DNA of 64,000 bases from a virus (IMGVR_UViG_3300042554_001750); one strand, 5' to 3'. Counted from the first letter of the stretch, positions 1-64,000 are shown. Numbers and translations are program-made. The notes: generated by a model from the letters alone, not told the origin.

Positions 1-582
1 GAAATTGATAATGAAGTCAAGAAAGGTGCCAAGAAAGGATACAAGGTAAGTATTCGTTGGCATGATGCTGGTGACTTCTTTAGTCCTGAGTATGTAGATA
101 TGGCATTTAATCTAGCAAAGAGTTTACCTAATGTAGACTTTTATGCTTACACAAAAGTTGCTGATGTTGCGTTAGGTGAGAAGCCCGACAACTTTATGAT
201 TAACTGGAGTGAAGGCGCAAGTGCTTCACAAGAGAAGAAGGTAAAGGGTAGTGATCCTAGTTTAGAAAAAACAAAGAACAGCAGAATTATTCCAAGCAAC
301 TTATTCTATGATTTATTAGTGAAGGACGAAAAGAAGAACTTGGTTAAGGGTCCTGAAGGCCAATGGCAAGTGATACCTGACAAGTTACCTGAACTAAAAC
401 AACGACTAGCAAAAGAATACGGACTAAGTCCAAATAGTATTCTTAGCTATAGTGAGTGGGAAAGTAAAGTCAAGGGTAAAGATAAATCACCATTGAAGTA
501 CAATGTGATTATTGCACCTGGCGAACCTGATTTAACTGCTAAGGATGCAGGAGTATTGAGTACATTGTTACTCAAGCATTAA
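1..582 (+). CDS. Gene product 88 (GP88)-like protein, 5'-truncated by window edge
   Basis: Frame 1 is open from base 1 (EIDNEVKKGAKKGYKVSIRWHDAGDFFSPEY...), upstream of the ORF-track Met at 100; the RWHDAGDF motif is typical of phage GP88-like proteins. Confidence 0.6.
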   Translation, partial: EIDNEVKKGAKKGYKVSIRWHDAGDFFSPEYVDMAFNLAKSLPNVDFYAYTKVADVALGEKPDNFMINWSEGASASQEKKVKGSDPSLEKTKNSRIIPSNLFYDLLVKDEKKNLVKGPEGQWQVIPDKLPELKQRLAKEYGLSPNSILSYSEWESKVKGKDKSPLKYNVIIAPGEPDLTAKDAGVLSTLLLKH

Positions 583-1402
583 TCTTAAGTAGTTCGTTGA
601 TAGTATACAAGTTACGCATATAGGGCGATACATCTTCTAATACACTTGAAGGTAAATCGCCCTTTCTTCTTGGGCCGTATTTTACTTCAAATTCATAGCC
701 ATTAATGTCTTGGAACATACAAGTCATTTCATAAACTGTTTTACCTACACCATGCCCTAATGATTCAACACTATTGCTAGGCTTATCAATTGCTGTTTTT
801 AATGCATCACAAATTTCCATGACATGGACATAATCACGCAGACATGTGCCATCTTTGGTATCATAATCATTGCCGAATATTGTGAACTCACCAGTCTTAA
901 CTGCTCTCATTAAATTGAGCATTAATCCGTCTGGATTTGTGGGAGGCACAACTGTGCTACCTATCACATTATAAAATCTAAAAATGCTATAATCTTTTTT
1001 GTTGTGTTGTGTGCAGTATTCACGGACTACATCTTCTGCGGCTCTTTTGCTAATACCATATGCACTAGCACAACCTTCGGCAGCGCCAGTACTGGCAAAA
1101 ATAAAATTCTTTGTTTTTATTTTATTCACAACATTCATTGTGCCGTTCAAATTAGTGATATAATATTGAATAGGCATCTTCTCACTTTCGCTTACATTAA
1201 CCTTTGCCGCTAAATGAATAACACAATCAAATTCTTCTTCTAAATTGAATTGACGGTTTATATCACAATGGTAAAAAGTATGCGGGTCAACTTGCGGATA
1301 GTTAATATCTAATCCATGAACCTCGTATTCATCTTTTAACAAATGTGTTAAATGTGATCCAATGTATCCTGAACTACCAGTGATTAAAACTTTCTTTACC
1401 AT
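572..1402 (-). CDS. galE: NAD-dependent epimerase/dehydratase (UDP-glucose 4-epimerase-like)
   Basis: TGSSGYIG Rossmann motif, HLAA, YxxSK (YGISK), FRFYNV, RDYVHV. Confidence 0.85.
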   Translation of the reverse strand: MVKKVLITGSSGYIGSHLTHLLKDEYEVHGLDINYPQVDPHTFYHCDINRQFNLEEEFDCVIHLAAKVNVSESEKMPIQYYITNLNGTMNVVNKIKTKNFIFASTGAAEGCASAYGISKRAAEDVVREYCTQHNKKDYSIFRFYNVIGSTVVPPTNPDGLMLNLMRAVKTGEFTIFGNDYDTKDGTCLRDYVHVMEICDALKTAIDKPSNSVESLGHGVGKTVYEMTCMFQDINGYEFEVKYGPRRKGDLPSSVLEDVSPYMRNLYTINELLKINA

Positions 1403-2724
1403 GCGAATAATTCCTCTTTATCTTCTGTGGGTATAAAATTAGGATCTTTTGTTAGATATGTATCTTCATCTGTATAGATTACACGAAACTTATGTTTATT
1501 CGTCAACACACTACGAATATCATCAATGCAAATTACTTTTCGTCCCAAACTTGCGATATAATCTTTTAGTTTTACAGTGGTCTCGTTGCAAATCTTTGCC
1601 GTATTATTATTAGATTGTTTTGTTTTAAAATCATTAAAACATTCATTCCATTTATGAAATACTGTATTTTCTATACTACCTGCATGACTCAAAACACCTT
1701 TATTATACCAATTTTCAGCAGTAGCAAACATATGATATGCATTTAATATATCTGTTGCCATATTCTTTTTATTTGTTTCAAAAAAGTAACGGCTGTCAAA
1801 GTTTTTTGTCCATCGTTGATCACTTAGGCAGAATGTGGGCAATTGTATGTGCTGTTCATAAAATGCCATACCATAGCTTTCAACTGTGCTAGGATTAAAT
1901 GCAACTCTTGCGCTTGTAATAAAATCTACTTTTTCTTTACCAACAATACTAGAATGAATGTCATACTTGACACCTAACTTAGATAAACGGTCCTCAAATT
2001 TTTTGACACCATTGGGGCTAGTCATTACTTTAGCAGGAAGTTTAGTCTGCTCAATCAAGTCAATAAACAATTCAGGATTTTTACCTTCTTCCCAGCGACC
2101 AACAAACAATACTCCCTCTCTAGGCGTGTGATGTTCTTCTAAAAGTCCACGCTCTGTGATAGGTATAGGAAGATGATATACTGTATCGCTGATGTTTAGT
2201 TGATTAAATTTGCTTTGTGTGCCAACATATATACCCGATGTTTCTAGCTGCTGTCGCATTAATTCATTTGTATTATGTAAAAATGGATTTTTAGTATCTT
2301 TGAAAATTTGACTTTCAAGATGTGTATAGGCAATAATCTGAATTACATCTTCAAGTCCCATTGTACTTGCAACCTGAACTGTCTCATATGTGTTACAAAT
2401 AAACGCATCATATAGATTATGCTCTAATGCTTCTATGATAGCATTTCTAAAGTTCGCCATTCTTTCATAGCAAAATGTATCACCATACATAAAGATATTG
2501 CTATGGTCTGTATAACGCAATGATTCTAGTGGTGCAATAACATTTGCTTTTAAAGATTTTACAAACTCGTTGTCTTGTGGCTCTTTGTCGGTGATAATAT
2601 CAACTTTGATATTACGACTATCCATTAACTCACAGAAGCTTTTAGCAAATTGTCCTATACCACCGTGAGGTATTAGTGTTTGATAACTAACTAAAAAACC
2701 AATTCTTTTATCGTATGTTCTCAT
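1396..2724 (-). CDS. GT-B glycosyltransferase (GT4-like)
   Basis: GGIG N-terminal motif, FVGRWEEGKNP, ESYGMAFYE (E-x7-E); start moved to 2724 because of the ATGA overlap with the upstream stop. Confidence 0.8.
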   Translation of the reverse strand: MRTYDKRIGFLVSYQTLIPHGGIGQFAKSFCELMDSRNIKVDIITDKEPQDNEFVKSLKANVIAPLESLRYTDHSNIFMYGDTFCYERMANFRNAIIEALEHNLYDAFICNTYETVQVASTMGLEDVIQIIAYTHLESQIFKDTKNPFLHNTNELMRQQLETSGIYVGTQSKFNQLNISDTVYHLPIPITERGLLEEHHTPREGVLFVGRWEEGKNPELFIDLIEQTKLPAKVMTSPNGVKKFEDRLSKLGVKYDIHSSIVGKEKVDFITSARVAFNPSTVESYGMAFYEQHIQLPTFCLSDQRWTKNFDSRYFFETNKKNMATDILNAYHMFATAENWYNKGVLSHAGSIENTVFHKWNECFNDFKTKQSNNNTAKICNETTVKLKDYIASLGRKVICIDDIRSVLTNKHKFRVIYTDEDTYLTKDPNFIPTEDKEELFAW

Positions 2725-2954
2725 TTCTTTAATTGCCAGATTAAAAATTCTTCTTTGCTGATCCAATATTTTTGTACGATCGGGTCACCGGGCCCGGTAA
2801 TCCAATTTTCGCCATAGTAGGCAATTTTACCCCAAAGTGGTTTTTCAGATAAAAAACATTTTTTTGGAATCCAACAGAGTTTTAATTTCCAACCTCTGGT
2901 TCTGTTTAATCCCCAATCTTCTGAAAGAGGCGCCTGCTGGGCATCTCCGTACAT
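2721..2954 (-). CDS. Hypothetical protein, 77 aa
   Basis: Fills the gap between queE and the GT gene, with an ATGA overlap. Confidence 0.65.
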   Translation of the reverse strand: MYGDAQQAPLSEDWGLNRTRGWKLKLCWIPKKCFLSEKPLWGKIAYYGENWITGPGDPIVQKYWISKEEFLIWQLKK

Positions 2955-2957
2955 TAA

Positions 2958-3809
2958 TCAGGTACCCCATTCATTCTTAAACAGTGGCACTTGAAGTCTA
3001 TCACTATAACGCCAACCGTTGTTCATAGCTTCAATAGCAACATTCTTAGCATTAAGAGTATACACTGGTTCTACCCCGCCACAAGGCATCAGGTAAACAG
3101 GACCTGTGAAGCCAGCTTTACGATATAAGTTTACTGCTTCTTTTGCTTCTTCTACATCTTCTTTAGTTGCTACCACAAACTTCAAATAAGTGAAACCATA
3201 TTCATCATATTGAGCAACAACATCAGGCTTTATAGCTTCATCCCATTTTTCACCTGAAATACTTAGTTTAGGACTAACACTAAATGTTACGCTAAAATAA
3301 CCTTTATCATGATGCCATTCACGATGCAACCATTGTCTAAATTCTTTAGTTAATTCTTGAGTGCCATTTGTCTCAAAGGTTAGTTCCTTCAATGGTCTCA
3401 TTTTTTCGTGCGAAAGTAATTCAGGATACGATCTTTGCCATCCAAGCAGAGGTTCACCCCCTGTGATAACCAAGTGCTCATCTTGCCAAGACCGTCCAGG
3501 AAGTAAATCAATAATACTACTAACAATAGTATCGGTATTGAGCACAGGACTAAGATGTTTGAAACGAGGGTCCCAAGATGCATAACTATCACATCCAGTG
3601 CTGACAAGCGGAAGGGATTTATAATCTGTATAAGTTTCTGCATTAATCGCAATTATATCTCTTTCTGTACTTAATTGACCTTTTGGCATGCCGAACCCGC
3701 CGCATGTAAAATTGCATCCAAAAGTTCTTAGGAAGACACTAGGTACACCCATGTATCTACCTTCTCCCTGTATTGAATAAAACAACTCTGATATTTTTAA
3801 ATGGCTCAT
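2958..3809 (-). CDS. queE: 7-carboxy-7-deazaguanine synthase (radical SAM)
   Basis: ELFYSIQGEG, FLRTFGCNFTC...CDS (extended radical SAM Cys motif), ITGGEP, FETNGT, VSPKL, RLQV; start 3809 overlaps the dadA stop (ATGA). Confidence 0.93.
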   Translation of the reverse strand: MSHLKISELFYSIQGEGRYMGVPSVFLRTFGCNFTCGGFGMPKGQLSTERDIIAINAETYTDYKSLPLVSTGCDSYASWDPRFKHLSPVLNTDTIVSSIIDLLPGRSWQDEHLVITGGEPLLGWQRSYPELLSHEKMRPLKELTFETNGTQELTKEFRQWLHREWHHDKGYFSVTFSVSPKLSISGEKWDEAIKPDVVAQYDEYGFTYLKFVVATKEDVEEAKEAVNLYRKAGFTGPVYLMPCGGVEPVYTLNAKNVAIEAMNNGWRYSDRLQVPLFKNEWGT

Positions 3810-4975
3810 ATTTGTTCCGAAATTAATTTTGCTGTGTATGGAGCTAATGTCCAACCTAGATGTCCGTGACCTGTATTATAAAATACATTTTTACATTTGT
3901 CACTTTTTTTGGTAATAGGCATCATATTCGGAGTCATTGGTCGCAAACATGCCCATTGTGTATAATCATGCGTGTTAATACGGGGAAAGTTTGTATGCAC
4001 CCATCGCAATAGTGGTTCAACTCTGTCCCTGCGAATATCATAGTTTTCACCTGTTAGTTCAGCAGTGCCAGCAACACGGAACCTATTACCTAAACTTGAA
4101 GTTACAATTTTGGCTTTATCATCAAGTAAACTAACTTTGGGCAATAAAGATGAATCTACATTATTGATAGTAATACTATAGCCCTTGACAGGATAGATCG
4201 GTAATTTATCACCCAAGCTTTCAGCTATGTCAACACTGCCTACTCCAGCACATATGACAACACAATCAGAATGATCCATTAGATACTCAATATCTGCTTC
4301 GTCGTTATAGTAAAACTTTACACGATATTTTTTCTCTAAGACTTTTGCTAACTGATAGCAAAATTTATGTATGTCACCTGTCCAATCGCTAGGAGTCCAA
4401 GCAGCACCAACCACACCTTTAATATCTTTTAAAGATGGATCTAGTGCTATTGTTTGTGCAGGTGTTAGTATATCCCACTCAACGTTGTTATTATTGTAAA
4501 GTTCTTTTGCAACTTTAGCAGAGTCAAAATACTTTTCATCTTTATAAAAGTGAAGTATGCCACAATCACTACGGTCAAACTCTAACTGTTCCTGGTTGCA
4601 AATTTCGTCATACAATTTTCTTGACTCTAAGCCCATGGCTATGGTTTTTTCAGTATTTGTTTTATACTGATTGGTCATAGTGTTGTAAAGAAATTTACTC
4701 ATCCAACTCCATTGCTTAAAGTCAAGCCGAGGACGAATAAGTAACGGGGCATCTTGGGTAAACATCCATTTAATGCCCTTCTTAACATTGCTCCATGTTG
4801 TCCATACTTCACTATTACTAACAGAGACTTGACCCCCATTAGCAAAACTAGTACGCATGGCAGGGTGAGGTTCCTGTTCAAATACAGAAACTTTATGTCC
4901 TGCTTTGGCTAAATAGTAAGCTGTCGTAATACCAGCGATACCTGCACCAATAACTGCTACATGTTTTTTATTCAT
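3806..4975 (-). CDS. dadA: D-amino acid dehydrogenase-like FAD oxidoreductase
   Basis: VIGAGIAG, TSFANGGQ, PVKGYSIT, WACLRPMTP, NTGHGHLGWT; start MNKKH at 4975. Confidence 0.88.
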   Translation of the reverse strand: MNKKHVAVIGAGIAGITTAYYLAKAGHKVSVFEQEPHPAMRTSFANGGQVSVSNSEVWTTWSNVKKGIKWMFTQDAPLLIRPRLDFKQWSWMSKFLYNTMTNQYKTNTEKTIAMGLESRKLYDEICNQEQLEFDRSDCGILHFYKDEKYFDSAKVAKELYNNNNVEWDILTPAQTIALDPSLKDIKGVVGAAWTPSDWTGDIHKFCYQLAKVLEKKYRVKFYYNDEADIEYLMDHSDCVVICAGVGSVDIAESLGDKLPIYPVKGYSITINNVDSSLLPKVSLLDDKAKIVTSSLGNRFRVAGTAELTGENYDIRRDRVEPLLRWVHTNFPRINTHDYTQWACLRPMTPNMMPITKKSDKCKNVFYNTGHGHLGWTLAPYTAKLISEQI

Positions 4976-5615
4976 GTTTATTCTCATAATTAAAAGAGTT
5001 ATTATCACCTAAAAACCATTTAGGATTGGTTTCAACAACATACTTTTTAGTACAAACCTTAAAATCAGGGAATAATAGTTCTTTAGGATTGCTAGCAGCA
5101 TCAAAAAATATACATCTATTATTTGGTTGTGCAGCGTACTGTCCATTATCTAGTTCAATAAAATTGAAACTTTTATGATCCTCAGGCCATTCAGCATAAC
5201 TAGTATCAATAATGTTCAAATCAGGAGCACTATGATCTACGGTAAAAAGATAATTGCCCTGATAGAAATTTTTATCTTTGGCATAAAATTTACAACTCAA
5301 ATTTCTTAGAAATGCCTTTTGCATGATTGTAAAATCATAACTAAAACAATCCCAAATTTGCAATGTATCAAGGCTTAAAAATTTGGCAGGATCTAAATCT
5401 TTATTTCTACTTACAAAAGCATGAAGTGGCAACTTATCGTATAGAGCACCATATCTTGGTAGATAAGCCTCTATACGAAAAGCCTGGCTGCGTAAACTTT
5501 TGATACTCACCCAAATACAAGGTTCATACTCATCATGACCTTTTGTAAAGTCATATAAGAATTCTCTGCGTACAAAACAATGTACTGGTGGTATGTTTGC
5601 GACTAAGTGTGCCAT
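4968..5615 (-). CDS. Hypothetical phage protein, 215 aa
   Basis: Long ORF abutting the queD stop and overlapping the dadA start. Confidence 0.8.
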   Translation of the reverse strand: MAHLVANIPPVHCFVRREFLYDFTKGHDEYEPCIWVSIKSLRSQAFRIEAYLPRYGALYDKLPLHAFVSRNKDLDPAKFLSLDTLQIWDCFSYDFTIMQKAFLRNLSCKFYAKDKNFYQGNYLFTVDHSAPDLNIIDTSYAEWPEDHKSFNFIELDNGQYAAQPNNRCIFFDAASNPKELLFPDFKVCTKKYVVETNPKWFLGDNNSFNYENKHE

Positions 5616-6116
5616 TTAATTGAATAAGTCCTCGTTCCATTCACGGTGACCTTCACGAAAGGCCATGTTTGCTTGTGTCTCTCTAACTTCTACACGGTAG
5701 CACCATAGGCGTTCGCTTTCTCCCGGTCCCCACATGTCAGGAATGTAGACACCATTAACATACTTGTAAAGCATGTCGGCTAGACCTTCACAGCCTAAGC
5801 GTGGAAGTATAGTTAGTTTAGCCATCTTTTTTTCTTGCAACATTTTAAATGTTTCAAGTTCTGGATCATCTTGCGCTACAAGCAATGTATGGTCAAACTG
5901 ATCTTCTAGAATTTTCTTAAGTTCTTTCAATCCACCGTAATCAGCAGCCCAATTGCGAACATCAAGATTATTAGTACCAAAATAAAATTTCATACTAAAA
6001 CTATATCCATGTATCATATTGCAATGACTGTCAGCACGCCATTGACGATACGCACAGGGAAATGCGTCATGGTATTCTTTAGTACTTGTATATTTGTATG
6101 TAATTGGATTATGCAT
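5616..6116 (-). CDS. queD: 6-carboxy-5,6,7,8-tetrahydropterin synthase
   Basis: CxxxHGYS motif (SHCNMIHGYSF), DYGGLK, FDHTLL, CEGLA, EVRET; SD AGGAG 5 nt upstream. Confidence 0.9.
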   Translation of the reverse strand: MHNPITYKYTSTKEYHDAFPCAYRQWRADSHCNMIHGYSFSMKFYFGTNNLDVRNWAADYGGLKELKKILEDQFDHTLLVAQDDPELETFKMLQEKKMAKLTILPRLGCEGLADMLYKYVNGVYIPDMWGPGESERLWCYRVEVRETQANMAFREGHREWNEDLFN

Positions 6117-6187
6117 ATTTTCTCCTATGTTAATTTTAGCATAGGCAGCGGAATTTTTAAAGCGGGACGATGCTGAGACCGCTATAC
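6117..6187 (-). promoter_or_regulatory. Candidate cis-regulatory RNA (pseudoknot versus anti-SD hairpin) in the queD leader
   Basis: AGCGG/CCGCU stem; loop AGCAU complementary to downstream AUGCU; competing CCUAUG/CAUAGG hairpin covering the SD. Confidence 0.5.
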
Positions 6188-6655
6188 TTATTTACCATTT
6201 TTATTTAGTTCTGTCTCAGCAACTCGTTTACGCAAACTACTTGAACTAAAACTATGATCACGACCGTTGAATACTAATTGTATTCCACGTTTCTCGCAAA
6301 TGGCACGACCAGTAAAATCTTTCTCCATGTACTCAACACCGAGTATACGCACATCAACGGGCAATGTCAAGAGGATATCTTCTAAGTCTTTTTCCGTATT
6401 GTAGACAACTATTTCATCTACAAAGCGGCAAGCACTTAATGTAATTTGGCGCTCTACAATACTTTGTATGGGAGCATTCTTTTCAGGACGATCCCAACTA
6501 GCATTGTTTTGTAATCCACAAATAAGATAGTCACAGTGATTTTTAGCCTCACTTAGCATTGCGACATGTCCGGCATGCAGTAAATCAAATTGGCTAAAAG
6601 TTATACCAATTCGTAAGCCTTGAGCTTTTAATTCTTTAATTCTGTTGAAGATCAT
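6188..6655 (-). CDS. Cytidylyltransferase (TagD/glycerol-3-phosphate cytidylyltransferase-like)
   Basis: FDLLHAGHV (HxGH), VDEI, RDHSFSSSSLR; start 6655 from ATGA overlap. Confidence 0.85.
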   Translation of the reverse strand: MIFNRIKELKAQGLRIGITFSQFDLLHAGHVAMLSEAKNHCDYLICGLQNNASWDRPEKNAPIQSIVERQITLSACRFVDEIVVYNTEKDLEDILLTLPVDVRILGVEYMEKDFTGRAICEKRGIQLVFNGRDHSFSSSSLRKRVAETELNKNGK

Positions 6656-6888
6656 TCTTGCAATCTTCTCCACATGATCTTTTGTTCATGTTCTTTTAAG
6701 AATTCATCCTCTCCTGCAAATTCGGGAGAATCTTTTAGTATTGAATCCACTAACCATTTAATTCTATAAAGGTCCTGTTTTAAGTAAAACGCAGTATAAC
6801 CATCGTTATATGAACTGTTAACTTCTACACCGGTCATATAGATTTGATGATGTACGCTAGTGTAGTCCATTGGTTTCTTAAAGCCCAT
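6652..6888 (-). CDS. Hypothetical protein, 78 aa
   Basis: Overlapping start/stop with both neighbours. Confidence 0.7.
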   Translation of the reverse strand: MGFKKPMDYTSVHHQIYMTGVEVNSSYNDGYTAFYLKQDLYRIKWLVDSILKDSPEFAGEDEFLKEHEQKIMWRRLQE

Positions 6889-7148
6889 TATACTAACTCC
6901 TCTAAGATTCCCAATAACTCAGCACCGATCAAAAAGAATCCTGCTACAAAAAATACACCACCTCCTTGAAGTAGTGCAACACCGGCGACAATTCTAAGAG
7001 CACTCTTTACAAGGCTAACATAAAAATGTCCTTTGCTGGGATCCTTGGGTTGTATATTAATCATAGGTGGATGATGAGGACAGCGTCCTTGTTGAAAATC
7101 ACAATCAGGGCTATAATCTTTTTTACAGATATCGCACTTCATCTGCAA
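6888..7148 (-). CDS. Small membrane protein with N-terminal CxxC/Cys cluster
   Basis: CDICKKDYSPDC...C followed by a hydrophobic C-terminal hairpin. Confidence 0.65.
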   Translation of the reverse strand: MQMKCDICKKDYSPDCDFQQGRCPHHPPMINIQPKDPSKGHFYVSLVKSALRIVAGVALLQGGGVFFVAGFFLIGAELLGILEELV

Positions 7149-7819
7149 CCCTTAGTTGCAATGTTTAAAAACTCTTGTCTAGCAGCAGGATCATTTTTGA
7201 AACCTCCACCGAGACGGCTAGTGACAGTTGAACTACCTGTATCCTCAACACCGCGACTCTTAACACAATAATGCTGTGCGTCAATCATAACCGCAACATC
7301 TTCTGTATCTAAGATAAACTGTAGTGTGTGGAAAATCTGTTCAGTTAACCGTTCTTGAATCTGCGGACGCTTGCTGAAATATTCTACAATCCGATTAATT
7401 TTAGATAGTCCAAGCACTTTATCCTTAGGCACATATGCAACAGTAGCGGTGCCATCAATGATAACAAAATGGTGCTCACAATTGCTTTGTACATTGACGT
7501 TCCTTTCAACGACCATTTCGTTGTACTTCATCTTGTTATCAACTGTAGTACACTTGGGGAATGCTTCATAATCAAGCCCCCAAAAGATTTCGTTTACATA
7601 CATCCGGGCAACACGTTTGGGTGTTTCTGCTAGACTGTCATCAGACAAATCTAATCCAAGCAATTCCATTATTTGCTTGAAATTAGTTTCAATGATTGAA
7701 ATCTTGGCTTTGCGATCAAGATCAACTTCCTTCATAGGAGTTTCAACACCCATTTTAACTAGATGTTCGTGAACTTTTAAACCAAGCTCAGGGTCTGTTT
7801 TTGTTTTATTGTAACTCAT
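7139..7819 (-). CDS. folE: GTP cyclohydrolase I
   Basis: TPKRVA, SNCEHH, GLSKINR, RPQIQERLT, HYCVKSRG. Confidence 0.95.
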   Translation of the reverse strand: MSYNKTKTDPELGLKVHEHLVKMGVETPMKEVDLDRKAKISIIETNFKQIMELLGLDLSDDSLAETPKRVARMYVNEIFWGLDYEAFPKCTTVDNKMKYNEMVVERNVNVQSNCEHHFVIIDGTATVAYVPKDKVLGLSKINRIVEYFSKRPQIQERLTEQIFHTLQFILDTEDVAVMIDAQHYCVKSRGVEDTGSSTVTSRLGGGFKNDPAARQEFLNIATKGCR

Positions 7820-7851
7820 AGAATCCTTCCTTACGCGGATATGAAATTGGA

Positions 7852-7879
7852 AAATGTGCTACCGTTGTGTAGCACATTT
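7852..7879 (-). terminator. 11-bp hairpin downstream of the Hc1-like gene
   Basis: AAATGTGCTAC-N6-GTAGCACATTT directly after the stop codon; U-tract weak. Confidence 0.55.
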
Positions 7880-7881
7880 AT

Positions 7882-8070
7882 TTATGCCTTAGCTTCTTTG
7901 CGGGCGTTTTTTGTTTCGGTAATTTCATTACGGCGAGCCTTGACAGCCTTCGCTAGTTCTGCCAATGCTTTACGGGCACGGGTGCCTGCAGCATTATTAC
8001 CTTTTTCAAACTTTTCATGTTCGGCTAAGTATGCTTCTAAGTGTGTATTAATATCATTGTGTGCGTTCAT
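7882..8070 (-). CDS. Histone H1-like (Hc1-type) small basic DNA-binding protein
   Basis: GNNAAGTRARKAL motif, basic C-terminus. Confidence 0.7.
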   Translation of the reverse strand: MNAHNDINTHLEAYLAEHEKFEKGNNAAGTRARKALAELAKAVKARRNEITETKNARKEAKA

Positions 8071-8333
8071 TTTGTTTCCTTTACTGTTTTCTTTTTTGTC
8101 TTTTTTACTGCTGTGACAGGAATAGTTGACTCATGTTTTAGTATAGCATTTCTAACTTCACTAAGCAATGCTTCATCATCCCATTCTAATTTAGTAGTAC
8201 CATCTTCGTATGTAGTTACTGTAAGATGTGTGCCCTTAACTACTTTGGGCCATGCTTCGCTATTTTTTGTTTTCTTTTCCTTTATAACACTGGCTGGTGT
8301 TGAATCAGCAGTGGTTTTCTTTTTTGTTGCCAT
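8067..8333 (-). CDS. Hypothetical Lys-rich protein
   Basis: SD present; overlaps the downstream start. Confidence 0.7.
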   Translation of the reverse strand: MATKKKTTADSTPASVIKEKKTKNSEAWPKVVKGTHLTVTTYEDGTTKLEWDDEALLSEVRNAILKHESTIPVTAVKKTKKKTVKETK

Positions 8334-8340
8334 TATCTCC

Positions 8341-9375
8341 TCACTTTAAAAATACATCATTAATCTGACGGTTAACACGGATGAATGTGGTGCACTTACT
8401 AAGTTGTTTAAGAGTTGGTGCTCCAACATATGTGCAAGTGCTACGCAAACCTCCGAGTAAATCTAGTACAGTATTTTTTACTGCACCGCGATATTTAACT
8501 TCAACTGTGCGACCCTCACTACTGCGATAATTAGCGACACCTCCGTGATGCTTGTCCATAGCAGTATCACTACTCATGCCATAAAACACTACACGAGGAT
8601 TCTTACCATCTTCACTAATTACTTCGCCTTCGCCTTCATCATGTCCAGATAACATGCCACCCAGCATTACAAAATCAGCGCCAGCTCCGAAGGCTTTAGC
8701 GACATCCCCAGGACAAGTACAACCGCCGTCAGCAATAATGTGTCCACCAAGACCATGAGCAGCGTCCGCGCATTCAATGATTGCTGAAAGTTGTGGATAG
8801 CCAACGCCAGTTTGAATACGAGTAGTACAAACACTCCCAGGGCCAATGCCCACTTTAACAATATCGGCTCCACGTAGAATTAACTCCTGTGTCATGTCAG
8901 CCGTTACTACATTGCCTGCTATGATAGTATGCTTGGGATACAATCTACGAACATCAGCTACAAAATCACCAAAATGTTCGCTATACCCATTTGCAATATC
9001 AATACAAATAAAATGTATTGCAGGATTATCTTCTAGTATGGCTACTAATCTATTTAAGTCTTTTTCGCTAGTTCCAGTGCTTACGGCAAAATAATTGCCA
9101 CCGATATTATCAGTTAATTTAGGAAATTCATCACGACCTAGTGACTTTACTAGACAAGTAAACATCCTATGTTCGTAAAGTGCTACAGCCATAGAAGGAG
9201 TTCCTACACCATCCATGTTAGCTGCCATGACAGGGACTCCAGTCCATTCCCACCCACTATGCTTAAACTGGTATGTGCGAGTTAAATCAACTTCTTTACG
9301 GCTTGCTAGAGTACTACGCTTAGGACGAATCAATACATCCTTGAAATCTAGCTTAATATCATCTTCAATACGCAT
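8341..9375 (-). CDS. guaC: GMP reductase
   Basis: [50 protein letters not shown]. Confidence 0.95.
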
Positions 9376-9430
9376 TAACAATTGCCTCTAATAAAAACTA
9401 ACTATACAACAAAACAACTATAAAACAAAA

Positions 9431-9455
9431 GAAAACGGGAATAAATCCCGTTTTC
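9431..9455 (-). terminator. Rho-independent terminator after dnaK
   Basis: GAAAACGGGA-N5-TCCCGTTTTC followed by a T-run on the minus strand. Confidence 0.75.
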
Positions 9456-9458
9456 CTT

Positions 9459-11336
9459 TTACTTGACTTCTGTAGTTTCTGCGTCTACTACATTTGGTTC
9501 CGTTTTTTGTTTAGCTTGTTCTGCTTCATACTTTTTACTAGTAATGGGACCAATTGCTTGATACAGTTCGGTAACCTTTTTATTGATTTCCTCAGCATCT
9601 TCACCCTTAAGTGCTTGCTCTAAATTGTCAAGTGCTTCCTTTGCTTTATTACTTTCTTCCTCTGTTACCTGATCTTTAAATTCATTGTAATCACTACGGA
9701 AGTTATTTAAAGCACCTTCACCACTGTTCTTTGCTTGAATCAGTTCAAGTTTCTTCTTATCAGCTTCTGCATTTTCTTCAGCTTCACGAACCATCTTATC
9801 AATTTCAGCTTCAGTTAATCCAGAATTAGACTTGATTGTAATCTTGTTTTCTTTACCTGTGCCTTGATCTTTTGCACTAACATGCATGATACCGTTAGCA
9901 TCAATATCAAGTGTTACTTCAATTTGAGGTACTCCACGCTTGGCTGGGGGAATTCCTTCAAGATTAAATTCACCTAACAATTTATTGTGTTGTACAAATT
10001 CTCTTTCACCTTGATAGACTTTGACAGTAACAGCAGGTTGATTATCATCCGCAGTACTAAACACTTGACTATGCTTGGTAGGAATAGTAGTGTTCTTTTT
10101 GATAAGCTTAGTCATGACACCACCCATAGTTTCAATACCGAGACTTAGAGGTGTAACATCAAGCAATAGAACATCCTTACGGTCACCTGCTAAAACACTA
10201 CCTTGAATAGCTGCACCAGCGGCAACTGCTTCATCAGGATTAACATCCTTGCGAGGTGCCTTAGCAAACAATTTTTCAACTTCTTCTTGAACCTTAGGCA
10301 TGCGAGTCATACCGCCAACAAGAATGACTTCATCAATGTCACTTGCTGTTACATTTGCATCCTTCATCGCAATCTTGCATGGTTCAATAGAACGCTTGAT
10401 TAATTCTTCAACCAAACTTTCTAACTTAGCACGGGTGAGCTTGATGTTCATGTGCTTGGGACCACTTGCATCAGCAGTAATGTATGGAAGATTAACATCA
10501 GTTTGGCTACTGCTGGACAATTCAATCTTGGCCTTTTCAGCAGCTTCTTTCAAACGCTGTAGTGCTAATACATCCTTAGTTAGATCAACACCTTGTTCCT
10601 TTTTAAATTCAGAAACAAGATAGTCCATGATGCGTTGGTCAAAGTCTTCACCACCTAAAAATGTATCACCGTTAGTGGACAGAACTTCAATCTGTTTCTC
10701 ACCATCAATGTTTGCAATCTCAATAATAGAAACGTCAAAGGTACCACCGCCCAAGTCATAGACAGCAACCTTACGGTCTTTCTTATCAGCTTTATCTACA
10801 CCATATGCCAGTGCAGCCGCTGTTGGTTCATTGATGATACGCAATACTTCTAGACCAGCAATGCGTCCGGCATCCTTAGTTGCTTGACGCTGGCTGTCGT
10901 TGAAATATGCAGGGACAGTAATAACTGCTTGAGTGACTTCGTGACCGAGATAATCTTCTGCGGTCTTTTTCATCTTGCGCAAAACTTCGGCTGAAATTTG
11001 CGGAGGTGCAATTTCTTTACCTGAAACACGGACCCATGCGTCACCATTAGTTGCCTCATAGATTTCATATGGCATGAGGTCAATATCTTTTTGAACTGCG
11101 TTTTCTTTAAACTTACGACCAATCAAACGCTTGGCTGCATAGATAGTATTTTTGGGATTTGTTACTGCTTGTCGTTTTGCACTTGCACCAACTAAGATTT
11201 CATCGTTAGTGTATGCAATGATTGATGGGGTTGTACGTGCGCCTTCACTGTTTTCAATAACTTTTGTAGAACCGTTTTCTACAACTGCAACGCACGAATT
11301 GGTTGTACCGAGGTCAATACCTATTACTTTGCTCAT
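9459..11336 (-). CDS. dnaK: Hsp70 chaperone DnaK
   Basis: [36 protein letters not shown]; full length. Confidence 0.98.
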
Positions 11337-11361
11337 ATTTTATCTCCTTTAAAAAAGCAAG

Positions 11362-11403
11362 AATATCGTAGGACCTGTAAGGCATCCTACGATATTATTT
11401 ATA
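11362..11403 (-). promoter_or_regulatory. Late promoter TATAAATA (11396-11403) abutting a 12-bp inverted repeat upstream of dnaK
   Basis: Exact T4 late box; AATATCGTAGGA-N11-TCCTACGATATT. Confidence 0.6.
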
Positions 11404-11414
11404 CCTAAAAATTA

Positions 11415-12590
11415 TTAGAACTTAGATTCTCTAGTGTGTTTACGATAATCCGTAGACATGCGCAAATATTTCTCACCCTTACCCTGAAGGACATCACAAA
11501 TTCTATCAATAGTACCGTCATTATAGTTACTAATTTTACCCATATTGACATGTGGTTTCTTTAGTAGAATTTCTAACTTGTTTATAGCATCTTCTATTGA
11601 CCATGGAACATAGAGGCGTTCATGATCATTAGCAAAAGTTTCTGGGAAACTGCGATAAGCAGGATACAATACATTACAACCAAGAGTATCGGCCTCAGAT
11701 ACTGTGTTTGATACCCAATCTTGTAAAGCACAATTAAACAAAACCCTACTATCATTAAGAATATTATAGTAAGTATTCTTATCTAGATCCTCATAAATTG
11801 ACAGTTTGTTTTCTTCTTCTAATTTACGGGTGCGTTTCATATAACTATCATTATTGCTACGCAACTTGCCGCCGCTACACAAAACAAATTCAACTTCGTT
11901 AGGATGCCTACGATTATATTCTTCAATTAGATCCATAAAGAAATCGGGCTGCTTTTCCTGATCCCAACGCGCGGCAAATACAACACGCATTCTGCGCTTG
12001 TTGAATGGTTTAATTTTACCTTCAACACGTTCTTCAACTTCTTCTTTACCGAATGCTAGCCCTGAAATATTGTATATAGGACTAGTCCATCCAGCAATAC
12101 GCATATGAGCAACCATTTCTTCGTTTGTTGCGAGGACTCCGTCCACAAACTCATTAACCATTTGTTCGTAGAGGCCCATCCATTTCGCCATACCCCATAC
12201 ATGTACGAAATCGTCAGGATCAATGGACTGAGCAAGACACCTAACATAAATGCGGGGACGTAGATTACTAGGGACTTGATCCAGTATGTAAGGTAAACTT
12301 TCCATACCGGGCTGGAACATGTCTTCAAAGTAGATAACATCTTCATTTGTTACTTTTCCCTCTTTCATCAATTTGACAAGGTTCATCATTTGACTCATGG
12401 AGTAGTAGCTACGACCATGAGCATCCAATACCTGACCAGTAACGATTGCCTGATCACTGGTTAGTGTTTCGCCGGATACAATTTCGTATTTGATTTTTCT
12501 TCGTTTGAAAACACGTTCATTCCAATCAGTTAACTGAAGGGTATAACGCGCTTTATAGGGCTCTAGCCCCATGTAAAATAGTTTTCTCAT
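11415..12590 (-). CDS. GT-B glycosyltransferase (putative DNA-modifying)
   Basis: FAARWDQEKQP, LQDWVSNTVSEA, YPAYRSFPE; lies next to the DpdL-like and DpdA-like genes. Confidence 0.7.
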   Translation of the reverse strand: MRKLFYMGLEPYKARYTLQLTDWNERVFKRRKIKYEIVSGETLTSDQAIVTGQVLDAHGRSYYSMSQMMNLVKLMKEGKVTNEDVIYFEDMFQPGMESLPYILDQVPSNLRPRIYVRCLAQSIDPDDFVHVWGMAKWMGLYEQMVNEFVDGVLATNEEMVAHMRIAGWTSPIYNISGLAFGKEEVEERVEGKIKPFNKRRMRVVFAARWDQEKQPDFFMDLIEEYNRRHPNEVEFVLCSGGKLRSNNDSYMKRTRKLEEENKLSIYEDLDKNTYYNILNDSRVLFNCALQDWVSNTVSEADTLGCNVLYPAYRSFPETFANDHERLYVPWSIEDAINKLEILLKKPHVNMGKISNYNDGTIDRICDVLQGKGEKYLRMSTDYRKHTRESKF

Positions 12591-12595
12591 ATTGA

Positions 12596-12841
12596 TTAGA
12601 AAAAGTTAATTTTTAACAATTTGCATACTGCATCATATGGATTTGATATCTCAACCCAAACATTAGATTTAATATCATATGTTTTGAATGCATCTACAGT
12701 AACATTCATTTTATCATTATTATATACTGTAGTCATATTGCATTTTCCCTCTAATACAAAATAATGTATATTAGAATCAGTAATGCTTCCTGTTATTGTT
12801 TCATTCTTATCTAGCTCAATTTGATTTATATTGTATGGCAT
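12596..12841 (-). CDS. Hypothetical protein, possibly cupin-like
   Basis: YFVLEG motif; preceded by TATAAATA (12878-12885) and a GCAA-tetraloop hairpin. Confidence 0.55.
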   Translation of the reverse strand: MPYNINQIELDKNETITGSITDSNIHYFVLEGKCNMTTVYNNDKMNVTVDAFKTYDIKSNVWVEISNPYDAVCKLLKINFF

Positions 12842-12854
12842 ATATTTTATGTAA

Positions 12855-12885
12855 AGAATGGCAGTTGCCTGCCATTCTATTTATA
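12855..12885 (-). promoter_or_regulatory. Late promoter TATAAATA overlapping a 10-bp GNRA hairpin
   Basis: AGAATGGCAG-GCAA-CTGCCATTCT; may also terminate the upstream gene. Confidence 0.55.
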
Positions 12886-12890
12886 TGCTT

Positions 12891-13106
12891 TTAAACCAAT
12901 TCAGCTTTTCCATCTATTTCCCAGTTGTCCTTGACAGGCTTTCCAGTAATAAATTTTGTATACTGACGGAATACATAACTCTTGTTACTGTATAGGTCAG
13001 ATTCGTCATATTTGTACCCAAACTGAACACAGAAATTAAGATACTTTTCTAGGTCCTCAAAAATCTGATTGACACGAGGATTGGGTTGAATAACGATTTT
13101 TGCCAT
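12891..13106 (-). CDS. Hypothetical protein, 71 aa
   Basis: SD AAGGAG upstream. Confidence 0.75.
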   Translation of the reverse strand: MAKIVIQPNPRVNQIFEDLEKYLNFCVQFGYKYDESDLYSNKSYVFRQYTKFITGKPVKDNWEIDGKAELV

Positions 13107-13117
13107 TTATATCTCCT

Positions 13118-13567
13118 TTAGATGGCTAGTTGTTGATAAGGTTGATGTGTTTTATAAGAAATTGTGGCACCGTTCTCACCGTCTTCGGATACGGTAATCT
13201 CAATGTCACGCCCGGGATAACGAGTAGCAATAACTTCATAAAGGTCATCGCTAATCATTTCACAACTCTTGAAATTCAATTCCAATGTGCCTTGGTAGAG
13301 CTTTTCTAGCCAACGCTTGAATTGGATAAACTCAATATCCCTATCGTTGTGAAATACTTGAATGCCTACGTTGAAATGAAAAATATGACGATGGGGAGTT
13401 CCCAAGAAACTTACATCATATTCATCACCAGTGGCAAGATTTGAGTCGGTTGCAGCAGCCGGGTACTTATGAATACCTTCTTTACGAAAGGTCACCCAGA
13501 TCATTCGGCGTGCTCGGTCGCGAATTCTTTCACGCTTTTCAGCCAATGCTTGTTCGTGTTGATTCAT
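13118..13567 (-). CDS. T-fold QueD paralogue (DpdL-like, predicted CDG decarboxylase)
   Basis: LGTPHRHIFHF metal-binding motif, DRDIEF, SCEM, VSEDGENGA; DpdL assignment is from recalled motif and needs an HMM check. Confidence 0.6.
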   Translation of the reverse strand: MNQHEQALAEKRERIRDRARRMIWVTFRKEGIHKYPAAATDSNLATGDEYDVSFLGTPHRHIFHFNVGIQVFHNDRDIEFIQFKRWLEKLYQGTLELNFKSCEMISDDLYEVIATRYPGRDIEITVSEDGENGATISYKTHQPYQQLAI

Positions 13568-13776
13568 TCATAACTCCGATTAAGTGTTGCCCACATCAAC
13601 CATTGATGGAAGGCGTTGTAAACTTTTTCTGCTTCTGTTGCATCTTGTTCAATTTTAATTCCGCGCACATAAAAGCCATCTTTTGCTACACGCAACATTT
13701 CAGACTCATTAGAGTGAAACAAGATTGTTGCAGGCTGAATGTCATGATCCAGATTAAAACTTGTAGTGTCGTCCAT
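13564..13776 (-). CDS. Hypothetical protein, 70 aa
   Basis: Coupled to neighbours. Confidence 0.65.
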   Translation of the reverse strand: MDDTTSFNLDHDIQPATILFHSNESEMLRVAKDGFYVRGIKIEQDATEAEKVYNAFHQWLMWATLNRSYE

Positions 13777-13940
13777 TATTCGTCACCGTAGCCTATACGC
13801 TGATTTTCTTCGTATTGGGCTTTGCGCAAAAGCCGTAATTCGTTTAAAACTTTATCAATTTTTTCTTTGTCTTTATTTTCGGCACTTTCCAAGTGCTTTA
13901 ATTGATTTTCTAAAATTCTAATTTGATTACTATAGTCCAT
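13776..13940 (-). CDS. Hypothetical protein, 54 aa (not in ORF track)
   Basis: MDYSNQIRILENQLKHLE...GYGDE; GGAG upstream; TAATG overlap with the next gene. Confidence 0.65.
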   Translation of the reverse strand: MDYSNQIRILENQLKHLESAENKDKEKIDKVLNELRLLRKAQYEENQRIGYGDE

Positions 13941-13941
13941 A

Positions 13942-15501
13942 CTATTCTCCTAACGCCTCTGTCATTGCATCATCACTATCAATGATTTCTTCATCAATTT
14001 CGGGTTCTGAATTTTCAAAACTAAACAGTTGATCAAACATAGTCATAGCGTTAACAGTCTTTTTACCACTAATACCCTGACTACCACTTTGCATTTGCGT
14101 CCATAGTTTGCTATGTCGCTCAATAACTTCTAAACTTTCAGCCTTTGTTTTCTTACTAAAGATTTCTTCAATCACATCTTTGTACAGTATACGATCAAAT
14201 GTTTCATTCATCAACATTTTTGGTATAACTCCCTGTTCATATCTACGGTTAGCTTCTTGAACACCATTGATATGCATCCAAACATTGTGACTTTGAACCA
14301 ATGTATAACTTAATGTATCCCAACTAGTTTTAGTTTCTTTACCGTGTTGACCCAAAAAGCCAACACCACGATAGCATAAATCTTTAAGTAAGAGTTTATC
14401 AGTTACTGGACTATCTGTAAATGTATCATGGATACCTTCAGCCAAAACAGCAGTGCTAAATTTGCGAGTATCATTAGCAAAGTTTTTATTTTCTGCGGTT
14501 TTTTCCATACTGTATGACCATTTTTTACCATGCTCAAAACTATTATTGAAATAAGCAAGGCCCTTAGCTGCACCATAAAATGGGCTAGCGCAGTCAAAAG
14601 TAATTTCCAAATTAGGATTGTGATATTTGCGTATTGCCTTTTTAATATCACTAAACAATACCGCATATTCCATGATACTAACACCTAGGCAATGAATTAA
14701 ATCATGTTTGCCCGGAATCAATAATCCATCATAGATAATATCAACTAATCTACGCAACATTAAATGTACATCAATTTTATTCTGACCACCGAATGCCCAA
14801 CCATTAAAATGATTGTCTGGATAGATATTTGGGTCACAATATTTTTTCATTTCAAGATACCAATCATCACTTTGAGTATGATTGCGACCTTGCAATACAT
14901 TTAAGAACTTACATTTGCCCGAACGGTTTTGAATAAAATATTCGTTGTTGATATGTGTAGCAGCAATCGCTTCTTCAATTGTGCTGATACCATGTGCTGA
15001 TTTACCAGTTTTGGGATCTTTGATATGAAAAGTAGTTAGTGACTGTGAAGGAATATCAAGACACATACCATAATCCATGTATGTATCCATCCATGTCAAA
15101 ACTTCCTTGCGCTTTTTCATGGCACGAGGACAGTTAGGATCCTTCCAATCAGCAGGCCACTGGCATTTTAGAATCTGAAATCCACCTGAGTCACCGAGCA
15201 TGAATGTGCCCGGTTCACGCTCACGGATAATGCTTTCATTTGGGTCATCTTTAGTGATATCTAAGTTAGCATGACCAGCACTGTACAATCCCCACTTATA
15301 ATAGTAAAGACCTTGTTGACTGTTTAAGAAATTCAAACATTCAACATCATTATTAAAACCAGCAGGAATCCTTGACTTCTCAAAATATTCCTCACCTTTG
15401 CGTTGCTTACCTAATCCACTGATGTAAAAACTACTAACAGCGGGCAAGAATAATGCCCACTCTGGATTGTGTTTACTAGAAAGATTATCTTGTTCCATCA
15501 T
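13942..15501 (-). CDS. dpdA: TGT-family guanine transglycosylase (DpdA-like, probably DpdA3-type)
   Basis: DSGGFQ, LDIP, VLQG, WAFGG, HCLG, FDCASP motifs; lacks the Zn-binding CxC motif of tRNA TGTs; in a folE/queD/queE context. Confidence 0.75.
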   Translation of the reverse strand: MMEQDNLSSKHNPEWALFLPAVSSFYISGLGKQRKGEEYFEKSRIPAGFNNDVECLNFLNSQQGLYYYKWGLYSAGHANLDITKDDPNESIIREREPGTFMLGDSGGFQILKCQWPADWKDPNCPRAMKKRKEVLTWMDTYMDYGMCLDIPSQSLTTFHIKDPKTGKSAHGISTIEEAIAATHINNEYFIQNRSGKCKFLNVLQGRNHTQSDDWYLEMKKYCDPNIYPDNHFNGWAFGGQNKIDVHLMLRRLVDIIYDGLLIPGKHDLIHCLGVSIMEYAVLFSDIKKAIRKYHNPNLEITFDCASPFYGAAKGLAYFNNSFEHGKKWSYSMEKTAENKNFANDTRKFSTAVLAEGIHDTFTDSPVTDKLLLKDLCYRGVGFLGQHGKETKTSWDTLSYTLVQSHNVWMHINGVQEANRRYEQGVIPKMLMNETFDRILYKDVIEEIFSKKTKAESLEVIERHSKLWTQMQSGSQGISGKKTVNAMTMFDQLFSFENSEPEIDEEIIDSDDAMTEALGE

Positions 15502-15869
15502 CCGATTTTAATTTCCATTGATGTAAGTTTCCTTACAATATCAATTTGTTCTTTTTTTTCTTTAATTTGTTTTTGAAGATCAGCAATGGTTGGGTTAGTT
15601 TTTGCTAACTCATTTAGTTCCATTTCTTCTTGGCGTTTTTGCCTTGCCCAATCAAGTAACGATTCAGCTTCGGGCGTCATTGAAACAGTAGAATATCCAG
15701 AAGCCATTTGAATCCAATTAGCTCCATCGTATATTTCAATATTTTGTGTTGAAGTATTAAACCGCATGTTACCAACACCTTGAGATCCACTGTAGTTATT
15801 CACATAAGTAGAGCCCGAGCCGCCGGTAACAGTCAGATATTTTCCACCGCCTGTAATGTTCTTAATCAT
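15498..15869 (-). CDS. Hypothetical protein, 123 aa
   Basis: Gly-rich N-terminus, coiled-coil C-terminus; overlaps both neighbours. Confidence 0.75.
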   Translation of the reverse strand: MIKNITGGGKYLTVTGGSGSTYVNNYSGSQGVGNMRFNTSTQNIEIYDGANWIQMASGYSTVSMTPEAESLLDWARQKRQEEMELNELAKTNPTIADLQKQIKEKKEQIDIVRKLTSMEIKIG

Positions 15870-16597
15870 TTTGCTTGCGCAGGAAGTAGATACTTGTATG
15901 TTGCAAGACCACTATCAACAGTAATCTCTGTAGCACCCTGATCACTAACCTTAACAGTCTTATCACCGGGCAAGTCCATAATAGATTGGAAGACCTTTAC
16001 AGGCCAGTTCCAAGCCTTACTTAGTGTACCAGTTACACCACTGTGAAACACAAAGTTACCACTGTGAGTTGAAGGATCACCGAAGTTAATCTTTAGATCA
16101 CCATTAAGTGTGGTCATAGTAAAGTGTTGTTCTTCACTGTTAGCACTTGCTTGTTTCTTCAAACGCAAGATACCTGCAATGCTAGGTTCAAATTCAACGT
16201 TCCAATTAGCACCCTTGAATACTGGAGTCTTGATTTTTTCTTCAACAATGGACTTGCTCATCAAACGGTAATCGTTTACGAAGTCATTGTTTTTAGTTTG
16301 AAAGTGAATGTTAGTGGGAACCATTGGATCATCTTTAGTTCCGCGTGTAACATTAACAGTGGCTTGTTCATCATACTCATCAAAACCAAGAATAGTTTTG
16401 AGCTTGCTAAGATTAGGCATACCAAATGTGCCGATAAAGTCACTAACTGGTTGCTTGAATGTACCCATTACGATAACACTCTTATCTTCTGCGATACTAA
16501 CAATTTGTGTTTCTTTGTCAGTACCCACAACCTTGACCAGCTCAATAACTCCTAGTCCATGTGTATGTTGAATCAAATCTTGTAAATAATCTTTCAT
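15866..16597 (-). CDS. Sliding clamp (gp45-like)
   Basis: Size, beta/alpha pattern, position next to polB. Confidence 0.65.
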   Translation of the reverse strand: MKDYLQDLIQHTHGLGVIELVKVVGTDKETQIVSIAEDKSVIVMGTFKQPVSDFIGTFGMPNLSKLKTILGFDEYDEQATVNVTRGTKDDPMVPTNIHFQTKNNDFVNDYRLMSKSIVEEKIKTPVFKGANWNVEFEPSIAGILRLKKQASANSEEQHFTMTTLNGDLKINFGDPSTHSGNFVFHSGVTGTLSKAWNWPVKVFQSIMDLPGDKTVKVSDQGATEITVDSGLATYKYLLPAQAK

Positions 16598-16634
16598 GTT
16601 TTTCCTTTTAAATATTTAGGCATTTATACTGTGT

Positions 16635-16663
16635 ATAATAATGGATTTTTTTGCGAATGTCAA
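16635..16663 (-). promoter_or_regulatory. Sigma70-type promoter upstream of the clamp gene
   Basis: TTGACA-N17-TATTAT. Confidence 0.65.
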
Positions 16664-16670
16664 TTTCAAT

Positions 16671-19385
16671 TTAACCGAAACTAAACAAATCATCAAATGT
16701 TGAATTTGTATCTGTGTTGCTACGCAAATCCCAACCTAACACACCTAGCAAGTTTTCAATCTTTTCGTCAACTAGTGTGCGTTCCATTTCACTATCATCA
16801 AACGGCAACTCACAGAACCATTGAGGCAATCTAAGTTCGTCAGTTGGATAAGCAATACTTGTAAAGTTCAATGGATTGGGTTTAAGTTTACAAACAATAA
16901 CCTTCATTCCGTCAACAATCTTCATACTATAGTTGTCACTGTTGACACGGCGTAGATAGTTGTAGTTTAGTGCTCCTCTGACATGTCCGGGCATATTAGC
17001 ACGACCTGTTGGGCTTTTCTTTTCTAGTTCTTCGTAATATGTAAGTTTGTTTACAGACTTAGGACTACCCTTTGTCCAACTATCCTGTGCAGATAAGATC
17101 CGTTTGAAACCTTTGATAGCTTCAATTACTTCGTCACGACCCTTACCTTGTTGAATGACCATGCTCAATATATTCATTAAGAATTCTTGAACATACTTAG
17201 GAGTATCAGCCCGTTTCAAATCAAGACCCATAGCCTTGATATCACCCAGTTTGCCATCTTTATCTTTGCGCTTACCTTCTTTATCAAAGATATTGATTGC
17301 ATAACGCTTCTTAGTAATAAAGATAGTACGGTCACCAATTAATTCACGACCAGCCTTGATGATTTCACCGTTCTTGCGAGGCGCGTGAAATGCACGTTCC
17401 ATGAATGCGGGGAATGTGTCATTTGTTTGTTCAGCAATACTATCGTATAAACCTATACAAACATCCTTGTTCCATTCTAATTCATTATTATCTATTTGTG
17501 TTTTAAGAATAGGATAAGCACTAAAGTAGCATGAGTCAGTATCCCCGTATACAATTGCGGGACCATTATGATTGTATTCGCCTTCTACAATTTCATTGAT
17601 CTGGCTCATCATGTGTTTAACAATCTGACGACCACTCAATGTTACTGATTGACCAATGCGTTTATCATAGAATCGGCAATGCTCATTCAAAAGTGCGCCA
17701 TACGCAGAGTTAAGCAAAATTTTACGGACAAGCTGTCGTTTGTCGTAATATTCATACATATCAGTGCCGTATGCTTCCTTAGCTTGCTTTTGAATTGACT
17801 TCCGTTCTGTATACCAGCGTGATAACAGACCTGGAATTACACCTTCAGTATCATACCTAAAGATTGTTCCATTAGCACTAAGAATAAATGGATTGTGACT
17901 ATCAAAGATTAATTTCCATATCTCAGCAGCACTCATTTCTACGCTATCACCATTTTCATAGTCAAGTGTAAGCATAGTACCACGCTCTTGGCGCATGATT
18001 GCTTCATATTCTAATGAACCAAATAAACCTTCCCAGAGTATCGCGCCAGTTACTTCTTCATCATCGTCCTTGGCACGTTTCTTTTCACTGGCTAGCCTTC
18101 TGCCTTTATCTCGCATGTACTGGTCAGTAAGTGTTTGTCTGACTTGTCCAACGATTGTTTCGGGGGCCATGTTAAGGGCGCGAATAGCCGAGGGATAGAG
18201 CGAGTTAATGTCAACTGCACCGACCCATTCGTGGATGCCTCTTTTGGGCGTAGCAACATAGGCACCTGCCGCTTGTTGTTCATCTGTATGATTTTCCTTT
18301 CGTCGTTTATCGGGTACTACCATACCACGTTCATGAGCCTCGTTCATGATTGCCATTTCAATCATTGCAACAGACCCCATGACAGTTGGCAATAGCACAG
18401 TATTTTCATGTGCTAGTGCATTAGCTAAATCTAAAAACTTAAGTTTATTATGAATCTTAACAAGCAACATTGTATCTTGGCGATTGTATTCTACGAACCT
18501 TTTAAAGTCCTTGTTATACAATTGATCCAATGTACCTTCGTACTGTGTTTTGTTTTCACCGACTTCCATTTCACCAATGAAGTCCAATTTATAACTATGC
18601 CGACTTTCATAGTTGTACTTCTTATACAACTGCAAATAGTCCATATGAACACGACCAACTAGATCATATGTTGTTTCTTCTTTACCGAAACGCTCATAGG
18701 TTCTTGGCTTGGGAAGTTGACCAAGCAAACAAAACTTGCGTGTGTCATCCTTGCTCATAACCCTTGTTACACGGTTAACCATGTAGGGTATATCATAGCC
18801 TTCTGAGTTCCAACCAGTAAGAATATCAGCATCCTCAATCAGTTGAAAGAATGTTTCAAACATTTCTATTTCACTACGGAACAGAAGTGTGTTGGGCATA
18901 TCTTTAACTAAATCGTGTGCAGTTTCATCTGTCATGCCGCGAGGAGGGATGACAAGGGTAACTAGTTGGTCTAGCCAATCTAGGTATAGACTGATTGCAG
19001 TTACAGGATTGAAGGGATCACTTGTGGGACTAAAACCCTTTTCAGGATCAAAGTCAACCTCAATGTCAAAGAAGCATGTATGTAGCTTGGGACTTTCTAC
19101 CCCAAGATAATTTTCGCTTAGACAACGGAACACAACGTTGATATCACTTTCAAACAATTTCTTGTTTGCGTGAATCCTGCGTTCCTTTTCAAATTCACTA
19201 CGCTTGCGTGAACTGAATTTAGTTACCTTATCTCCGAAGATGCTATGATATTTGCCTTTTAAATCGCTGAAATAAAAAGTATAATTGCAAGGATATTCCT
19301 TGTAGGTTCGTTTACCTTCAGGAGTTCGTTCTACTACATAGATGCGGTCACTATCACGGTCATGGATAGCATCAATATAACTCAT
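16671..19385 (-). CDS. Family B DNA polymerase (gp43-like)
   Basis: FDIE exonuclease motif, DINSLYP, KILLNSAYG, YGDTDS, KKRY. Confidence 0.97.
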   Translation of the reverse strand: MSYIDAIHDRDSDRIYVVERTPEGKRTYKEYPCNYTFYFSDLKGKYHSIFGDKVTKFSSRKRSEFEKERRIHANKKLFESDINVVFRCLSENYLGVESPKLHTCFFDIEVDFDPEKGFSPTSDPFNPVTAISLYLDWLDQLVTLVIPPRGMTDETAHDLVKDMPNTLLFRSEIEMFETFFQLIEDADILTGWNSEGYDIPYMVNRVTRVMSKDDTRKFCLLGQLPKPRTYERFGKEETTYDLVGRVHMDYLQLYKKYNYESRHSYKLDFIGEMEVGENKTQYEGTLDQLYNKDFKRFVEYNRQDTMLLVKIHNKLKFLDLANALAHENTVLLPTVMGSVAMIEMAIMNEAHERGMVVPDKRRKENHTDEQQAAGAYVATPKRGIHEWVGAVDINSLYPSAIRALNMAPETIVGQVRQTLTDQYMRDKGRRLASEKKRAKDDDEEVTGAILWEGLFGSLEYEAIMRQERGTMLTLDYENGDSVEMSAAEIWKLIFDSHNPFILSANGTIFRYDTEGVIPGLLSRWYTERKSIQKQAKEAYGTDMYEYYDKRQLVRKILLNSAYGALLNEHCRFYDKRIGQSVTLSGRQIVKHMMSQINEIVEGEYNHNGPAIVYGDTDSCYFSAYPILKTQIDNNELEWNKDVCIGLYDSIAEQTNDTFPAFMERAFHAPRKNGEIIKAGRELIGDRTIFITKKRYAINIFDKEGKRKDKDGKLGDIKAMGLDLKRADTPKYVQEFLMNILSMVIQQGKGRDEVIEAIKGFKRILSAQDSWTKGSPKSVNKLTYYEELEKKSPTGRANMPGHVRGALNYNYLRRVNSDNYSMKIVDGMKVIVCKLKPNPLNFTSIAYPTDELRLPQWFCELPFDDSEMERTLVDEKIENLLGVLGWDLRSNTDTNSTFDDLFSFG

Positions 19386-19645
19386 AGAGTCTTGCCAACT
19401 GCCTCTAGAATAGTATTCAAATCATCGTGTTCTTGATTGGCTTGTGTTAGACTAGCCTTGTGTGCAATACGGATAGCCTTCTTTAATACACTGGGCTTTA
19501 CTTCCAATTCTTCTGCGATTGCCTTAACTGTGTCACTCAAACCCTCATTCAATGTTTCAATCTCATGCATGACTGCCATGCCTTCATTGATGAGTTGGGT
19601 CAGTTTGATCTTTTGATCGCCACTAAAAGTCTTAGATGTAGTCAT
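19382..19645 (-). CDS. Small dsDNA-binding protein (T4 DsbA/GapR-like)
   Basis: Helical 87 aa, KAIAEELEVKPSVLKKAIR pattern. Confidence 0.6.
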   Translation of the reverse strand: MTTSKTFSGDQKIKLTQLINEGMAVMHEIETLNEGLSDTVKAIAEELEVKPSVLKKAIRIAHKASLTQANQEHDDLNTILEAVGKTL

Positions 19646-19679
19646 TGTTTCTCCTTAAAAGTGTTTGATTATATATGTA

Positions 19680-20270
19680 TTACAGTTGTTTTTCAACAAT
19701 CTTTTTTACCGTTTTGTGTAATCCGGGATTTACATGCAATGAATGCGGTACAAGATTTTTACGGATATAGTTGCGTGTATACCGTTCATCTTCGTTACTC
19801 AAATCTTCGCACCATTCTAAATTTTTTCTTTGACACCAATCAATGAGTTCACTTTTAGGTGTAGTAAGAAATGGGCGAATAACATTGCCACGAATAATAT
19901 TAGGCACTTTGGGCTTACCATGCATTGCTGACCAAAGATATGTTTCTACACAATCATCTAAATGATGTGCGGTAATTACTGGTCCCAATGTAGCCAAATA
20001 CTGATAGCGTTCTTCACGCCAAAATTCTTCGTAACTCATATCACTGGGTTTGTCCCGATTTAGCAAACCCAAAAACATAGGTAATTTTCTTTGTGTACAA
20101 AACTTGCTTACAAACTTTAATGCCCGTTCGCTATTCTCTGTACCATGGTGATAGAATGCACAGGCAACATCATGCTTTTTGGATAAGAAATCCACAACAG
20201 CAACACTATCCACACCGCCGCTAAAGGCTACGGTAACTTGTTTGGGCAATGGGAATAATAGTTTAATCAT
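19680..20270 (-). CDS. tilS: tRNA(Ile)-lysidine synthase, catalytic PP-loop domain only
   Basis: AFSGGVDS, TAHHLDDCVET, RPFL, EDLSN, RNYIR; start 20270 lies 6 nt after TATACT. Confidence 0.85.
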   Translation of the reverse strand: MIKLLFPLPKQVTVAFSGGVDSVAVVDFLSKKHDVACAFYHHGTENSERALKFVSKFCTQRKLPMFLGLLNRDKPSDMSYEEFWREERYQYLATLGPVITAHHLDDCVETYLWSAMHGKPKVPNIIRGNVIRPFLTTPKSELIDWCQRKNLEWCEDLSNEDERYTRNYIRKNLVPHSLHVNPGLHKTVKKIVEKQL

Positions 20271-20296
20271 TGTGCTAGTATAGCACAACTTAGAAT

Positions 20297-21001
20297 TTAT
20301 TGAAAGATGTGATGGTTCTGTTCGCCGTAAATCTTAATATATTTTCCAGCAAGTGCATCAGCCATTACCTCAATTGGGCTACCGGGATAACTATCACCCG
20401 GTTGAATCATATTCAATTCACCTTGGCGAACATGCACCAACTCATGGAAAACAGTTCTAAGAATATCTACAAGGTTACGGTTTTTAGCATAAACCCAAAC
20501 CTTATTGGAACCCTCAGTATGGCTACCTGTATGATGACCGTCTTGTGCTTCTTCGGTATCCATGCTAAGTTCTATTTCTGGGCGGGTTTGTAAATTCAAT
20601 CGTTTACGAGCCCAATCCGCAAACTTATTAACTTCATCCTCTAAATCACACTCAACATTTGCTTCGTCTAATTTACCTTTTATCCATTTATCTGGAGTTT
20701 CTTTATACTTTCGTTTAAATTTATTGTGTAATAACTCGCTTGTCATGTGATGGCGTTTAGCGATTTTTCTAATCAATTGATCAATAGTATTGTAATCATG
20801 CTTTGATAAGCTAGGTAACTTTTTTGCTAATTCATGTTCTGGTGATTCATACATGCTTTCGCCGCCGCCACCTCCGTCACCACCATCTGATTCGCCGGAG
20901 CCGAAACCAAAGTATCCGTAACCGGGAAAGAAATATCTACGTAAGGATTTTTTCCTAGACTTAGATTTTTTACGTTCGGTGATAAATTCAGTCGCTCTCA
21001 T
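20297..21001 (-). CDS. Modular protein with C-terminal HExxH metallopeptidase-like domain; putative internal head protein
   Basis: N-terminal MRATEFITE; HELVH...E motif. Confidence 0.65.
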   Translation of the reverse strand: MRATEFITERKKSKSRKKSLRRYFFPGYGYFGFGSGESDGGDGGGGGESMYESPEHELAKKLPSLSKHDYNTIDQLIRKIAKRHHMTSELLHNKFKRKYKETPDKWIKGKLDEANVECDLEDEVNKFADWARKRLNLQTRPEIELSMDTEEAQDGHHTGSHTEGSNKVWVYAKNRNLVDILRTVFHELVHVRQGELNMIQPGDSYPGSPIEVMADALAGKYIKIYGEQNHHIFQ

Positions 21002-21015
21002 AATAAGTATTTATC

Positions 21016-21450
21016 TTAACACCAACTCTGTTTGGCTTCACCGTAATATTCACGGGCAAAACCATTTTGAATCAGCATACTACGAAGGCTTTGTCCGTTA
21101 AGTATAATATCTCCTAGAACACGACCCCCAAACTTATCCCAATCATATAATACAACTTGGCGCTTTTGTGCGTTTGCTACTGCTTGTTTTGTAAATGCAC
21201 TTGCAGCTTGTCCACGCTGATCTTCCTGCGGGCATTTAGCACGGAATCCTTTCTCAGGTGTGTCAACCCCAAAGACACGAACTGCTAGTTCTTTCTTTAA
21301 TGGTGCTGGTAAAAAAGGTGCCTCTATGACTACAGTATCACCGTCATTTACCCTAAGAATATTAGCATCATAAGTTACACCTTGAGGTTTCTTTTGTGCA
21401 TAAGCAGTTGACATTAACGCTAATAAAACTATTGCTATTATTTTTTTCAT
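21016..21450 (-). CDS. Thermonuclease (SNase-like) with signal peptide
   Basis: DGDT, RVFGVDTPE, DKFGGRVLG, NGFA; hydrophobic N-terminus. Confidence 0.88.
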   Translation of the reverse strand: MKKIIAIVLLALMSTAYAQKKPQGVTYDANILRVNDGDTVVIEAPFLPAPLKKELAVRVFGVDTPEKGFRAKCPQEDQRGQAASAFTKQAVANAQKRQVVLYDWDKFGGRVLGDIILNGQSLRSMLIQNGFAREYYGEAKQSWC

Positions 21451-21454
21451 TCTT

Positions 21455-21561
21455 ACTCCGTAATAAAATGCTCACTTTGTAGTTTCACGGTAGCGAATCG
21501 TTACTCCTAAAGCCAGCAGCCGGCTACACCACGCAACGGATTGCGGTCCTAAGGTGGGTTC
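21455..21561 (-). ncRNA. Candidate structured intergenic RNA
   Basis: GC-rich island with CGCAA-UCCG-UUGCG hairpin inside CACC/GGUG, plus AGCC/GGCU and GUAGC/GCUAC pairings; class unknown. Confidence 0.4.
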
Positions 21562-22668
21562 TTAAACTCTTGCTAATACAAATTGATTACCTTCAGCTTG
21601 TGGTTGATTTGCAATTTCTGGTGGTAAATCACTATATGGAATAGGCTTATACCCATATCTACCTGCGAATCTACGAATCATAGCTTGATACGCACTTGTC
21701 CTTGAGCCACCTTTACTCGCAAATAATATATAGTCCGGAACATTTATGTTTTTCAAATATTCGTTGAATGCTTTTAATACCGTAGCAAAAACTTTACCTG
21801 CATCACCTTCGCCAGTTTTTTCATATGTGCCACCTCTAGTGAAATCAAAATCAATCGCATTGATTTCTTCATGTAATGGGGTAAAGATAACTTCAATGTC
21901 ACGACCTTCACTATCATGTGCTACCGCAACATTGGCATATGTTTCATCATCTTCATACCAACTTTCAATTGGAAAAGATTTTTCAACATCAATTGATTCA
22001 TTTGTTTGTTTTTGTTGTGTTATCCATTGTCTAGCTTGTGGCTTGTTGGGCGGTGCGTTCGTAAATTTAACTAATTTTTTATAGGTATTTTGAATTTGAG
22101 ACTCGGTGCTAGCGCCATCACCACTATTGTCTATGATTGACAAATTATCAAATATCTGGGCAAATTTTCCAATATTGTTTTGAACATCATACCAGCTTTG
22201 TACTACCAATTTATCAGGTACAGTTCTTGTTCTTTGTTGATTGCGCTTTCGTGCTACTTCTAATTCTGTGTTGACAACAACAAGAAATGTATTATAACCT
22301 AATGCATCAAAGTTATTTTTTAACTTAGAAACTTTTTCATAGTCGTCGCCGGTACCGTCAATTACAAGACCCAATCTCCCGTCAATTGCTAGTTCTGATT
22401 TATCAGCAGTGATATCTTTTGCTTTTTGTCTTACAACATCACGCTTTTCTTTTTCTTCAGGTGGCATTTTAGGATCAATTGCATGTTTTTTCATTAGATA
22501 TTCAAAAGCAATATCACTATTGATGTTTACATATCCTAAAGCCTGTAACCCTAATTTTTGAGTAACATAACTTTTACCACTTCCGGGACCACCGATAATA
22601 AACACTGCTTTGAAAATAGCAGGGTCATTTACACCTTCACTGACATTAGTGAATTCTACGGCTCTCAT
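21562..22668 (-). CDS. P-loop kinase (zeta-toxin/AAA_33-like) fused to a GNAT-like module; putative internal head protein
   Basis: N-terminal MRAVEF..VSE; GGPGSGKS, IDGTG, RNQQR; C-terminal TGEGDAGKVFATV module. Confidence 0.7.
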   Translation of the reverse strand: MRAVEFTNVSEGVNDPAIFKAVFIIGGPGSGKSYVTQKLGLQALGYVNINSDIAFEYLMKKHAIDPKMPPEEKEKRDVVRQKAKDITADKSELAIDGRLGLVIDGTGDDYEKVSKLKNNFDALGYNTFLVVVNTELEVARKRNQQRTRTVPDKLVVQSWYDVQNNIGKFAQIFDNLSIIDNSGDGASTESQIQNTYKKLVKFTNAPPNKPQARQWITQQKQTNESIDVEKSFPIESWYEDDETYANVAVAHDSEGRDIEVIFTPLHEEINAIDFDFTRGGTYEKTGEGDAGKVFATVLKAFNEYLKNINVPDYILFASKGGSRTSAYQAMIRRFAGRYGYKPIPYSDLPPEIANQPQAEGNQFVLARV

Positions 22669-23111
22669 TATGCACGCTGTTTCTTAAGTATGCTACGCAA
22701 CATCCAGCCATGTTTGCCATGTGCGTCAATGCGACTTGCTATGAAATCAGCAATGCCCTGTTCGTTTTCTTGTTCAGCAATAGGAAATGCTTGTTTCCAC
22801 ATGTTTAATAATGTGGCATTGTCTTGTTGTAATTCTGCAATCATTAATTCGGCACGAGGAATTTTAGTTTGATCTGGTATTTGGCTTAGTTCAGCAAAGC
22901 GAGTAATAGAACCAGGTGTATAACTATCTAATTGACGAATTAATTCTGCTGTTTGGTCAATAGCGTTATCATATACTTCTTCGTACAAATTACCTAAAAA
23001 CTCATGGTATTGTGGGAAATCTGGACCTTCCACATTCCAATGAAAGTTTTGTGCTTTAATTACAAAAGCATAGCTTGTTGCTAATAATGTTTTAAGTGCG
23101 TCTGCTAACAT
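22668..23111 (-). CDS. dps: Dps/ferritin-like DNA protection protein
   Basis: HWNVEGPDFPQYHEFLGNLYEE, DQTAELIRQL, HGWML. Confidence 0.9.
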   Translation of the reverse strand: MLADALKTLLATSYAFVIKAQNFHWNVEGPDFPQYHEFLGNLYEEVYDNAIDQTAELIRQLDSYTPGSITRFAELSQIPDQTKIPRAELMIAELQQDNATLLNMWKQAFPIAEQENEQGIADFIASRIDAHGKHGWMLRSILKKQRA

Positions 23112-23120
23112 AAATTACCT

Positions 23121-23240
23121 TTAATTATTTTTTGCAAATTCTGCTAATAAATCTCTTGCATGAGAAAAATCAATTGCCTGACAGTTGAAATCTTTCCATT
23201 CACCGCTTGCACATAACACTCTGAAATTGTATGTTTTCAT
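23121..23240 (-). CDS. Small hypothetical protein, 39 aa (not in ORF track)
   Basis: MKTYNFRVLCASGEWKDF...; TAATG overlap with the upstream gene. Confidence 0.55.
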   Translation of the reverse strand: MKTYNFRVLCASGEWKDFNCQAIDFSHARDLLAEFAKNN

Positions 23241-23935
23241 TATTTCTTTCTACCCTGACAATGTGCTCTTTGACTGAATCCTTTTGGATTAGAACAGTTA
23301 ATGCTACGCTTGTATTTTTCAGACCACTTTTCGTTAATTTCTTCTTCGTTGGTCATTGCCATAATACGGCGTTGTCCATGGCGCTTGAACTTATCAGTTT
23401 CTTGCTCATAAGTACCGGGCATCGGTAAGCCTTTACCACCACCGGTGTGAAATTCTTGGTCTGTGCCTTCTTCTACACTTTCAGATTTGTTGCCCCAGTT
23501 GCTAGCACCTTTTTTACGGCACTTAACTAATGCGCCACTAGCATATGCAGAAGGCCATACTTTGTAACGGCTCTTTACTTTGTAGTAGCAAGCATCCTTC
23601 TTTTCATTAATCATTAATTCGCTAAACATTGCCCCACCACAATGTGGACATTTTTCTTCCATTACGCCTTCATTTGATTTTTTCTTAGTAGCAACATTGA
23701 TTGCCTTGCCACTGCGCTCTGGATTAGGATCTTCTCTGCGCTTTTTACTAGCCGCATACTTGCGACCTTTCTTACCCAATGAATGTGCTTTTGCTTGTGG
23801 TAAACATTTTGGCTTACCTTCGCTATCATCACCTCTAGCACATGCGCCACGAATCTTACCATCAGGACCAAATCTTACCCACTTCTCTTTAAACCATTTT
23901 CTAAGATTTTCAGTAATGATTTCATTTGCTCTCAT
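23240..23935 (-). CDS. Modular basic/Cys-rich protein; putative processed head polyprotein
   Basis: MRANEIITE start; short modules each following an x-N/E-E site. Confidence 0.7.
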   Translation of the reverse strand: MRANEIITENLRKWFKEKWVRFGPDGKIRGACARGDDSEGKPKCLPQAKAHSLGKKGRKYAASKKRREDPNPERSGKAINVATKKKSNEGVMEEKCPHCGGAMFSELMINEKKDACYYKVKSRYKVWPSAYASGALVKCRKKGASNWGNKSESVEEGTDQEFHTGGGKGLPMPGTYEQETDKFKRHGQRRIMAMTNEEEINEKWSEKYKRSINCSNPKGFSQRAHCQGRKK

Positions 23936-24341
23936 TTTGTAAGCCCTTCATGATAGCACTTTCTTTTGGTACACAATTAGGTACCATTTTGTCACCCTTC
24001 TTTTTCATACCAACTTGCTTATGGGTGTCCCAACATTTCTCATCTAATTTCTCTATTTCAGCTTGATTAGGCACATGTCTTGGCTTGTAATATCTTTGTG
24101 CTTGTCCCGCGCCACCACCAGTAGAATAAATTTGACCTTCGTCTACTTCTAATTCTTTTTTGGTTGCTTTTACAATTCCACTGAATCTTTTGTTTGCTTT
24201 AGCTATTTTTTCTTGGGACTTAGGGTCATCTACATTGCTAAATGCTTCTTTATCTAAACGGCTGGCTTCTGCACCAGCTTTCTTTTTGTAACTTGCTAAT
24301 GTTGCAGGACTTAACTCAAATAAAAATTCAGTAGATTTCAT
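23922..24341 (-). CDS. Modular basic protein; putative processed head polyprotein
   Basis: MKSTEFLFE start; modules LSPATLASYKKKA and KCWDTHKQVGMKKKGDKMVPNC follow E sites. Confidence 0.7.
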   Translation of the reverse strand: MKSTEFLFELSPATLASYKKKAGAEASRLDKEAFSNVDDPKSQEKIAKANKRFSGIVKATKKELEVDEGQIYSTGGGAGQAQRYYKPRHVPNQAEIEKLDEKCWDTHKQVGMKKKGDKMVPNCVPKESAIMKGLQNESK

Positions 24342-24342
24342 A

Positions 24343-25152
24343 TTAGTCCTTTTTTACTTTTTCAGGTAAACCCTTATGCTTTGTGGCAGCAAAATCTTTA
24401 ACATCGCCTTTAGTCATAGATTTAGCAACGCCTTTTAGTTCTTTGCTTGCACCTTTAATTTTTGCACCCTTTTGCATAGCATGTGCCATACCAAAGAATT
24501 TCTGTTGTGCTTTACTGACTGCTTTTTCATTTACCTTTGATTCACCTACGCCTCCACCTGCAATGACACCACCTGTCATTTCTTGCATCATTTTTTCATC
24601 ATAGTATTCTTTTACTGCGTTTAGATAATCATTGGCTTTGATGAGTTTTTCTTGTACCCAACCTTCAATGCCTTCTTCTTCGCTGCGGTTTTGTAGTAAT
24701 TCATAAATTGATTTAGCATTCTTCATTGTTGCTAAAACATCGCTGCGAGCCATTTCAACTTCGTGGTCTACACGACTTTGACCATGCTGTACAAAGCCTG
24801 TTTTACGCTTCATTTTTGTTCCTGGAACAATGATTACATCATCTTCATCTAATTTAGCTTCTTCAACTTTTTTCTTATCATCCTGATGTTGTTTGATTTT
24901 TTCTTCTGTATCTTTTTTCTGCTTGTTAGACTTATCAACATTTTTTTGTAGTTTACTTAAAAAGTCTTTTTTAGCTTCAGAAATACTATTAGCGTATGGG
25001 CCTTTTTTCTTTGCCTTACCAGACATAACCTTTTCTGCTGGTTCAAGACCTTTTACATCAGGTCTTTTTTGTGTTTCGCCCATTGGTTTAGCAACAGTGG
25101 CGACTGCTCCTGCAGTTGTCATTTCATTAATGATAATTTGATTGATTTTCAT
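24343..25152 (-). CDS. Modular protein; putative processed head polyprotein
   Basis: MKINQIIINE start at 25152; GATAAATA at 25176-25183. Confidence 0.7.
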   Translation of the reverse strand: MKINQIIINEMTTAGAVATVAKPMGETQKRPDVKGLEPAEKVMSGKAKKKGPYANSISEAKKDFLSKLQKNVDKSNKQKKDTEEKIKQHQDDKKKVEEAKLDEDDVIIVPGTKMKRKTGFVQHGQSRVDHEVEMARSDVLATMKNAKSIYELLQNRSEEEGIEGWVQEKLIKANDYLNAVKEYYDEKMMQEMTGGVIAGGGVGESKVNEKAVSKAQQKFFGMAHAMQKGAKIKGASKELKGVAKSMTKGDVKDFAATKHKGLPEKVKKD

Positions 25153-25197
25153 AGTAAAGTTCCGAAATAATATAGTATTTATCAAAATACCATCTAA

Positions 25198-27720
25198 TCA
25201 GAACTTCCCACTGGGTTTGAGTGTTGGGGGTATTCCTGCACGACTAATCTTGTTACCGAACTTTTTAGCGTCTTTTTTCATGGTGTCGGGCTTAATATCT
25301 ACAGTTAATGCTGTTTTGAATCTTGGATCATTCTTTTCTGCGTTGCTAGGAATATATCCTGAAGCACCCTCTGCTACACCTTTATTGGTATTTTCTATTC
25401 GTTTTAATTTGTATGAATTTGATCCAGGTTCTTCTCGTTTTTGTACTGTATATCCTAAACCAGTAGCAAATCGTTGAACTAATCTGTCGTATAGTTTTGT
25501 TCTGCTACCTGTAGGATCATCTTCTTTCACTGCGGAGAAAAATAAACTTGCAGGTTTTTTCTTCTTTATAAACTGTTGTATCGCATGTAATACTGTAGCA
25601 AAGATTCTTTGAGCATCACCTTCGCCGGTTACTGCCTGACTGTTATTTCTATAGAATTCAACCATCCAATTCTTTTTATATTCATTGTTGAACATGATGC
25701 TAAGATTAGTTCCATCTGGTAACTTAGCCAATGCGTCATAGTCTCCGTAGGCACTTTTCTCCCACTTAAGTGGATAGGGTTGGTCAAAGCCTTCATCAAC
25801 TTTAGGTCTATAAGTTCTCCATCCGCCGGGCTGCACACCTACTGGACCTGATGTGTCGGGCATCTCACTAATTGCCCCGCGAAACTGTCTATCTTTTAAT
25901 CCACCATATGGATTGATAGCAGGAGTTTTCTCACCGGCGAATTGCAGTGTCTCGTCTTCCCCTAATCCTCTAACTCTGTCAAAGAAACTAGGAGTAGGTT
26001 TACCTTTTACTTCTCCATGTCTTTGATGTTGACCTGCATAGTCATAGTACTTACCTACAACATCAAATCCATGTGTAAAGAATATAGCAGCTGGTGGAAG
26101 GCTCATCCGTAACATACCCACACGCTGTTTACCTTCTGGTGCTTGTACAACTTTATTGTCACCGTGTTTTACTTTTTGAAGCCATGCATTTGGTTTGAGT
26201 CTTACTAACCATACATAAGGTTGTTCGCTAGCATAAGGCTTATCGTCTTTGAGATAATAACTTAATGGATAAAACCATAATGCTCTGCGCCCTTGTCCGG
26301 TTCCTATATAATCTACATCAAATTTAGGGTCATCAACATCAGGTGTTTGTCCAAACCCTTGTTTGGCACTGAATCCTAATTTATCACTATCCGTAAATCG
26401 TACAAAGTACTCATTGATATTACCGCCATTTTTCTTAACATCGTTGATGATTTGTTGACGAACACTAGGAACCTTTGCTTCGTTGACATTATATGTAGGA
26501 TCAACTTTCTGACGAGGGATGCCTTTAGGTTGTTTAGGATCAAATGGGTCAATATCAGTTGTAGATAGACCTGTCTTTTGTAACGCTTTAATGTATTGAT
26601 GTTCTAAATCTTCATCACCGAATGCCATGACAGTACTAGGAGGTCCCTTACCAAAGTCATGCTTGCCTAAACCCTTCATATTACTAATGTGTTGTCCTAG
26701 TTTGTACCAGTCATACACATCACTAACATCAACTCTTACTGTACCTGCCGGCATTGTTGGTTTAAACTCTGGGCCCGGAGGAGGTCCATTTGGATCATAA
26801 TCTTCGTTTGTTCCGTCAGATGGTTGCCAAACTATATCTGTAGGATTTACTTGATGCTTTTTAACTAAGAAGTTGATAGCGTTATCTAAATTGTTGTATG
26901 GTAAATTTTGTAAAATTTTAGTAAGGCTATATTTACTTAAATCTTTACCTTGCATCCGACGCAAATACAAATCAATTAATTGTTTTGGATCTTTGTATAA
27001 AATATTTTCTTCAATACTTAAATCAATACTATGCAATTTGTCACGCAATTGGTACAGTTTATCAATGTAACCCTGTGTGCGTAGTGCTTTATATGCTAAG
27101 TTTTCGGGACCAAACTCACCACCTTTATCTAAGCCTGCTTTTCTATATCGTTTAATAGTAGTAATAATGTTTTCAATTTGTTCTAGGTCTTTAGATTTTA
27201 ATGCTTTCTTAATAATATGTAGTAGTTTATCGTATTTTTGTTTGGTGATGGTTTGGTCAAAATTTGCTCTGCGTTTTGTTGGAATCTTTAGCCACTTATC
27301 TTGTAAAATGCTATACTCGCCTAAACTGACTACAGGTTCATTGCTGTCTTGTACATATAATTCAACTGGAACTCCGTGTACAGTTATGTCGTGGCTATCA
27401 TTATATAAATTCTTTTTTGCTGTGAAAAGTTCTTTGTAAACTTCATTATCGGGAAGCTTACTCATATCTACTAATATATGTAAATCTAAATCGCTATGTT
27501 TTGTGTATGTATATGCGGCGTTTGAGCCTGAAATTGTAATATCTTTTACATCTAAATCTTTTATTCCCAATTCATCAATAAAATCTTTAGCGATTAAAAT
27601 TAACTGGTTTTTTACTTCAGGATGTAATTTATTGTTCTCATCCCATAGGTTTTGATTCAATTCATCATGAAAAAAGATGGCGTCGCTTAATTTGAAAGAT
27701 TCCAGTGTTTTAATGTCCAT
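25198..27720 (-). CDS. Multi-module protein: N-terminal Pol-beta-family nucleotidyltransferase plus about five further modules
   Basis: GS...SDLDLH NTase motif; modules bounded by IEE/TNE/VNE/ISE/VDE/VAE. Confidence 0.7.
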   Translation of the reverse strand: MDIKTLESFKLSDAIFFHDELNQNLWDENNKLHPEVKNQLILIAKDFIDELGIKDLDVKDITISGSNAAYTYTKHSDLDLHILVDMSKLPDNEVYKELFTAKKNLYNDSHDITVHGVPVELYVQDSNEPVVSLGEYSILQDKWLKIPTKRRANFDQTITKQKYDKLLHIIKKALKSKDLEQIENIITTIKRYRKAGLDKGGEFGPENLAYKALRTQGYIDKLYQLRDKLHSIDLSIEENILYKDPKQLIDLYLRRMQGKDLSKYSLTKILQNLPYNNLDNAINFLVKKHQVNPTDIVWQPSDGTNEDYDPNGPPPGPEFKPTMPAGTVRVDVSDVYDWYKLGQHISNMKGLGKHDFGKGPPSTVMAFGDEDLEHQYIKALQKTGLSTTDIDPFDPKQPKGIPRQKVDPTYNVNEAKVPSVRQQIINDVKKNGGNINEYFVRFTDSDKLGFSAKQGFGQTPDVDDPKFDVDYIGTGQGRRALWFYPLSYYLKDDKPYASEQPYVWLVRLKPNAWLQKVKHGDNKVVQAPEGKQRVGMLRMSLPPAAIFFTHGFDVVGKYYDYAGQHQRHGEVKGKPTPSFFDRVRGLGEDETLQFAGEKTPAINPYGGLKDRQFRGAISEMPDTSGPVGVQPGGWRTYRPKVDEGFDQPYPLKWEKSAYGDYDALAKLPDGTNLSIMFNNEYKKNWMVEFYRNNSQAVTGEGDAQRIFATVLHAIQQFIKKKKPASLFFSAVKEDDPTGSRTKLYDRLVQRFATGLGYTVQKREEPGSNSYKLKRIENTNKGVAEGASGYIPSNAEKNDPRFKTALTVDIKPDTMKKDAKKFGNKISRAGIPPTLKPSGKF

Positions 27721-27730
27721 AAAGTATTTA

Positions 27731-27826
27731 TTACTTTTTTGGATCTTTGTTTTCTTTGACGGGGACTGGAATAGGATTTGGTCTGTATGGAGGATTTTTT
27801 GGAGGTCTATGTCTAAACCAACTCAT
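27731..27826 (-). CDS. Pro-rich peptide, 31 aa (not in ORF track)
   Basis: MSWFRHRPPKNPPYRPNPIPVPVKENKDPKK; GATAAATA 5 nt upstream of ATG. Confidence 0.5.
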   Translation of the reverse strand: MSWFRHRPPKNPPYRPNPIPVPVKENKDPKK

Positions 27827-27846
27827 AAAAATATTTATCGTAGCCA

Positions 27847-27872
27847 ATAAAAAAGCCCCTTTCGGGGCTTTT
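27847..27872 (-). terminator. Rho-independent terminator (bidirectional-looking)
   Basis: AAAAGCCCC-GAAA-GGGGCTTTTTT. Confidence 0.85.
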
Positions 27873-27873
27873 A

Positions 27874-28767
27874 TTACTGAGCGATTTCGTTGCCGTTTTG
27901 ATCAACTAATTTCATACCCTTGTTTCGCTGTTCCTGCATCCACATGGGTCCAACAGTATTCAACAAATGTTGTTGATTTTCCATGCAGAAAACATAAGAA
28001 CCTGAATGGCGTAGTAATACTCGCTTGTCTACCCAAATCTTACCACCAAGATCACGCCAATTTTCACAGAATGTCCAGTCCTCTGAATAATAACGGTTCT
28101 GACGAACTGCGGTATCAAAGTAGGTCTTCAAGTGTTGATCGTACTTGGGATCTAAGCCGATATCGTTCTTGTATTGCTTAACTGCAGGGTGAGTCTTAAG
28201 CTTTTCAAATACATGTCGCTTCATTAACAAGAAGCCCGTACCAGCTTTTGATACTTCCTGCAATCCATCAGGACCTTCTTCCGCACCCTCAAATCCATTG
28301 ACAACCCACTTGATGGGCATAGTCTTCATTGGATAAAGGCCTGCCATTACATCCTTGTCACGGTTCAATAGAACTAACAAGTGCCATGGTTCCCAACCAA
28401 TATCAGCGTCAACAAAGAACAAGTGAGTAGCATCGGGCATATCCAAGTATTTGGCAGTTAATGTATTACGGGCACGTGAAATTAATGATTCATTAACCAT
28501 TGTTTCTAATGTCCAATCAATGCCAAGTTGACGGGCAGTATTTGCCCACTTGATGAAACTCATAAATGTAGATTCAGTTAGCATACCACCATAGCAGGGC
28601 ATTGCTATATGTACTTTAGTAGTGCGCAAGTAATCTACATTAACCTGAACCTGCCCTTGGGTGTTTTCGGCAGGCTGTTGTGGTTGTTGTGCTTGTTCAG
28701 CTAGTTCTTGAACCTGTTCAACAGGTACAGTTGCAGCTTCGGTTTTCTTTGACTTTTTTGTTGCCAT
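27874..28767 (-). CDS. GT-A-fold glycosyltransferase-like protein
   Basis: HIAMPCYGG, SLISRARN, FFVDAD (DxD), GTGFLL, SEDWTFC. Confidence 0.7.
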   Translation of the reverse strand: MATKKSKKTEAATVPVEQVQELAEQAQQPQQPAENTQGQVQVNVDYLRTTKVHIAMPCYGGMLTESTFMSFIKWANTARQLGIDWTLETMVNESLISRARNTLTAKYLDMPDATHLFFVDADIGWEPWHLLVLLNRDKDVMAGLYPMKTMPIKWVVNGFEGAEEGPDGLQEVSKAGTGFLLMKRHVFEKLKTHPAVKQYKNDIGLDPKYDQHLKTYFDTAVRQNRYYSEDWTFCENWRDLGGKIWVDKRVLLRHSGSYVFCMENQQHLLNTVGPMWMQEQRNKGMKLVDQNGNEIAQ

Positions 28768-28818
28768 GTATTCCTCTTAAAAATATAAGATTATTTACAT
28801 GGTATAACGGTGATCAAA

Positions 28819-29865
28819 TTATTTTTCTTCTAGATAATCTAGATTTTCACTTTCAGTTATAGCAGCGATGCCCACGCCTACCCCTGCACTTGCTAATGTG
28901 TATTTGATTGTATCTTTCCAATTTTTACCATTAATGCGTGACACTAATGTTGGAATAACAGTATTAAGTATTCCTTGTAGTGCTAGATTAGTCTGTTGTG
29001 GATTTAGTCCCATACTTTGTGCAGAATTTAACACACCACCTGCTAATAATGCACCGACTGTTGTAATAATGCCACCTTGCAAGTATGGGTTCTCTTTGCC
29101 CTTTTTAAGTATGTCTAGTACTTTTCTTCTGATCGTAGGATCATCAGTCTTACTTAATAATTCACGTGCCTGATCAACATAATCAGGCACTTTTTCTTTT
29201 TGTACATCAGCTATAACTGGCTTATAGAAATCAATTACTGCGTTCGCTACTGGACTTGTTTCTTTATCTTCCGCCACATCTTGTGCGCCCATAACCTGAT
29301 CAAACATACCAACAACTGTTTGTGCTAATTTAGGATTCTTTTGTGCAGCAGGATACAAACTCATAACAAGTGCTGTCTTGCGTTTGTCATTCAATGTAGG
29401 CCATGCCTTGCGAATTTCTGTAGCACTCTTGATGCCGGGTCCAAATGTCACAGTGGGTAAATATGCCATGTAAGCATGTTTACTAAATGGTTGTAAATCT
29501 TTTCCTGTATATGGTTGAAAGTAAGCTGGGCTACCATCTTTCTTTGTTCCGCCAGGCTGTGGAGCTTCATTTCTATCTTTTTCACTGCGAACAAATATTA
29601 GTACATCTTCGTCGGGATTATAATTGCTTGTGATTTCTTTTGCCTGAAATGGACTCTTAACTTGAACAAATCTTCCTGGTGCTACACCTGCTAACTTAGC
29701 TAATTTTTCTTTTAGTGCGAAGGGAAAAGGTCTTTCGCTTTGATCGTTTGTAGCAGCTACATATACATCAGCATTTGGAAATGCTTTTAATGCAGACTGG
29801 TATAACGCATAGTGTCCTGCGTGAAATGGATGAAACCCACCTGGCATTATAACAATCTGTTTCAT
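28819..29865 (-). CDS. HxGH nucleotidyltransferase domain plus C-terminal module
   Basis: PGGFHPFHAGH, SATEIR; second module begins after DVAE. Confidence 0.7.
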   Translation of the reverse strand: MKQIVIMPGGFHPFHAGHYALYQSALKAFPNADVYVAATNDQSERPFPFALKEKLAKLAGVAPGRFVQVKSPFQAKEITSNYNPDEDVLIFVRSEKDRNEAPQPGGTKKDGSPAYFQPYTGKDLQPFSKHAYMAYLPTVTFGPGIKSATEIRKAWPTLNDKRKTALVMSLYPAAQKNPKLAQTVVGMFDQVMGAQDVAEDKETSPVANAVIDFYKPVIADVQKEKVPDYVDQARELLSKTDDPTIRRKVLDILKKGKENPYLQGGIITTVGALLAGGVLNSAQSMGLNPQQTNLALQGILNTVIPTLVSRINGKNWKDTIKYTLASAGVGVGIAAITESENLDYLEEK

Positions 29866-29866
29866 A

Positions 29867-30253
29867 TTAATAACTCAATTTAACGAATTGAAGGGTACCG
29901 TTATTAAACCCTTCTAACTTTGCTCTCATATACACGAAATTGCCTTCAATGTTTGTATAAACACTGGCATTGCTTGCTAATTGGGGAGCACTATTCGGTG
30001 TGGCATTTGCGTCAGCAACTAATTCATAGACTTTAAACCAGTCGTCAGCAGTTGGGCTTGTGGCTAAACTAGCCTGGATCACAATGTTACCAGTTAAATT
30101 TGTACATTTAATGTTAACAGTTTGTAAATCTCTGTTACCGAGATAATAAGCGGCTGCAGGCTGGCTATTACCAGTAACGGTATAGGGAGCACCGTTACCT
30201 GGATTGACATATGAGGTCTCGGGCAAAAGTATTAATGTAGTTGACTGTGGCAT
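29867..30253 (-). CDS. Hypothetical beta-rich protein (possibly virion)
   Basis: ORF in the late cluster; TAATG coupling. Confidence 0.7.
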   Translation of the reverse strand: MPQSTTLILLPETSYVNPGNGAPYTVTGNSQPAAAYYLGNRDLQTVNIKCTNLTGNIVIQASLATSPTADDWFKVYELVADANATPNSAPQLASNASVYTNIEGNFVYMRAKLEGFNNGTLQFVKLSY

Positions 30254-30423
30254 TATTCAGCCCCCACAACCTCAACAATAACACCCTCACCTACTAATTC
30301 TTGGGCTACTTGTTCTAATGCTTGCTGGATATCGCGGTTAGCGAGAACTTTTACATCAGCCTCGCTATCCTTAACAATCTTACTAAATTTTACTACTAGA
30401 ACATCTTCTACAATTTTAGCCAT
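30253..30423 (-). CDS. Hypothetical protein, 56 aa (not in ORF track)
   Basis: MAKIVEDVLVVKFSKIVKD...; GGAG SD and late promoter upstream. Confidence 0.7.
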   Translation of the reverse strand: MAKIVEDVLVVKFSKIVKDSEADVKVLANRDIQQALEQVAQELVGEGVIVEVVGAE

Positions 30424-30450
30424 AAATACTCCATTATTAGAGTATTTATC
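30422..30450 (-). promoter_or_regulatory. Late promoter within an SD/AUG-sequestering hairpin
   Basis: ATAAATACTC-N8-GAGTATTTAT(G). Confidence 0.65.
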
Positions 30451-30453
30451 ATT

Positions 30454-31173
30454 TTATTCTGTATCTGGTCGCTTTTCTAGTTTGTACTTTCTTCCCAAAA
30501 GATCACCGTGCATTATGGCTAGATAACTAAGTGTGGATTCATCGTCATAATCAATGAAATACGCAGAGCTTAGGTAAAAGCTTTTCCATCTACTTATGTT
30601 ATCTAATCCAAATAACCACTTTTCCAATGCCCTGCTTGGATTTAAGCTTTTATTGTTTGAAAGTAGACTTCCCAAATCATTATAGATACTGTTCTCAATT
30701 CTTTTGGATTTAAGATAAACGCGGTACTTATGTGGGGGATCACCTACAAAATACTTAGTCCCCTTGTATTCAGCACAAACAGCTTCTGTAAAGTCTACAT
30801 TATTAGCCCAAGTTTTTATATCTTGCAAAAACTGTAAATCATTACTAAATATCGCGGCTGTTTCACCCTCAATTCTTATGGAAGCATTTTTATTTTTCTT
30901 AAGATTGTTTTTAAGATCAATAAATTTTTCCATAGTGGGTGACATGTTAAGCATTTCTACTTTTTCTTGAGGGGTATAAGTACGACTCCATGTTTTACCA
31001 TTCCTTACTTTGTCTCGCCACTCGTCAATGGTTTTGACCCAATAAGTAAATCTAACTCCAGGTAATACAACCCTGGCTCGGTACTTAAATTTATTAAAAT
31101 AATCCATGTCTCGGTATTCATAATAATGAATACCGGGCACGTTATCAACTGACCTCAATAATCCCATCTTCAT
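30454..31173 (-). CDS. Hypothetical protein, 239 aa
   Basis: Long ORF; two similar halves (YKYRA/YRVY motifs). Confidence 0.75.
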   Translation of the reverse strand: MKMGLLRSVDNVPGIHYYEYRDMDYFNKFKYRARVVLPGVRFTYWVKTIDEWRDKVRNGKTWSRTYTPQEKVEMLNMSPTMEKFIDLKNNLKKNKNASIRIEGETAAIFSNDLQFLQDIKTWANNVDFTEAVCAEYKGTKYFVGDPPHKYRVYLKSKRIENSIYNDLGSLLSNNKSLNPSRALEKWLFGLDNISRWKSFYLSSAYFIDYDDESTLSYLAIMHGDLLGRKYKLEKRPDTE

Positions 31174-33409
31174 TCACCTTCGCTGTCATTTTATTACTTA
31201 CAACGAATTCTACAGTATCGTTAGCAAGATTAACAACAATATTGGCATTTTTGATTTGTTCAAAGAGAATTTTCTTACTCAATGGAACACGAATCAATTC
31301 GTCAATTTTTCTTGCTAACGGACGAGCGCCCATCTTTTTGTCATATCCTTTATCAGCGAGGTACTCAACAACTGATTCGGTAAGAGTCAAGGTAATGTTA
31401 TGCTTTTCAACTAAGGACTTCTTAAGGTCTTCAGTAAACTTAATAACAATCTTCTTAATAGAAAGCATATCCAACTTGTTAAACTTACAAACCAAATCAA
31501 GACGGTTTCTGAATTCAGGCTTGAAGAATTCTTTCAATGCTTTGTCATCTTCACCAATTTTATCTTGGCTACCAAAACCAATATTCAACCGTTCACCATC
31601 GGCACTACCCAAATTACTGGTCATGATAATGATAGTATTCTTGCAACTGACCTTTTTACCATTACTCCCTGTGATAGTACCTTCATCAAGCATTTGTAAG
31701 AAGATGTTAAAGATATCAGGGTGCGCCTTCTCAACTTCGTCAAACAGCATGATAGCATGTGGATTCTTGCTCAAGTCTGAAATCAAACGACCACCTTGAA
31801 CTTGACTGTCTCCGAAGCCAACATAGCCAGGAGGAGGTCCGATCAATGAACTGACAGAGTGCTTTTCGCTGTATTCTGACATATCATACTTGAGCAACGG
31901 CATGTCAAGATTTTTACCCAACAACTTTGCAAGTTCAGTTTTACCTGTACCCGTTGGGCCCAAGAACAAGAAGCTTGCAGTAGGCTTAGTGTCATTACCG
32001 ATTCCAGCAAATGACACATATACTCTTTCAAGTACCTGTTCTACCATTTCATCTTGACCATAGAGTTTACCCTTGACATTTACTTCAAGATTTTTAATCT
32101 TGTCAAGATTGTTGTTATTGAGTTTATTTGCAGGAACACCTGTGTACTTCTCAACTTGTTCGTAAATCAGATCCTTAGTGATATCTGCTCCTGTATTTTC
32201 AAGCACCCGTTGTTTTGCGCAAGCCGCATCCAACAAGTCAATACTCTTATCAGGATTTTTACGGTCGTTAATATAACGCTGAGACATTTCTACAGCAGTA
32301 ACAATAGCTTCTTCAGTAATGTTTACATTATGGAAATCATTAAGTCTAGGACTTAGACCTTTCAAGATACGGATAGTAGATTCATTAGAAGGTTCATCAA
32401 CAGAAATTTTGTAGAATCTACGCATCAACGCACGATCCTTTTCAAAACTTTCGTAGAATTCTTCCCATGTTGTACTTGCAATAACCTTGAGTGTTCCCTT
32501 AGTAATTGCTGGCTTGATCATGTTAGCAAAGTCTACCGAACCATTGCTACTTGATCCTGCACCTTGCATAGTGTGTGCTTCGTCAATAAAAAGGATAGCG
32601 TTCTTTTTAGTGTTAAGAGCATCAAGGACATGCTTTACCTTTTCTTCAAAGTCACCGCGATACTTACTACCTGCAAGCAGACTTCCGATTTCAAGTGAAT
32701 ACAATTCATATCCATTGAGGAAATCAGGAACTTCATCGTTTGCAAGAGCATTAGCAAGTCCTTCTACGATAGCAGTCTTGCCTACGCCCGGATCTCCCAC
32801 CATCAATACATTTGATTTAAAACGCTTGGCAAGAACATTGATAATGTCATCCAATTCTTTGCTACGACCAATAACTGGTTCTAGCTTATTGTCTCTTGCA
32901 AGTTGTGTAAGATTAGTAGTGTACTCACCTAGAATTTCTTCAGCTTGAGATTCAGTAAGTGTACTTTGATAGTCGCCACCCTTATATGACTTTTGCCAAT
33001 GCTGAACAAATTCATTTTTGTTTACGCCATACTTCAACAAAAAATAATGTGCGTGACTGTTACCCTCACTGGCAATACTCAAATACAAGTCAATAGTAGT
33101 AACTTGCCTGCGTCCAGTAAACAGAACTTGTGTTACTGAACGGTTCATAACTCTTTCTAAGCTATTTGTTTTTCTCGGTGCAACATCTGGCTCTTTGCTT
33201 TGAATTGCATGCAAGCCATTGAGATATGCATCCAATTCATGGCTCAACAAATCTACATCTGCTCCGAAGCTTGTTAAGCATTTCTTAAATGGGGGATGTT
33301 GTACCAAAGCCAAAAGTAAATGTTCCACTGTACAGTAGATATGTTTTTTACTTTTGGCATATTGAATTGCATGCTCAATGATGTTTTCAATTTCGGGAGA
33401 ATTTGTCAA
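31145..33409 (-). CDS. clpA: ATP-dependent Clp protease ATP-binding subunit ClpA-like
   Basis: Clp-N domain, GDPGVGKT and GPTGTGKT Walker A motifs, IGFG ClpP-docking loop, no ClpB middle domain; TTG start. Confidence 0.93.
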   Translation of the reverse strand: MTNSPEIENIIEHAIQYAKSKKHIYCTVEHLLLALVQHPPFKKCLTSFGADVDLLSHELDAYLNGLHAIQSKEPDVAPRKTNSLERVMNRSVTQVLFTGRRQVTTIDLYLSIASEGNSHAHYFLLKYGVNKNEFVQHWQKSYKGGDYQSTLTESQAEEILGEYTTNLTQLARDNKLEPVIGRSKELDDIINVLAKRFKSNVLMVGDPGVGKTAIVEGLANALANDEVPDFLNGYELYSLEIGSLLAGSKYRGDFEEKVKHVLDALNTKKNAILFIDEAHTMQGAGSSSNGSVDFANMIKPAITKGTLKVIASTTWEEFYESFEKDRALMRRFYKISVDEPSNESTIRILKGLSPRLNDFHNVNITEEAIVTAVEMSQRYINDRKNPDKSIDLLDAACAKQRVLENTGADITKDLIYEQVEKYTGVPANKLNNNNLDKIKNLEVNVKGKLYGQDEMVEQVLERVYVSFAGIGNDTKPTASFLFLGPTGTGKTELAKLLGKNLDMPLLKYDMSEYSEKHSVSSLIGPPPGYVGFGDSQVQGGRLISDLSKNPHAIMLFDEVEKAHPDIFNIFLQMLDEGTITGSNGKKVSCKNTIIIMTSNLGSADGERLNIGFGSQDKIGEDDKALKEFFKPEFRNRLDLVCKFNKLDMLSIKKIVIKFTEDLKKSLVEKHNITLTLTESVVEYLADKGYDKKMGARPLARKIDELIRVPLSKKILFEQIKNANIVVNLANDTVEFVVSNKMTAKVNEDGIIEVS

Positions 33410-34209
33410 TTTGTGTTTCCTTTGTTTTTATAGCTTAAAATGCTTTGAATTACTTCATCATCTATTCTATCAGGAATGAATGTTTTTAGTACAATGAATT
33501 GGTCCCCATATTGACCCGAATTCATCTTGGGCATGCCTTGATTTGGAATCTTAAGATGCATGTGTGGCTGTGTTTTGGGTTGGATATTAACTTCTAATGT
33601 TTTACCCGATATTGTTTTGAATTCAAATGTTCCCCCTACTATCAAATCAAAAACAGACACAGTATGTTGGGAGTATAAATCATCACCCTGTCGTTCAAAT
33701 TTTAAATTGTGAATAATAACATATTCTACAATCAATGTGGCATTATCTAATACATTATCATACCTAAGTTGTTGCCCATGATGTATACCTTTGGGTATTT
33801 CTAAAGTAACAACCTTAGGTCCTTGGGGAGTTTGCAATTGTAAAATATGTGATTTACCGTTATACGCTTCATCTAATGTAACGGCTACCTGTGTTCTAAA
33901 GTTTTGTCTATGAAATCCCTGATGTCCTTGTTGCCCAAACATCTGACCAAAAATTTCGTCAATATTAAAACCATGTGCATGGAATTGAAATCCACCAGGG
34001 AACCCATGCATATTGTGGGCATGTGGATTATCATGTTGTGCCCGTTTTGCAGGGTCACTTAATATGTCGTATGCTTGTTGTATTTTTTGAAATTGAGCAG
34101 TATCGCCGCCGCGGTCAGGATGATGTTGTGCTGCTAGTTTTCTATATGCTTTTTTTATTTCGTCGGGAGTAGCATTTTTAGCTACTCCCAAAGTTTGATA
34201 GTGGTCCAT
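33406..34209 (-). CDS. dnaJ: DnaJ/CbpA-type co-chaperone (J domain plus C-terminal domain, no Zn finger)
   Basis: DHYQTLGV, HPDRGGD, GQYGD. Confidence 0.9.
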   Translation of the reverse strand: MDHYQTLGVAKNATPDEIKKAYRKLAAQHHPDRGGDTAQFQKIQQAYDILSDPAKRAQHDNPHAHNMHGFPGGFQFHAHGFNIDEIFGQMFGQQGHQGFHRQNFRTQVAVTLDEAYNGKSHILQLQTPQGPKVVTLEIPKGIHHGQQLRYDNVLDNATLIVEYVIIHNLKFERQGDDLYSQHTVSVFDLIVGGTFEFKTISGKTLEVNIQPKTQPHMHLKIPNQGMPKMNSGQYGDQFIVLKTFIPDRIDDEVIQSILSYKNKGNTN

Positions 34210-34215
34210 ATATTG

Positions 34216-34244
34216 ATTATAACACTAACTTAGTGCAATGTCAA
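34216..34244 (-). promoter_or_regulatory. Consensus sigma70 promoter of dnaJ
   Basis: TTGACA-N17-TATAAT; ATG 6 nt after the -10 box. Confidence 0.8.
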
Positions 34245-34247
34245 TAT

Positions 34248-34817
34248 TTATTTTGCTGCACCTTCAATTTTTTCTTTTGTGCGACCATATGCAGCGATAC
34301 CAAGAACAGCACCCATAGCAATATGGTATAGTCCAGCACCTTGCAATGTCAAGGGCTGCCACTGACTAGTAACTTGACCTTTACTCATTGCTTGTAATAC
34401 AGACCATAATACTGGAAAAATTACAAAGTCAAAGAAGCAAGTTAACATATATAGCCATCCCATTGCAGGACGCCATTTCTTATTGATCCAATCAGTAGAT
34501 TCTTTATCATGTGCAACCAATACATCAGCACCTTGAGCAGCATTGCTACCTGCTTGTGTTAAATTCATTTGCTGCTGAGGGGCTTGATTTATTTGTGTTC
34601 CGATATTGGTTGTTCCCCCGAACCCGGAATTTGAAGACGAACCGAAGCCTCCTGCGGATGGTGCACCAAATGAATTGGATACACTTGTTGTTCCAAAAGA
34701 ACTGCCTTGAGGAAATTGTTGTATTGTTGGATCTGCGGCAAGTTGCGCGTGATGATTGTCATCCGTTGCTATTGGATTTTCAAATCCTGCTTTTTTAGGT
34801 AAAATTGTCGTAGCCAT
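34248..34817 (-). CDS. Holin-like membrane protein (3TM/GTA-holin type)
   Basis: WINKKWRPAMGW, C-terminal TM segments, GIAAYGRTKEK. Confidence 0.6.
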   Translation of the reverse strand: MATTILPKKAGFENPIATDDNHHAQLAADPTIQQFPQGSSFGTTSVSNSFGAPSAGGFGSSSNSGFGGTTNIGTQINQAPQQQMNLTQAGSNAAQGADVLVAHDKESTDWINKKWRPAMGWLYMLTCFFDFVIFPVLWSVLQAMSKGQVTSQWQPLTLQGAGLYHIAMGAVLGIAAYGRTKEKIEGAAK

Positions 34818-34819
34818 GT

Positions 34820-35371
34820 TTACATCCCTGCTATTGCTTTTAAATTTTTGATTTCTTGGTCTTGTGCTTCTTGAGTTGGTTTAGTTGCAAGTCCAGCAAT
34901 TTCTCTCATCTCATTTAATTCTTCTTCGTTTTCTTTTTCTTTTTTATAAACATTTGGATTTGTAATAATTACCTGACGCAATACATGTTCATCAGCATCA
35001 TAATCCTCATCATCAACTTGTACAGTCCACTCAGTTAATTTTAATCCTGTCAAAGTTTTTAGGTCTGAAAGTAATTCTACGATGCGACCAGGTACAGTTG
35101 ATCTTCTGCTTAATTCAACAAATACTAAGTATTTTCCAATGTCAATCTCACTGTCACTTAAACTAGCATCTAAAACCCAGTCATAACCTCTTTCAAACCA
35201 ATCAACTAAATCATTTCCTACTTGTTCGGATTTTACTGTGAAAGCTAAAGTAACTATGTCTTTATCTTCACCCATTTTAGCCGCATACTCATCTACTGTA
35301 ACGGTAGGAAAAACTTGATTTTCCATATCGTGAAAATCTAAGCCTTCAGTAATAAAAATTCTATCTTTCAT
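34820..35371 (-). CDS. Hypothetical protein, 183 aa
   Basis: Long ORF; N-terminal ..FITE. Confidence 0.75.
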   Translation of the reverse strand: MKDRIFITEGLDFHDMENQVFPTVTVDEYAAKMGEDKDIVTLAFTVKSEQVGNDLVDWFERGYDWVLDASLSDSEIDIGKYLVFVELSRRSTVPGRIVELLSDLKTLTGLKLTEWTVQVDDEDYDADEHVLRQVIITNPNVYKKEKENEEELNEMREIAGLATKPTQEAQDQEIKNLKAIAGM

Positions 35372-35373
35372 GA

Positions 35374-35949
35374 TTATTTTGTAGCTTCTTGATTTGATTC
35401 TTGATTTTCAGTGTTTTCACTTTGGTCAATATTTTCTTTATCTAAATCTTCTTCGTATGCATTTTCAATTTCTTCTAAATCTACGGTCTGATCAGATAAA
35501 TCTATGTATCCTTCTTTGATATCGTTCATTAAGTCTTTTGGTATTGTAATTTTAACAAACCAAACTTTTCGTTCTTTCCACTTAGGATAGCGAGTTCCGG
35601 GCTCAAAGTCATCGTAATCTTTGACTTCAATAGGTACTTTAATTTCACTTTTGCCAAAAGATACATCACATCCCAAAGCAGCTAATCTTTTGATTGCACT
35701 TGGATCGGGCATAAGTTTGTATGGCCACATGAATACACAAGAAACTGTGTATCTACCAATATTAGGCCCTTGTACTAATTCACCTAGCTGCCAATTTTTA
35801 AAAGCATATAAATCGGCTTCGTCTAATACTCGTTCGTAGTCCAATAAGGTAGACATAGAACCATCGCTGGTCATGATACCTTTAACTGTGCTTATAATAC
35901 TTACAAAGTCAATGTCGTCAAAGAAGTTGTCTGCGGATTTATGTTTCAT
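35374..35949 (-). CDS. Hypothetical protein, 191 aa
   Basis: GATAAATA 4 nt upstream of ATG. Confidence 0.75.
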   Translation of the reverse strand: MKHKSADNFFDDIDFVSIISTVKGIMTSDGSMSTLLDYERVLDEADLYAFKNWQLGELVQGPNIGRYTVSCVFMWPYKLMPDPSAIKRLAALGCDVSFGKSEIKVPIEVKDYDDFEPGTRYPKWKERKVWFVKITIPKDLMNDIKEGYIDLSDQTVDLEEIENAYEEDLDKENIDQSENTENQESNQEATK

Positions 35950-36116
35950 CTTGTATTTATCAAGATATAAAAGAAATTGAAAGATTGAAATTTTTACCCT
36001 TAGCCTAATATTTATCTAGGAATTTGTGTAAAAACATGCACATTTTACAGTATGCATGACCTTTTTAAATAACATTGAATGTTGCAACATTTACTGCTCT
36101 TAAAAAGGAGAAAAAC

Positions 36117-36896
36117 TTGAGCAAAAGAAAAACTAGTGCATTACGCAATAATATCCAAGATACACGCTCACATTCAAAACAATCAGATCAAACATTCTAC
36201 ATGAAAGAGTCTAAAACTATTGACTTCAATAAGGGACAACTAAAGGTTAAAGTACGAAAACCAGTTGACCTAATCCCCAAAACCCTAAATCAAGAAAAGT
36301 ATATACTTTCGCTACTTGACAATGAAACCGACATTGTAGTAGTATCGGGGCCAGCGGGCACGGGTAAAACTTATTTGGCAATGGTTGCAGCCATCAAAGC
36401 AATGCGCTCTGGTGAATGCAGTTCAATCATTTTAACTAGACCTGCAGTAGGTGTAGACGATGAAAAACATGGATTCTTACCCGGCGATTTAAATCAAAAG
36501 ATGGAACCATGGACTCGTCCATTACTTGATGTACTCAGAGAATATTATTCGGTTAAAGAAATACAACAAATGCTAGAAGAACAAATTATAGAAATAGCAC
36601 CCCTAGCATTTTGCAGAGGCAGAAATTTCAAAAATAGCTGGGTAATATTAGATGAGGCTCAAAACGCTACTCCAAGTCAATTAAAAATGATTATGACAAG
36701 AATAGGAGTAGGAAGCAAAATTGTAATTACAGGTGATGTTGAACAGACTGACCGAAAATCTACTCAAAATGGTTTACAAGACCTTGTAGATAGATTACAA
36801 GAATCCAAAGTTCCAGGATTAACTTCGTGTAAATTTGATATCCGTGATGTACAGCGACACAAAATCATAGAACATGTGTTGAAACTATACTCTTAA
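36117..36896 (+). CDS. phoH: PhoH-like ATPase
   Basis: GPAGTGKT, GFLPG, RGRNF, DEAQN, GDVEQTD; TTG start after GGAG; TAAATA at 36066. Confidence 0.92.
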   Translation: MSKRKTSALRNNIQDTRSHSKQSDQTFYMKESKTIDFNKGQLKVKVRKPVDLIPKTLNQEKYILSLLDNETDIVVVSGPAGTGKTYLAMVAAIKAMRSGECSSIILTRPAVGVDDEKHGFLPGDLNQKMEPWTRPLLDVLREYYSVKEIQQMLEEQIIEIAPLAFCRGRNFKNSWVILDEAQNATPSQLKMIMTRIGVGSKIVITGDVEQTDRKSTQNGLQDLVDRLQESKVPGLTSCKFDIRDVQRHKIIEHVLKLYS

Positions 36897-36920
36897 AAAT
36901 GGGGCTTAGGCCCCATTTTT
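36895..36920. terminator. Bidirectional terminator between convergent genes
   Basis: AAAAATGGGGC-TTAG-GCCCCATTTTT. Confidence 0.85.
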
Positions 36921-37185
36921 ATTCGGCTTTTGAAGTAATAGTTGCTTCTTTTTCTAGTTGCTCAACTAGATTGGGATAAATTTTCTTATAATATTCCTGC
37001 ATCTTTTCCCAATCAGTATCTACAATCTTACCTTCAATAACACATTTATTGACTGTTTTTGAAACGAAATCCATAATAACATTACATGTTTGTAGATCGG
37101 CTGGCTTGATCCGTTTTGAAACTACAACCTGTTCGTCAATCTGCCCACCGGGCTTTCTAATAAAAGTTATAAGTAAATATCTCAT
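36919..37185 (-). CDS. Hypothetical protein, 88 aa
   Basis: Overlap with the clamp loader stop. Confidence 0.7.
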   Translation of the reverse strand: MRYLLITFIRKPGGQIDEQVVVSKRIKPADLQTCNVIMDFVSKTVNKCVIEGKIVDTDWEKMQEYYKKIYPNLVEQLEKEATITSKAE

Positions 37186-38105
37186 GATGTTAGTTCTGCT
37201 AATGTTGCTGCCAAACTGATTTCGGGAATTCCTACTAGTGGAAGATTGGCAAGACCGTTCCTTATAATAATGATACTTTCGTCTTTCTTTTCTTGTGTAC
37301 TACCCCAAAGATCAATATTATCATACATCCATTTATAAGTATCTTCAATTCGTGTAGGATGCAGACTAATATATTGCATCAGTCGTTGTCTTCCTTCAAG
37401 AATTTTTCCAGCCTTGAATAATTGAGTCGCTTCAATCAACAATTCATGTTCACTAGCACCCTGACTTTGTGAGGGTAGAAGCTTACCACTGTTGCTATTG
37501 ACTTGAAGTTGATTCAAGCATTTGCGTAAATCTGGATAAGTTCCTCGCACATAAGTATCCAATGTATCTAAATCAAACTCAACATTTTCAGTTACAAGAA
37601 CAGTGGCTGCTCTTGCTGTGAATTCTGTCATGTCCGTTTTAGCAATATGGAATTCGTGACAGCGTGACTTCAACGCAGGAATAATCTTGTGTGCATAGTT
37701 ACAAGTTAGAATATATCTAACAGTCATATGATATGCTTCCATATCATTACGCAATGCTGCCTGACTTGGTTGAGTTAGATAGTCAGCCTCATCTAGTAAT
37801 ACGACTTTAAACTTACCAAAGGGCATTGTTTGAACAAAGCCATTGATCTTTTCACGCAACATATCAATACCGTTTTCACGGCTTGCGTTGATTTCAAGTA
37901 CATCAAAATCTTCTACACCAAGTTCGTTTATAAGAACTTTAGCCAGTGTAGTTTTACCTGTACCCGGATCACCACTGAACAGTAGATGCGGAATACTTTC
38001 GTCAGTAATCCATTGTTTTACTTGTTGTCTTTGCCGATCATCAACAAAAACATACTCATCTACTGTACCAGGACGATATTTCTCTACCCAAAGTTGATTC
38101 TTCAT
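37182..38105 (-). CDS. Clamp loader subunit (gp44/RFC-like AAA+)
   Basis: WVEKYRP, GDPGTGKT, NAS, DEAD, SRC. Confidence 0.93.
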   Translation of the reverse strand: MKNQLWVEKYRPGTVDEYVFVDDRQRQQVKQWITDESIPHLLFSGDPGTGKTTLAKVLINELGVEDFDVLEINASRENGIDMLREKINGFVQTMPFGKFKVVLLDEADYLTQPSQAALRNDMEAYHMTVRYILTCNYAHKIIPALKSRCHEFHIAKTDMTEFTARAATVLVTENVEFDLDTLDTYVRGTYPDLRKCLNQLQVNSNSGKLLPSQSQGASEHELLIEATQLFKAGKILEGRQRLMQYISLHPTRIEDTYKWMYDNIDLWGSTQEKKDESIIIIRNGLANLPLVGIPEISLAATLAELTS

Positions 38106-38791
38106 TCTTTCTTTTCACCAAAAAGTTGTAGTAACGACAAGAAGATATTAATGAAATCTAGGTACAATGTCAATGCCCCTGACACTTCCGCTGCACCCGT
38201 ATCAGTATCATAACTGACCATTTCACGAATCTTTTGGGTGTCATATGCTGTTAGTCCCAAAAAGATAATAATAGCCAAAGCACTAATAACCATAGCACCC
38301 ACAGTACTACCAATGAAAATATTAATGATAGAGGCAATAATAATGGCAATGAGACCAACAAACATAAACTTGCCAAGACTATCAAGGTTGCTCTTAGTAA
38401 AGTACCCATATAAACTCATGACTCCAAATAATACGGCAGCACCCATAAATGCTGTAAAGATGCTACCCATTTGATATACAGCAAAGATTGTAGCAAAGCT
38501 AAGTCCCATCAATGCCGCAAAACCGTATAGCATTAGTTGTGCTATTGATTTTGGAGGATTAGCGTTAAGTGCTGCTGAGATACCAAATATTGCAACCAGT
38601 GGTAGAAAAATAACAACCCACTTTAGCCAACCTGTAAAGAAAAATTCTAGCAATGCTGGAGTAGTTCCAACAAAATAACTTACAAACATACTTACAAGAA
38701 CAGCAAGGCTCATGTGTTGATATACTCTTGCCATCGCTGTGTTGATTTGTTCAGCATTTCTATATGCTGGAATAGCTTCAGTGTAAAACAT
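38102..38791 (-). CDS. Bax inhibitor-1/YccA family membrane protein
   Basis: Seven hydrophobic segments, YDTQKI, ALTLYLDFINIF. Confidence 0.9.
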   Translation of the reverse strand: MFYTEAIPAYRNAEQINTAMARVYQHMSLAVLVSMFVSYFVGTTPALLEFFFTGWLKWVVIFLPLVAIFGISAALNANPPKSIAQLMLYGFAALMGLSFATIFAVYQMGSIFTAFMGAAVLFGVMSLYGYFTKSNLDSLGKFMFVGLIAIIIASIINIFIGSTVGAMVISALAIIIFLGLTAYDTQKIREMVSYDTDTGAAEVSGALTLYLDFINIFLSLLQLFGEKKE

Positions 38792-38794
38792 AGT

Positions 38795-39085
38795 TTAACT
38801 CCTTAAATTTTGATATGTAATAATTTTTCCAATTTCAGAACCAAGGTCCTTATCATCAGTAATAATATGTAGATTCATGTTATTTTCATCGCGCTTTCTG
38901 TCATATTGGCGAGTTTCAATAACGAATCCACCGTCAGCACGATAAACACTAAAATTCATGCCGTGAGTATTCAGTGACCGTTCTGATACGGTTGCTAACC
39001 TGGGTGATATATCTTTCTCTAGTTGATTAGCATCTTCCCATGCCTCACGACACATTTTAGCAAACCATTTTTTAAAAAAACTCAT
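38795..39085 (-). CDS. Hypothetical protein
   Basis: ATGA overlap places the start at 39085. Confidence 0.65.
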   Translation of the reverse strand: MSFFKKWFAKMCREAWEDANQLEKDISPRLATVSERSLNTHGMNFSVYRADGGFVIETRQYDRKRDENNMNLHIITDDKDLGSEIGKIITYQNLRS

Positions 39086-39717
39086 TGTAAATTTACCTTT
39101 CCTCCGCACTTAGGGCATACAAAAGCACCCTCACTATCTTCGTCAGGATTCTCAACTAACTCCATAATATCGTCAGTTACAAAATCGCAACTTTCACATT
39201 TGAATTGTGCGTATTCTGCAGGTTCGGTAGCATTCTCAAAAGGCCAAGCGGCACCGGGCTTTAATTCAACTGAACTAATTTCTGTAGTTTCTTCGTGTTC
39301 GCCTGTTGTGAAACTTTCACCTTCTGTGCCATCATCATTGATTCTTGTGATTTCTAAATCACAATCAATGATCATTTCACATTCATCTTGCGTCCAGCCA
39401 TGATCACATTCAAGGTCTAACCAACTGTTACCTTCATCAAAGAATTCTTCAAGCCATTCTTGTGTTTCTTCGTCACAATCATCCAGATCATGGTCTTCCC
39501 AACAACCGTCGGTAGTTTCAATTAGTTCGCTTTCATATCCGCAGTTATAGATATCTACCCCTGCTTCAATTTTGGGAGGATTATCGTCGTCAGTGTAAAC
39601 ATAAAATTCACCCCAGCGCCAACCTGTTTCAACCATAATAGTATTGTCATCTTTGGTCAAGTAGTTGCGTTCAACTACTGACTTCTTCCAGGTTGGTTCT
39701 ACTTTCCAAGTTGCCAT
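39082..39717 (-). CDS. Acidic protein with C-terminal Zn ribbon
   Basis: CESC...CPKC. Confidence 0.7.
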   Translation of the reverse strand: MATWKVEPTWKKSVVERNYLTKDDNTIMVETGWRWGEFYVYTDDDNPPKIEAGVDIYNCGYESELIETTDGCWEDHDLDDCDEETQEWLEEFFDEGNSWLDLECDHGWTQDECEMIIDCDLEITRINDDGTEGESFTTGEHEETTEISSVELKPGAAWPFENATEPAEYAQFKCESCDFVTDDIMELVENPDEDSEGAFVCPKCGGKVNLQ

Positions 39718-39718
39718 T

Positions 39719-40087
39719 TTAATATACCTTATCACTCATTGTATGATCATTGACGGGTTCATCACTCACCATGAGTACTTCATTGTTATCAACTTTACGG
39801 ATAACTTTTTCACCCTCGTCATCTTCTATTTTAATCCCTCTTGTCCAACGACCGTGACTGATTAGGATATATTGCCCAACCTGTATGTCCTTTTGTTCGG
39901 GTCCAATAGCATATACCTTTGCCCATCTTGGACGAATGCCCGAACTTTTCATATCATCATTTAACAATACGATGCCACCATTACTAATACGTTCATCAAA
40001 TGTCATATCAGATACAATGATAGTATCATTTAATGGATACAACTTTTTGATTTTGTGCGCTGCGTAGGCTAACTTTTTATCTTCCAT
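39719..40087 (-). CDS. groES: Co-chaperonin GroES-like (gp31 analogue)
   Basis: PLNDTIIV, GGIVL, VYAIGP, VGQYIL. Confidence 0.75.
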   Translation of the reverse strand: MEDKKLAYAAHKIKKLYPLNDTIIVSDMTFDERISNGGIVLLNDDMKSSGIRPRWAKVYAIGPEQKDIQVGQYILISHGRWTRGIKIEDDEGEKVIRKVDNNEVLMVSDEPVNDHTMSDKVY

Positions 40088-40464
40088 TACTCTTCCTCTT
40101 TATTGCTGGCCTTTTTGATTTCTTCTACTTCAAAATCATCTTCCATTTCAGCAATAAGTTCTATTTCTTCTTGGGTTAATTCTTCTTCTTTGGGTAGTTC
40201 AGCTAACACAATCTGTTCCTGGATTGGTTCAGGTTGAATTTTATCGGCGACTGCTCTAACTGGATTAGCTGTTCTATTACCCACAGTCTTAGAATAGTTT
40301 TTGTTAACCTTTGAAGTAACGGGCTGAATGATTCTGCCATTACTATCAATCGTGTCTCCGCGGGCGTTAACCTTCATATTTCCAACAGCCCTAGTTTTGT
40401 CATTTTTTGTAACCAGTGCCGACATATCAAAAGGTTTACCCAATGCTGTTCTGCGAATAACCAT
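40087..40464 (-). CDS. Hypothetical protein, 125 aa
   Basis: Late box TAAATA (40484-40489) and SD. Confidence 0.75.
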   Translation of the reverse strand: MVIRRTALGKPFDMSALVTKNDKTRAVGNMKVNARGDTIDSNGRIIQPVTSKVNKNYSKTVGNRTANPVRAVADKIQPEPIQEQIVLAELPKEEELTQEEIELIAEMEDDFEVEEIKKASNKEEE

Positions 40465-40486
40465 AATAATCTCCTTAAAAATGTAT

Positions 40487-40993
40487 TTACTTCAAAAACT
40501 CGTCAATTGACAAATCATAGAATATTGAATTGATTTTGTGTACTCCCAAGAGATACAAAACATAACTTGCTACGCTACTACCTCGTCCTACTCCCCAAAC
40601 AATATTATGTTGTCGCATCGTGTCTACTAAAAATTTAAGATACCTTAGTAGGTCAAACATATCCCGTTCTTGATACAACAAAAGTTCTTGACCCACCCGT
40701 TGCAATTCAACTTCCGTAGTACACAAATCTAAAACATATTTGGCTATATCCAGTTGTTTATACTGTTCGGGCATGAGCCACTGTCTTTGTAGTCCCAAAT
40801 CAAAATCCTCAACAGACAAGTTAGTTGGGATGTATTGTTCAATTTGGGGAATGTCTGACAAATCTAAAGATTCGTCAAATAAAATTTCCTTGTCAGTCAA
40901 AACTTTAGACAAAGAGATTTCAGGATTCTTTAGATAGAATTCACATAAGTCTGTTTCAGAATAAATCTTCTGACCATAAATATCTTGGCGCAT
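40487..40993 (-). CDS. Stand-alone fragment of DNA polymerase III alpha (DnaE-like)
   Basis: WGVGRGSSVASYVLYLLGV; ends before the PDxDxD catalytic motif. Confidence 0.75.
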   Translation of the reverse strand: MRQDIYGQKIYSETDLCEFYLKNPEISLSKVLTDKEILFDESLDLSDIPQIEQYIPTNLSVEDFDLGLQRQWLMPEQYKQLDIAKYVLDLCTTEVELQRVGQELLLYQERDMFDLLRYLKFLVDTMRQHNIVWGVGRGSSVASYVLYLLGVHKINSIFYDLSIDEFLK

Positions 40994-40999
40994 TTAGAT

Positions 41000-41029
41000 A
41001 TTATAAAGCATACCAACTACTGGTGTCAA
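41000..41029 (-). promoter_or_regulatory. Sigma70 promoter of the DnaE fragment gene
   Basis: TTGACA-N18-TATAAT; ATG 6 nt after the -10 box. Confidence 0.7.
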
Positions 41030-41638
41030 CTATTCTTTATCCAAACTCAGTATGACCACATCTTGATTTTTATTCTTTTTGGGTTTCCCTGGCCAATTCA
41101 ATCCAATGTCATGCCAATCTACATCTGTTTTGTTTAAATGGACAATTTTTTCCTTTTTGGTAGTTTTCTTTACCCAATCACTAACAATGGGTTTCGTAGA
41201 GAACCACCAAGAATCGGTCATATAAAATATGTCTGATTCTTCTTCTGCTGAGATATGAAATTCTACCCCCTCACAAATTTTACTAAGGATAGTGATATTT
41301 TTAACCTTTAATCTATCTTCACAGATGCTATCAATTTTTTTCATTAGAACACATGCAACAACTTGATCATATGGATCCTCAGGCAATGTTGATATTTTTA
41401 AGCCTGCTTTTATATAATTCTCAATTATAGATTTATCCTCATGCAAAGATATAAACAACACATTTTCAAAACATTCATCAAATATAAATTTAATGCGTTC
41501 CAAACTAATTGTTTGTTCTTCCATTTCTTCAGTGTATACTTCCATCAACAAGTCAATATCATAAGTATTGATTATAAATGTGTTTTCAAAATGAATGGCA
41601 GAATTAAAAGAGAATTTTTTAGATACTAAAGCTGTCAT
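41030..41638 (-). CDS. Hypothetical protein, 202 aa
   Basis: Long ORF coupled to neighbours. Confidence 0.75.
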   Translation of the reverse strand: MTALVSKKFSFNSAIHFENTFIINTYDIDLLMEVYTEEMEEQTISLERIKFIFDECFENVLFISLHEDKSIIENYIKAGLKISTLPEDPYDQVVACVLMKKIDSICEDRLKVKNITILSKICEGVEFHISAEEESDIFYMTDSWWFSTKPIVSDWVKKTTKKEKIVHLNKTDVDWHDIGLNWPGKPKKNKNQDVVILSLDKE

Positions 41639-41871
41639 TTGTTGTCTTTTTCAATATTGATTTTGGTTTGAATGTTTTGCTTTTTAATCAACGCATCCAT
41701 TTTTTTGTTGTATTCGGTTTTATAGCTTTCTAAAACCATATTCAGTTGATGAATAAGAGGACCATTGGCTGTCCTATAGGCAAAAGTCAATTTACCCGTA
41801 AGCTGACCAATGGTTTCTTGAAGTTCTTCTAACGATTTATCGTCTAAACTATGTACAAAAGGATGTTGCAT
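41635..41871 (-). CDS. Hypothetical coiled-coil protein
   Basis: ATAAATA 6 nt upstream of ATG. Confidence 0.7.
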   Translation of the reverse strand: MQHPFVHSLDDKSLEELQETIGQLTGKLTFAYRTANGPLIHQLNMVLESYKTEYNKKMDALIKKQNIQTKINIEKDNK

Positions 41872-41883
41872 CCTAAATATTTA

Positions 41884-43173
41884 TTACCAAGAACTTAAGC
41901 TAATTCTTTTCCAGATATCTGTGCCGTTGTACGCAGTTGCAGTTATAGCAACGTTTGCATTTGGATAATTCTCATTAGTTAGAGTAACTACATTTCCGGC
42001 TACGCCTGCTGTTCTAGTATCACTTATAGAAATAACACCCGATACTGGCGTATTCAAAGTTTTAACATAATAAACTTGATTTTGGGTAATGTTTCCAAAA
42101 GCATTAGATGTAAATGCATCTCCGGTAAAGATAATAGGATCGTTGACACTTAAACTAGTTGTATTATCTAATTGAATTAAATCAGCGGTACCTGTGATTG
42201 TAGTTGAACCTACTGTTTGGCTTGTGCTGATGTTATATGTTCCTGCACCACCTGAACCTGAACCCAATGATGTAATATATGTGCCGGCTGTGACACCAGT
42301 ACCAGTTAAGAACATTCCTACTAAGAATGTACCAGTTACTGTGCCACCAACAGTTAAAACTGTTCCTGTTATTGAGCTAGCAGTGCCACTAGCTGTTAAA
42401 TGATTGGTAACGTTGCCGTAAATCGTATTTGCTCCGGACTTCAATGTAGTGGTAGCATCATATGTGCCGGTGCATACATACAAATAGTCCGCATCAACAG
42501 CGACAGTTCCAGCTACATCCCCCTTAAATCCTGTTGGGGAAGGAGTTCTATTTTGAATCTGAGTTGTTATACGAGGCCTGTTTGTTGGTGATATAACAAT
42601 TGTGTCACCGCAATCATTAGAATTAAGTTGATAATTTAATTGTGAGACTCCATATGGAGTAGTAATCACGGCTGCATTAGCAGTATTAGTGAAATTTTCT
42701 AAGGTTGTAGCACCAAAGTTATTGTTTGTACAAACAACTTCACTTGGGAAAGTGATTGACGCATTAGCATTGCTAACTGCCAATTCTAATTTTATACCAC
42801 CTTGAGTAGCTACTGGGGACCATCCGCCGAACTGAATTACTACATCTTCTGCTACTGTACCATATTGAACATCACCCAATGATGCATCTATTAAAACTGT
42901 ACCGGAAAGATTATTTCCTAAATTATAAGTTGTGGCTCTGAAACTGCGTGTGGATGCATTACTGATCAGTGTGTTGGCCATATCATTATTCAATGCAGCA
43001 TTAGCCAATGCTGATTTAAGAACTACTTTATTCTGTAAATCAGAAATTTCATTTCCTGCTGCATCTAAATTTGTTTTGATGGCGGCAAAATTATTTCTAA
43101 AGCCCTGTGAACTATTATTTTGTCCGGGCACTGGATAATTTACATCAATTCCGTTTGTGTTAATTGTACTCAT
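41884..43173 (-). CDS. Virion structural protein (baseplate/fibre-like)
   Basis: T/G/N-rich beta composition; late box upstream. Confidence 0.65.
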   Translation of the reverse strand: MSTINTNGIDVNYPVPGQNNSSQGFRNNFAAIKTNLDAAGNEISDLQNKVVLKSALANAALNNDMANTLISNASTRSFRATTYNLGNNLSGTVLIDASLGDVQYGTVAEDVVIQFGGWSPVATQGGIKLELAVSNANASITFPSEVVCTNNNFGATTLENFTNTANAAVITTPYGVSQLNYQLNSNDCGDTIVISPTNRPRITTQIQNRTPSPTGFKGDVAGTVAVDADYLYVCTGTYDATTTLKSGANTIYGNVTNHLTASGTASSITGTVLTVGGTVTGTFLVGMFLTGTGVTAGTYITSLGSGSGGAGTYNISTSQTVGSTTITGTADLIQLDNTTSLSVNDPIIFTGDAFTSNAFGNITQNQVYYVKTLNTPVSGVISISDTRTAGVAGNVVTLTNENYPNANVAITATAYNGTDIWKRISLSSW

Positions 43174-43193
43174 AATTTAATTCCGTATTATAT

Positions 43194-45977
43194 TTAGTAT
43201 TGTGTCTGATCGGGTAAAATAGTTTTACGGGGGAACAATACATAAAAATCTTTGCTATCAATGGGCGATGGTACGGGAGTTCCACTAGGTAATCCTGTCC
43301 AACTCGGTGGTGTGACAAAGTTATCGTAGTTGTAAGTTAACGACTTATCTACAGTAAATCTATCAAGTGCAAAATTAATCAAATTGAGTTGATAAGCATT
43401 GCCAATTGGATCCAACCACATTGTTTCAATATTCGTTTTAACTGTCGTACTATATCCTGGCTTAGTATAGCAAATTACCCATGCAGGAGTGTAGCCTAAA
43501 GTACTACCATTTTCTTGTTGACTAGTCATCCATAATGGTAAAATTCTGCTATCAAATTCTTGCCCAAGTTCTTGACCAACACGGTCACGCATGTTCGGTA
43601 GACTATTAGGATACAATGTGTTTGCGCTACCGGGTGTTAAACTGGTGTAAAATTGTTGACCTAAAATTTCAACATAGCTGGTATAAATGTTTGTTATGCT
43701 AGTATACCATGGTCCTAAATTTAAATTGATGGTTCTAGGCCAAGCAATTTCTTCAGGAATACTTATTCCCCGAGGATTGATTAAGTCATCAATAATTTCA
43801 CTATATACGACCTCGTATATTATTCTACCATTTTCATCTCTTGCAATAGCTGTTTTAATTTCACCCAATGTTATGCTGCGGTCATAATGGTTTCTAGTAA
43901 CGGCTGCTATATATTCTTGTACATCACTAGCATGTATGCCGTATGCATGTTCATAAATCACACTTGTAGATAAACCAAAATAAGGGTCATTTGGTCTATA
44001 TAGCACATTGGGTGGGAAGATTTCAGAGTTTGTTAGTAAACTTTCTAAAATATTTCTGTCCTGAATATCAGGAGCACACTTAATATATAGAGTATCTGTA
44101 GGTTGATCAAATTCTTGAACAACAGTAATAGTAAATGTTTTTTCTGATTTAACAACTGGATATTGAGGTGAATAAGCCTCTACTGTAAATGTAAATTCTG
44201 TTTCGGCACCTATAGGTAAAATTTCGTCTGTTGGCTGAAATGCAGTATACCCGGTAATTTCTCCGTTACTTAATAATACTAAGTTGGGTGGCAATGATCC
44301 CGAAATTATTCTATATTGCAATTCTACATCAGATTCTGCAACCACAGATTTGATACTTAACGACCCATTAAAAATATTTCCTAAACTGCTTGGGGATACC
44401 CATACAATATCACCATTAATTTCATTAGATACATTAAAAGAAAATATAAAGAAAGGTGTCTGAATTGCTGGATTAGAAATTTTGTTTACAGATACTCTAA
44501 AAGAAAAATTATTTATATTTACTGTGCTTAAACTAGGTGTACCTGTTACCCAACCTGTTTCTGAATTACCTGTTAAGAATGAAGGCAAATCAGCGAATAG
44601 ATAATTCAATCCTGTTCCATCAAAATCATGTCCTATGATTTTAAATGCAAAGAAATTATCATTTTTTATAGTACCGATAAATGCCGGAGTTGAAGGAGGA
44701 TATGTTCCTTCAACAGGTAAAACATAGTACCCATAATATGGATCAGTATCGTTTAAGTTGTATGTAGGTGGCCTTGTATTATAAATTGTTGGTATACGTG
44801 TGTTCGGCAAAAAGTTAGGACCATTGGGAGCATTTTGATTTACTACAGTAATTGAATAGGATTGTGTAGTGTTACCTAATGGACTTGTTAGAGTTAGATT
44901 AAAACCATAACTTCTAATTGTAGGTTGCCCAACAGATACCGGTGGCAATACAACAGTCATAAATCCAGTATCATTGTTTAAATTAAATGTTGCACCGTTT
45001 TGAATTGTACTTATTGTAAAACTAGTTGCGTCTATAACACTCTTAATATAATAGATGGTGCCTATTTCTATGTTATCAAATGCTGTAGCACCAGTAAAAT
45101 ATACAGGTCTGCCCGCAAAAAAATTAGTTGTACTTACACAGGTAATTACATCACTCGCGGAAGTAGCCGTCGCAGAGGTCGTTATTTGTGGCACAGTTAC
45201 ATTATTTGTAGGGGGTTGTGCGTAACCTCTAATAATACCCTGATCATTAATTTCTAACCCCGGTGGTAATAATCCTTGAGTTACTGATATTTTAATAGGA
45301 TTATCTACTAGAGGATTTAGATAATCTATCGGAAATTCAATCCATACGCTATCGTTCGTGCTAAACAAAATACCAGAGGGGGTTGTAAAGCTGGGTGTCG
45401 CAGATCCATTAATAGTTATAGTAAAAGTTTTATCTTTGATATTGCCTAAATTATCAGTTGCCCTTATTACTAATTTGTTAGTTTCGGCTTGGCTAATGGT
45501 AGTAGGAGTACCTGCAATAGTACCATTAGTAAAAGATAATCCCGAAGGAAGTATTCCTGATATCAAAGTGTATGAAATAGTAGTAGCCGGCAATACAGGA
45601 ATAGCCACAACACTTACTTCTAACGGTGCGTTAGTAATAAATGATCCCAAATCAGTACCTGAGGGTGACACCCATACAGGTTGTATGGGATTGTATGTAG
45701 TGGTTAATACAAAAGTTTTCGTTGAAGAATTACCTAAATTGTCTGTTGCTAAAACTGTAAAAGTGTAGTTTGTAGTGCTTAATACATATGACAAAGTGCC
45801 ACTTAGTAATCCATTAATATTTAAAGTTGTGCCAGCCGGTAAACTACCATTCGCCAAAGTGTATGATACAATTGATGTTGCGGGTAGTATAGATTTTGCA
45901 ATTAAAGAAATACTAATTTCTTCTCCGGCTGGATAAGAACTTAGGTTATAATCTGTCGTCCAAACTGGCTTTGCCAT
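43194..45977 (-). CDS. Baseplate wedge-like protein with putative Ig (He_PIG-like) repeats
   Basis: Repeated GSLPxGL...G.I.G.P...Y.FT(V/I).ATD units. Confidence 0.65.
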   Translation of the reverse strand: MAKPVWTTDYNLSSYPAGEEISISLIAKSILPATSIVSYTLANGSLPAGTTLNINGLLSGTLSYVLSTTNYTFTVLATDNLGNSSTKTFVLTTTYNPIQPVWVSPSGTDLGSFITNAPLEVSVVAIPVLPATTISYTLISGILPSGLSFTNGTIAGTPTTISQAETNKLVIRATDNLGNIKDKTFTITINGSATPSFTTPSGILFSTNDSVWIEFPIDYLNPLVDNPIKISVTQGLLPPGLEINDQGIIRGYAQPPTNNVTVPQITTSATATSASDVITCVSTTNFFAGRPVYFTGATAFDNIEIGTIYYIKSVIDATSFTISTIQNGATFNLNNDTGFMTVVLPPVSVGQPTIRSYGFNLTLTSPLGNTTQSYSITVVNQNAPNGPNFLPNTRIPTIYNTRPPTYNLNDTDPYYGYYVLPVEGTYPPSTPAFIGTIKNDNFFAFKIIGHDFDGTGLNYLFADLPSFLTGNSETGWVTGTPSLSTVNINNFSFRVSVNKISNPAIQTPFFIFSFNVSNEINGDIVWVSPSSLGNIFNGSLSIKSVVAESDVELQYRIISGSLPPNLVLLSNGEITGYTAFQPTDEILPIGAETEFTFTVEAYSPQYPVVKSEKTFTITVVQEFDQPTDTLYIKCAPDIQDRNILESLLTNSEIFPPNVLYRPNDPYFGLSTSVIYEHAYGIHASDVQEYIAAVTRNHYDRSITLGEIKTAIARDENGRIIYEVVYSEIIDDLINPRGISIPEEIAWPRTINLNLGPWYTSITNIYTSYVEILGQQFYTSLTPGSANTLYPNSLPNMRDRVGQELGQEFDSRILPLWMTSQQENGSTLGYTPAWVICYTKPGYSTTVKTNIETMWLDPIGNAYQLNLINFALDRFTVDKSLTYNYDNFVTPPSWTGLPSGTPVPSPIDSKDFYVLFPRKTILPDQTQY

Positions 45978-45978
45978 T

Positions 45979-46602
45979 TTAATGTGCGCCTAAATGTTGT
46001 AATGCCAAATGATAGTGATGTTGTCTATCCGCTAAACCAATGGTGCCACCATTGATTCTTTTTGTCAATGTAATGAAATCATCTTTGTCGCAGAACTGAT
46101 TTAACTTATTATTGTCCCAGAACCAGCCGGCACTTGCTACAGCACCATTGGGTGTTTCTAAATAAGCAATTGTACTGTCAAGATCCATATCTAGTGCTTC
46201 TGCAAAGCGTGTGTAGTTGTCACGACCGGTAAGTTGAATCAACCCACGACCTCTGAACTTAAATCCATCACCACTTGCTTCATCACCGTTCTTCATGCGA
46301 TTAGCATAAACACGGTTAGCAATCATTTGTGGTTTTCTTTCATACTGCTTTGCTAATTCTTCTGTAGGAAAGTATTTCTTAAATGTAGTCATCAAACCTT
46401 TAGCACTGTAGTTAAGATTTTCTACAACAGCAGTAAATCCACCTGATTCGTGTGCTATTTGTGCCAAGAATCCTGCAACTCTGCGCGGATTCTGAAACAT
46501 CTCATAATATTCTGCTACTGTATTTAAAGGTTCCACATAACCTTCTAATATAGCTCTTTTTGTTTTTGGGCACATTGCCGTTAATAATTCTAATGTTACC
46601 AT
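45979..46602 (-). CDS. Glycoside hydrolase family 19 lysin
   Basis: FLAQIAHESGG, FRGRGLIQLTGRDNY, WFW, TKRING. Confidence 0.92.
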   Translation of the reverse strand: MVTLELLTAMCPKTKRAILEGYVEPLNTVAEYYEMFQNPRRVAGFLAQIAHESGGFTAVVENLNYSAKGLMTTFKKYFPTEELAKQYERKPQMIANRVYANRMKNGDEASGDGFKFRGRGLIQLTGRDNYTRFAEALDMDLDSTIAYLETPNGAVASAGWFWDNNKLNQFCDKDDFITLTKRINGGTIGLADRQHHYHLALQHLGAH

Positions 46603-46611
46603 ATTTCACCT

Positions 46612-49600
46612 TTATGCGTATGTTGCTCCAACTGTGTACCAATCTGTGGTATTTGGAGTCATGAATTGCAGTGTTGAACCTGCAGTCTGTGTATATGCAA
46701 CGTTGGCTGCAGCACCGTTAATATCGCCACCTGTATGCGGATAAACTAGTAATGAATTAGCAGACAAGTTCGTAATTATTATAACCATACCTGCAACGGC
46801 TGTTGGTAATCTTACACCTTGCCCGCTTGAAACAGTTGATATCATGTTAATTTCTGTAGTCAATGCTGTAGCATTGCCTTGAGCAGTACCTGCTGCCGCA
46901 ATACCAGTAGTTACTGAACGAATATGGAATCCACTTACTGAAACATTCGCAGCACTAATATTACCGCTAGATGATAAACTTGTTAAAGTACCGACAGATG
47001 TAATATTTGGTTGAGCGGCTGTTGTTACTGTACCTGCTGTAGTTGCGCTAGTAGCAGCACCGCTCAATGCACCGACGAATGTTGTAGCAGTAATAGAGTT
47101 ATTAGATAAGTTAGCGGTAAGACCGGTACTTGTTAGTTCTGCAACGTTGCCTGTTGCCGCATTTGCAAAAATAAGGAAGTTGTTTCCTGTGCCGGCAGCC
47201 ACGTTAATATTATCAGCAACGTTTGCATAAGCAACGTTCAAATTTGAAACGCGGGTAGTGCTTGTTACTGTTAGTGGAGCGGTACCAGTTGCTACGTTTG
47301 AAGTTAATGTACTTGCAACAACCGCAGTAGTCGCATTTAAATTACCGACGTTAGCATTTCCTGTTACTGCAACAGAAGTTAATGTACCAACACTAGTAAT
47401 ATTTGGTTGAGCCGCTGTTGTTACTGTACCTGCAGTAGTTGCACTTGTTGCTGAGCCACTAAGTGTTGCAGTAATAGTTCCTGCACTAAAGTTACCGCTA
47501 GCATCTCTAGCAACAACCTTGCTTGCAGTATTCGCTGATGTAGCATCAACTGCCGCTGTTACTGCTGTACCACCATTGAAACTTGTACCAGTTAGGAATG
47601 AACCTAAAGTCAATGTTTGTGTAGTGTTTGCAGTAATAGTTCCTGAACCACCAAGCGTAATACTTGTGCCGTTAACAGTCAATGAACTGTTAGCAAGTCT
47701 TGCTTGTGCAAGAGTACCACTTGAAATGTTACTTGCATTTAGTGTCGTTAAGTTAGCACCACTACCACTAAATGTTGTTGCGGTTATTACGTTACCTGCA
47801 AAACTACCATTTGTATCACGCGCCACAACCTTACTTGCTGTGGCTGCATCTGTTGCATCAACTGCCCAAGTAATAGCAGTTCCACCGTTGAAACTACCAC
47901 CGGTTATATATGAACCATTACTATGGCTTTGAGTAGTATTAGCAGTAATTGTGCCTGAACCACCAAGCGTAATACTTGTGCCGTTAACAGTTAATGATGC
48001 GTTAGCAAGCCTTGCTTGTGCTAATGTACCACTTGAAATGTTACTTGCATTTAGTGTCGTTAAGTTAGCACCACTACCGGCAAATACACCTGTATTAGCA
48101 GTGAAGTTTACTGCGGTGACTGTGCCGTTAACACCTAGTGAAGTTAGTGTACCCACTCCAGTGATGTTTGGCTGGCTTGCGGTAGTTAGTGTGCCACCTA
48201 ATGTCGTTGCGACAACACCCGCAGCTCCTAAATTACCAACGTTAGCATTACCGGTTACATTCAATGTACCTGCAACGTTTACTCCCGTACCTGTTACTAC
48301 AACAATATTAGCATTACCTGATGCACTGATAGTTACATTACTATTACTGAAAGTTCTTACATTAGCATTTCCGTTTTGTATTGCAGTTGCATCTATACCT
48401 GTTAGTTGACTACCATTTCCTATAAAATAATTACCAGTGATGTTTCCAGTAGCTACTACTTGTCCGGCTGTAGTTAGATTTCCACCCGTGACATTGCCGG
48501 CGGCATTTACGAAACCTGCATTTAGAATAATATTTCCGCTGCTATTGATATTTCCGGAAAGAACTAAAGATACTAAAGTACCAACACTAGTAACATTTGG
48601 TTGCGAACTTGTTGTTAAAGCACCGGTAAAAGTTGTCGCAGTAACATTATTGCCTACAACTAAATTACTTGGTAAATTTACATTACCGGTAGTCTTATTA
48701 AATGTAAATCCTGAGTTAGCAGCATAATTGCCATTGTCATTAAAAAAGATTTGTGTGTTAGACCCGGGCGCGGGAACTCCTGCTGCATTATTCCATGATA
48801 GAGATCCTGATCCGTTTGTCATCAAAAAATAATTTGCAGTGCCACCTGTAATTGTCACATTACCAACGGCACCTAAATTAGTTGTACCACTAACTGTTAA
48901 ACCTGTTAATGTGCCTAAACTTGTGATATTAGGTTGTGCTGATGTAGTAACATTACCAGATAAGTTTCCAACAATAGTAGTAGCACCTAGGTTTCCTACG
49001 TTAGCATTGCCAGTAGCATTTAATGTTCCTGCCACAGTAACACCGGTACCAGTGACTACAAATACATTTGCGTTTCCACCAACACTAGTCCTTACATTAC
49101 TATTAATATCTACATATACATTACTAGTACCATTTAAAATATAGCTTCCAGCTGCTACTGAAACATTAGTTAATAAGCTACCATCACCTTGAAAGAAGTT
49201 AGCTTTAGCTAAGTTACCTAAATTTGCATTTCCCGAAGTCAAGTTACCAGTAACATTTAAGTCACCGGTAATATTACCGGATCCTGTTATAGCAATATTT
49301 CCTGTAGAAATATTAGCAGCAGAAATATTTGATGTTACTGCTACATTTCCACTAATGTTAGCACCGGTGTTTGAAACAACAACTACATTAGAAGTTCCAG
49401 CCACACTTATTGCAACGTTACCATTGGCAACAGGAACGATACTTGTATTACCGCTGGTTATGTTTGCAGTCACATTAGGTGTTGAAATTGAAGTGTTTCC
49501 GATAACCGTTGTACCAACCGTGACATTATTATTAGCAACGGTGGTATTTCCTATTACAATGTTTGCATTATTAATCGTTGTATTACCCACTGTCACTGTG

Positions 49601-49896
49601 TTATTTGCTACGACTGTATTACCAACAGTAACGTTTGCATTATTGACAGTTGTATTACCCACAGTTACACTATTATTAGCAACTGTAGTATTACCTACAG
49701 TAATATTGGCAGGGCTAACAGCAACATTTCCTGTAGTAACATTGCCATTTGAAGTTACAACATTGGCACTAGGAGATGAAATATTAGAAACCGTTTGTGC
49801 TATCTTAGTCCAGGATCTGAACATAGAATTATAACGGTAATTATAAGTACCATCGTTGTAGATTTGATTATTTGTAGGACTTACTGGAAATGGCAT
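46612..49896 (-). CDS. Long tail fibre-like protein with GN/T-rich repeats
   Basis: Low-complexity N/G/T/V repeats, QPNITSVGTL motifs, internal 104-aa duplication. Confidence 0.75.
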   Translation of the reverse strand: MPFPVSPTNNQIYNDGTYNYRYNSMFRSWTKIAQTVSNISSPSANVVTSNGNVTTGNVAVSPANITVGNTTVANNSVTVGNTTVNNANVTVGNTVVANNTVTVGNTTINNANIVIGNTTVANNNVTVGTTVIGNTSISTPNVTANITSGNTSIVPVANGNVAISVAGTSNVVVVSNTGANISGNVAVTSNISAANISTGNIAITGSGNITGDLNVTGNLTSGNANLGNLAKANFFQGDGSLLTNVSVAAGSYILNGTSNVYVDINSNVRTSVGGNANVFVVTGTGVTVAGTLNATGNANVGNLGATTIVGNLSGNVTTSAQPNITSLGTLTGLTVSGTTNLGAVGNVTITGGTANYFLMTNGSGSLSWNNAAGVPAPGSNTQIFFNDNGNYAANSGFTFNKTTGNVNLPSNLVVGNNVTATTFTGALTTSSQPNVTSVGTLVSLVLSGNINSSGNIILNAGFVNAAGNVTGGNLTTAGQVVATGNITGNYFIGNGSQLTGIDATAIQNGNANVRTFSNSNVTISASGNANIVVVTGTGVNVAGTLNVTGNANVGNLGAAGVVATTLGGTLTTASQPNITGVGTLTSLGVNGTVTAVNFTANTGVFAGSGANLTTLNASNISSGTLAQARLANASLTVNGTSITLGGSGTITANTTQSHSNGSYITGGSFNGGTAITWAVDATDAATASKVVARDTNGSFAGNVITATTFSGSGANLTTLNASNISSGTLAQARLANSSLTVNGTSITLGGSGTITANTTQTLTLGSFLTGTSFNGGTAVTAAVDATSANTASKVVARDASGNFSAGTITATLSGSATSATTAGTVTTAAQPNITSVGTLTSVAVTGNANVGNLNATTAVVASTLTSNVATGTAPLTVTSTTRVSNLNVAYANVADNINVAAGTGNNFLIFANAATGNVAELTSTGLTANLSNNSITATTFVGALSGAATSATTAGTVTTAAQPNITSVGTLTSLSSSGNISAANVSVSGFHIRSVTTGIAAAGTAQGNATALTTEINMISTVSSGQGVRLPTAVAGMVIIITNLSANSLLVYPHTGGDINGAAANVAYTQTAGSTLQFMTPNTTDWYTVGATYA
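47714..48078. repeat. Internal tandem duplication (312-bp period) in the fibre gene
   Basis: 53-nt identical segments at 47714-47766 and 48026-48078, with further near-identical flanks. Confidence 0.9.
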
Positions 49897-49908
49897 AATT
49901 AATTATCC

Positions 49909-51327
49909 TTAAAAGCTTGGTGGTAAAAAGTCATAGAAGTAGTCACTTGATCCATCAGTAACCCACATATATAGTCTTTGAAAATTATTTGGTGCATCAA
50001 TGTAAAAGAATATGTCTCCATAATTTAAATCACTAAAGGTCGGTGGAGTGTTACCATAATAAAATTGTGTAGACCAAATCGCATTACTGTTACCATCTGA
50101 CTTGAGTGTTTGCCCCCTAGTTCCAAAGCTACCACTCAATGAGACTCCTGATGTTGCTCCGCTTAGAATAACATTACCTGCGGTCGTATTTCCTGTAACA
50201 TTAAGTGTACCAGTAACATTTGCACCCGTGCCAGTTACTACTACTACGTTGGCATTCCCTACAGCACTAAGGTTGATATTACCATTGGCATTTGGTATGC
50301 TTATATTACTGTTACCATTGGCCAATGAACCTTGTAAATTTGCTCCGGTAATATTACCCGTAACAGATAGACTTGTTAATGTACCGACACTAGTAATATT
50401 AGGTTGTGCATTAGTTGTCAACGTGCCTGTTAATAATAAAGCACCAATCGTGCCACTATTCGCATAAACATTACCAGCGGTCACATTACCAGTTACTGCT
50501 AAAGAAGTTAATGTACCAACACTAGTGATATTAGGTTGTGCATTAGTTGTTATTGTACCTGTTAACAATGTCGCTGAAATGTTTCCGGCAGACACATTGC
50601 CTGTTATAGAAGCATTGCCTGTTGTAACAAGGTTTGCACCTGACACATTGCCAGTTGCAGACACATTTCCACTAGTGATTAAATTACCACCGGTTATATT
50701 TCCGGATACTAAAAGATTACCGCTGAATGAACCGTTACCTACACTAATATTACCTGTAGTGAACGCCGTGATGCTAATTGAGTTAGCTGAGATATCACCG
50801 TCTTTATTAACACTAAATTTACTAGCTGCATTTACTTGTAAATCAATTAGTTTTGAGGCGGATGAACTATTAGTATCTGTAATATTTGTATAGAAAGCAA
50901 TGAATGTATTTGATGCACTATTCCAAGTTTGTTGTATTCTTACTGCAGGCGCATTTGATAATAAAGTTGTAGTAGGTTGTAAGTTGATAGATTGAACATT
51001 AGAAATGTTGATAGGTAAATCTACCCAAAGAACCTGAGATGAAGATGTTAATGTTGCATCTGTAAGACCATTGGCACCTATACCAACAGAAAGTGTGCTA
51101 GTATGCACTTGAACACAGGCAATATTTGCAATTAAAACTACATTTCCTGCTGGGCTGCTTACATCAATGCCTCCACCTGTAGGGCTTGATATAGTCTGTA
51201 CGCTTCCCGAAGAGGCTTGTGTGAATAGTTGATTAAAGTTATTCTGTGTTTTTTGAAACGCGGTTCTAATCGCATCTGCATCTGGATCATCAGGAAATGA
51301 ACCAAAATCAATAAACTGTTGAGCCAT
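49909..51327 (-). CDS. Tail fibre/baseplate-associated protein
   Basis: N-terminal IDFG..PDD..AD..RTAF..K motif; two TTNAQPNITSVGTLTSL repeats. Confidence 0.7.
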   Translation of the reverse strand: MAQQFIDFGSFPDDPDADAIRTAFQKTQNNFNQLFTQASSGSVQTISSPTGGGIDVSSPAGNVVLIANIACVQVHTSTLSVGIGANGLTDATLTSSSQVLWVDLPINISNVQSINLQPTTTLLSNAPAVRIQQTWNSASNTFIAFYTNITDTNSSSASKLIDLQVNAASKFSVNKDGDISANSISITAFTTGNISVGNGSFSGNLLVSGNITGGNLITSGNVSATGNVSGANLVTTGNASITGNVSAGNISATLLTGTITTNAQPNITSVGTLTSLAVTGNVTAGNVYANSGTIGALLLTGTLTTNAQPNITSVGTLTSLSVTGNITGANLQGSLANGNSNISIPNANGNINLSAVGNANVVVVTGTGANVTGTLNVTGNTTAGNVILSGATSGVSLSGSFGTRGQTLKSDGNSNAIWSTQFYYGNTPPTFSDLNYGDIFFYIDAPNNFQRLYMWVTDGSSDYFYDFLPPSF

Positions 51328-51379
51328 TTTATTTTTTACCTTATTTTGTATTTATCGTTAATATACAAACACTATACCC

Positions 51380-51410
51380 AAAAAAATACCCGACATTAAG
51401 CCGGGTATGT
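51380..51410 (-). terminator. Rho-independent terminator
   Basis: ATACCCG-N9-CGGGTAT followed by TTTTT on the minus strand. Confidence 0.7.
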
Positions 51411-51425
51411 TTGTGAAGTAAAGTA

Positions 51426-53429
51426 TTACTTCTTAATGCCAGCAAGTCTTGCCCAGGCCATTGGATCTTCCATACGGGTATCTTGACCAGCAATAACTGG
51501 AATAGTTGTTTGACCCGTTGACTTAGGCTTGTTCAAGCCGCCCGCAATCACTTTAGTCATGAATTCAATATCTTGCTCAAAACTTGCATCAGTACCTTTT
51601 CCGGGTCCTGATCCTGTTTGATTAGCCCACTCTTTTAAGCTGTCAGCTTTTGCCAATGCCTCATCTTCCTGAGCTTCTGCATTTTCATCGGCTGCAGTTT
51701 CTGCTTCATCACTATCAGGGGCATTATCTTCAGCGACTTCGTATGTCATTTGATCTTCAGATTCTACTTCATCAACCATTTCTTTGTCACATTCGCACTT
51801 GCTTTCCATGTACCCACATTCGTTACATGTTTCTTCATCGGAATGCTCATGGTCGTGTTCTTCAGATCCTTCTTCATCAGCATAATCACCGTTACTAGGC
51901 TCACCACCGGTTACTTTCTTAATTAGAGCCATCATACCATCATGGTCTCCCACAACATCTACACCACCGTGTTGAGGTGTATCACCCTGTGGAGCACCAT
52001 AACCGTTTGATTCTTCACCACCAAATAAACCTAAACCAGCTTGCTTAATAAGACCTAGCAATTGTTCCGCTTCACCGTCTTGTGCTGAAACACTTACTGA
52101 GTCTGGCATGCCTTGTTGACCTTTACTGATACTTACAGTCATGCCTTCGTCTACTTGCTCACCTTCAGTTAACAAAGCATTTAACTGCTTGTCTAGTGAT
52201 TCAAAAGCCATAGAGTCCATTTCTAAAACATCTTTGTCTTTCATGGTTTGACCGAATGCTTTGAATGTATCGCCCGGTGTTGTTTTTGCTTTGTGTTTCA
52301 TCCACTCAGACTTATCCATTTCGTACATGTCATCTTCCATTGCTGGCATAGCTTGACTTGCCATTCCAGGAACTGTTGCTGGTGGAGTTTCTTTTACTAA
52401 ACCAACGATAGGTTGTTGACCATAGCACTCATCAAGACCTTCTTTGAAACCTTCGTGATACTGTCTTGCTTCTTCCATGTCTTCATATTTGCAATTATAT
52501 GCTTCTTTAGCTAGAGCATGGTGCTTACCTAATAATCTTGCTGCGGTGTGCTTATGCATACTTTCATTTACTTTCTTTTTGTCTTTTTTAGCATCGTCTG
52601 CTGCTTTCTTCATAGATTCTTTTTTATTACCATCTTTATCTAAATCTATAAAGTCAGGCTTTGCTGCCTCTAATGTTGTTTGACTACGACCAGCACCTAG
52701 ACCAGCTCCAATAGTATCTATACTTGAAGATGAAGGAATGTCACCTTCATTTGTTTTGGCGCGCAATTTAGCAAGAACGGCGCCAGCTACTTTTTCACCA
52801 CGCTCTTTGCTACCGTACTTTTCACCGGCTGCCTTAGCAATCTTAGCAAACTGCTTACCTGGCTTACCAATATCTTTACCAGCACGGGCTTTCTTTGCAC
52901 TGTAATCTTCATCACCTTCACCTAGCTTATGATCACCTGCTAAGGTCATTTCACCCTTACCAATAGATTGCTTAATTTGTGCAGCTAGTTGAGGATTAGT
53001 TACAGTTCCTAATGTCTTTGTACCTTGCTTAATAACCTGTGTATTTTGTTGGGCTGGTTGAATTGTAACTTGTTCTGCTTCAGCAACATACTTTTCTTCA
53101 ATCTCTTGAACCCACTCTTTCAAGCTATGCTTCTTGCTAGCCTTGCCTGGAAGTTTACCTTTTGGTAAATTACCAATCATATATGATTGTAGTTCTTTAG
53201 CACCGCCGTATGTTTTTACTTCTCCGGTGTCGCTATCGGCACCCTTCTTAGGACGACCACGACCACGCTTTACTTCGGGCTTCTTTTCTTTTTTCTCATC
53301 ACCCTCTTCATCGGTGTCAAATTTACGGCCATAACCACCTGGTTCTGCTTTGTGTACTTTACCAGTTGAAGTTTCTTTAGTTGCTTCACTTAACTGGCTA
53401 AGTTGATTTAACATTGATTTGAAATCCAT
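51426..53429 (-). CDS. Large charged modular protein; putative internal head/scaffold polyprotein
   Basis: Alternating basic modules and acidic linkers bounded by LSE/VAE/TNE/TLE/VNE. Confidence 0.7.
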   Translation of the reverse strand: MDFKSMLNQLSQLSEATKETSTGKVHKAEPGGYGRKFDTDEEGDEKKEKKPEVKRGRGRPKKGADSDTGEVKTYGGAKELQSYMIGNLPKGKLPGKASKKHSLKEWVQEIEEKYVAEAEQVTIQPAQQNTQVIKQGTKTLGTVTNPQLAAQIKQSIGKGEMTLAGDHKLGEGDEDYSAKKARAGKDIGKPGKQFAKIAKAAGEKYGSKERGEKVAGAVLAKLRAKTNEGDIPSSSSIDTIGAGLGAGRSQTTLEAAKPDFIDLDKDGNKKESMKKAADDAKKDKKKVNESMHKHTAARLLGKHHALAKEAYNCKYEDMEEARQYHEGFKEGLDECYGQQPIVGLVKETPPATVPGMASQAMPAMEDDMYEMDKSEWMKHKAKTTPGDTFKAFGQTMKDKDVLEMDSMAFESLDKQLNALLTEGEQVDEGMTVSISKGQQGMPDSVSVSAQDGEAEQLLGLIKQAGLGLFGGEESNGYGAPQGDTPQHGGVDVVGDHDGMMALIKKVTGGEPSNGDYADEEGSEEHDHEHSDEETCNECGYMESKCECDKEMVDEVESEDQMTYEVAEDNAPDSDEAETAADENAEAQEDEALAKADSLKEWANQTGSGPGKGTDASFEQDIEFMTKVIAGGLNKPKSTGQTTIPVIAGQDTRMEDPMAWARLAGIKK

Positions 53430-53444
53430 TTTCTTATTTCCTTA

Positions 53445-54074
53445 TTATTTGTTAAACGCAGCACCGGTTTGTGGTTTGGCTGGTCTTGTAATCTTTGACA
53501 TGGGGCTTTCTTTGCCCATTGATGCCATATATGTTTCTGGCTTGAAGGGATCAAAACTATCAGGTGTTTTCTTACCTTCATATGGTATATCAATTTTGTC
53601 GTCTTTAGTTTGATCTTTAATGCTGTTTAGATAACTATTGCCATATGCATCACTAGCTTCTTTAGCGCCTGGTGCACTTCCCATTTCTTCTTTAGTTAGT
53701 AATGGGTCTTGACTCATTTGATTTACATAGTCATCATGTTCAGTATTAATACTGTCATCATACTTTGTAGAAACAACACGAACAGCATTTACATTATAAC
53801 CAAGCAATTGAGCAATTTGTTGAATCATTGGCTCTGTTGCTGGATATCTAAATTCGCATTTAATAATTGTCACAGGGACATTACTCATATTAGGAAAACC
53901 ATATGGGTCTTTCTGAATAGGAGTTGATTTTGGGGTATCAATTTTGATAGGATCAAACTTCTTTAGATTGTAGGCAAACATATCTAAGAAGTTCTTATCC
54001 ACTTCACCCGCAATTTTAATAGTGTAATTATATGTATGTACACTTTCTACGATGTATTGTTTAAGGCTTCGCAT
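53445..54074 (-). CDS. Hypothetical late protein
   Basis: GATAAATA at 54094-54101; MRSLKQYIVE start. Confidence 0.75.
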   Translation of the reverse strand: MRSLKQYIVESVHTYNYTIKIAGEVDKNFLDMFAYNLKKFDPIKIDTPKSTPIQKDPYGFPNMSNVPVTIIKCEFRYPATEPMIQQIAQLLGYNVNAVRVVSTKYDDSINTEHDDYVNQMSQDPLLTKEEMGSAPGAKEASDAYGNSYLNSIKDQTKDDKIDIPYEGKKTPDSFDPFKPETYMASMGKESPMSKITRPAKPQTGAAFNK

Positions 54075-54102
54075 GTTTTAATCCTGTATTAATTATTTAT
54101 CA

Positions 54103-54585
54103 TTATTCACTGTTTTTATTGAGCAGGGCTCTAAGCAACTCGTTACGGTCTAGTGACTTACCCTCTCCCAATGGGGTGGCTTCAATTTGTTCGTCTTTAG
54201 TCTGTTGCTTTTGATCCAGTGCTGCTTTCTTTAATTGCAACTCAATCATTTTAAGTTTTTTGTTGATTTTAGCTGTTTTTGCTGTAATAGCATGACCTAA
54301 CATTGTTCCGGCAACACCAAATATTTCAGCACTAAAACGACTATCCACTTGCATCCCAAGATCCATTAAGTCTTTGTAACTGTTAGTGGCAAGACTTGTA
54401 AGCTCATCCATTTCAGTGTCAGTAGCTTCCAAGCCACGAACTTGAGGCAATGCATTTTCTATTTTTTCTAAGTTGGTGTAAGCTTCTTGCGAAGTTATAT
54501 CATACTCAGCCTTCTCTAAATTAGACTCGTTAGCTTCTTTTTCAGGCTGAGGTAATTCAAACAATTCTTCAAGTTTCTTAGTCAT
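54103..54585 (-). CDS. Hypothetical helical protein (possible terminase small subunit)
   Basis: Coiled-coil; next to the head completion nuclease; functional guess is weak. Confidence 0.5.
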   Translation of the reverse strand: MTKKLEELFELPQPEKEANESNLEKAEYDITSQEAYTNLEKIENALPQVRGLEATDTEMDELTSLATNSYKDLMDLGMQVDSRFSAEIFGVAGTMLGHAITAKTAKINKKLKMIELQLKKAALDQKQQTKDEQIEATPLGEGKSLDRNELLRALLNKNSE

Positions 54586-54596
54586 GAAGTATTTAT

Positions 54597-55034
54597 TTAC
54601 CTTTTTCTACCGTTGTAGAAAAGGTCATCTTCAGTTATTACGCGAAAAGTATAGCCCTGCGACTTGCAATATGCCATTGCTGCTGCCCACTTAGCATGAT
54701 TTATAGCAATAACTGCCCTATCCTTTGCACTTACTACTTTACTTTCTATGATACTTTGTTTTTTGGGCTTTATTTCTACTACTTCTGCAATTTGTTTTCC
54801 GTACTTGTTTTTGTATAGTACAAAAAAATCAGGTATGTAATTTGTAGGTTTACCTGTTAATGGATGCCTATATGGAATAGCCATCGCCTCACTAGCCCAA
54901 TATATTACATTATCATTACCATCGCAGAAGGTCATGAATGTAAGTTCCCAACCACTGCGGTATTTAGGTTTATGTTTACCTACATATTTCTGAGGATTTT
55001 TAATGTTATAAATGCCTTGTGCCCACTTAGCCAT
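54597..55034 (-). CDS. Head completion nuclease (T4 gp4/TnsA-like)
   Basis: YRSGWE, YIPDF, EIKP, KWAAA. Confidence 0.85.
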   Translation of the reverse strand: MAKWAQGIYNIKNPQKYVGKHKPKYRSGWELTFMTFCDGNDNVIYWASEAMAIPYRHPLTGKPTNYIPDFFVLYKNKYGKQIAEVVEIKPKKQSIIESKVVSAKDRAVIAINHAKWAAAMAYCKSQGYTFRVITEDDLFYNGRKR

Positions 55035-55397
55035 TTATAAAACCACATTTCTTGCAGCAAATTGATTAGGCTTGGGTATACTTGCAACGCCGTATAATGA
55101 TGTCTTTGATTTAAAACTATTTAAATAATAGGCTAAAACTTTATTCATTTGTAACTTATTATTCAAGCCTTTGATTTCGTTCAATAGTTCTAATACATCT
55201 ACATTAGCTTCTTGTGCAACTCTGAAAAATAAAGCAGTAAAGTTTTCTGCTATATTTTTTGTTGGGCAAACGCCTCTAAAATATCCGAAAACTATATCAT
55301 ATTGAGCAGCGCCAACTACTAAATTGGTAGCATAAAAACTATCAAAAATTCTTATTGTTTGATCTAATGATGTTCTATTATCTATAATTTGTGTCAT
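55035..55397 (-). CDS. Hypothetical virion protein
   Basis: Coupled within the tail operon. Confidence 0.7.
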   Translation of the reverse strand: MTQIIDNRTSLDQTIRIFDSFYATNLVVGAAQYDIVFGYFRGVCPTKNIAENFTALFFRVAQEANVDVLELLNEIKGLNNKLQMNKVLAYYLNSFKSKTSLYGVASIPKPNQFAARNVVL

Positions 55398-56644
55398 ATG
55401 TCTAATCCGTTAATATTATCTTGTGGATTGGTTGTGTCCAAATCTAATCCATTAATATTATTTTGTTGACCTGCAGTATTTATAGTACCTACATCCTGCG
55501 GAGCTGCTCTAGCAACAGGTGGGGTACCTGCTGTACCTTGTGTAGAAGCAGTAGCCCCATATGTAGGTATATCAAAGTTTTTAGAGCGTGTATTATTTGT
55601 GGCTCCTTGCAAGGCATTCTGGATACCTTGCTTGAGTTCTGCACTTAATGTGGCTTTTAGATTAATATTTTTTGCAGAGTTATATGCAGCACCTGCGGTT
55701 CTTATGCCTGTTAAAAGATTTCCTTCAGCCATATCTTTAATTGCACCACCTGCACTTGCAATCAGTCCCGTTGGACCTAAAACATTTGAATTAGAACCAG
55801 GTGTAGCTATCGGACTTAGACGCTTATCGTAATTTGCCTCTAAACCAAATCCAGTAACAATGTCCGATGATTTTTGACCGTCCATGTTTCCTCTGTTATA
55901 GACTACTGTTTCATAGTCTAATGTCATGCTATTAGTCATAGTACCGGCGGCTTCAGCGTAGTCATATGTGTCATGGCCAAATCGTGTAATTATTGGATTT
56001 ATTAAAGTATATGCTAAAAAGTTATGTTGATTAAATCCAAAGATAGTAATATTTTTAAAGAATGTTGCTTTGCCCTTACTAGGATCGCCTGTTTCTCCGA
56101 TATAACCCCAATCATCACCACCGGTTATAGAATCTAAATAGGTAGTTCTTTCGTTATAGTTTGCTAAGGTAGCAGTCGCAGAGTTTCCTCCACCAACTAT
56201 ATCTGAAGCTGGAGCACCACCTCTGTTGCCTTTAAAAACTACTTTAGGCTTTGTGCCGTCTTTGTAATAATATGTATAGTACTTGTACCACAAATTTGCT
56301 ATAGAATCATCATTATCATCATGGAATTGAATATCTATAGGGTCATATTTGATTTTAGTTTGTACAATTCTTTTTCTGTTGTACTGATTTAATTGATGTG
56401 TATCAAAACTGAAGTTAGGTAACTTAACAGATTTAACTAATAAACCAAAATTAGTCTGTGATGTTCTAGGTTGTGCTTCTGGATTAATTTCAAAATAGAC
56501 ATGGAAAAGAAACTTAAACTTGGGTGCGTTTGCATAGAACCCAGGTTTAAATGTCTTGCTTGCGTGAGTGTAATCCCTAAGGTAATCGTTGCCGAAGAAT
56601 CCTCCGGCAACGTCCTTAAGAAAAGTTTTGATTGCGCCTGGCAT
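55394..56644 (-). CDS. Tail tube-like/baseplate junction protein (gp48/gp54-like)
   Basis: Tube fold cues (VKSVKLP, I.F.DD, L.NP.I, ..YE); next to gp19. Confidence 0.65.
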   Translation of the reverse strand: MPGAIKTFLKDVAGGFFGNDYLRDYTHASKTFKPGFYANAPKFKFLFHVYFEINPEAQPRTSQTNFGLLVKSVKLPNFSFDTHQLNQYNRKRIVQTKIKYDPIDIQFHDDNDDSIANLWYKYYTYYYKDGTKPKVVFKGNRGGAPASDIVGGGNSATATLANYNERTTYLDSITGGDDWGYIGETGDPSKGKATFFKNITIFGFNQHNFLAYTLINPIITRFGHDTYDYAEAAGTMTNSMTLDYETVVYNRGNMDGQKSSDIVTGFGLEANYDKRLSPIATPGSNSNVLGPTGLIASAGGAIKDMAEGNLLTGIRTAGAAYNSAKNINLKATLSAELKQGIQNALQGATNNTRSKNFDIPTYGATASTQGTAGTPPVARAAPQDVGTINTAGQQNNINGLDLDTTNPQDNINGLDI

Positions 56645-56673
56645 CAGAATCCTTTTAGGATCTTAAATCCCTA

Positions 56674-57312
56674 TTAGGTTCCGCCACCGATACCTGTTAC
56701 GACTGAGCCGCCAAGTATACGACCAACTGATGTACCAACCCCAGAAGTCAATGGTGACTGAACTGCGTTATCATAACGAATTGTCAATGATACAGTTACT
56801 GCATCGCTTGCCGCATAGTTTAATGTGTTATAGTTAGCTGTCTGTAAGAAGCAACCATAAAGTTCCCATGTTTCTAATACGATTGGTGCGTTTGCTCCAT
56901 TACCACCATCAAGAATTTCAATGTTTGTTTGGAACTTGTAATCTTGACCTGTTGCTGCTGAAGCCTGCTCTACGAAGTCTAATTGTTTCTGTAATTGCTG
57001 ACCAACTGCTTTTGAAACAGATCCTGAAGCATCATCACGAATATTAACAGTGATTGGTGCCCAGGTGTGCTTACCTGCTAGATATAATGTTGAGTTATAT
57101 ACGGGCAATGTGATTTCAGCAAATGATAGGTTAGGACGAGTAACGTCTACTACTTGCTTTGTTAACTGTAATCCATTAACTGCATCTACGCCAAAGTTTA
57201 AGAAATTAACTCTAAAGCGATATTGTAGTTTGGGCATCAACAAGCCTTGGTTTCCACCAGCGTTGTCAGACGCTACGGTCATGTTGAACAATGATTGTGA
57301 GGCTGTTGCCAT
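56674..57312 (-). CDS. Tail tube protein (gp19-like)
   Basis: YRFRV, TRPNL, GKHTW, W.L.GCF, IRYD; downstream of the sheath gene. Confidence 0.85.
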   Translation of the reverse strand: MATASQSLFNMTVASDNAGGNQGLLMPKLQYRFRVNFLNFGVDAVNGLQLTKQVVDVTRPNLSFAEITLPVYNSTLYLAGKHTWAPITVNIRDDASGSVSKAVGQQLQKQLDFVEQASAATGQDYKFQTNIEILDGGNGANAPIVLETWELYGCFLQTANYNTLNYAASDAVTVSLTIRYDNAVQSPLTSGVGTSVGRILGGSVVTGIGGGT

Positions 57313-57346
57313 TTTTTAAGTTCTCCTATGTATTATTTATCTTAGT

Positions 57347-57369
57347 AAAAGGGGGACTAGCCCCCTTTT
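57347..57369 (-). terminator. Terminator after the tail sheath gene
   Basis: AAAAGGGGG-N5-CCCCCTTTT. Confidence 0.8.
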
Positions 57370-57370
57370 A

Positions 57371-60300
57371 TTATGCTCCGCCTAGTTCACCTGTGTTCAA
57401 GATACGAACTGGTATATAGATGAATTCAGCAGCCTTGACAGGCTCAACTGCAACATCTACCCACAATTCATTTCTATCAATTCTAGCAGGAGTGTTGTTT
57501 GACTCATCACAAACTACTAGATAGTCATAGATACCACGTTTTGCGACTAGATCAACCATTAATGACTCAATGACACCAGCGATTTGCTGTCTTGTCAATG
57601 CATCATTAGGTTCAAACACGAATGGTCTTCCTGCTAATGTCAATTGTCTGCGGATATATGCAACTAGTCTTGCAACGTTGCATCTATCTAGTGCGCTTTG
57701 ACTATTGAAGCTAGACTTGTTACCATAGTTCAACAAACCGTTACCAGTGAAGAACACTAATGGGTTGATGAAGTTTGTGTATAGAACATCACGGACACCT
57801 ACGCGAGTCTTGATGACTACGAATTCGCCAGTTGTTCTGTCAACATAGCCAATATTTGCTGCGTTGTCAATAATACCACGGCGTGTACCTGCTGCTGCTA
57901 ACCAAGGATAAGCAACAGTATCATTGCGTAAGAAAGTGCGTAGCATCATGTGTGATGCAGGAACAGCTACTAAGTTACCACTTAGGTCAGTTGCCAAGCC
58001 ACTTGGATAGAACAATCCCATGTAAGAACTACGGTTTACAAGACCTTCTTCACCTGTGCTTGTTGCGCCTGCAGCATTGGTTGCCCAATTTTGAATTGCA
58101 GTTGCATTGTCAGATAGACCTAATGGAGTGTCACCGATAATGAAGCCAGTCTCTCCACGATCACTATTAAGAGTAATCATGTTAGGCTGCAATTCAGGAT
58201 AATTTGGAGCAGCCATTAGATTGAAGAAATTATCTTCATCACGGATTGCCAAATTAGTGTCAATTGCACTTCTCAATGATTGAACTACCATTGCACGCTG
58301 AGCCTTACGACCCATATATGGTGCACCGTTGCTCTGTAATCCACTCTGACTTACCCAAGCATTTGTCTCAGTGGGCAATGATGCTCCTGGGAAGTTAGTT
58401 GTATTAAAGTAATTTGAACGGAATTGTTTTACATTATATCCTGAACGGCGTGTGTTAAACAACAACATTCCTGTTGGATACAATGCGCTAGAAGGTGCAT
58501 CTAAATCTAGATAGTTACTTGTTAACAATGACACTATTGTTGGAATAGGATCATCAGTAACGCTTGTTACACCGTTAGTTGCCCAACGTGCATCAGCAAA
58601 TACAATGCCTTCTGAACTTGTTTGATCTGTGTTGTTTAGTAACACCCACTGATCAGCACCGTCTACTAGCTGCCAACGATAGATAACTGGATAGTTTTCT
58701 AGATCAGCAGTAGAAATCCATAGATCACCGTATACCAGTGCAGTAGCGTCACTCTGGCTTGTAGGTGCAGTAGCACTTACGATAGGACCATTTGGATCAG
58801 TTGCATTGCTACCTGTTGGTGTAGGAAATCCATTGGTATCATAGTTTTGATTCTTGTATCCTCTCCAGTTACCGTTGTAGTTAACCATGATGTCAACTTC
58901 ATCAGTAACGCTATAGAACCAATTTGTATTATTAGCAGGTTCTGCTACTGGAGCACCCTCATTAGGTGTGAAGTATGAAAACTCTACCCAGTTACTTAGT
59001 TGAACAGTGGTATTATTAACTGCCTGACCAGATACAATAGCCACAGACGTTACCGCGTTAGTAGGAGCTCCTGATGTAGTGATAACACGAATTTCAAGGT
59101 TATTACCAGATGGGTAATTTCCAGTTACACCTCCCAAGTTTGAACCATCTACATATAGTGTATCACCTACTGTATATCCAGATCCTGCATTGTTAAAAGA
59201 TGTACCTGTGATATTATACACACCGTTGTTTCTAACAACAGTCAATGTACATCCTGAACCACTGCCGCCGGCGGCACTGACTGCATTATATACTTGCTGA
59301 CTGTTTGGTCCAAATTTAACACCGGCAGTCGTACCTGCAACAAAACCTGCTTCTAGACATAGTCCAGTGGACACCCCGTTTTCGTTATCATCAATTGTAA
59401 TTGATCCACCCTCAGTGTGCGTGATTTGTATCGCACCACTGGTAGTTACAGCAGCCGTAGTAAATGGAATACCAGCTGCATACCAGGCAGTAACAAAATC
59501 AGTTGCATCAGAATTGTCAGCTAATGTTACGGTGTATGTAGACTGGCTAGATGAATTTGGAACACTAATAGTAACAAGGAATGTATAAGGTCCATTGTCA
59601 AAATTTGGATTTGTGTTTGTTCCAGTTACTACTGTAGGTCCTGTAGCAATTCTTTCCCAATAGTAAACAGGAACAGTTCCAACTGAAGATAGTTGTGTAC
59701 CGAAATTGTACTGACCGTAAATTGTTCCTGCAGGGATAGCTTGACCGCCCGTAGGATCTAGTTCAAGGTTAACTGCTGCATCAGATGTTGACATTGTAAC
59801 TGTCTTTGCAACCCAGCTAGCAATACTAGAATTATATTGACTTAGAACAGAATTTAAACCTCCACCTGCATTACCTATTTTAATCCAGACAGATCCAGTT
59901 GGCATAGGAGTTGTTTGACTGCTTGTCCACAAAGGCATTTGAGCAGAAGTACCATATGCTACTGAAGGCTGATAATATGTTCCTGCAGGGATACCCAATG
60001 CAGTTAACAACCCGGCAGTTCCACTAGCAATTTGAATTGAGCGAGAACCAACTGGACCACCGTTTTGAGAAGAAAATATACACAATCTTCCATTACGGAC
60101 AGCAGCACTGACATATGAAACACCAAAGTTATTTATTGCAGTAACCACGTTACTTATTGTATTACCTGGAGTGATTGTTACAGTAAGAACAGTGCCAGTA
60201 CTAAGTGTGATCGTAAATGTTCCAGCAACTAATGATGGATTAGTTGCTGTGCTTATTACTGTAGGAACATCACTCATCCATTCTGGAGAACCTAATGGGG

Positions 60301-60940
60301 TCCAGGCGTTTTGAGTGGTTTTATAATAATAAGTTTTCTCAGAATCAATTGTTGAAACAGTAGTTACAGGAATTGCTACTACCGCATAGTCACCGATACT
60401 TCCGATACTTGCTAGAGGTACTCCACTTGAAAGATTTACAGAATCAGTAATAACAACTGGACTTTGCTCAGTGAACTGGCCAGTTGTTTCGTCAAATTCA
60501 AAAATACCCCAGGTAGAAGTTGTTGCATCTAACCAGTATGTACCATTGTCAGGTGCACCAACTGGGCGACCTGTTTGACCGACTAAACTTGCTAAGTCAA
60601 TATCAGCACGTAAAACATAGCAACGATTGGTTACACCTAATAAACTATAAGCTGCTAATAAACCATATTCGTTGAGTTCATAACCCTGAATAGGGGTACC
60701 ATTTGTCGTTGTATAGAAGAAAGGTACACCATATAAGGTTGTCAAATCACGCTGACTTGTGACTTCAAATAATTTTCCGGCGTTTGCAGCAGTTGTTGCT
60801 TGTGCAACGCCAATACCGTTTGGATCAGCTTTGTTCTGTGCTGTAGCAAGTACAACTAATGGAACAGAGCCAGTTGGGGCTGGAAGATATTGACTTTGAT
60901 CAATAATTGATACTTCTACGCCTGGAGATGTTAATGCCAT
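57371..60940 (-). CDS. Tail sheath protein (gp18-like), 1189 aa
   Basis: SPGVEVSIID N-terminus; C-terminal PAS.M, W.A.AG..RG, RCNVARL, VVCDESNNT..RIDRNEL, EFIYIP. Confidence 0.93.
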   Translation of the reverse strand: MALTSPGVEVSIIDQSQYLPAPTGSVPLVVLATAQNKADPNGIGVAQATTAANAGKLFEVTSQRDLTTLYGVPFFYTTTNGTPIQGYELNEYGLLAAYSLLGVTNRCYVLRADIDLASLVGQTGRPVGAPDNGTYWLDATTSTWGIFEFDETTGQFTEQSPVVITDSVNLSSGVPLASIGSIGDYAVVAIPVTTVSTIDSEKTYYYKTTQNAWTPLGSPEWMSDVPTVISTATNPSLVAGTFTITLSTGTVLTVTITPGNTISNVVTAINNFGVSYVSAAVRNGRLCIFSSQNGGPVGSRSIQIASGTAGLLTALGIPAGTYYQPSVAYGTSAQMPLWTSSQTTPMPTGSVWIKIGNAGGGLNSVLSQYNSSIASWVAKTVTMSTSDAAVNLELDPTGGQAIPAGTIYGQYNFGTQLSSVGTVPVYYWERIATGPTVVTGTNTNPNFDNGPYTFLVTISVPNSSSQSTYTVTLADNSDATDFVTAWYAAGIPFTTAAVTTSGAIQITHTEGGSITIDDNENGVSTGLCLEAGFVAGTTAGVKFGPNSQQVYNAVSAAGGSGSGCTLTVVRNNGVYNITGTSFNNAGSGYTVGDTLYVDGSNLGGVTGNYPSGNNLEIRVITTSGAPTNAVTSVAIVSGQAVNNTTVQLSNWVEFSYFTPNEGAPVAEPANNTNWFYSVTDEVDIMVNYNGNWRGYKNQNYDTNGFPTPTGSNATDPNGPIVSATAPTSQSDATALVYGDLWISTADLENYPVIYRWQLVDGADQWVLLNNTDQTSSEGIVFADARWATNGVTSVTDDPIPTIVSLLTSNYLDLDAPSSALYPTGMLLFNTRRSGYNVKQFRSNYFNTTNFPGASLPTETNAWVSQSGLQSNGAPYMGRKAQRAMVVQSLRSAIDTNLAIRDEDNFFNLMAAPNYPELQPNMITLNSDRGETGFIIGDTPLGLSDNATAIQNWATNAAGATSTGEEGLVNRSSYMGLFYPSGLATDLSGNLVAVPASHMMLRTFLRNDTVAYPWLAAAGTRRGIIDNAANIGYVDRTTGEFVVIKTRVGVRDVLYTNFINPLVFFTGNGLLNYGNKSSFNSQSALDRCNVARLVAYIRRQLTLAGRPFVFEPNDALTRQQIAGVIESLMVDLVAKRGIYDYLVVCDESNNTPARIDRNELWVDVAVEPVKAAEFIYIPVRILNTGELGGA

Positions 60941-60996
60941 TTTCTTTTTCCTTTATTGTAAAATTATGAGGTTTACCACCTTGAAATGCATAAAAG

Positions 60997-61054
60997 TATT
61001 TATAAAAATATTAGGAAAACAGTGGTTTACCGTACCTTCAAAGGTCTATAAATA
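60997..61054. promoter_or_regulatory. Divergent late promoters (TATAAATA at 60997-61004 minus; 61047-61054 plus)
   Basis: Two exact T4 late boxes facing the sheath and HNH genes. Confidence 0.75.
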
Positions 61055-61058
61055 CTTA

Positions 61059-61412
61059 ATGCCGATTCTTAGACCTATTTGTAGTAAGTGTAACAAAAAC
61101 TTTTCTGCTGTAAATTACATACGCAATGGGGTCACACATTACCGTAGCATTTGTGATGAGTGTGGTAGAAAAAAGAACAAACTAAAACCCAGAAAAGCGA
61201 ACTGGATCAAAAGTGGATATAAGAAAAAAGCCACATGTGATTTATGTGGCTTTCATAGTATATTCCCAAGTCAAATTACTGTCTTTCATATTGATGGTAA
61301 CTTAGAAAATATTGCTCTTAATAATCTAAGAAGTATTTGTCTTAACTGTGTAGAAGTTGTTAAAAAGAAAAATGTAACTTGGAAACGGGGAGATTTAGAA
61401 GTTGATTATTGA
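61059..61412 (+). CDS. Zn-finger HNH endonuclease-like protein
   Basis: CxxC pairs, HIDGN..N...NL..CLNC; start moved to the ATG 4 nt after the late box. Confidence 0.75.
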   Translation: MPILRPICSKCNKNFSAVNYIRNGVTHYRSICDECGRKKNKLKPRKANWIKSGYKKKATCDLCGFHSIFPSQITVFHIDGNLENIALNNLRSICLNCVEVVKKKNVTWKRGDLEVDY

Positions 61413-62027
61413 CTTAATTTGGTGGTGCAACGAATCTATAGTACCGTTGTTGTCAATATAATGATCATAATCTAATCCTACACTAGAATATTCACTGGCA
61501 TGAATACCCAGTTTGTTGAGTCTGTCTTTAGCTATTGCCCAGCCAATCTGAGTAGGTCCTTTGTTTAGGTTTATCGCATCACTATACCAGTCAGGTTGTA
61601 GACCTCTTTCCACCCGACAAGTGATTCCCCCTGCCTTTTTGATAGCTTGTAACTCGTTGGCAAATCTACAATCGGTAATAACAATATTATCTTTAGATTG
61701 ACGAAGCTTATTTTCTACACTGGCAACCCAAATATCGGTGTGAAATCCGTTTCTACAAACTTCAGTACCCCAATATTGTAGTACCCACCTTGGAGTCAGA
61801 TTTGGAATATTTAATCGTTCTGCCCACCAAGGATCCACTTGCTCTCGCCATTCACGGCTTGACTTAGTAGTTCCCTCTAATAGTTCTCTATCCCAGCCAA
61901 ATACAGAACTCACTGCATCCTTTAAACTAGCCGCAAAACTTAATCTCTGGAATCCATGAAAAGTGCATAGATAGTCTGCAATAGTATCCTTACCACTTCC
62001 AATCAGTCCCGTAACCCCTAGAATCAT
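61395..62027 (-). CDS. Deoxynucleoside monophosphate kinase (T4 gp1-like)
   Basis: GLIGSGKDT, SFAASLK, PRWVLQYWGTE, ITDCRF.NE, HASE. Confidence 0.88.
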   Translation of the reverse strand: MILGVTGLIGSGKDTIADYLCTFHGFQRLSFAASLKDAVSSVFGWDRELLEGTTKSSREWREQVDPWWAERLNIPNLTPRWVLQYWGTEVCRNGFHTDIWVASVENKLRQSKDNIVITDCRFANELQAIKKAGGITCRVERGLQPDWYSDAINLNKGPTQIGWAIAKDRLNKLGIHASEYSSVGLDYDHYIDNNGTIDSLHHQIKSIINF

Positions 62028-62033
62028 GTAAAA

Positions 62034-62066
62034 ACTCCTGTCAAATACTTAGTATAAGACAGGAGT
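62034..62066 (-). promoter_or_regulatory. SD-sequestering hairpin with a -10 box (TATACT) in its loop
   Basis: ACTCCTGTC-N15-GACAGGAGT, 6 nt from ATG. Confidence 0.55.
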
Positions 62067-62086
62067 ATAAAAAAGAAAAGAAGCAA

Positions 62087-62872
62087 TTAGCCCTGAATCC
62101 AAGTTAATGGTTGACTGTAATCTTGATACTTGCGTAAGTCATCAATTAGTGATTCTTGTAATGCCTTGCCTTCAGCTTTCATAGCTGTACCATTTAGGCT
62201 AGTGCCGCCGCCCGGGCCTGCAATACTGCCGAATTTTTCACGGGCCTCACCAATGATAGTTTTTAATGTTGCTAATGTGAAGTCCCCTATCCAAACTCCG
62301 GCACCCGGATCCTGCAATAATTCAATTACAGGCCTTTGTACATCAGCCCAAATAAGAATACGCTCACCCGAGCCCTTGAAATCTCGTACTACTTTTAATA
62401 CTTTAGTTACAGGGTTGAATGTATAGTTTACATATCCACCGAACATTCGTGCTGCCAATTCTACATAGCCGGCGTAAAAATCGTATGTTGCCATGCCACC
62501 TGTATAGTTATAGTTCAATAGATATGTGTTTAGAATCGCACTTGAAAATGGGTCAAATGCAGTAGAACTAGGGCCTGTTTCTAAGCCCACTGTTCTACGG
62601 TATAAGCATCTTACATTAATAAATTCTTGAGGGAGAGTATATGTGTCTACATTTTTTATAACCGTCATTAAGGTATATGATTCAATTGTAGCATTTTGTG
62701 CTCTTTGACGATATAGTTTGATAGCATAAGTGAATGCAGCCTCATAGTGTTGAGGATCTAATTCAATATCAATTATGCCGTCACCCAAACGCAACGCAAG
62801 ATTTTTAAACAATGCTTGCTTTAGTTCATCTTCTGTAAGATTGGTAGGTGTTGTTAAAATATTTGCGGTCAT
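62087..62872 (-). CDS. Neck protein (gp13-like)
   Basis: LRLGDGIIDIEL, A..K...G..R.KF..I.GPGG...LNG; late box at 62891-62898. Confidence 0.75.
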   Translation of the reverse strand: MTANILTTPTNLTEDELKQALFKNLALRLGDGIIDIELDPQHYEAAFTYAIKLYRQRAQNATIESYTLMTVIKNVDTYTLPQEFINVRCLYRRTVGLETGPSSTAFDPFSSAILNTYLLNYNYTGGMATYDFYAGYVELAARMFGGYVNYTFNPVTKVLKVVRDFKGSGERILIWADVQRPVIELLQDPGAGVWIGDFTLATLKTIIGEAREKFGSIAGPGGGTSLNGTAMKAEGKALQESLIDDLRKYQDYSQPLTWIQG

Positions 62873-62903
62873 AAGTAATCCCAGATATATTATTTATCAG
62901 GAA

Positions 62904-63341
62904 TTACAGGTCTCCCTCTTTTCGGTTCTCAGAGTAAAATGCGTCAAAGTGTCCGCCCGGATATCGTGCTTCAAGCTTCTTGACATTCTCGGCAATGACC
63001 TCATTAGGATCGTAGCCGAGTGCCCTACATGCATTAATCCAGTACCAAATGATATCTCCGAGTTCTCTTTTTAGATGATATACATTTTCATCACTCAATG
63101 GTTTACCTTGAAAAAAGATTTTCTTATTGATTTCAATAAACTCTCCGCTCTCTGCGGCTAATCCAAGACATGCCGTTAGTAGCAATGGAATATTAACACT
63201 CGGACCAGTTACATTTTCGCCATTTTGAGAATTCAATTCTTCACATCGTTGCTGAAAAATATGAAAATGGTTACTTGGATTACTTGTTACTGCTTCTACG
63301 AATTGTGTGTATTTTGTTAGGTCAATTTGATTATTGGACAT
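62904..63341 (-). CDS. MazG-like nucleotide pyrophosphohydrolase
   Basis: GLAAESGEF, ELGDIIWY, N..KL..RY. Confidence 0.88.
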   Translation of the reverse strand: MSNNQIDLTKYTQFVEAVTSNPSNHFHIFQQRCEELNSQNGENVTGPSVNIPLLLTACLGLAAESGEFIEINKKIFFQGKPLSDENVYHLKRELGDIIWYWINACRALGYDPNEVIAENVKKLEARYPGGHFDAFYSENRKEGDL

Positions 63342-63398
63342 GTGTTTCTCCTATAGTCAATTATACACTAACTATACAGAAAAACAATAGAAAAGGAC

Positions 63399-63442
63399 TA
63401 AATAAAAGTGTAGTTCGCGGGACGGGAATCCCCAACTACTCT
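63399..63442 (+). promoter_or_regulatory. TAAATA box followed by a bulged hairpin upstream of the GIY-YIG gene
   Basis: GTAGTT-CGC-GGGA-N6-TCCC-C-AACTAC. Confidence 0.45.
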
Positions 63443-63465
63443 ATGATTGAAAAGGAATCACAGCA

Positions 63466-64000
63466 ATGATATTTAGCAAAAGAAATTATCCTTCAGGATA
63501 TTATGTTTATATCTACCTAAGAGAAGACGGTACGCCGTATTATGTCGGAAAGGGTAGTAAAGGCAGAGCGTGGTCTCTAAATCATAGAATAAAGCCGCCG
63601 CACGATACTAACAAGATTCTCATAACCCATTATGGTCTTACTGAATTATGGGCATTAGCAATGGAACGTTGGTATATTCGCTGGTATGGGCGCAAAGACT
63701 TGTGTACCGGTATTTTGAGAAACATGACCGAGGGAGGTGATGGATCTCCGAAGAGAAAATACAAGCCATTATCAGAACAAGATAAGAAAAAGAAAAGTCA
63801 AGCATCATATAAGAGATGGGCTGAGTGGCGAGGGCCAGATCCAAAGAATATTAGTATTGGTAGGTCAGGCGTCACACCGAAGGGTCATTCGTCAATGATT
63901 GGTAGTGAAAATCATAAAAAGAAGATGCTGGAAAAGTACGGTGTTACTAACCCGTCTTTGGTTCCTGCCATCAGAGAACGAAAAAGGGGTTCCGGAAACG
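63466..64000 (+). CDS. GIY-YIG homing endonuclease-like protein, 3'-truncated (not in ORF track)
   Basis: MIFSKRNYPSGYYVYIYLREDGTPYYVGKG..RAW...E...I..YGRKD..TG.LRNMTEGGDG; open to the window end; AAGGA SD. Confidence 0.85.
   Translation, partial: MIFSKRNYPSGYYVYIYLREDGTPYYVGKGSKGRAWSLNHRIKPPHDTNKILITHYGLTELWALAMERWYIRWYGRKDLCTGILRNMTEGGDGSPKRKYKPLSEQDKKKKSQASYKRWAEWRGPDPKNISIGRSGVTPKGHSSMIGSENHKKKMLEKYGVTNPSLVPAIRERKRGSGN

Follow-up and report, generated by a model that had tools for sequence, protein, structure and literature searches.

The internal proteins of phage T4 (IPI, IPII and IPIII) and its Alt protein carry a propeptide of about 10 residues that ends in (L/I)-x-E and are ejected with the DNA; what remains after processing is variable, in many cases basic, and cassette-like. 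The T4 prohead protease gp21 cleaves after L/I-x-E, and the first 10 residues of IPIII are enough for packaging (PMC9026906). Polyvalent proteins, found in phages and conjugative elements, are strings of 2-15 effector-type domains, among them a zincin peptidase, kinases, GNATs and Pol-beta nucleotidyltransferases (NTases), and they are thought to be codelivered with DNA and freed by proteolysis (Iyer, Burroughs, Anand, de Souza and Aravind 2017, PMC5512222); marine phages, Synechococcus and Pelagibacter go unmentioned in that paper. The jumbo heads of phiKZ and SPN3US contain many inner-body and ejection proteins that are cut after Glu, often at several sites, by a diverged gp21 homologue (gp175 / gp245). 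Furthermore, mass spectrometry of purified virions has revealed kinases and cytidylyltransferase/NMNAT-like proteins in the cyanophages S-CREM2, S-CRM01, S-CBWM1, S-SZBM1 and S-SCSM1, and their entry into the host has been proposed (PMC10665884). The text of that study does not contain "capsid targeting", "propeptide" or "cleav" and gives no packaging signal or processing.

We analyzed a 64-kb stretch of viral DNA (the window) that encodes proteins of the T4 internal-protein/capsid-targeting sequence (CTS) type with polyvalent-protein-like content, and we add here the link to virion proteomes. As in T4, the mature parts vary, are frequently basic and resemble cassettes, and a propeptide of about 10 residues is present (MRATEFITE and kin, compared with MKTYQEFIAE); relatives encode an S77 protease, and the genes may be late as well. 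In contrast to the T4 internal proteins and Alt, each of which matures into one protein and has propeptides only at its termini, many of the precursors are chains of unrelated modules bounded by sites, P3 may also be V or T, and the modules include a kinase, a Pol-beta NTase, a zincin and GNAT-like domains, enzymes not known from T4 cargo. Pfam and PHROGs gave no similarity of the mature parts to IPI, IPII, IPIII or Alt, a result of little weight since the T4 internal proteins are themselves hypervariable.

As in polyvalent proteins, several unrelated effector-type domains share one polypeptide (kinase and DUF6934; NTase, DUF6934 and basic tail). However, the polyvalent model has an embedded MPTase zincin release the domains and names no address tag, whereas the chains described here have joints of the prohead-protease type and a T4-type tag. 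The phiKZ and SPN3US cargo belongs to a different phage lineage, its propeptides are discarded and do not separate independent enzyme modules, and its motif is S/A-x-E; neither S nor A is among the leading P3 residues of our joints, which are L, I and V. The cyanophage virion enzymes are homologous or analogous to the modules encoded here, and a tag-and-joint rule would explain how such kinases and cytidylyltransferases enter the virion. We estimate at roughly 70% the probability that the block at ∼20.3-27.7 kb belongs to a Rak2/Atu_ph07-like jumbo myophage and codes for head cargo, proteins that are loaded, severed into their modules and carried into the cell together with the DNA. The cytidylyltransferase gene at 28.8-29.9 kb probably belongs to the same cargo block.

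A rare N-terminal tag and the placement of phi-x-E sites

A six-frame translation, with at least 50 residues required downstream, contained the motif M[KR]xx[EQ][FILV]x(1-5)E five times in the window, at positions 21001, 22668, 23935, 24341 and 25152. Each match is the first ATG of its own ORF, all five lie on the minus strand and span at most 4.2 kb, and the strict motif is carried by 5 of the 75 predicted genes. The first-pass annotation had singled out these N-termini as near-identical in pattern and likened them to the T4 CTS. Both observations were correct, since all five are present and the T4 record gives MKTYQEFIAE as the start of IPII and IPIII, a propeptide of about 10 residues ending in (L/I)-x-E as in the five genes. 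The proposal that 20297-29865 forms one cluster held for the tagged set but not for three interspersed genes without a tag, which encode a signal-peptide nuclease, a Dps-like ferritin and a phrog_1574 protein (Table 1). The 840-aa protein and the cytidylyltransferase-like protein also lack the canonical tag. Judged by their N-terminal sequences, two proteins encoded outside this region, of 183 aa and 209 aa, are possible further members of the tagged set. The gene directly upstream of the former matches phrog_12928, "virion structural protein", and the latter had no match in the PHROG comparison.

The internal sites LDE, TNE, INE, VEE, VDE, ISE, VNE and VAE, listed by the first-pass annotation as module boundaries, were all found. 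Among seven proteins examined, the number of [LIVMFT]-x-E sites exceeded that in shuffled sequence only in the 231-aa (p = 0.002) and 269-aa (p = 0.005) proteins; the kinase, HExxH, 139-aa, 840-aa and cytidylyltransferase-like proteins (5/7) showed no enrichment. As phi-x-E also occurs inside folded domains, for example within the HExxH domain, cutting is not predicted by the motif on its own. The weight rests on the placement of the sites and not on raw counts: in homologues they mark the joints between modules, they coincide with the points where PHROG/Pfam envelopes start, and in the fold model they occupy the only long segments of low confidence. In the 231-aa protein, every basic module is preceded by phi-x-E (ITE9, INE111, VEE156 and INE202).

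Table 1. Features of the window discussed in the text
Feature	Position	Strand	Content
234-aa tagged protein	20297..21001	-	tag MRATEFITE 20975-21001; polybasic/Gly-rich stretch; helical module; HExxH zincin module 20300-20662 after LDE(113)
368-aa tagged protein	21562..22668	-	tag MRAVEFTNVSE 22636-22668; P-loop kinase residues 12-221; joint QTNE 21997-22005; DUF6934 GNAT-like module 21565-21996
231-aa tagged protein	23240..23935	-	tag MRANEIITE 23909-23935; four or five small basic Cys-bearing modules
139-aa tagged protein	23922..24341	-	tag MKSTEFLFE 24315-24341; C-terminal CW...PNCV basic module after LDE(101)
269-aa tagged protein	24343..25152	-	tag MKINQIIINE 25123-25152; Lys-rich spacer; conserved helical core; DUF3008 module after VNE(209)
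840-aa multi-module protein	25198..27720	-	short N-terminus MDIKTLE; Pol-beta NTase 27007-27675; two middle regions
840-aa protein, C-terminal part		-	DUF6934-like module 25369-25791 after VDE(643); basic tail 25201-25368 after GVAE(784)
348-aa cytidylyltransferase-like protein	28819..29865	-	no N-terminal tag; VAE(199) joint; hydrophobic C-terminal half
SNase-type nuclease with signal peptide	21016..21450	-	untagged, outside tagged set; syntenic in relatives
Dps/ferritin-like protein	22668..23111	-	untagged, interspersed
phrog_1574 protein	27874..28767	-	untagged, interspersed, conserved
183-aa protein starting MKDRIFITE	34820..35371	-	matches phrog_13138 "virion structural protein"
209-aa protein starting MRSLKQYIVE	53445..54074	-	10-residue T4-like spacing; among tail and neck genes
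late-promoter-like ATAAATAC	21007-21014		ahead of 234-aa gene
ATAAATAC	25175-25182		ahead of 269-aa gene
ATAAATAC	27724-27731		ahead of 840-aa gene
ATAAATAC	35953-35960		ahead of pair including 183-aa MKDRIFITE gene

Modules and their joints in related phages

The 368-aa protein has a Pfam match to Zeta_toxin/AAA_33 which, with support from the fold, bears out the predicted kinase module, and a weak match to DUF6934. The Pol-beta NTase assigned to the 840-aa protein was also upheld. The HExxH module, annotated as a peptidase, has no Pfam match, MPTase-PolyVal included, but its structural neighbors in the Atlas, which are viral clusters, some with Peptidase_M78, identify it as a zincin. Elsewhere this module is fused to CTP_transf_like, NTP_transf_2, NT5C, SOD and DUF6934 proteins. 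Residues 118-234 of the 234-aa protein are conserved in 8 related loci and the N-terminal part is variable. A GNAT-like character of the DUF6934 module was upheld weakly and at the level of the fold: the module is modeled with a pLDDT of 87, a conserved TGEGDA..FATV motif is present, and nearly all of the top 50 PDB matches, obtained with the C-terminal module of the 368-aa protein, are GNATs, but with E values of 7e-4 to 2e-2 and TM scores of 0.35-0.49. The AlphaFold model of the whole 368-aa protein has a pLDDT under 50 at three places only, residues 1-11, 95-97 and 222-225, so the tag and the kinase/DUF6934 joint are predicted to be disordered and exposed.

We then considered the sequences that flank the kinase module in 120 metagenomic homologues, which provide 80 distinct upstream contexts. 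(L/I/V)-x-E lies directly upstream of the module (P3-P1) in 78 of these 80 contexts, compared with a background frequency of 0.031; the P1 Glu is invariant and P3 is led by L (23), I (20) and V (13). A 9-residue propeptide was present in 81 of 116 homologues. Downstream of the kinase, 19 proteins end, and 90 of the 95 chains that continue have a site at most 16 residues away, followed by modules of more than 12 unrelated kinds. The KWS, DACY, CW and RKWF modules obey the same phi-x-E rule, whether N-terminal or internal. Module boundaries in homologues thus coincide with the E motifs, as had been predicted, and the anticipated reshuffling at these sites was also observed, with the same modules occupying N-terminal, internal or C-terminal positions in different phages, always after phi-x-E. 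The conserved xxE might nevertheless be a structural part of each domain and not a cleavage signal.

These numbers bear on an alternative, that the motifs reflect chance or composition and that the genes encode ordinary cytoplasmic phage enzymes. Glu- and Lys-rich sequence does make phi-x-E common, and the counts are unenriched in most of the proteins. Yet the tag motif is confined to these genes in the window, the site occupies 78/80 contexts against a background of 0.031, and homologues were detected in virions, which leaves this explanation with almost no credit. We rejected it as contradicted by the uniqueness of the motif in the window and by the 78/80 and 90/95 junction contexts.

In L002, L007 and numerous proteins from metagenomes, the last module of the 231-aa protein is fused behind the kinase, and a 50-base near-identical DNA stretch of the CW module of the 139-aa protein occurs in Synechococcus phage polyproteins. 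Homologues of the 269-aa protein in L004, L005 and L007 start with MKI[KN]DI[YF]E, and the 840-aa gene behaves as a cassette, since it is missing from these three syntenic relatives. L011, L012 and L013 encode multi-module chains of 1100-1200 aa, and those of L011 and L013 open with a cytidylyltransferase and continue with HExxH, kinase and basic modules. Tagged cytidylyltransferases are also found in HTVC008M (MKTLKE) and S-CREM2 (ORF154, MKNFSSFLTE), and the 348-aa protein has a C-terminal LDYLEEK tail that is conserved in relatives.

The small modules are strongly basic, with up to 22% K+R, and recall the Lys-rich, DNA-contacting T4 internal proteins (PMC3012670). The tagged proteins could accordingly be mainly structural or physical contents of the head, such as scaffold or core parts and DNA-condensing basic peptides, and not effectors directed at the host; T4 core proteins are likewise cut at many L/I-x-E sites, and a site-rich acidic protein of 667 aa is encoded among the late genes. 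We consider this improbable, given that it is hard to see what the kinase, NTase, zincin and GNAT-like enzymes would do as structural components and that gene content differs between close relatives, as that of accessory cargo would.

The HExxH zincin might itself process the chains, in the cytoplasm or after delivery, leaving the prohead protease uninvolved. It has its own tagged gene (the 234-aa protein), is embedded in the L011 and L013 chains, and processing of this kind has been proposed for the MPTase domain of polyvalent proteins (PMC5512222). However, most tagged chains lack a zincin in cis, both in the window and among the 120 homologues, S77 proteases are known to prefer a P1 Glu combined with a hydrophobic P3, and the module resembles M78 in its structural neighbors and does not match MPTase-PolyVal in Pfam. 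We therefore hold processing by the zincin to be very unlikely.

Virion proteomes, prohead protease and putative late promoters

The prediction that such proteins reside in virions was borne out in relatives, as homologues are present in the published virion proteomes of Atu_ph07 and S-CREM2. Atu_ph07 gp53, matched by its exact mass of 87.07 kDa, consists of a kinase and two DUF6934 modules and is among the best-covered virion proteins, with 31 unique peptides. It was detected in 11 of 13 gel bands and peaked in band 9 (∼20 kDa, where proteins of 18-23 kDa peak), about 65 kDa below its full size; the fragments predicted from its sites are 27, 23, 14 and 17 kDa. Across the 131 kb of Atu_ph07 that were scanned, 12 of 13 genes with the N-terminal motif were represented in the virion versus 47 of 151 others (Fisher p = 2e-5), in a proteome of PEG-purified phage that includes probable contaminants. 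After ten paralogues were collapsed, the enrichment was 3/4 families (p = 0.10).

S-CREM2 ORF154, ORF155, ORF156 and ORF160 were identified in CsCl-purified virions, and each starts with a short peptide ending in phi-x-E. The 231-aa protein is 47% identical to ORF160 over 156 aa, and the NTase module of the 840-aa protein is 37% identical to ORF156 (E 1e-41). ORF154 belongs to the cytidylyltransferase family, and the 348-aa cytidylyltransferase-like protein showed no direct similarity to it at E <= 1e-3.

Packaging does not by itself entail cutting. The proteins could lose only the tag, or nothing at all, and be delivered intact in the "polyvalent" manner, the phi-x-E joints being flexible linkers or recombination seams. 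Homologues in virions would be expected in this case too. The Atu_ph07 virion protein gp54 runs near its full size (band 4), a (K/Q)GVAE joint recurs in the manner of a seam for shuffling, and some polyvalent proteins, the N4 virion RNA polymerase for one, enter the particle without being processed (Iyer et al., PMC5512222). Against this stand the gp53 peak far below full size, the invariant P1 Glu with L, I or V at P3, which corresponds to the T4 gp21 rule and would be needless for a mere linker, and the disordered, exposed joints of the model. On balance, we judge uncut delivery unlikely and favor cargo that is cut apart in the head.

A T4 gp21-type protease (Peptidase_S77) is encoded by all four complete relatives (Atu_ph07, HTVC008M, S-RIM8 and S-CREM2), as well as by T4. 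None was found in the window, which has no head genes, or in five related fragments that are 12-30% complete, and we infer that this phage encodes one elsewhere in its own genome. The late-promoter-like sequence ATAAATAC has 11 matches in the window (5.2 expected), 10 of which lie directly upstream of gene starts, and it precedes three cluster genes, the tail sheath, the tail tube and other late genes. Sharing this sequence with the tail-sheath and tail-tube genes would fit a late expression of the cluster genes.

A proposed loading route and its implications

We propose that late transcription would yield precursors with a propeptide of 9-11 residues, M-[RK]-x-x-[EQ]-[FI]-x-x-E, which as the counterpart of the T4 CTS would dock them to the prohead scaffold core. 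The gp21-type prohead protease would then cut after the Glu of exposed (L/I/V/T)-x-E sites, presumably at each internal joint, thereby removing the tag and severing the disordered joints between modules. The freed modules, namely the P-loop kinase, the Pol-beta NTase, the M78-like HExxH zincin, the GNAT-like DUF6934 domains and several small Lys/Arg-rich two-Cys peptides, would remain in the head with the DNA. At infection, they would enter the cell; ejection with the DNA is suggested by analogy with T4, and within the host the modules would presumably act as effectors.

A broader proposal, to which we give an even chance, is that the prohead and its S77 protease constitute a general, sequence-readable protein loader in marine T4-like phages and Rak2/Atu_ph07-like jumbo phages, such that packaging, release and delivery await any module that follows an M[RK]xxEFxxE tag or, within a tagged chain, an (L/I/V)-x-E joint. 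If so, one short joint would be both the cleavage site and the seam of module exchange, which would allow combinatorial, fast-evolving arsenals with thousands of metagenomic variants and would account for the "virion-associated" kinases and cytidylyltransferases of cyanophages.

Should this rule be correct, sequence alone would suffice to predict what thousands of uncultured aquatic phages carry in their heads, the proteins that are present in the host as soon as infection begins, and the enzymes repeatedly seen in cyanophage virions would have a mechanism. The T4 CTS/gp21 system, so far one of single small proteins, would then also cover multi-enzyme chains that can be cleaved, a natural modular format of protein delivery comparable to the T4 CTS fusions made by engineering. 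The zeta-like kinase, Pol-beta NTase, M78-like zincin, GNAT-like DUF6934 domains and two-Cys basic peptides would then be candidates for early host takeover or counter-defense.

The N-terminal tag

The first-pass annotation had proposed that a gene cluster (20297-29865) encodes proteins that carry T4-like capsid-targeting sequences and are cut apart at internal sites. The five N-termini that it named lie at exactly the positions it gave, and they open a 234-aa HExxH protein (21001), a 368-aa kinase protein (22668) and proteins of 231 aa (23935), 139 aa (24341) and 269 aa (25152). Scanning all six frames of the window for M[KR]xx[EQ][FILV]x(1-5)E with 50 or more residues behind it gave only five occurrences, each at the initial ATG of its ORF; all are on the minus strand within 21001-25152. 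The strict motif was found in 5 of the 75 predicted genes, the same five. The tag is absent from a signal-peptide nuclease, a Dps-like protein and a phrog_1574 protein, though their genes are located between tagged ones.

In the T4 record, the internal proteins IPII and IPIII start with MKTYQEFIAE. T4 gp21 cleaves after L/I-x-E, and residues 1-10 of IPIII are enough for packaging (PMC9026906). Nearest to the T4 sequence among the N-termini seen is MKSYNEFISE, which begins a 109-aa ORF of S-RIM8 A.HR1 (L014, 3407-3733, minus strand) adjoining the gp114 polyprotein. In our literature search, no paper on cyanophages, pelagiphages or Rak2-like phages associated them with a capsid-targeting sequence.

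Internal sites and the modules that they separate

The internal (L/I/V/T)-x-E-type sites (phi-x-E) named in the same annotation are likewise all present. Their count exceeded that of shuffled controls only in the 231-aa and 269-aa proteins, and we dropped raw enrichment as an argument, since most proteins lack it. What matters is the position of the sites, not their number.

We compared 13 related viral contigs, 8 of which are syntenic relatives with 65-85% protein identity. The start of the N-terminal kinase module, G-[IVL]-x-D-P, is preceded by VKE, IQE, VQE, IEE, LQE, INE, LKE or VSE, and inside chains of 780-1200 residues the module is preceded by LTE, LNE or VTE. Four small basic modules (hallmarks KWSxKYKRSINC, DACYxKVKSRY, CW...PNCV and LRKWF) vary in the protein and the position that they occupy and always stand directly after phi-x-E. 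The final module of the 231-aa protein was found behind the kinase in contigs L002 and L007, and L011 and L013 carry in a single chain the cytidylyltransferase, HExxH zincin, kinase and basic modules that are separate genes in the window.

The kinase protein has more than 5700 homologues in a large protein collection, and we examined the best 120. Among these, a 9-residue propeptide was present in 81 of 116, and phi-x-E ended 78 of the 80 distinct contexts upstream of the kinase, compared with a background frequency of 0.031 at any position. At this joint P3 was mostly L (23), I (20) or V (13), and P1 was Glu throughout except for one Met. The chain ended after the kinase in 19 proteins; a site followed within 16 residues in 90 of the 95 that continue, and more than 12 unrelated modules begin past it. 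Among them are the tail module of p840, the window's NTase-bearing protein of 840 aa, and the polybasic stretch seen in the HExxH protein. Release driven by the zincin, as proposed for polyvalent proteins (PMC5512222), fits such site specificity less well than cutting by a T4-type prohead protease.

Domain boundaries in the window proteins were also compared with the sites. PHROG/Pfam envelopes start at residues 10, 110, 211, 100-101 and 641, a few residues from sites, and AlphaFold gives the 368-aa protein a pLDDT below 50 only at residues 1-11 (the tag), 95-97 and 222-225 (the TNE joint). Unrelated modules are repeatedly preceded by a (K/Q)GVAE joint, and the silent positions of its DNA differ among the copies compared.

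The kinase is a generic P-loop kinase (Zeta_toxin/AAA_33) whose fold matches adenylate, dephospho-CoA and polynucleotide kinases and zeta toxin. A DUF6934 module is common to the 368-aa protein and p840. Because a search with the two-domain kinase model gave kinase matches only, we folded this module separately; the model (pLDDT 87) had weak structural matches, nearly all of them to GNAT acetyltransferases. The structural neighbours of the HExxH module are viral and M78-like, and other viral proteins join it to cytidylyltransferase, NTase, 5'-nucleotidase, superoxide dismutase or DUF6934. The p840 gene is absent from the syntenic relatives and therefore behaves as a cassette. Residues 415-541 of p840, past the VNE(414) joint, match the NTase of S-CREM2 ORF156 weakly (26% identity, E 3e-4) and may, on this alignment, be another NTase-like domain that has degenerated. 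The window's cytidylyltransferase-like protein and its counterparts in the relatives all share a conserved end, (L/I)DYL(E/P)E(K/N), behind C-terminal regions that differ; this tail may be a C-terminal signal.

Phage setting, protease and promoters

The window comes from a jumbo myophage whose family-B DNA polymerase shares 42-48% identity with the nearest sequences, those of Rak2-like jumbo phages such as Sinorhizobium phage Phosso and Agrobacterium phage Atu_ph07. Nearly all genes lie on the minus strand, and they include tail-tube genes and a tail sheath of 1189 aa; a full chaperone set and nucleotide and sugar-modification genes are also encoded (see table). A search for DNA near-identical to cultured phages gave a single match, 50 bases long, in Synechococcus phages. 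Rfam gave no matches over 20000-30500, and none at E <= 0.1 in the intergenic region 21451-21561, upstream of the nuclease gene.

The T4 gp21-type prohead protease family, Peptidase_S77, is represented by gp204 in Atu_ph07 and by one protein each in HTVC008M, S-RIM8 and S-CREM2, with T4 as the positive control. None was found in five related IMG/VR fragments; these fragments (35-78 kb) are rated only 12-30% complete, so that this absence is uninformative. With more than 30 phi-x-E sites and the N-terminus MDFKSMLNQLSQLSE, an acidic, low-complexity late protein of 667 aa might serve the same protease as a scaffold/core-type substrate.

The octamer ATAAATAC, close to the T4 late promoter TATAAATA, has 11 matches in the window versus 5.2 expected, 10 of them just upstream of gene starts. 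Behind it lie, among others, the genes starting at 21001, 25152 and 27720 and tail-sheath, tail-tube and neck genes. As a motif, it is probably the late-promoter core of this phage. Neither sigma-70 promoters nor intrinsic terminators in the block rose above shuffled sequence.

Coordinates of features in the window and in related sequences
Feature	Sequence	Position	Strand	Remark
(L/I)DYL(E/P)E(K/N) tail	window	28819-28845
(L/I)DYL(E/P)E(K/N) tail	L005	~2640-2667
(L/I)DYL(E/P)E(K/N) tail	L007	~2305-2332
(K/Q)GVAE joint	window	~25366-25383		p840 residues 780-785
(K/Q)GVAE joint	L004	4724
(K/Q)GVAE joint	L005	6873
(K/Q)GVAE joint	L012	2751
ATAAATAC	window	21007-21014, 25175-25182, 27724-27731, 30442-30449, 35953-35960, 51348-51355, 54589-54596, 55476-55483, 60996-61003	minus	upstream of gene starts
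ATAAATAC	window	61048-61055	plus	upstream of gene start
667-aa acidic protein	window	51426-53429
Hsp70/DnaK	window	9459-11336		chaperone set
DnaJ with its C-terminal domain	window	33406-34209		chaperone set
Two-ring ClpB/ClpA-like AAA+	window	31145-33409		chaperone set
PTPS/QueD-like, weak radical-SAM, DAO-type flavoprotein, GMP reductase/IMPDH-family, NAD epimerase, two GT1-like genes	window	572-12590 (block)		Pfam
Endolysin-like gene (phrog_181)	window	45979-46602		among tail-fibre genes
dNMP kinase	window	61395-62027		adjoins tail sheath
Paralogue array gp055-gp062, plus gp063	Atu_ph07	43318-50592		~29-31 kDa each, M[RK]WxQL[TNI]E start; gp063, MRLFQLLE

Virion proteomes of related phages

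In the 131 kb of Atu_ph07 scanned, 12 of 13 annotated genes starting M[KR]x(2-4)[LIFVM]xE are in the virion list, versus 47 of 151 others (Fisher p = 2e-5); ten of those 12 are paralogues, and counted by family the figure is 3 of 4 (p = 0.10). The Atu_ph07 array gp055-gp062 with gp063 is, by its N-termini, a large family of putative tagged cargo, and all of its members are in the virion at about full size.

Atu_ph07 gp53 is a homologue of the window's kinase protein and consists of an N-terminal domain, the kinase and two DUF6934 modules, which meet at VTE, LTE and LNE. It was listed in the virion with 31 unique peptides, 45.5% coverage and peak abundance in gel band 9 (PMC6102473, Table S5), the peak band for proteins of 18-23 kDa in that study. 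The numbering of gp53 (87,074 Da) and gp54 (56,489 Da) was matched to the table through exact mass. If cut at its joints, gp53 would yield fragments of 27, 23, 14 and 17 kDa. The main rival explanation is that these proteins are packaged and not cut internally.

For S-CREM2, a T4-like cyanophage, ORF154 (cytidylyltransferase), ORF155, ORF156 and ORF160 were listed in CsCl-purified virions (PMC10665884, Table 3); their N-termini are MKNFSSFLTE, MSRFEE, MKKLISE and MSSLSE, respectively. ORF156 matches the NTase module of p840 (37% identity, E 1e-41), and ORF160 the window's 231-aa protein (47% identity). The same paper remarks that cyanophage virions repeatedly contain kinases and cytidylyltransferases, and it has no discussion of a packaging signal or of cleavage. 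The tie between the tagged and jointed proteins and two published virion proteomes is the contribution of this analysis, and the findings are most simply read as a T4-type cargo system, whose precursors are often chains of modules split by putative prohead-protease sites.
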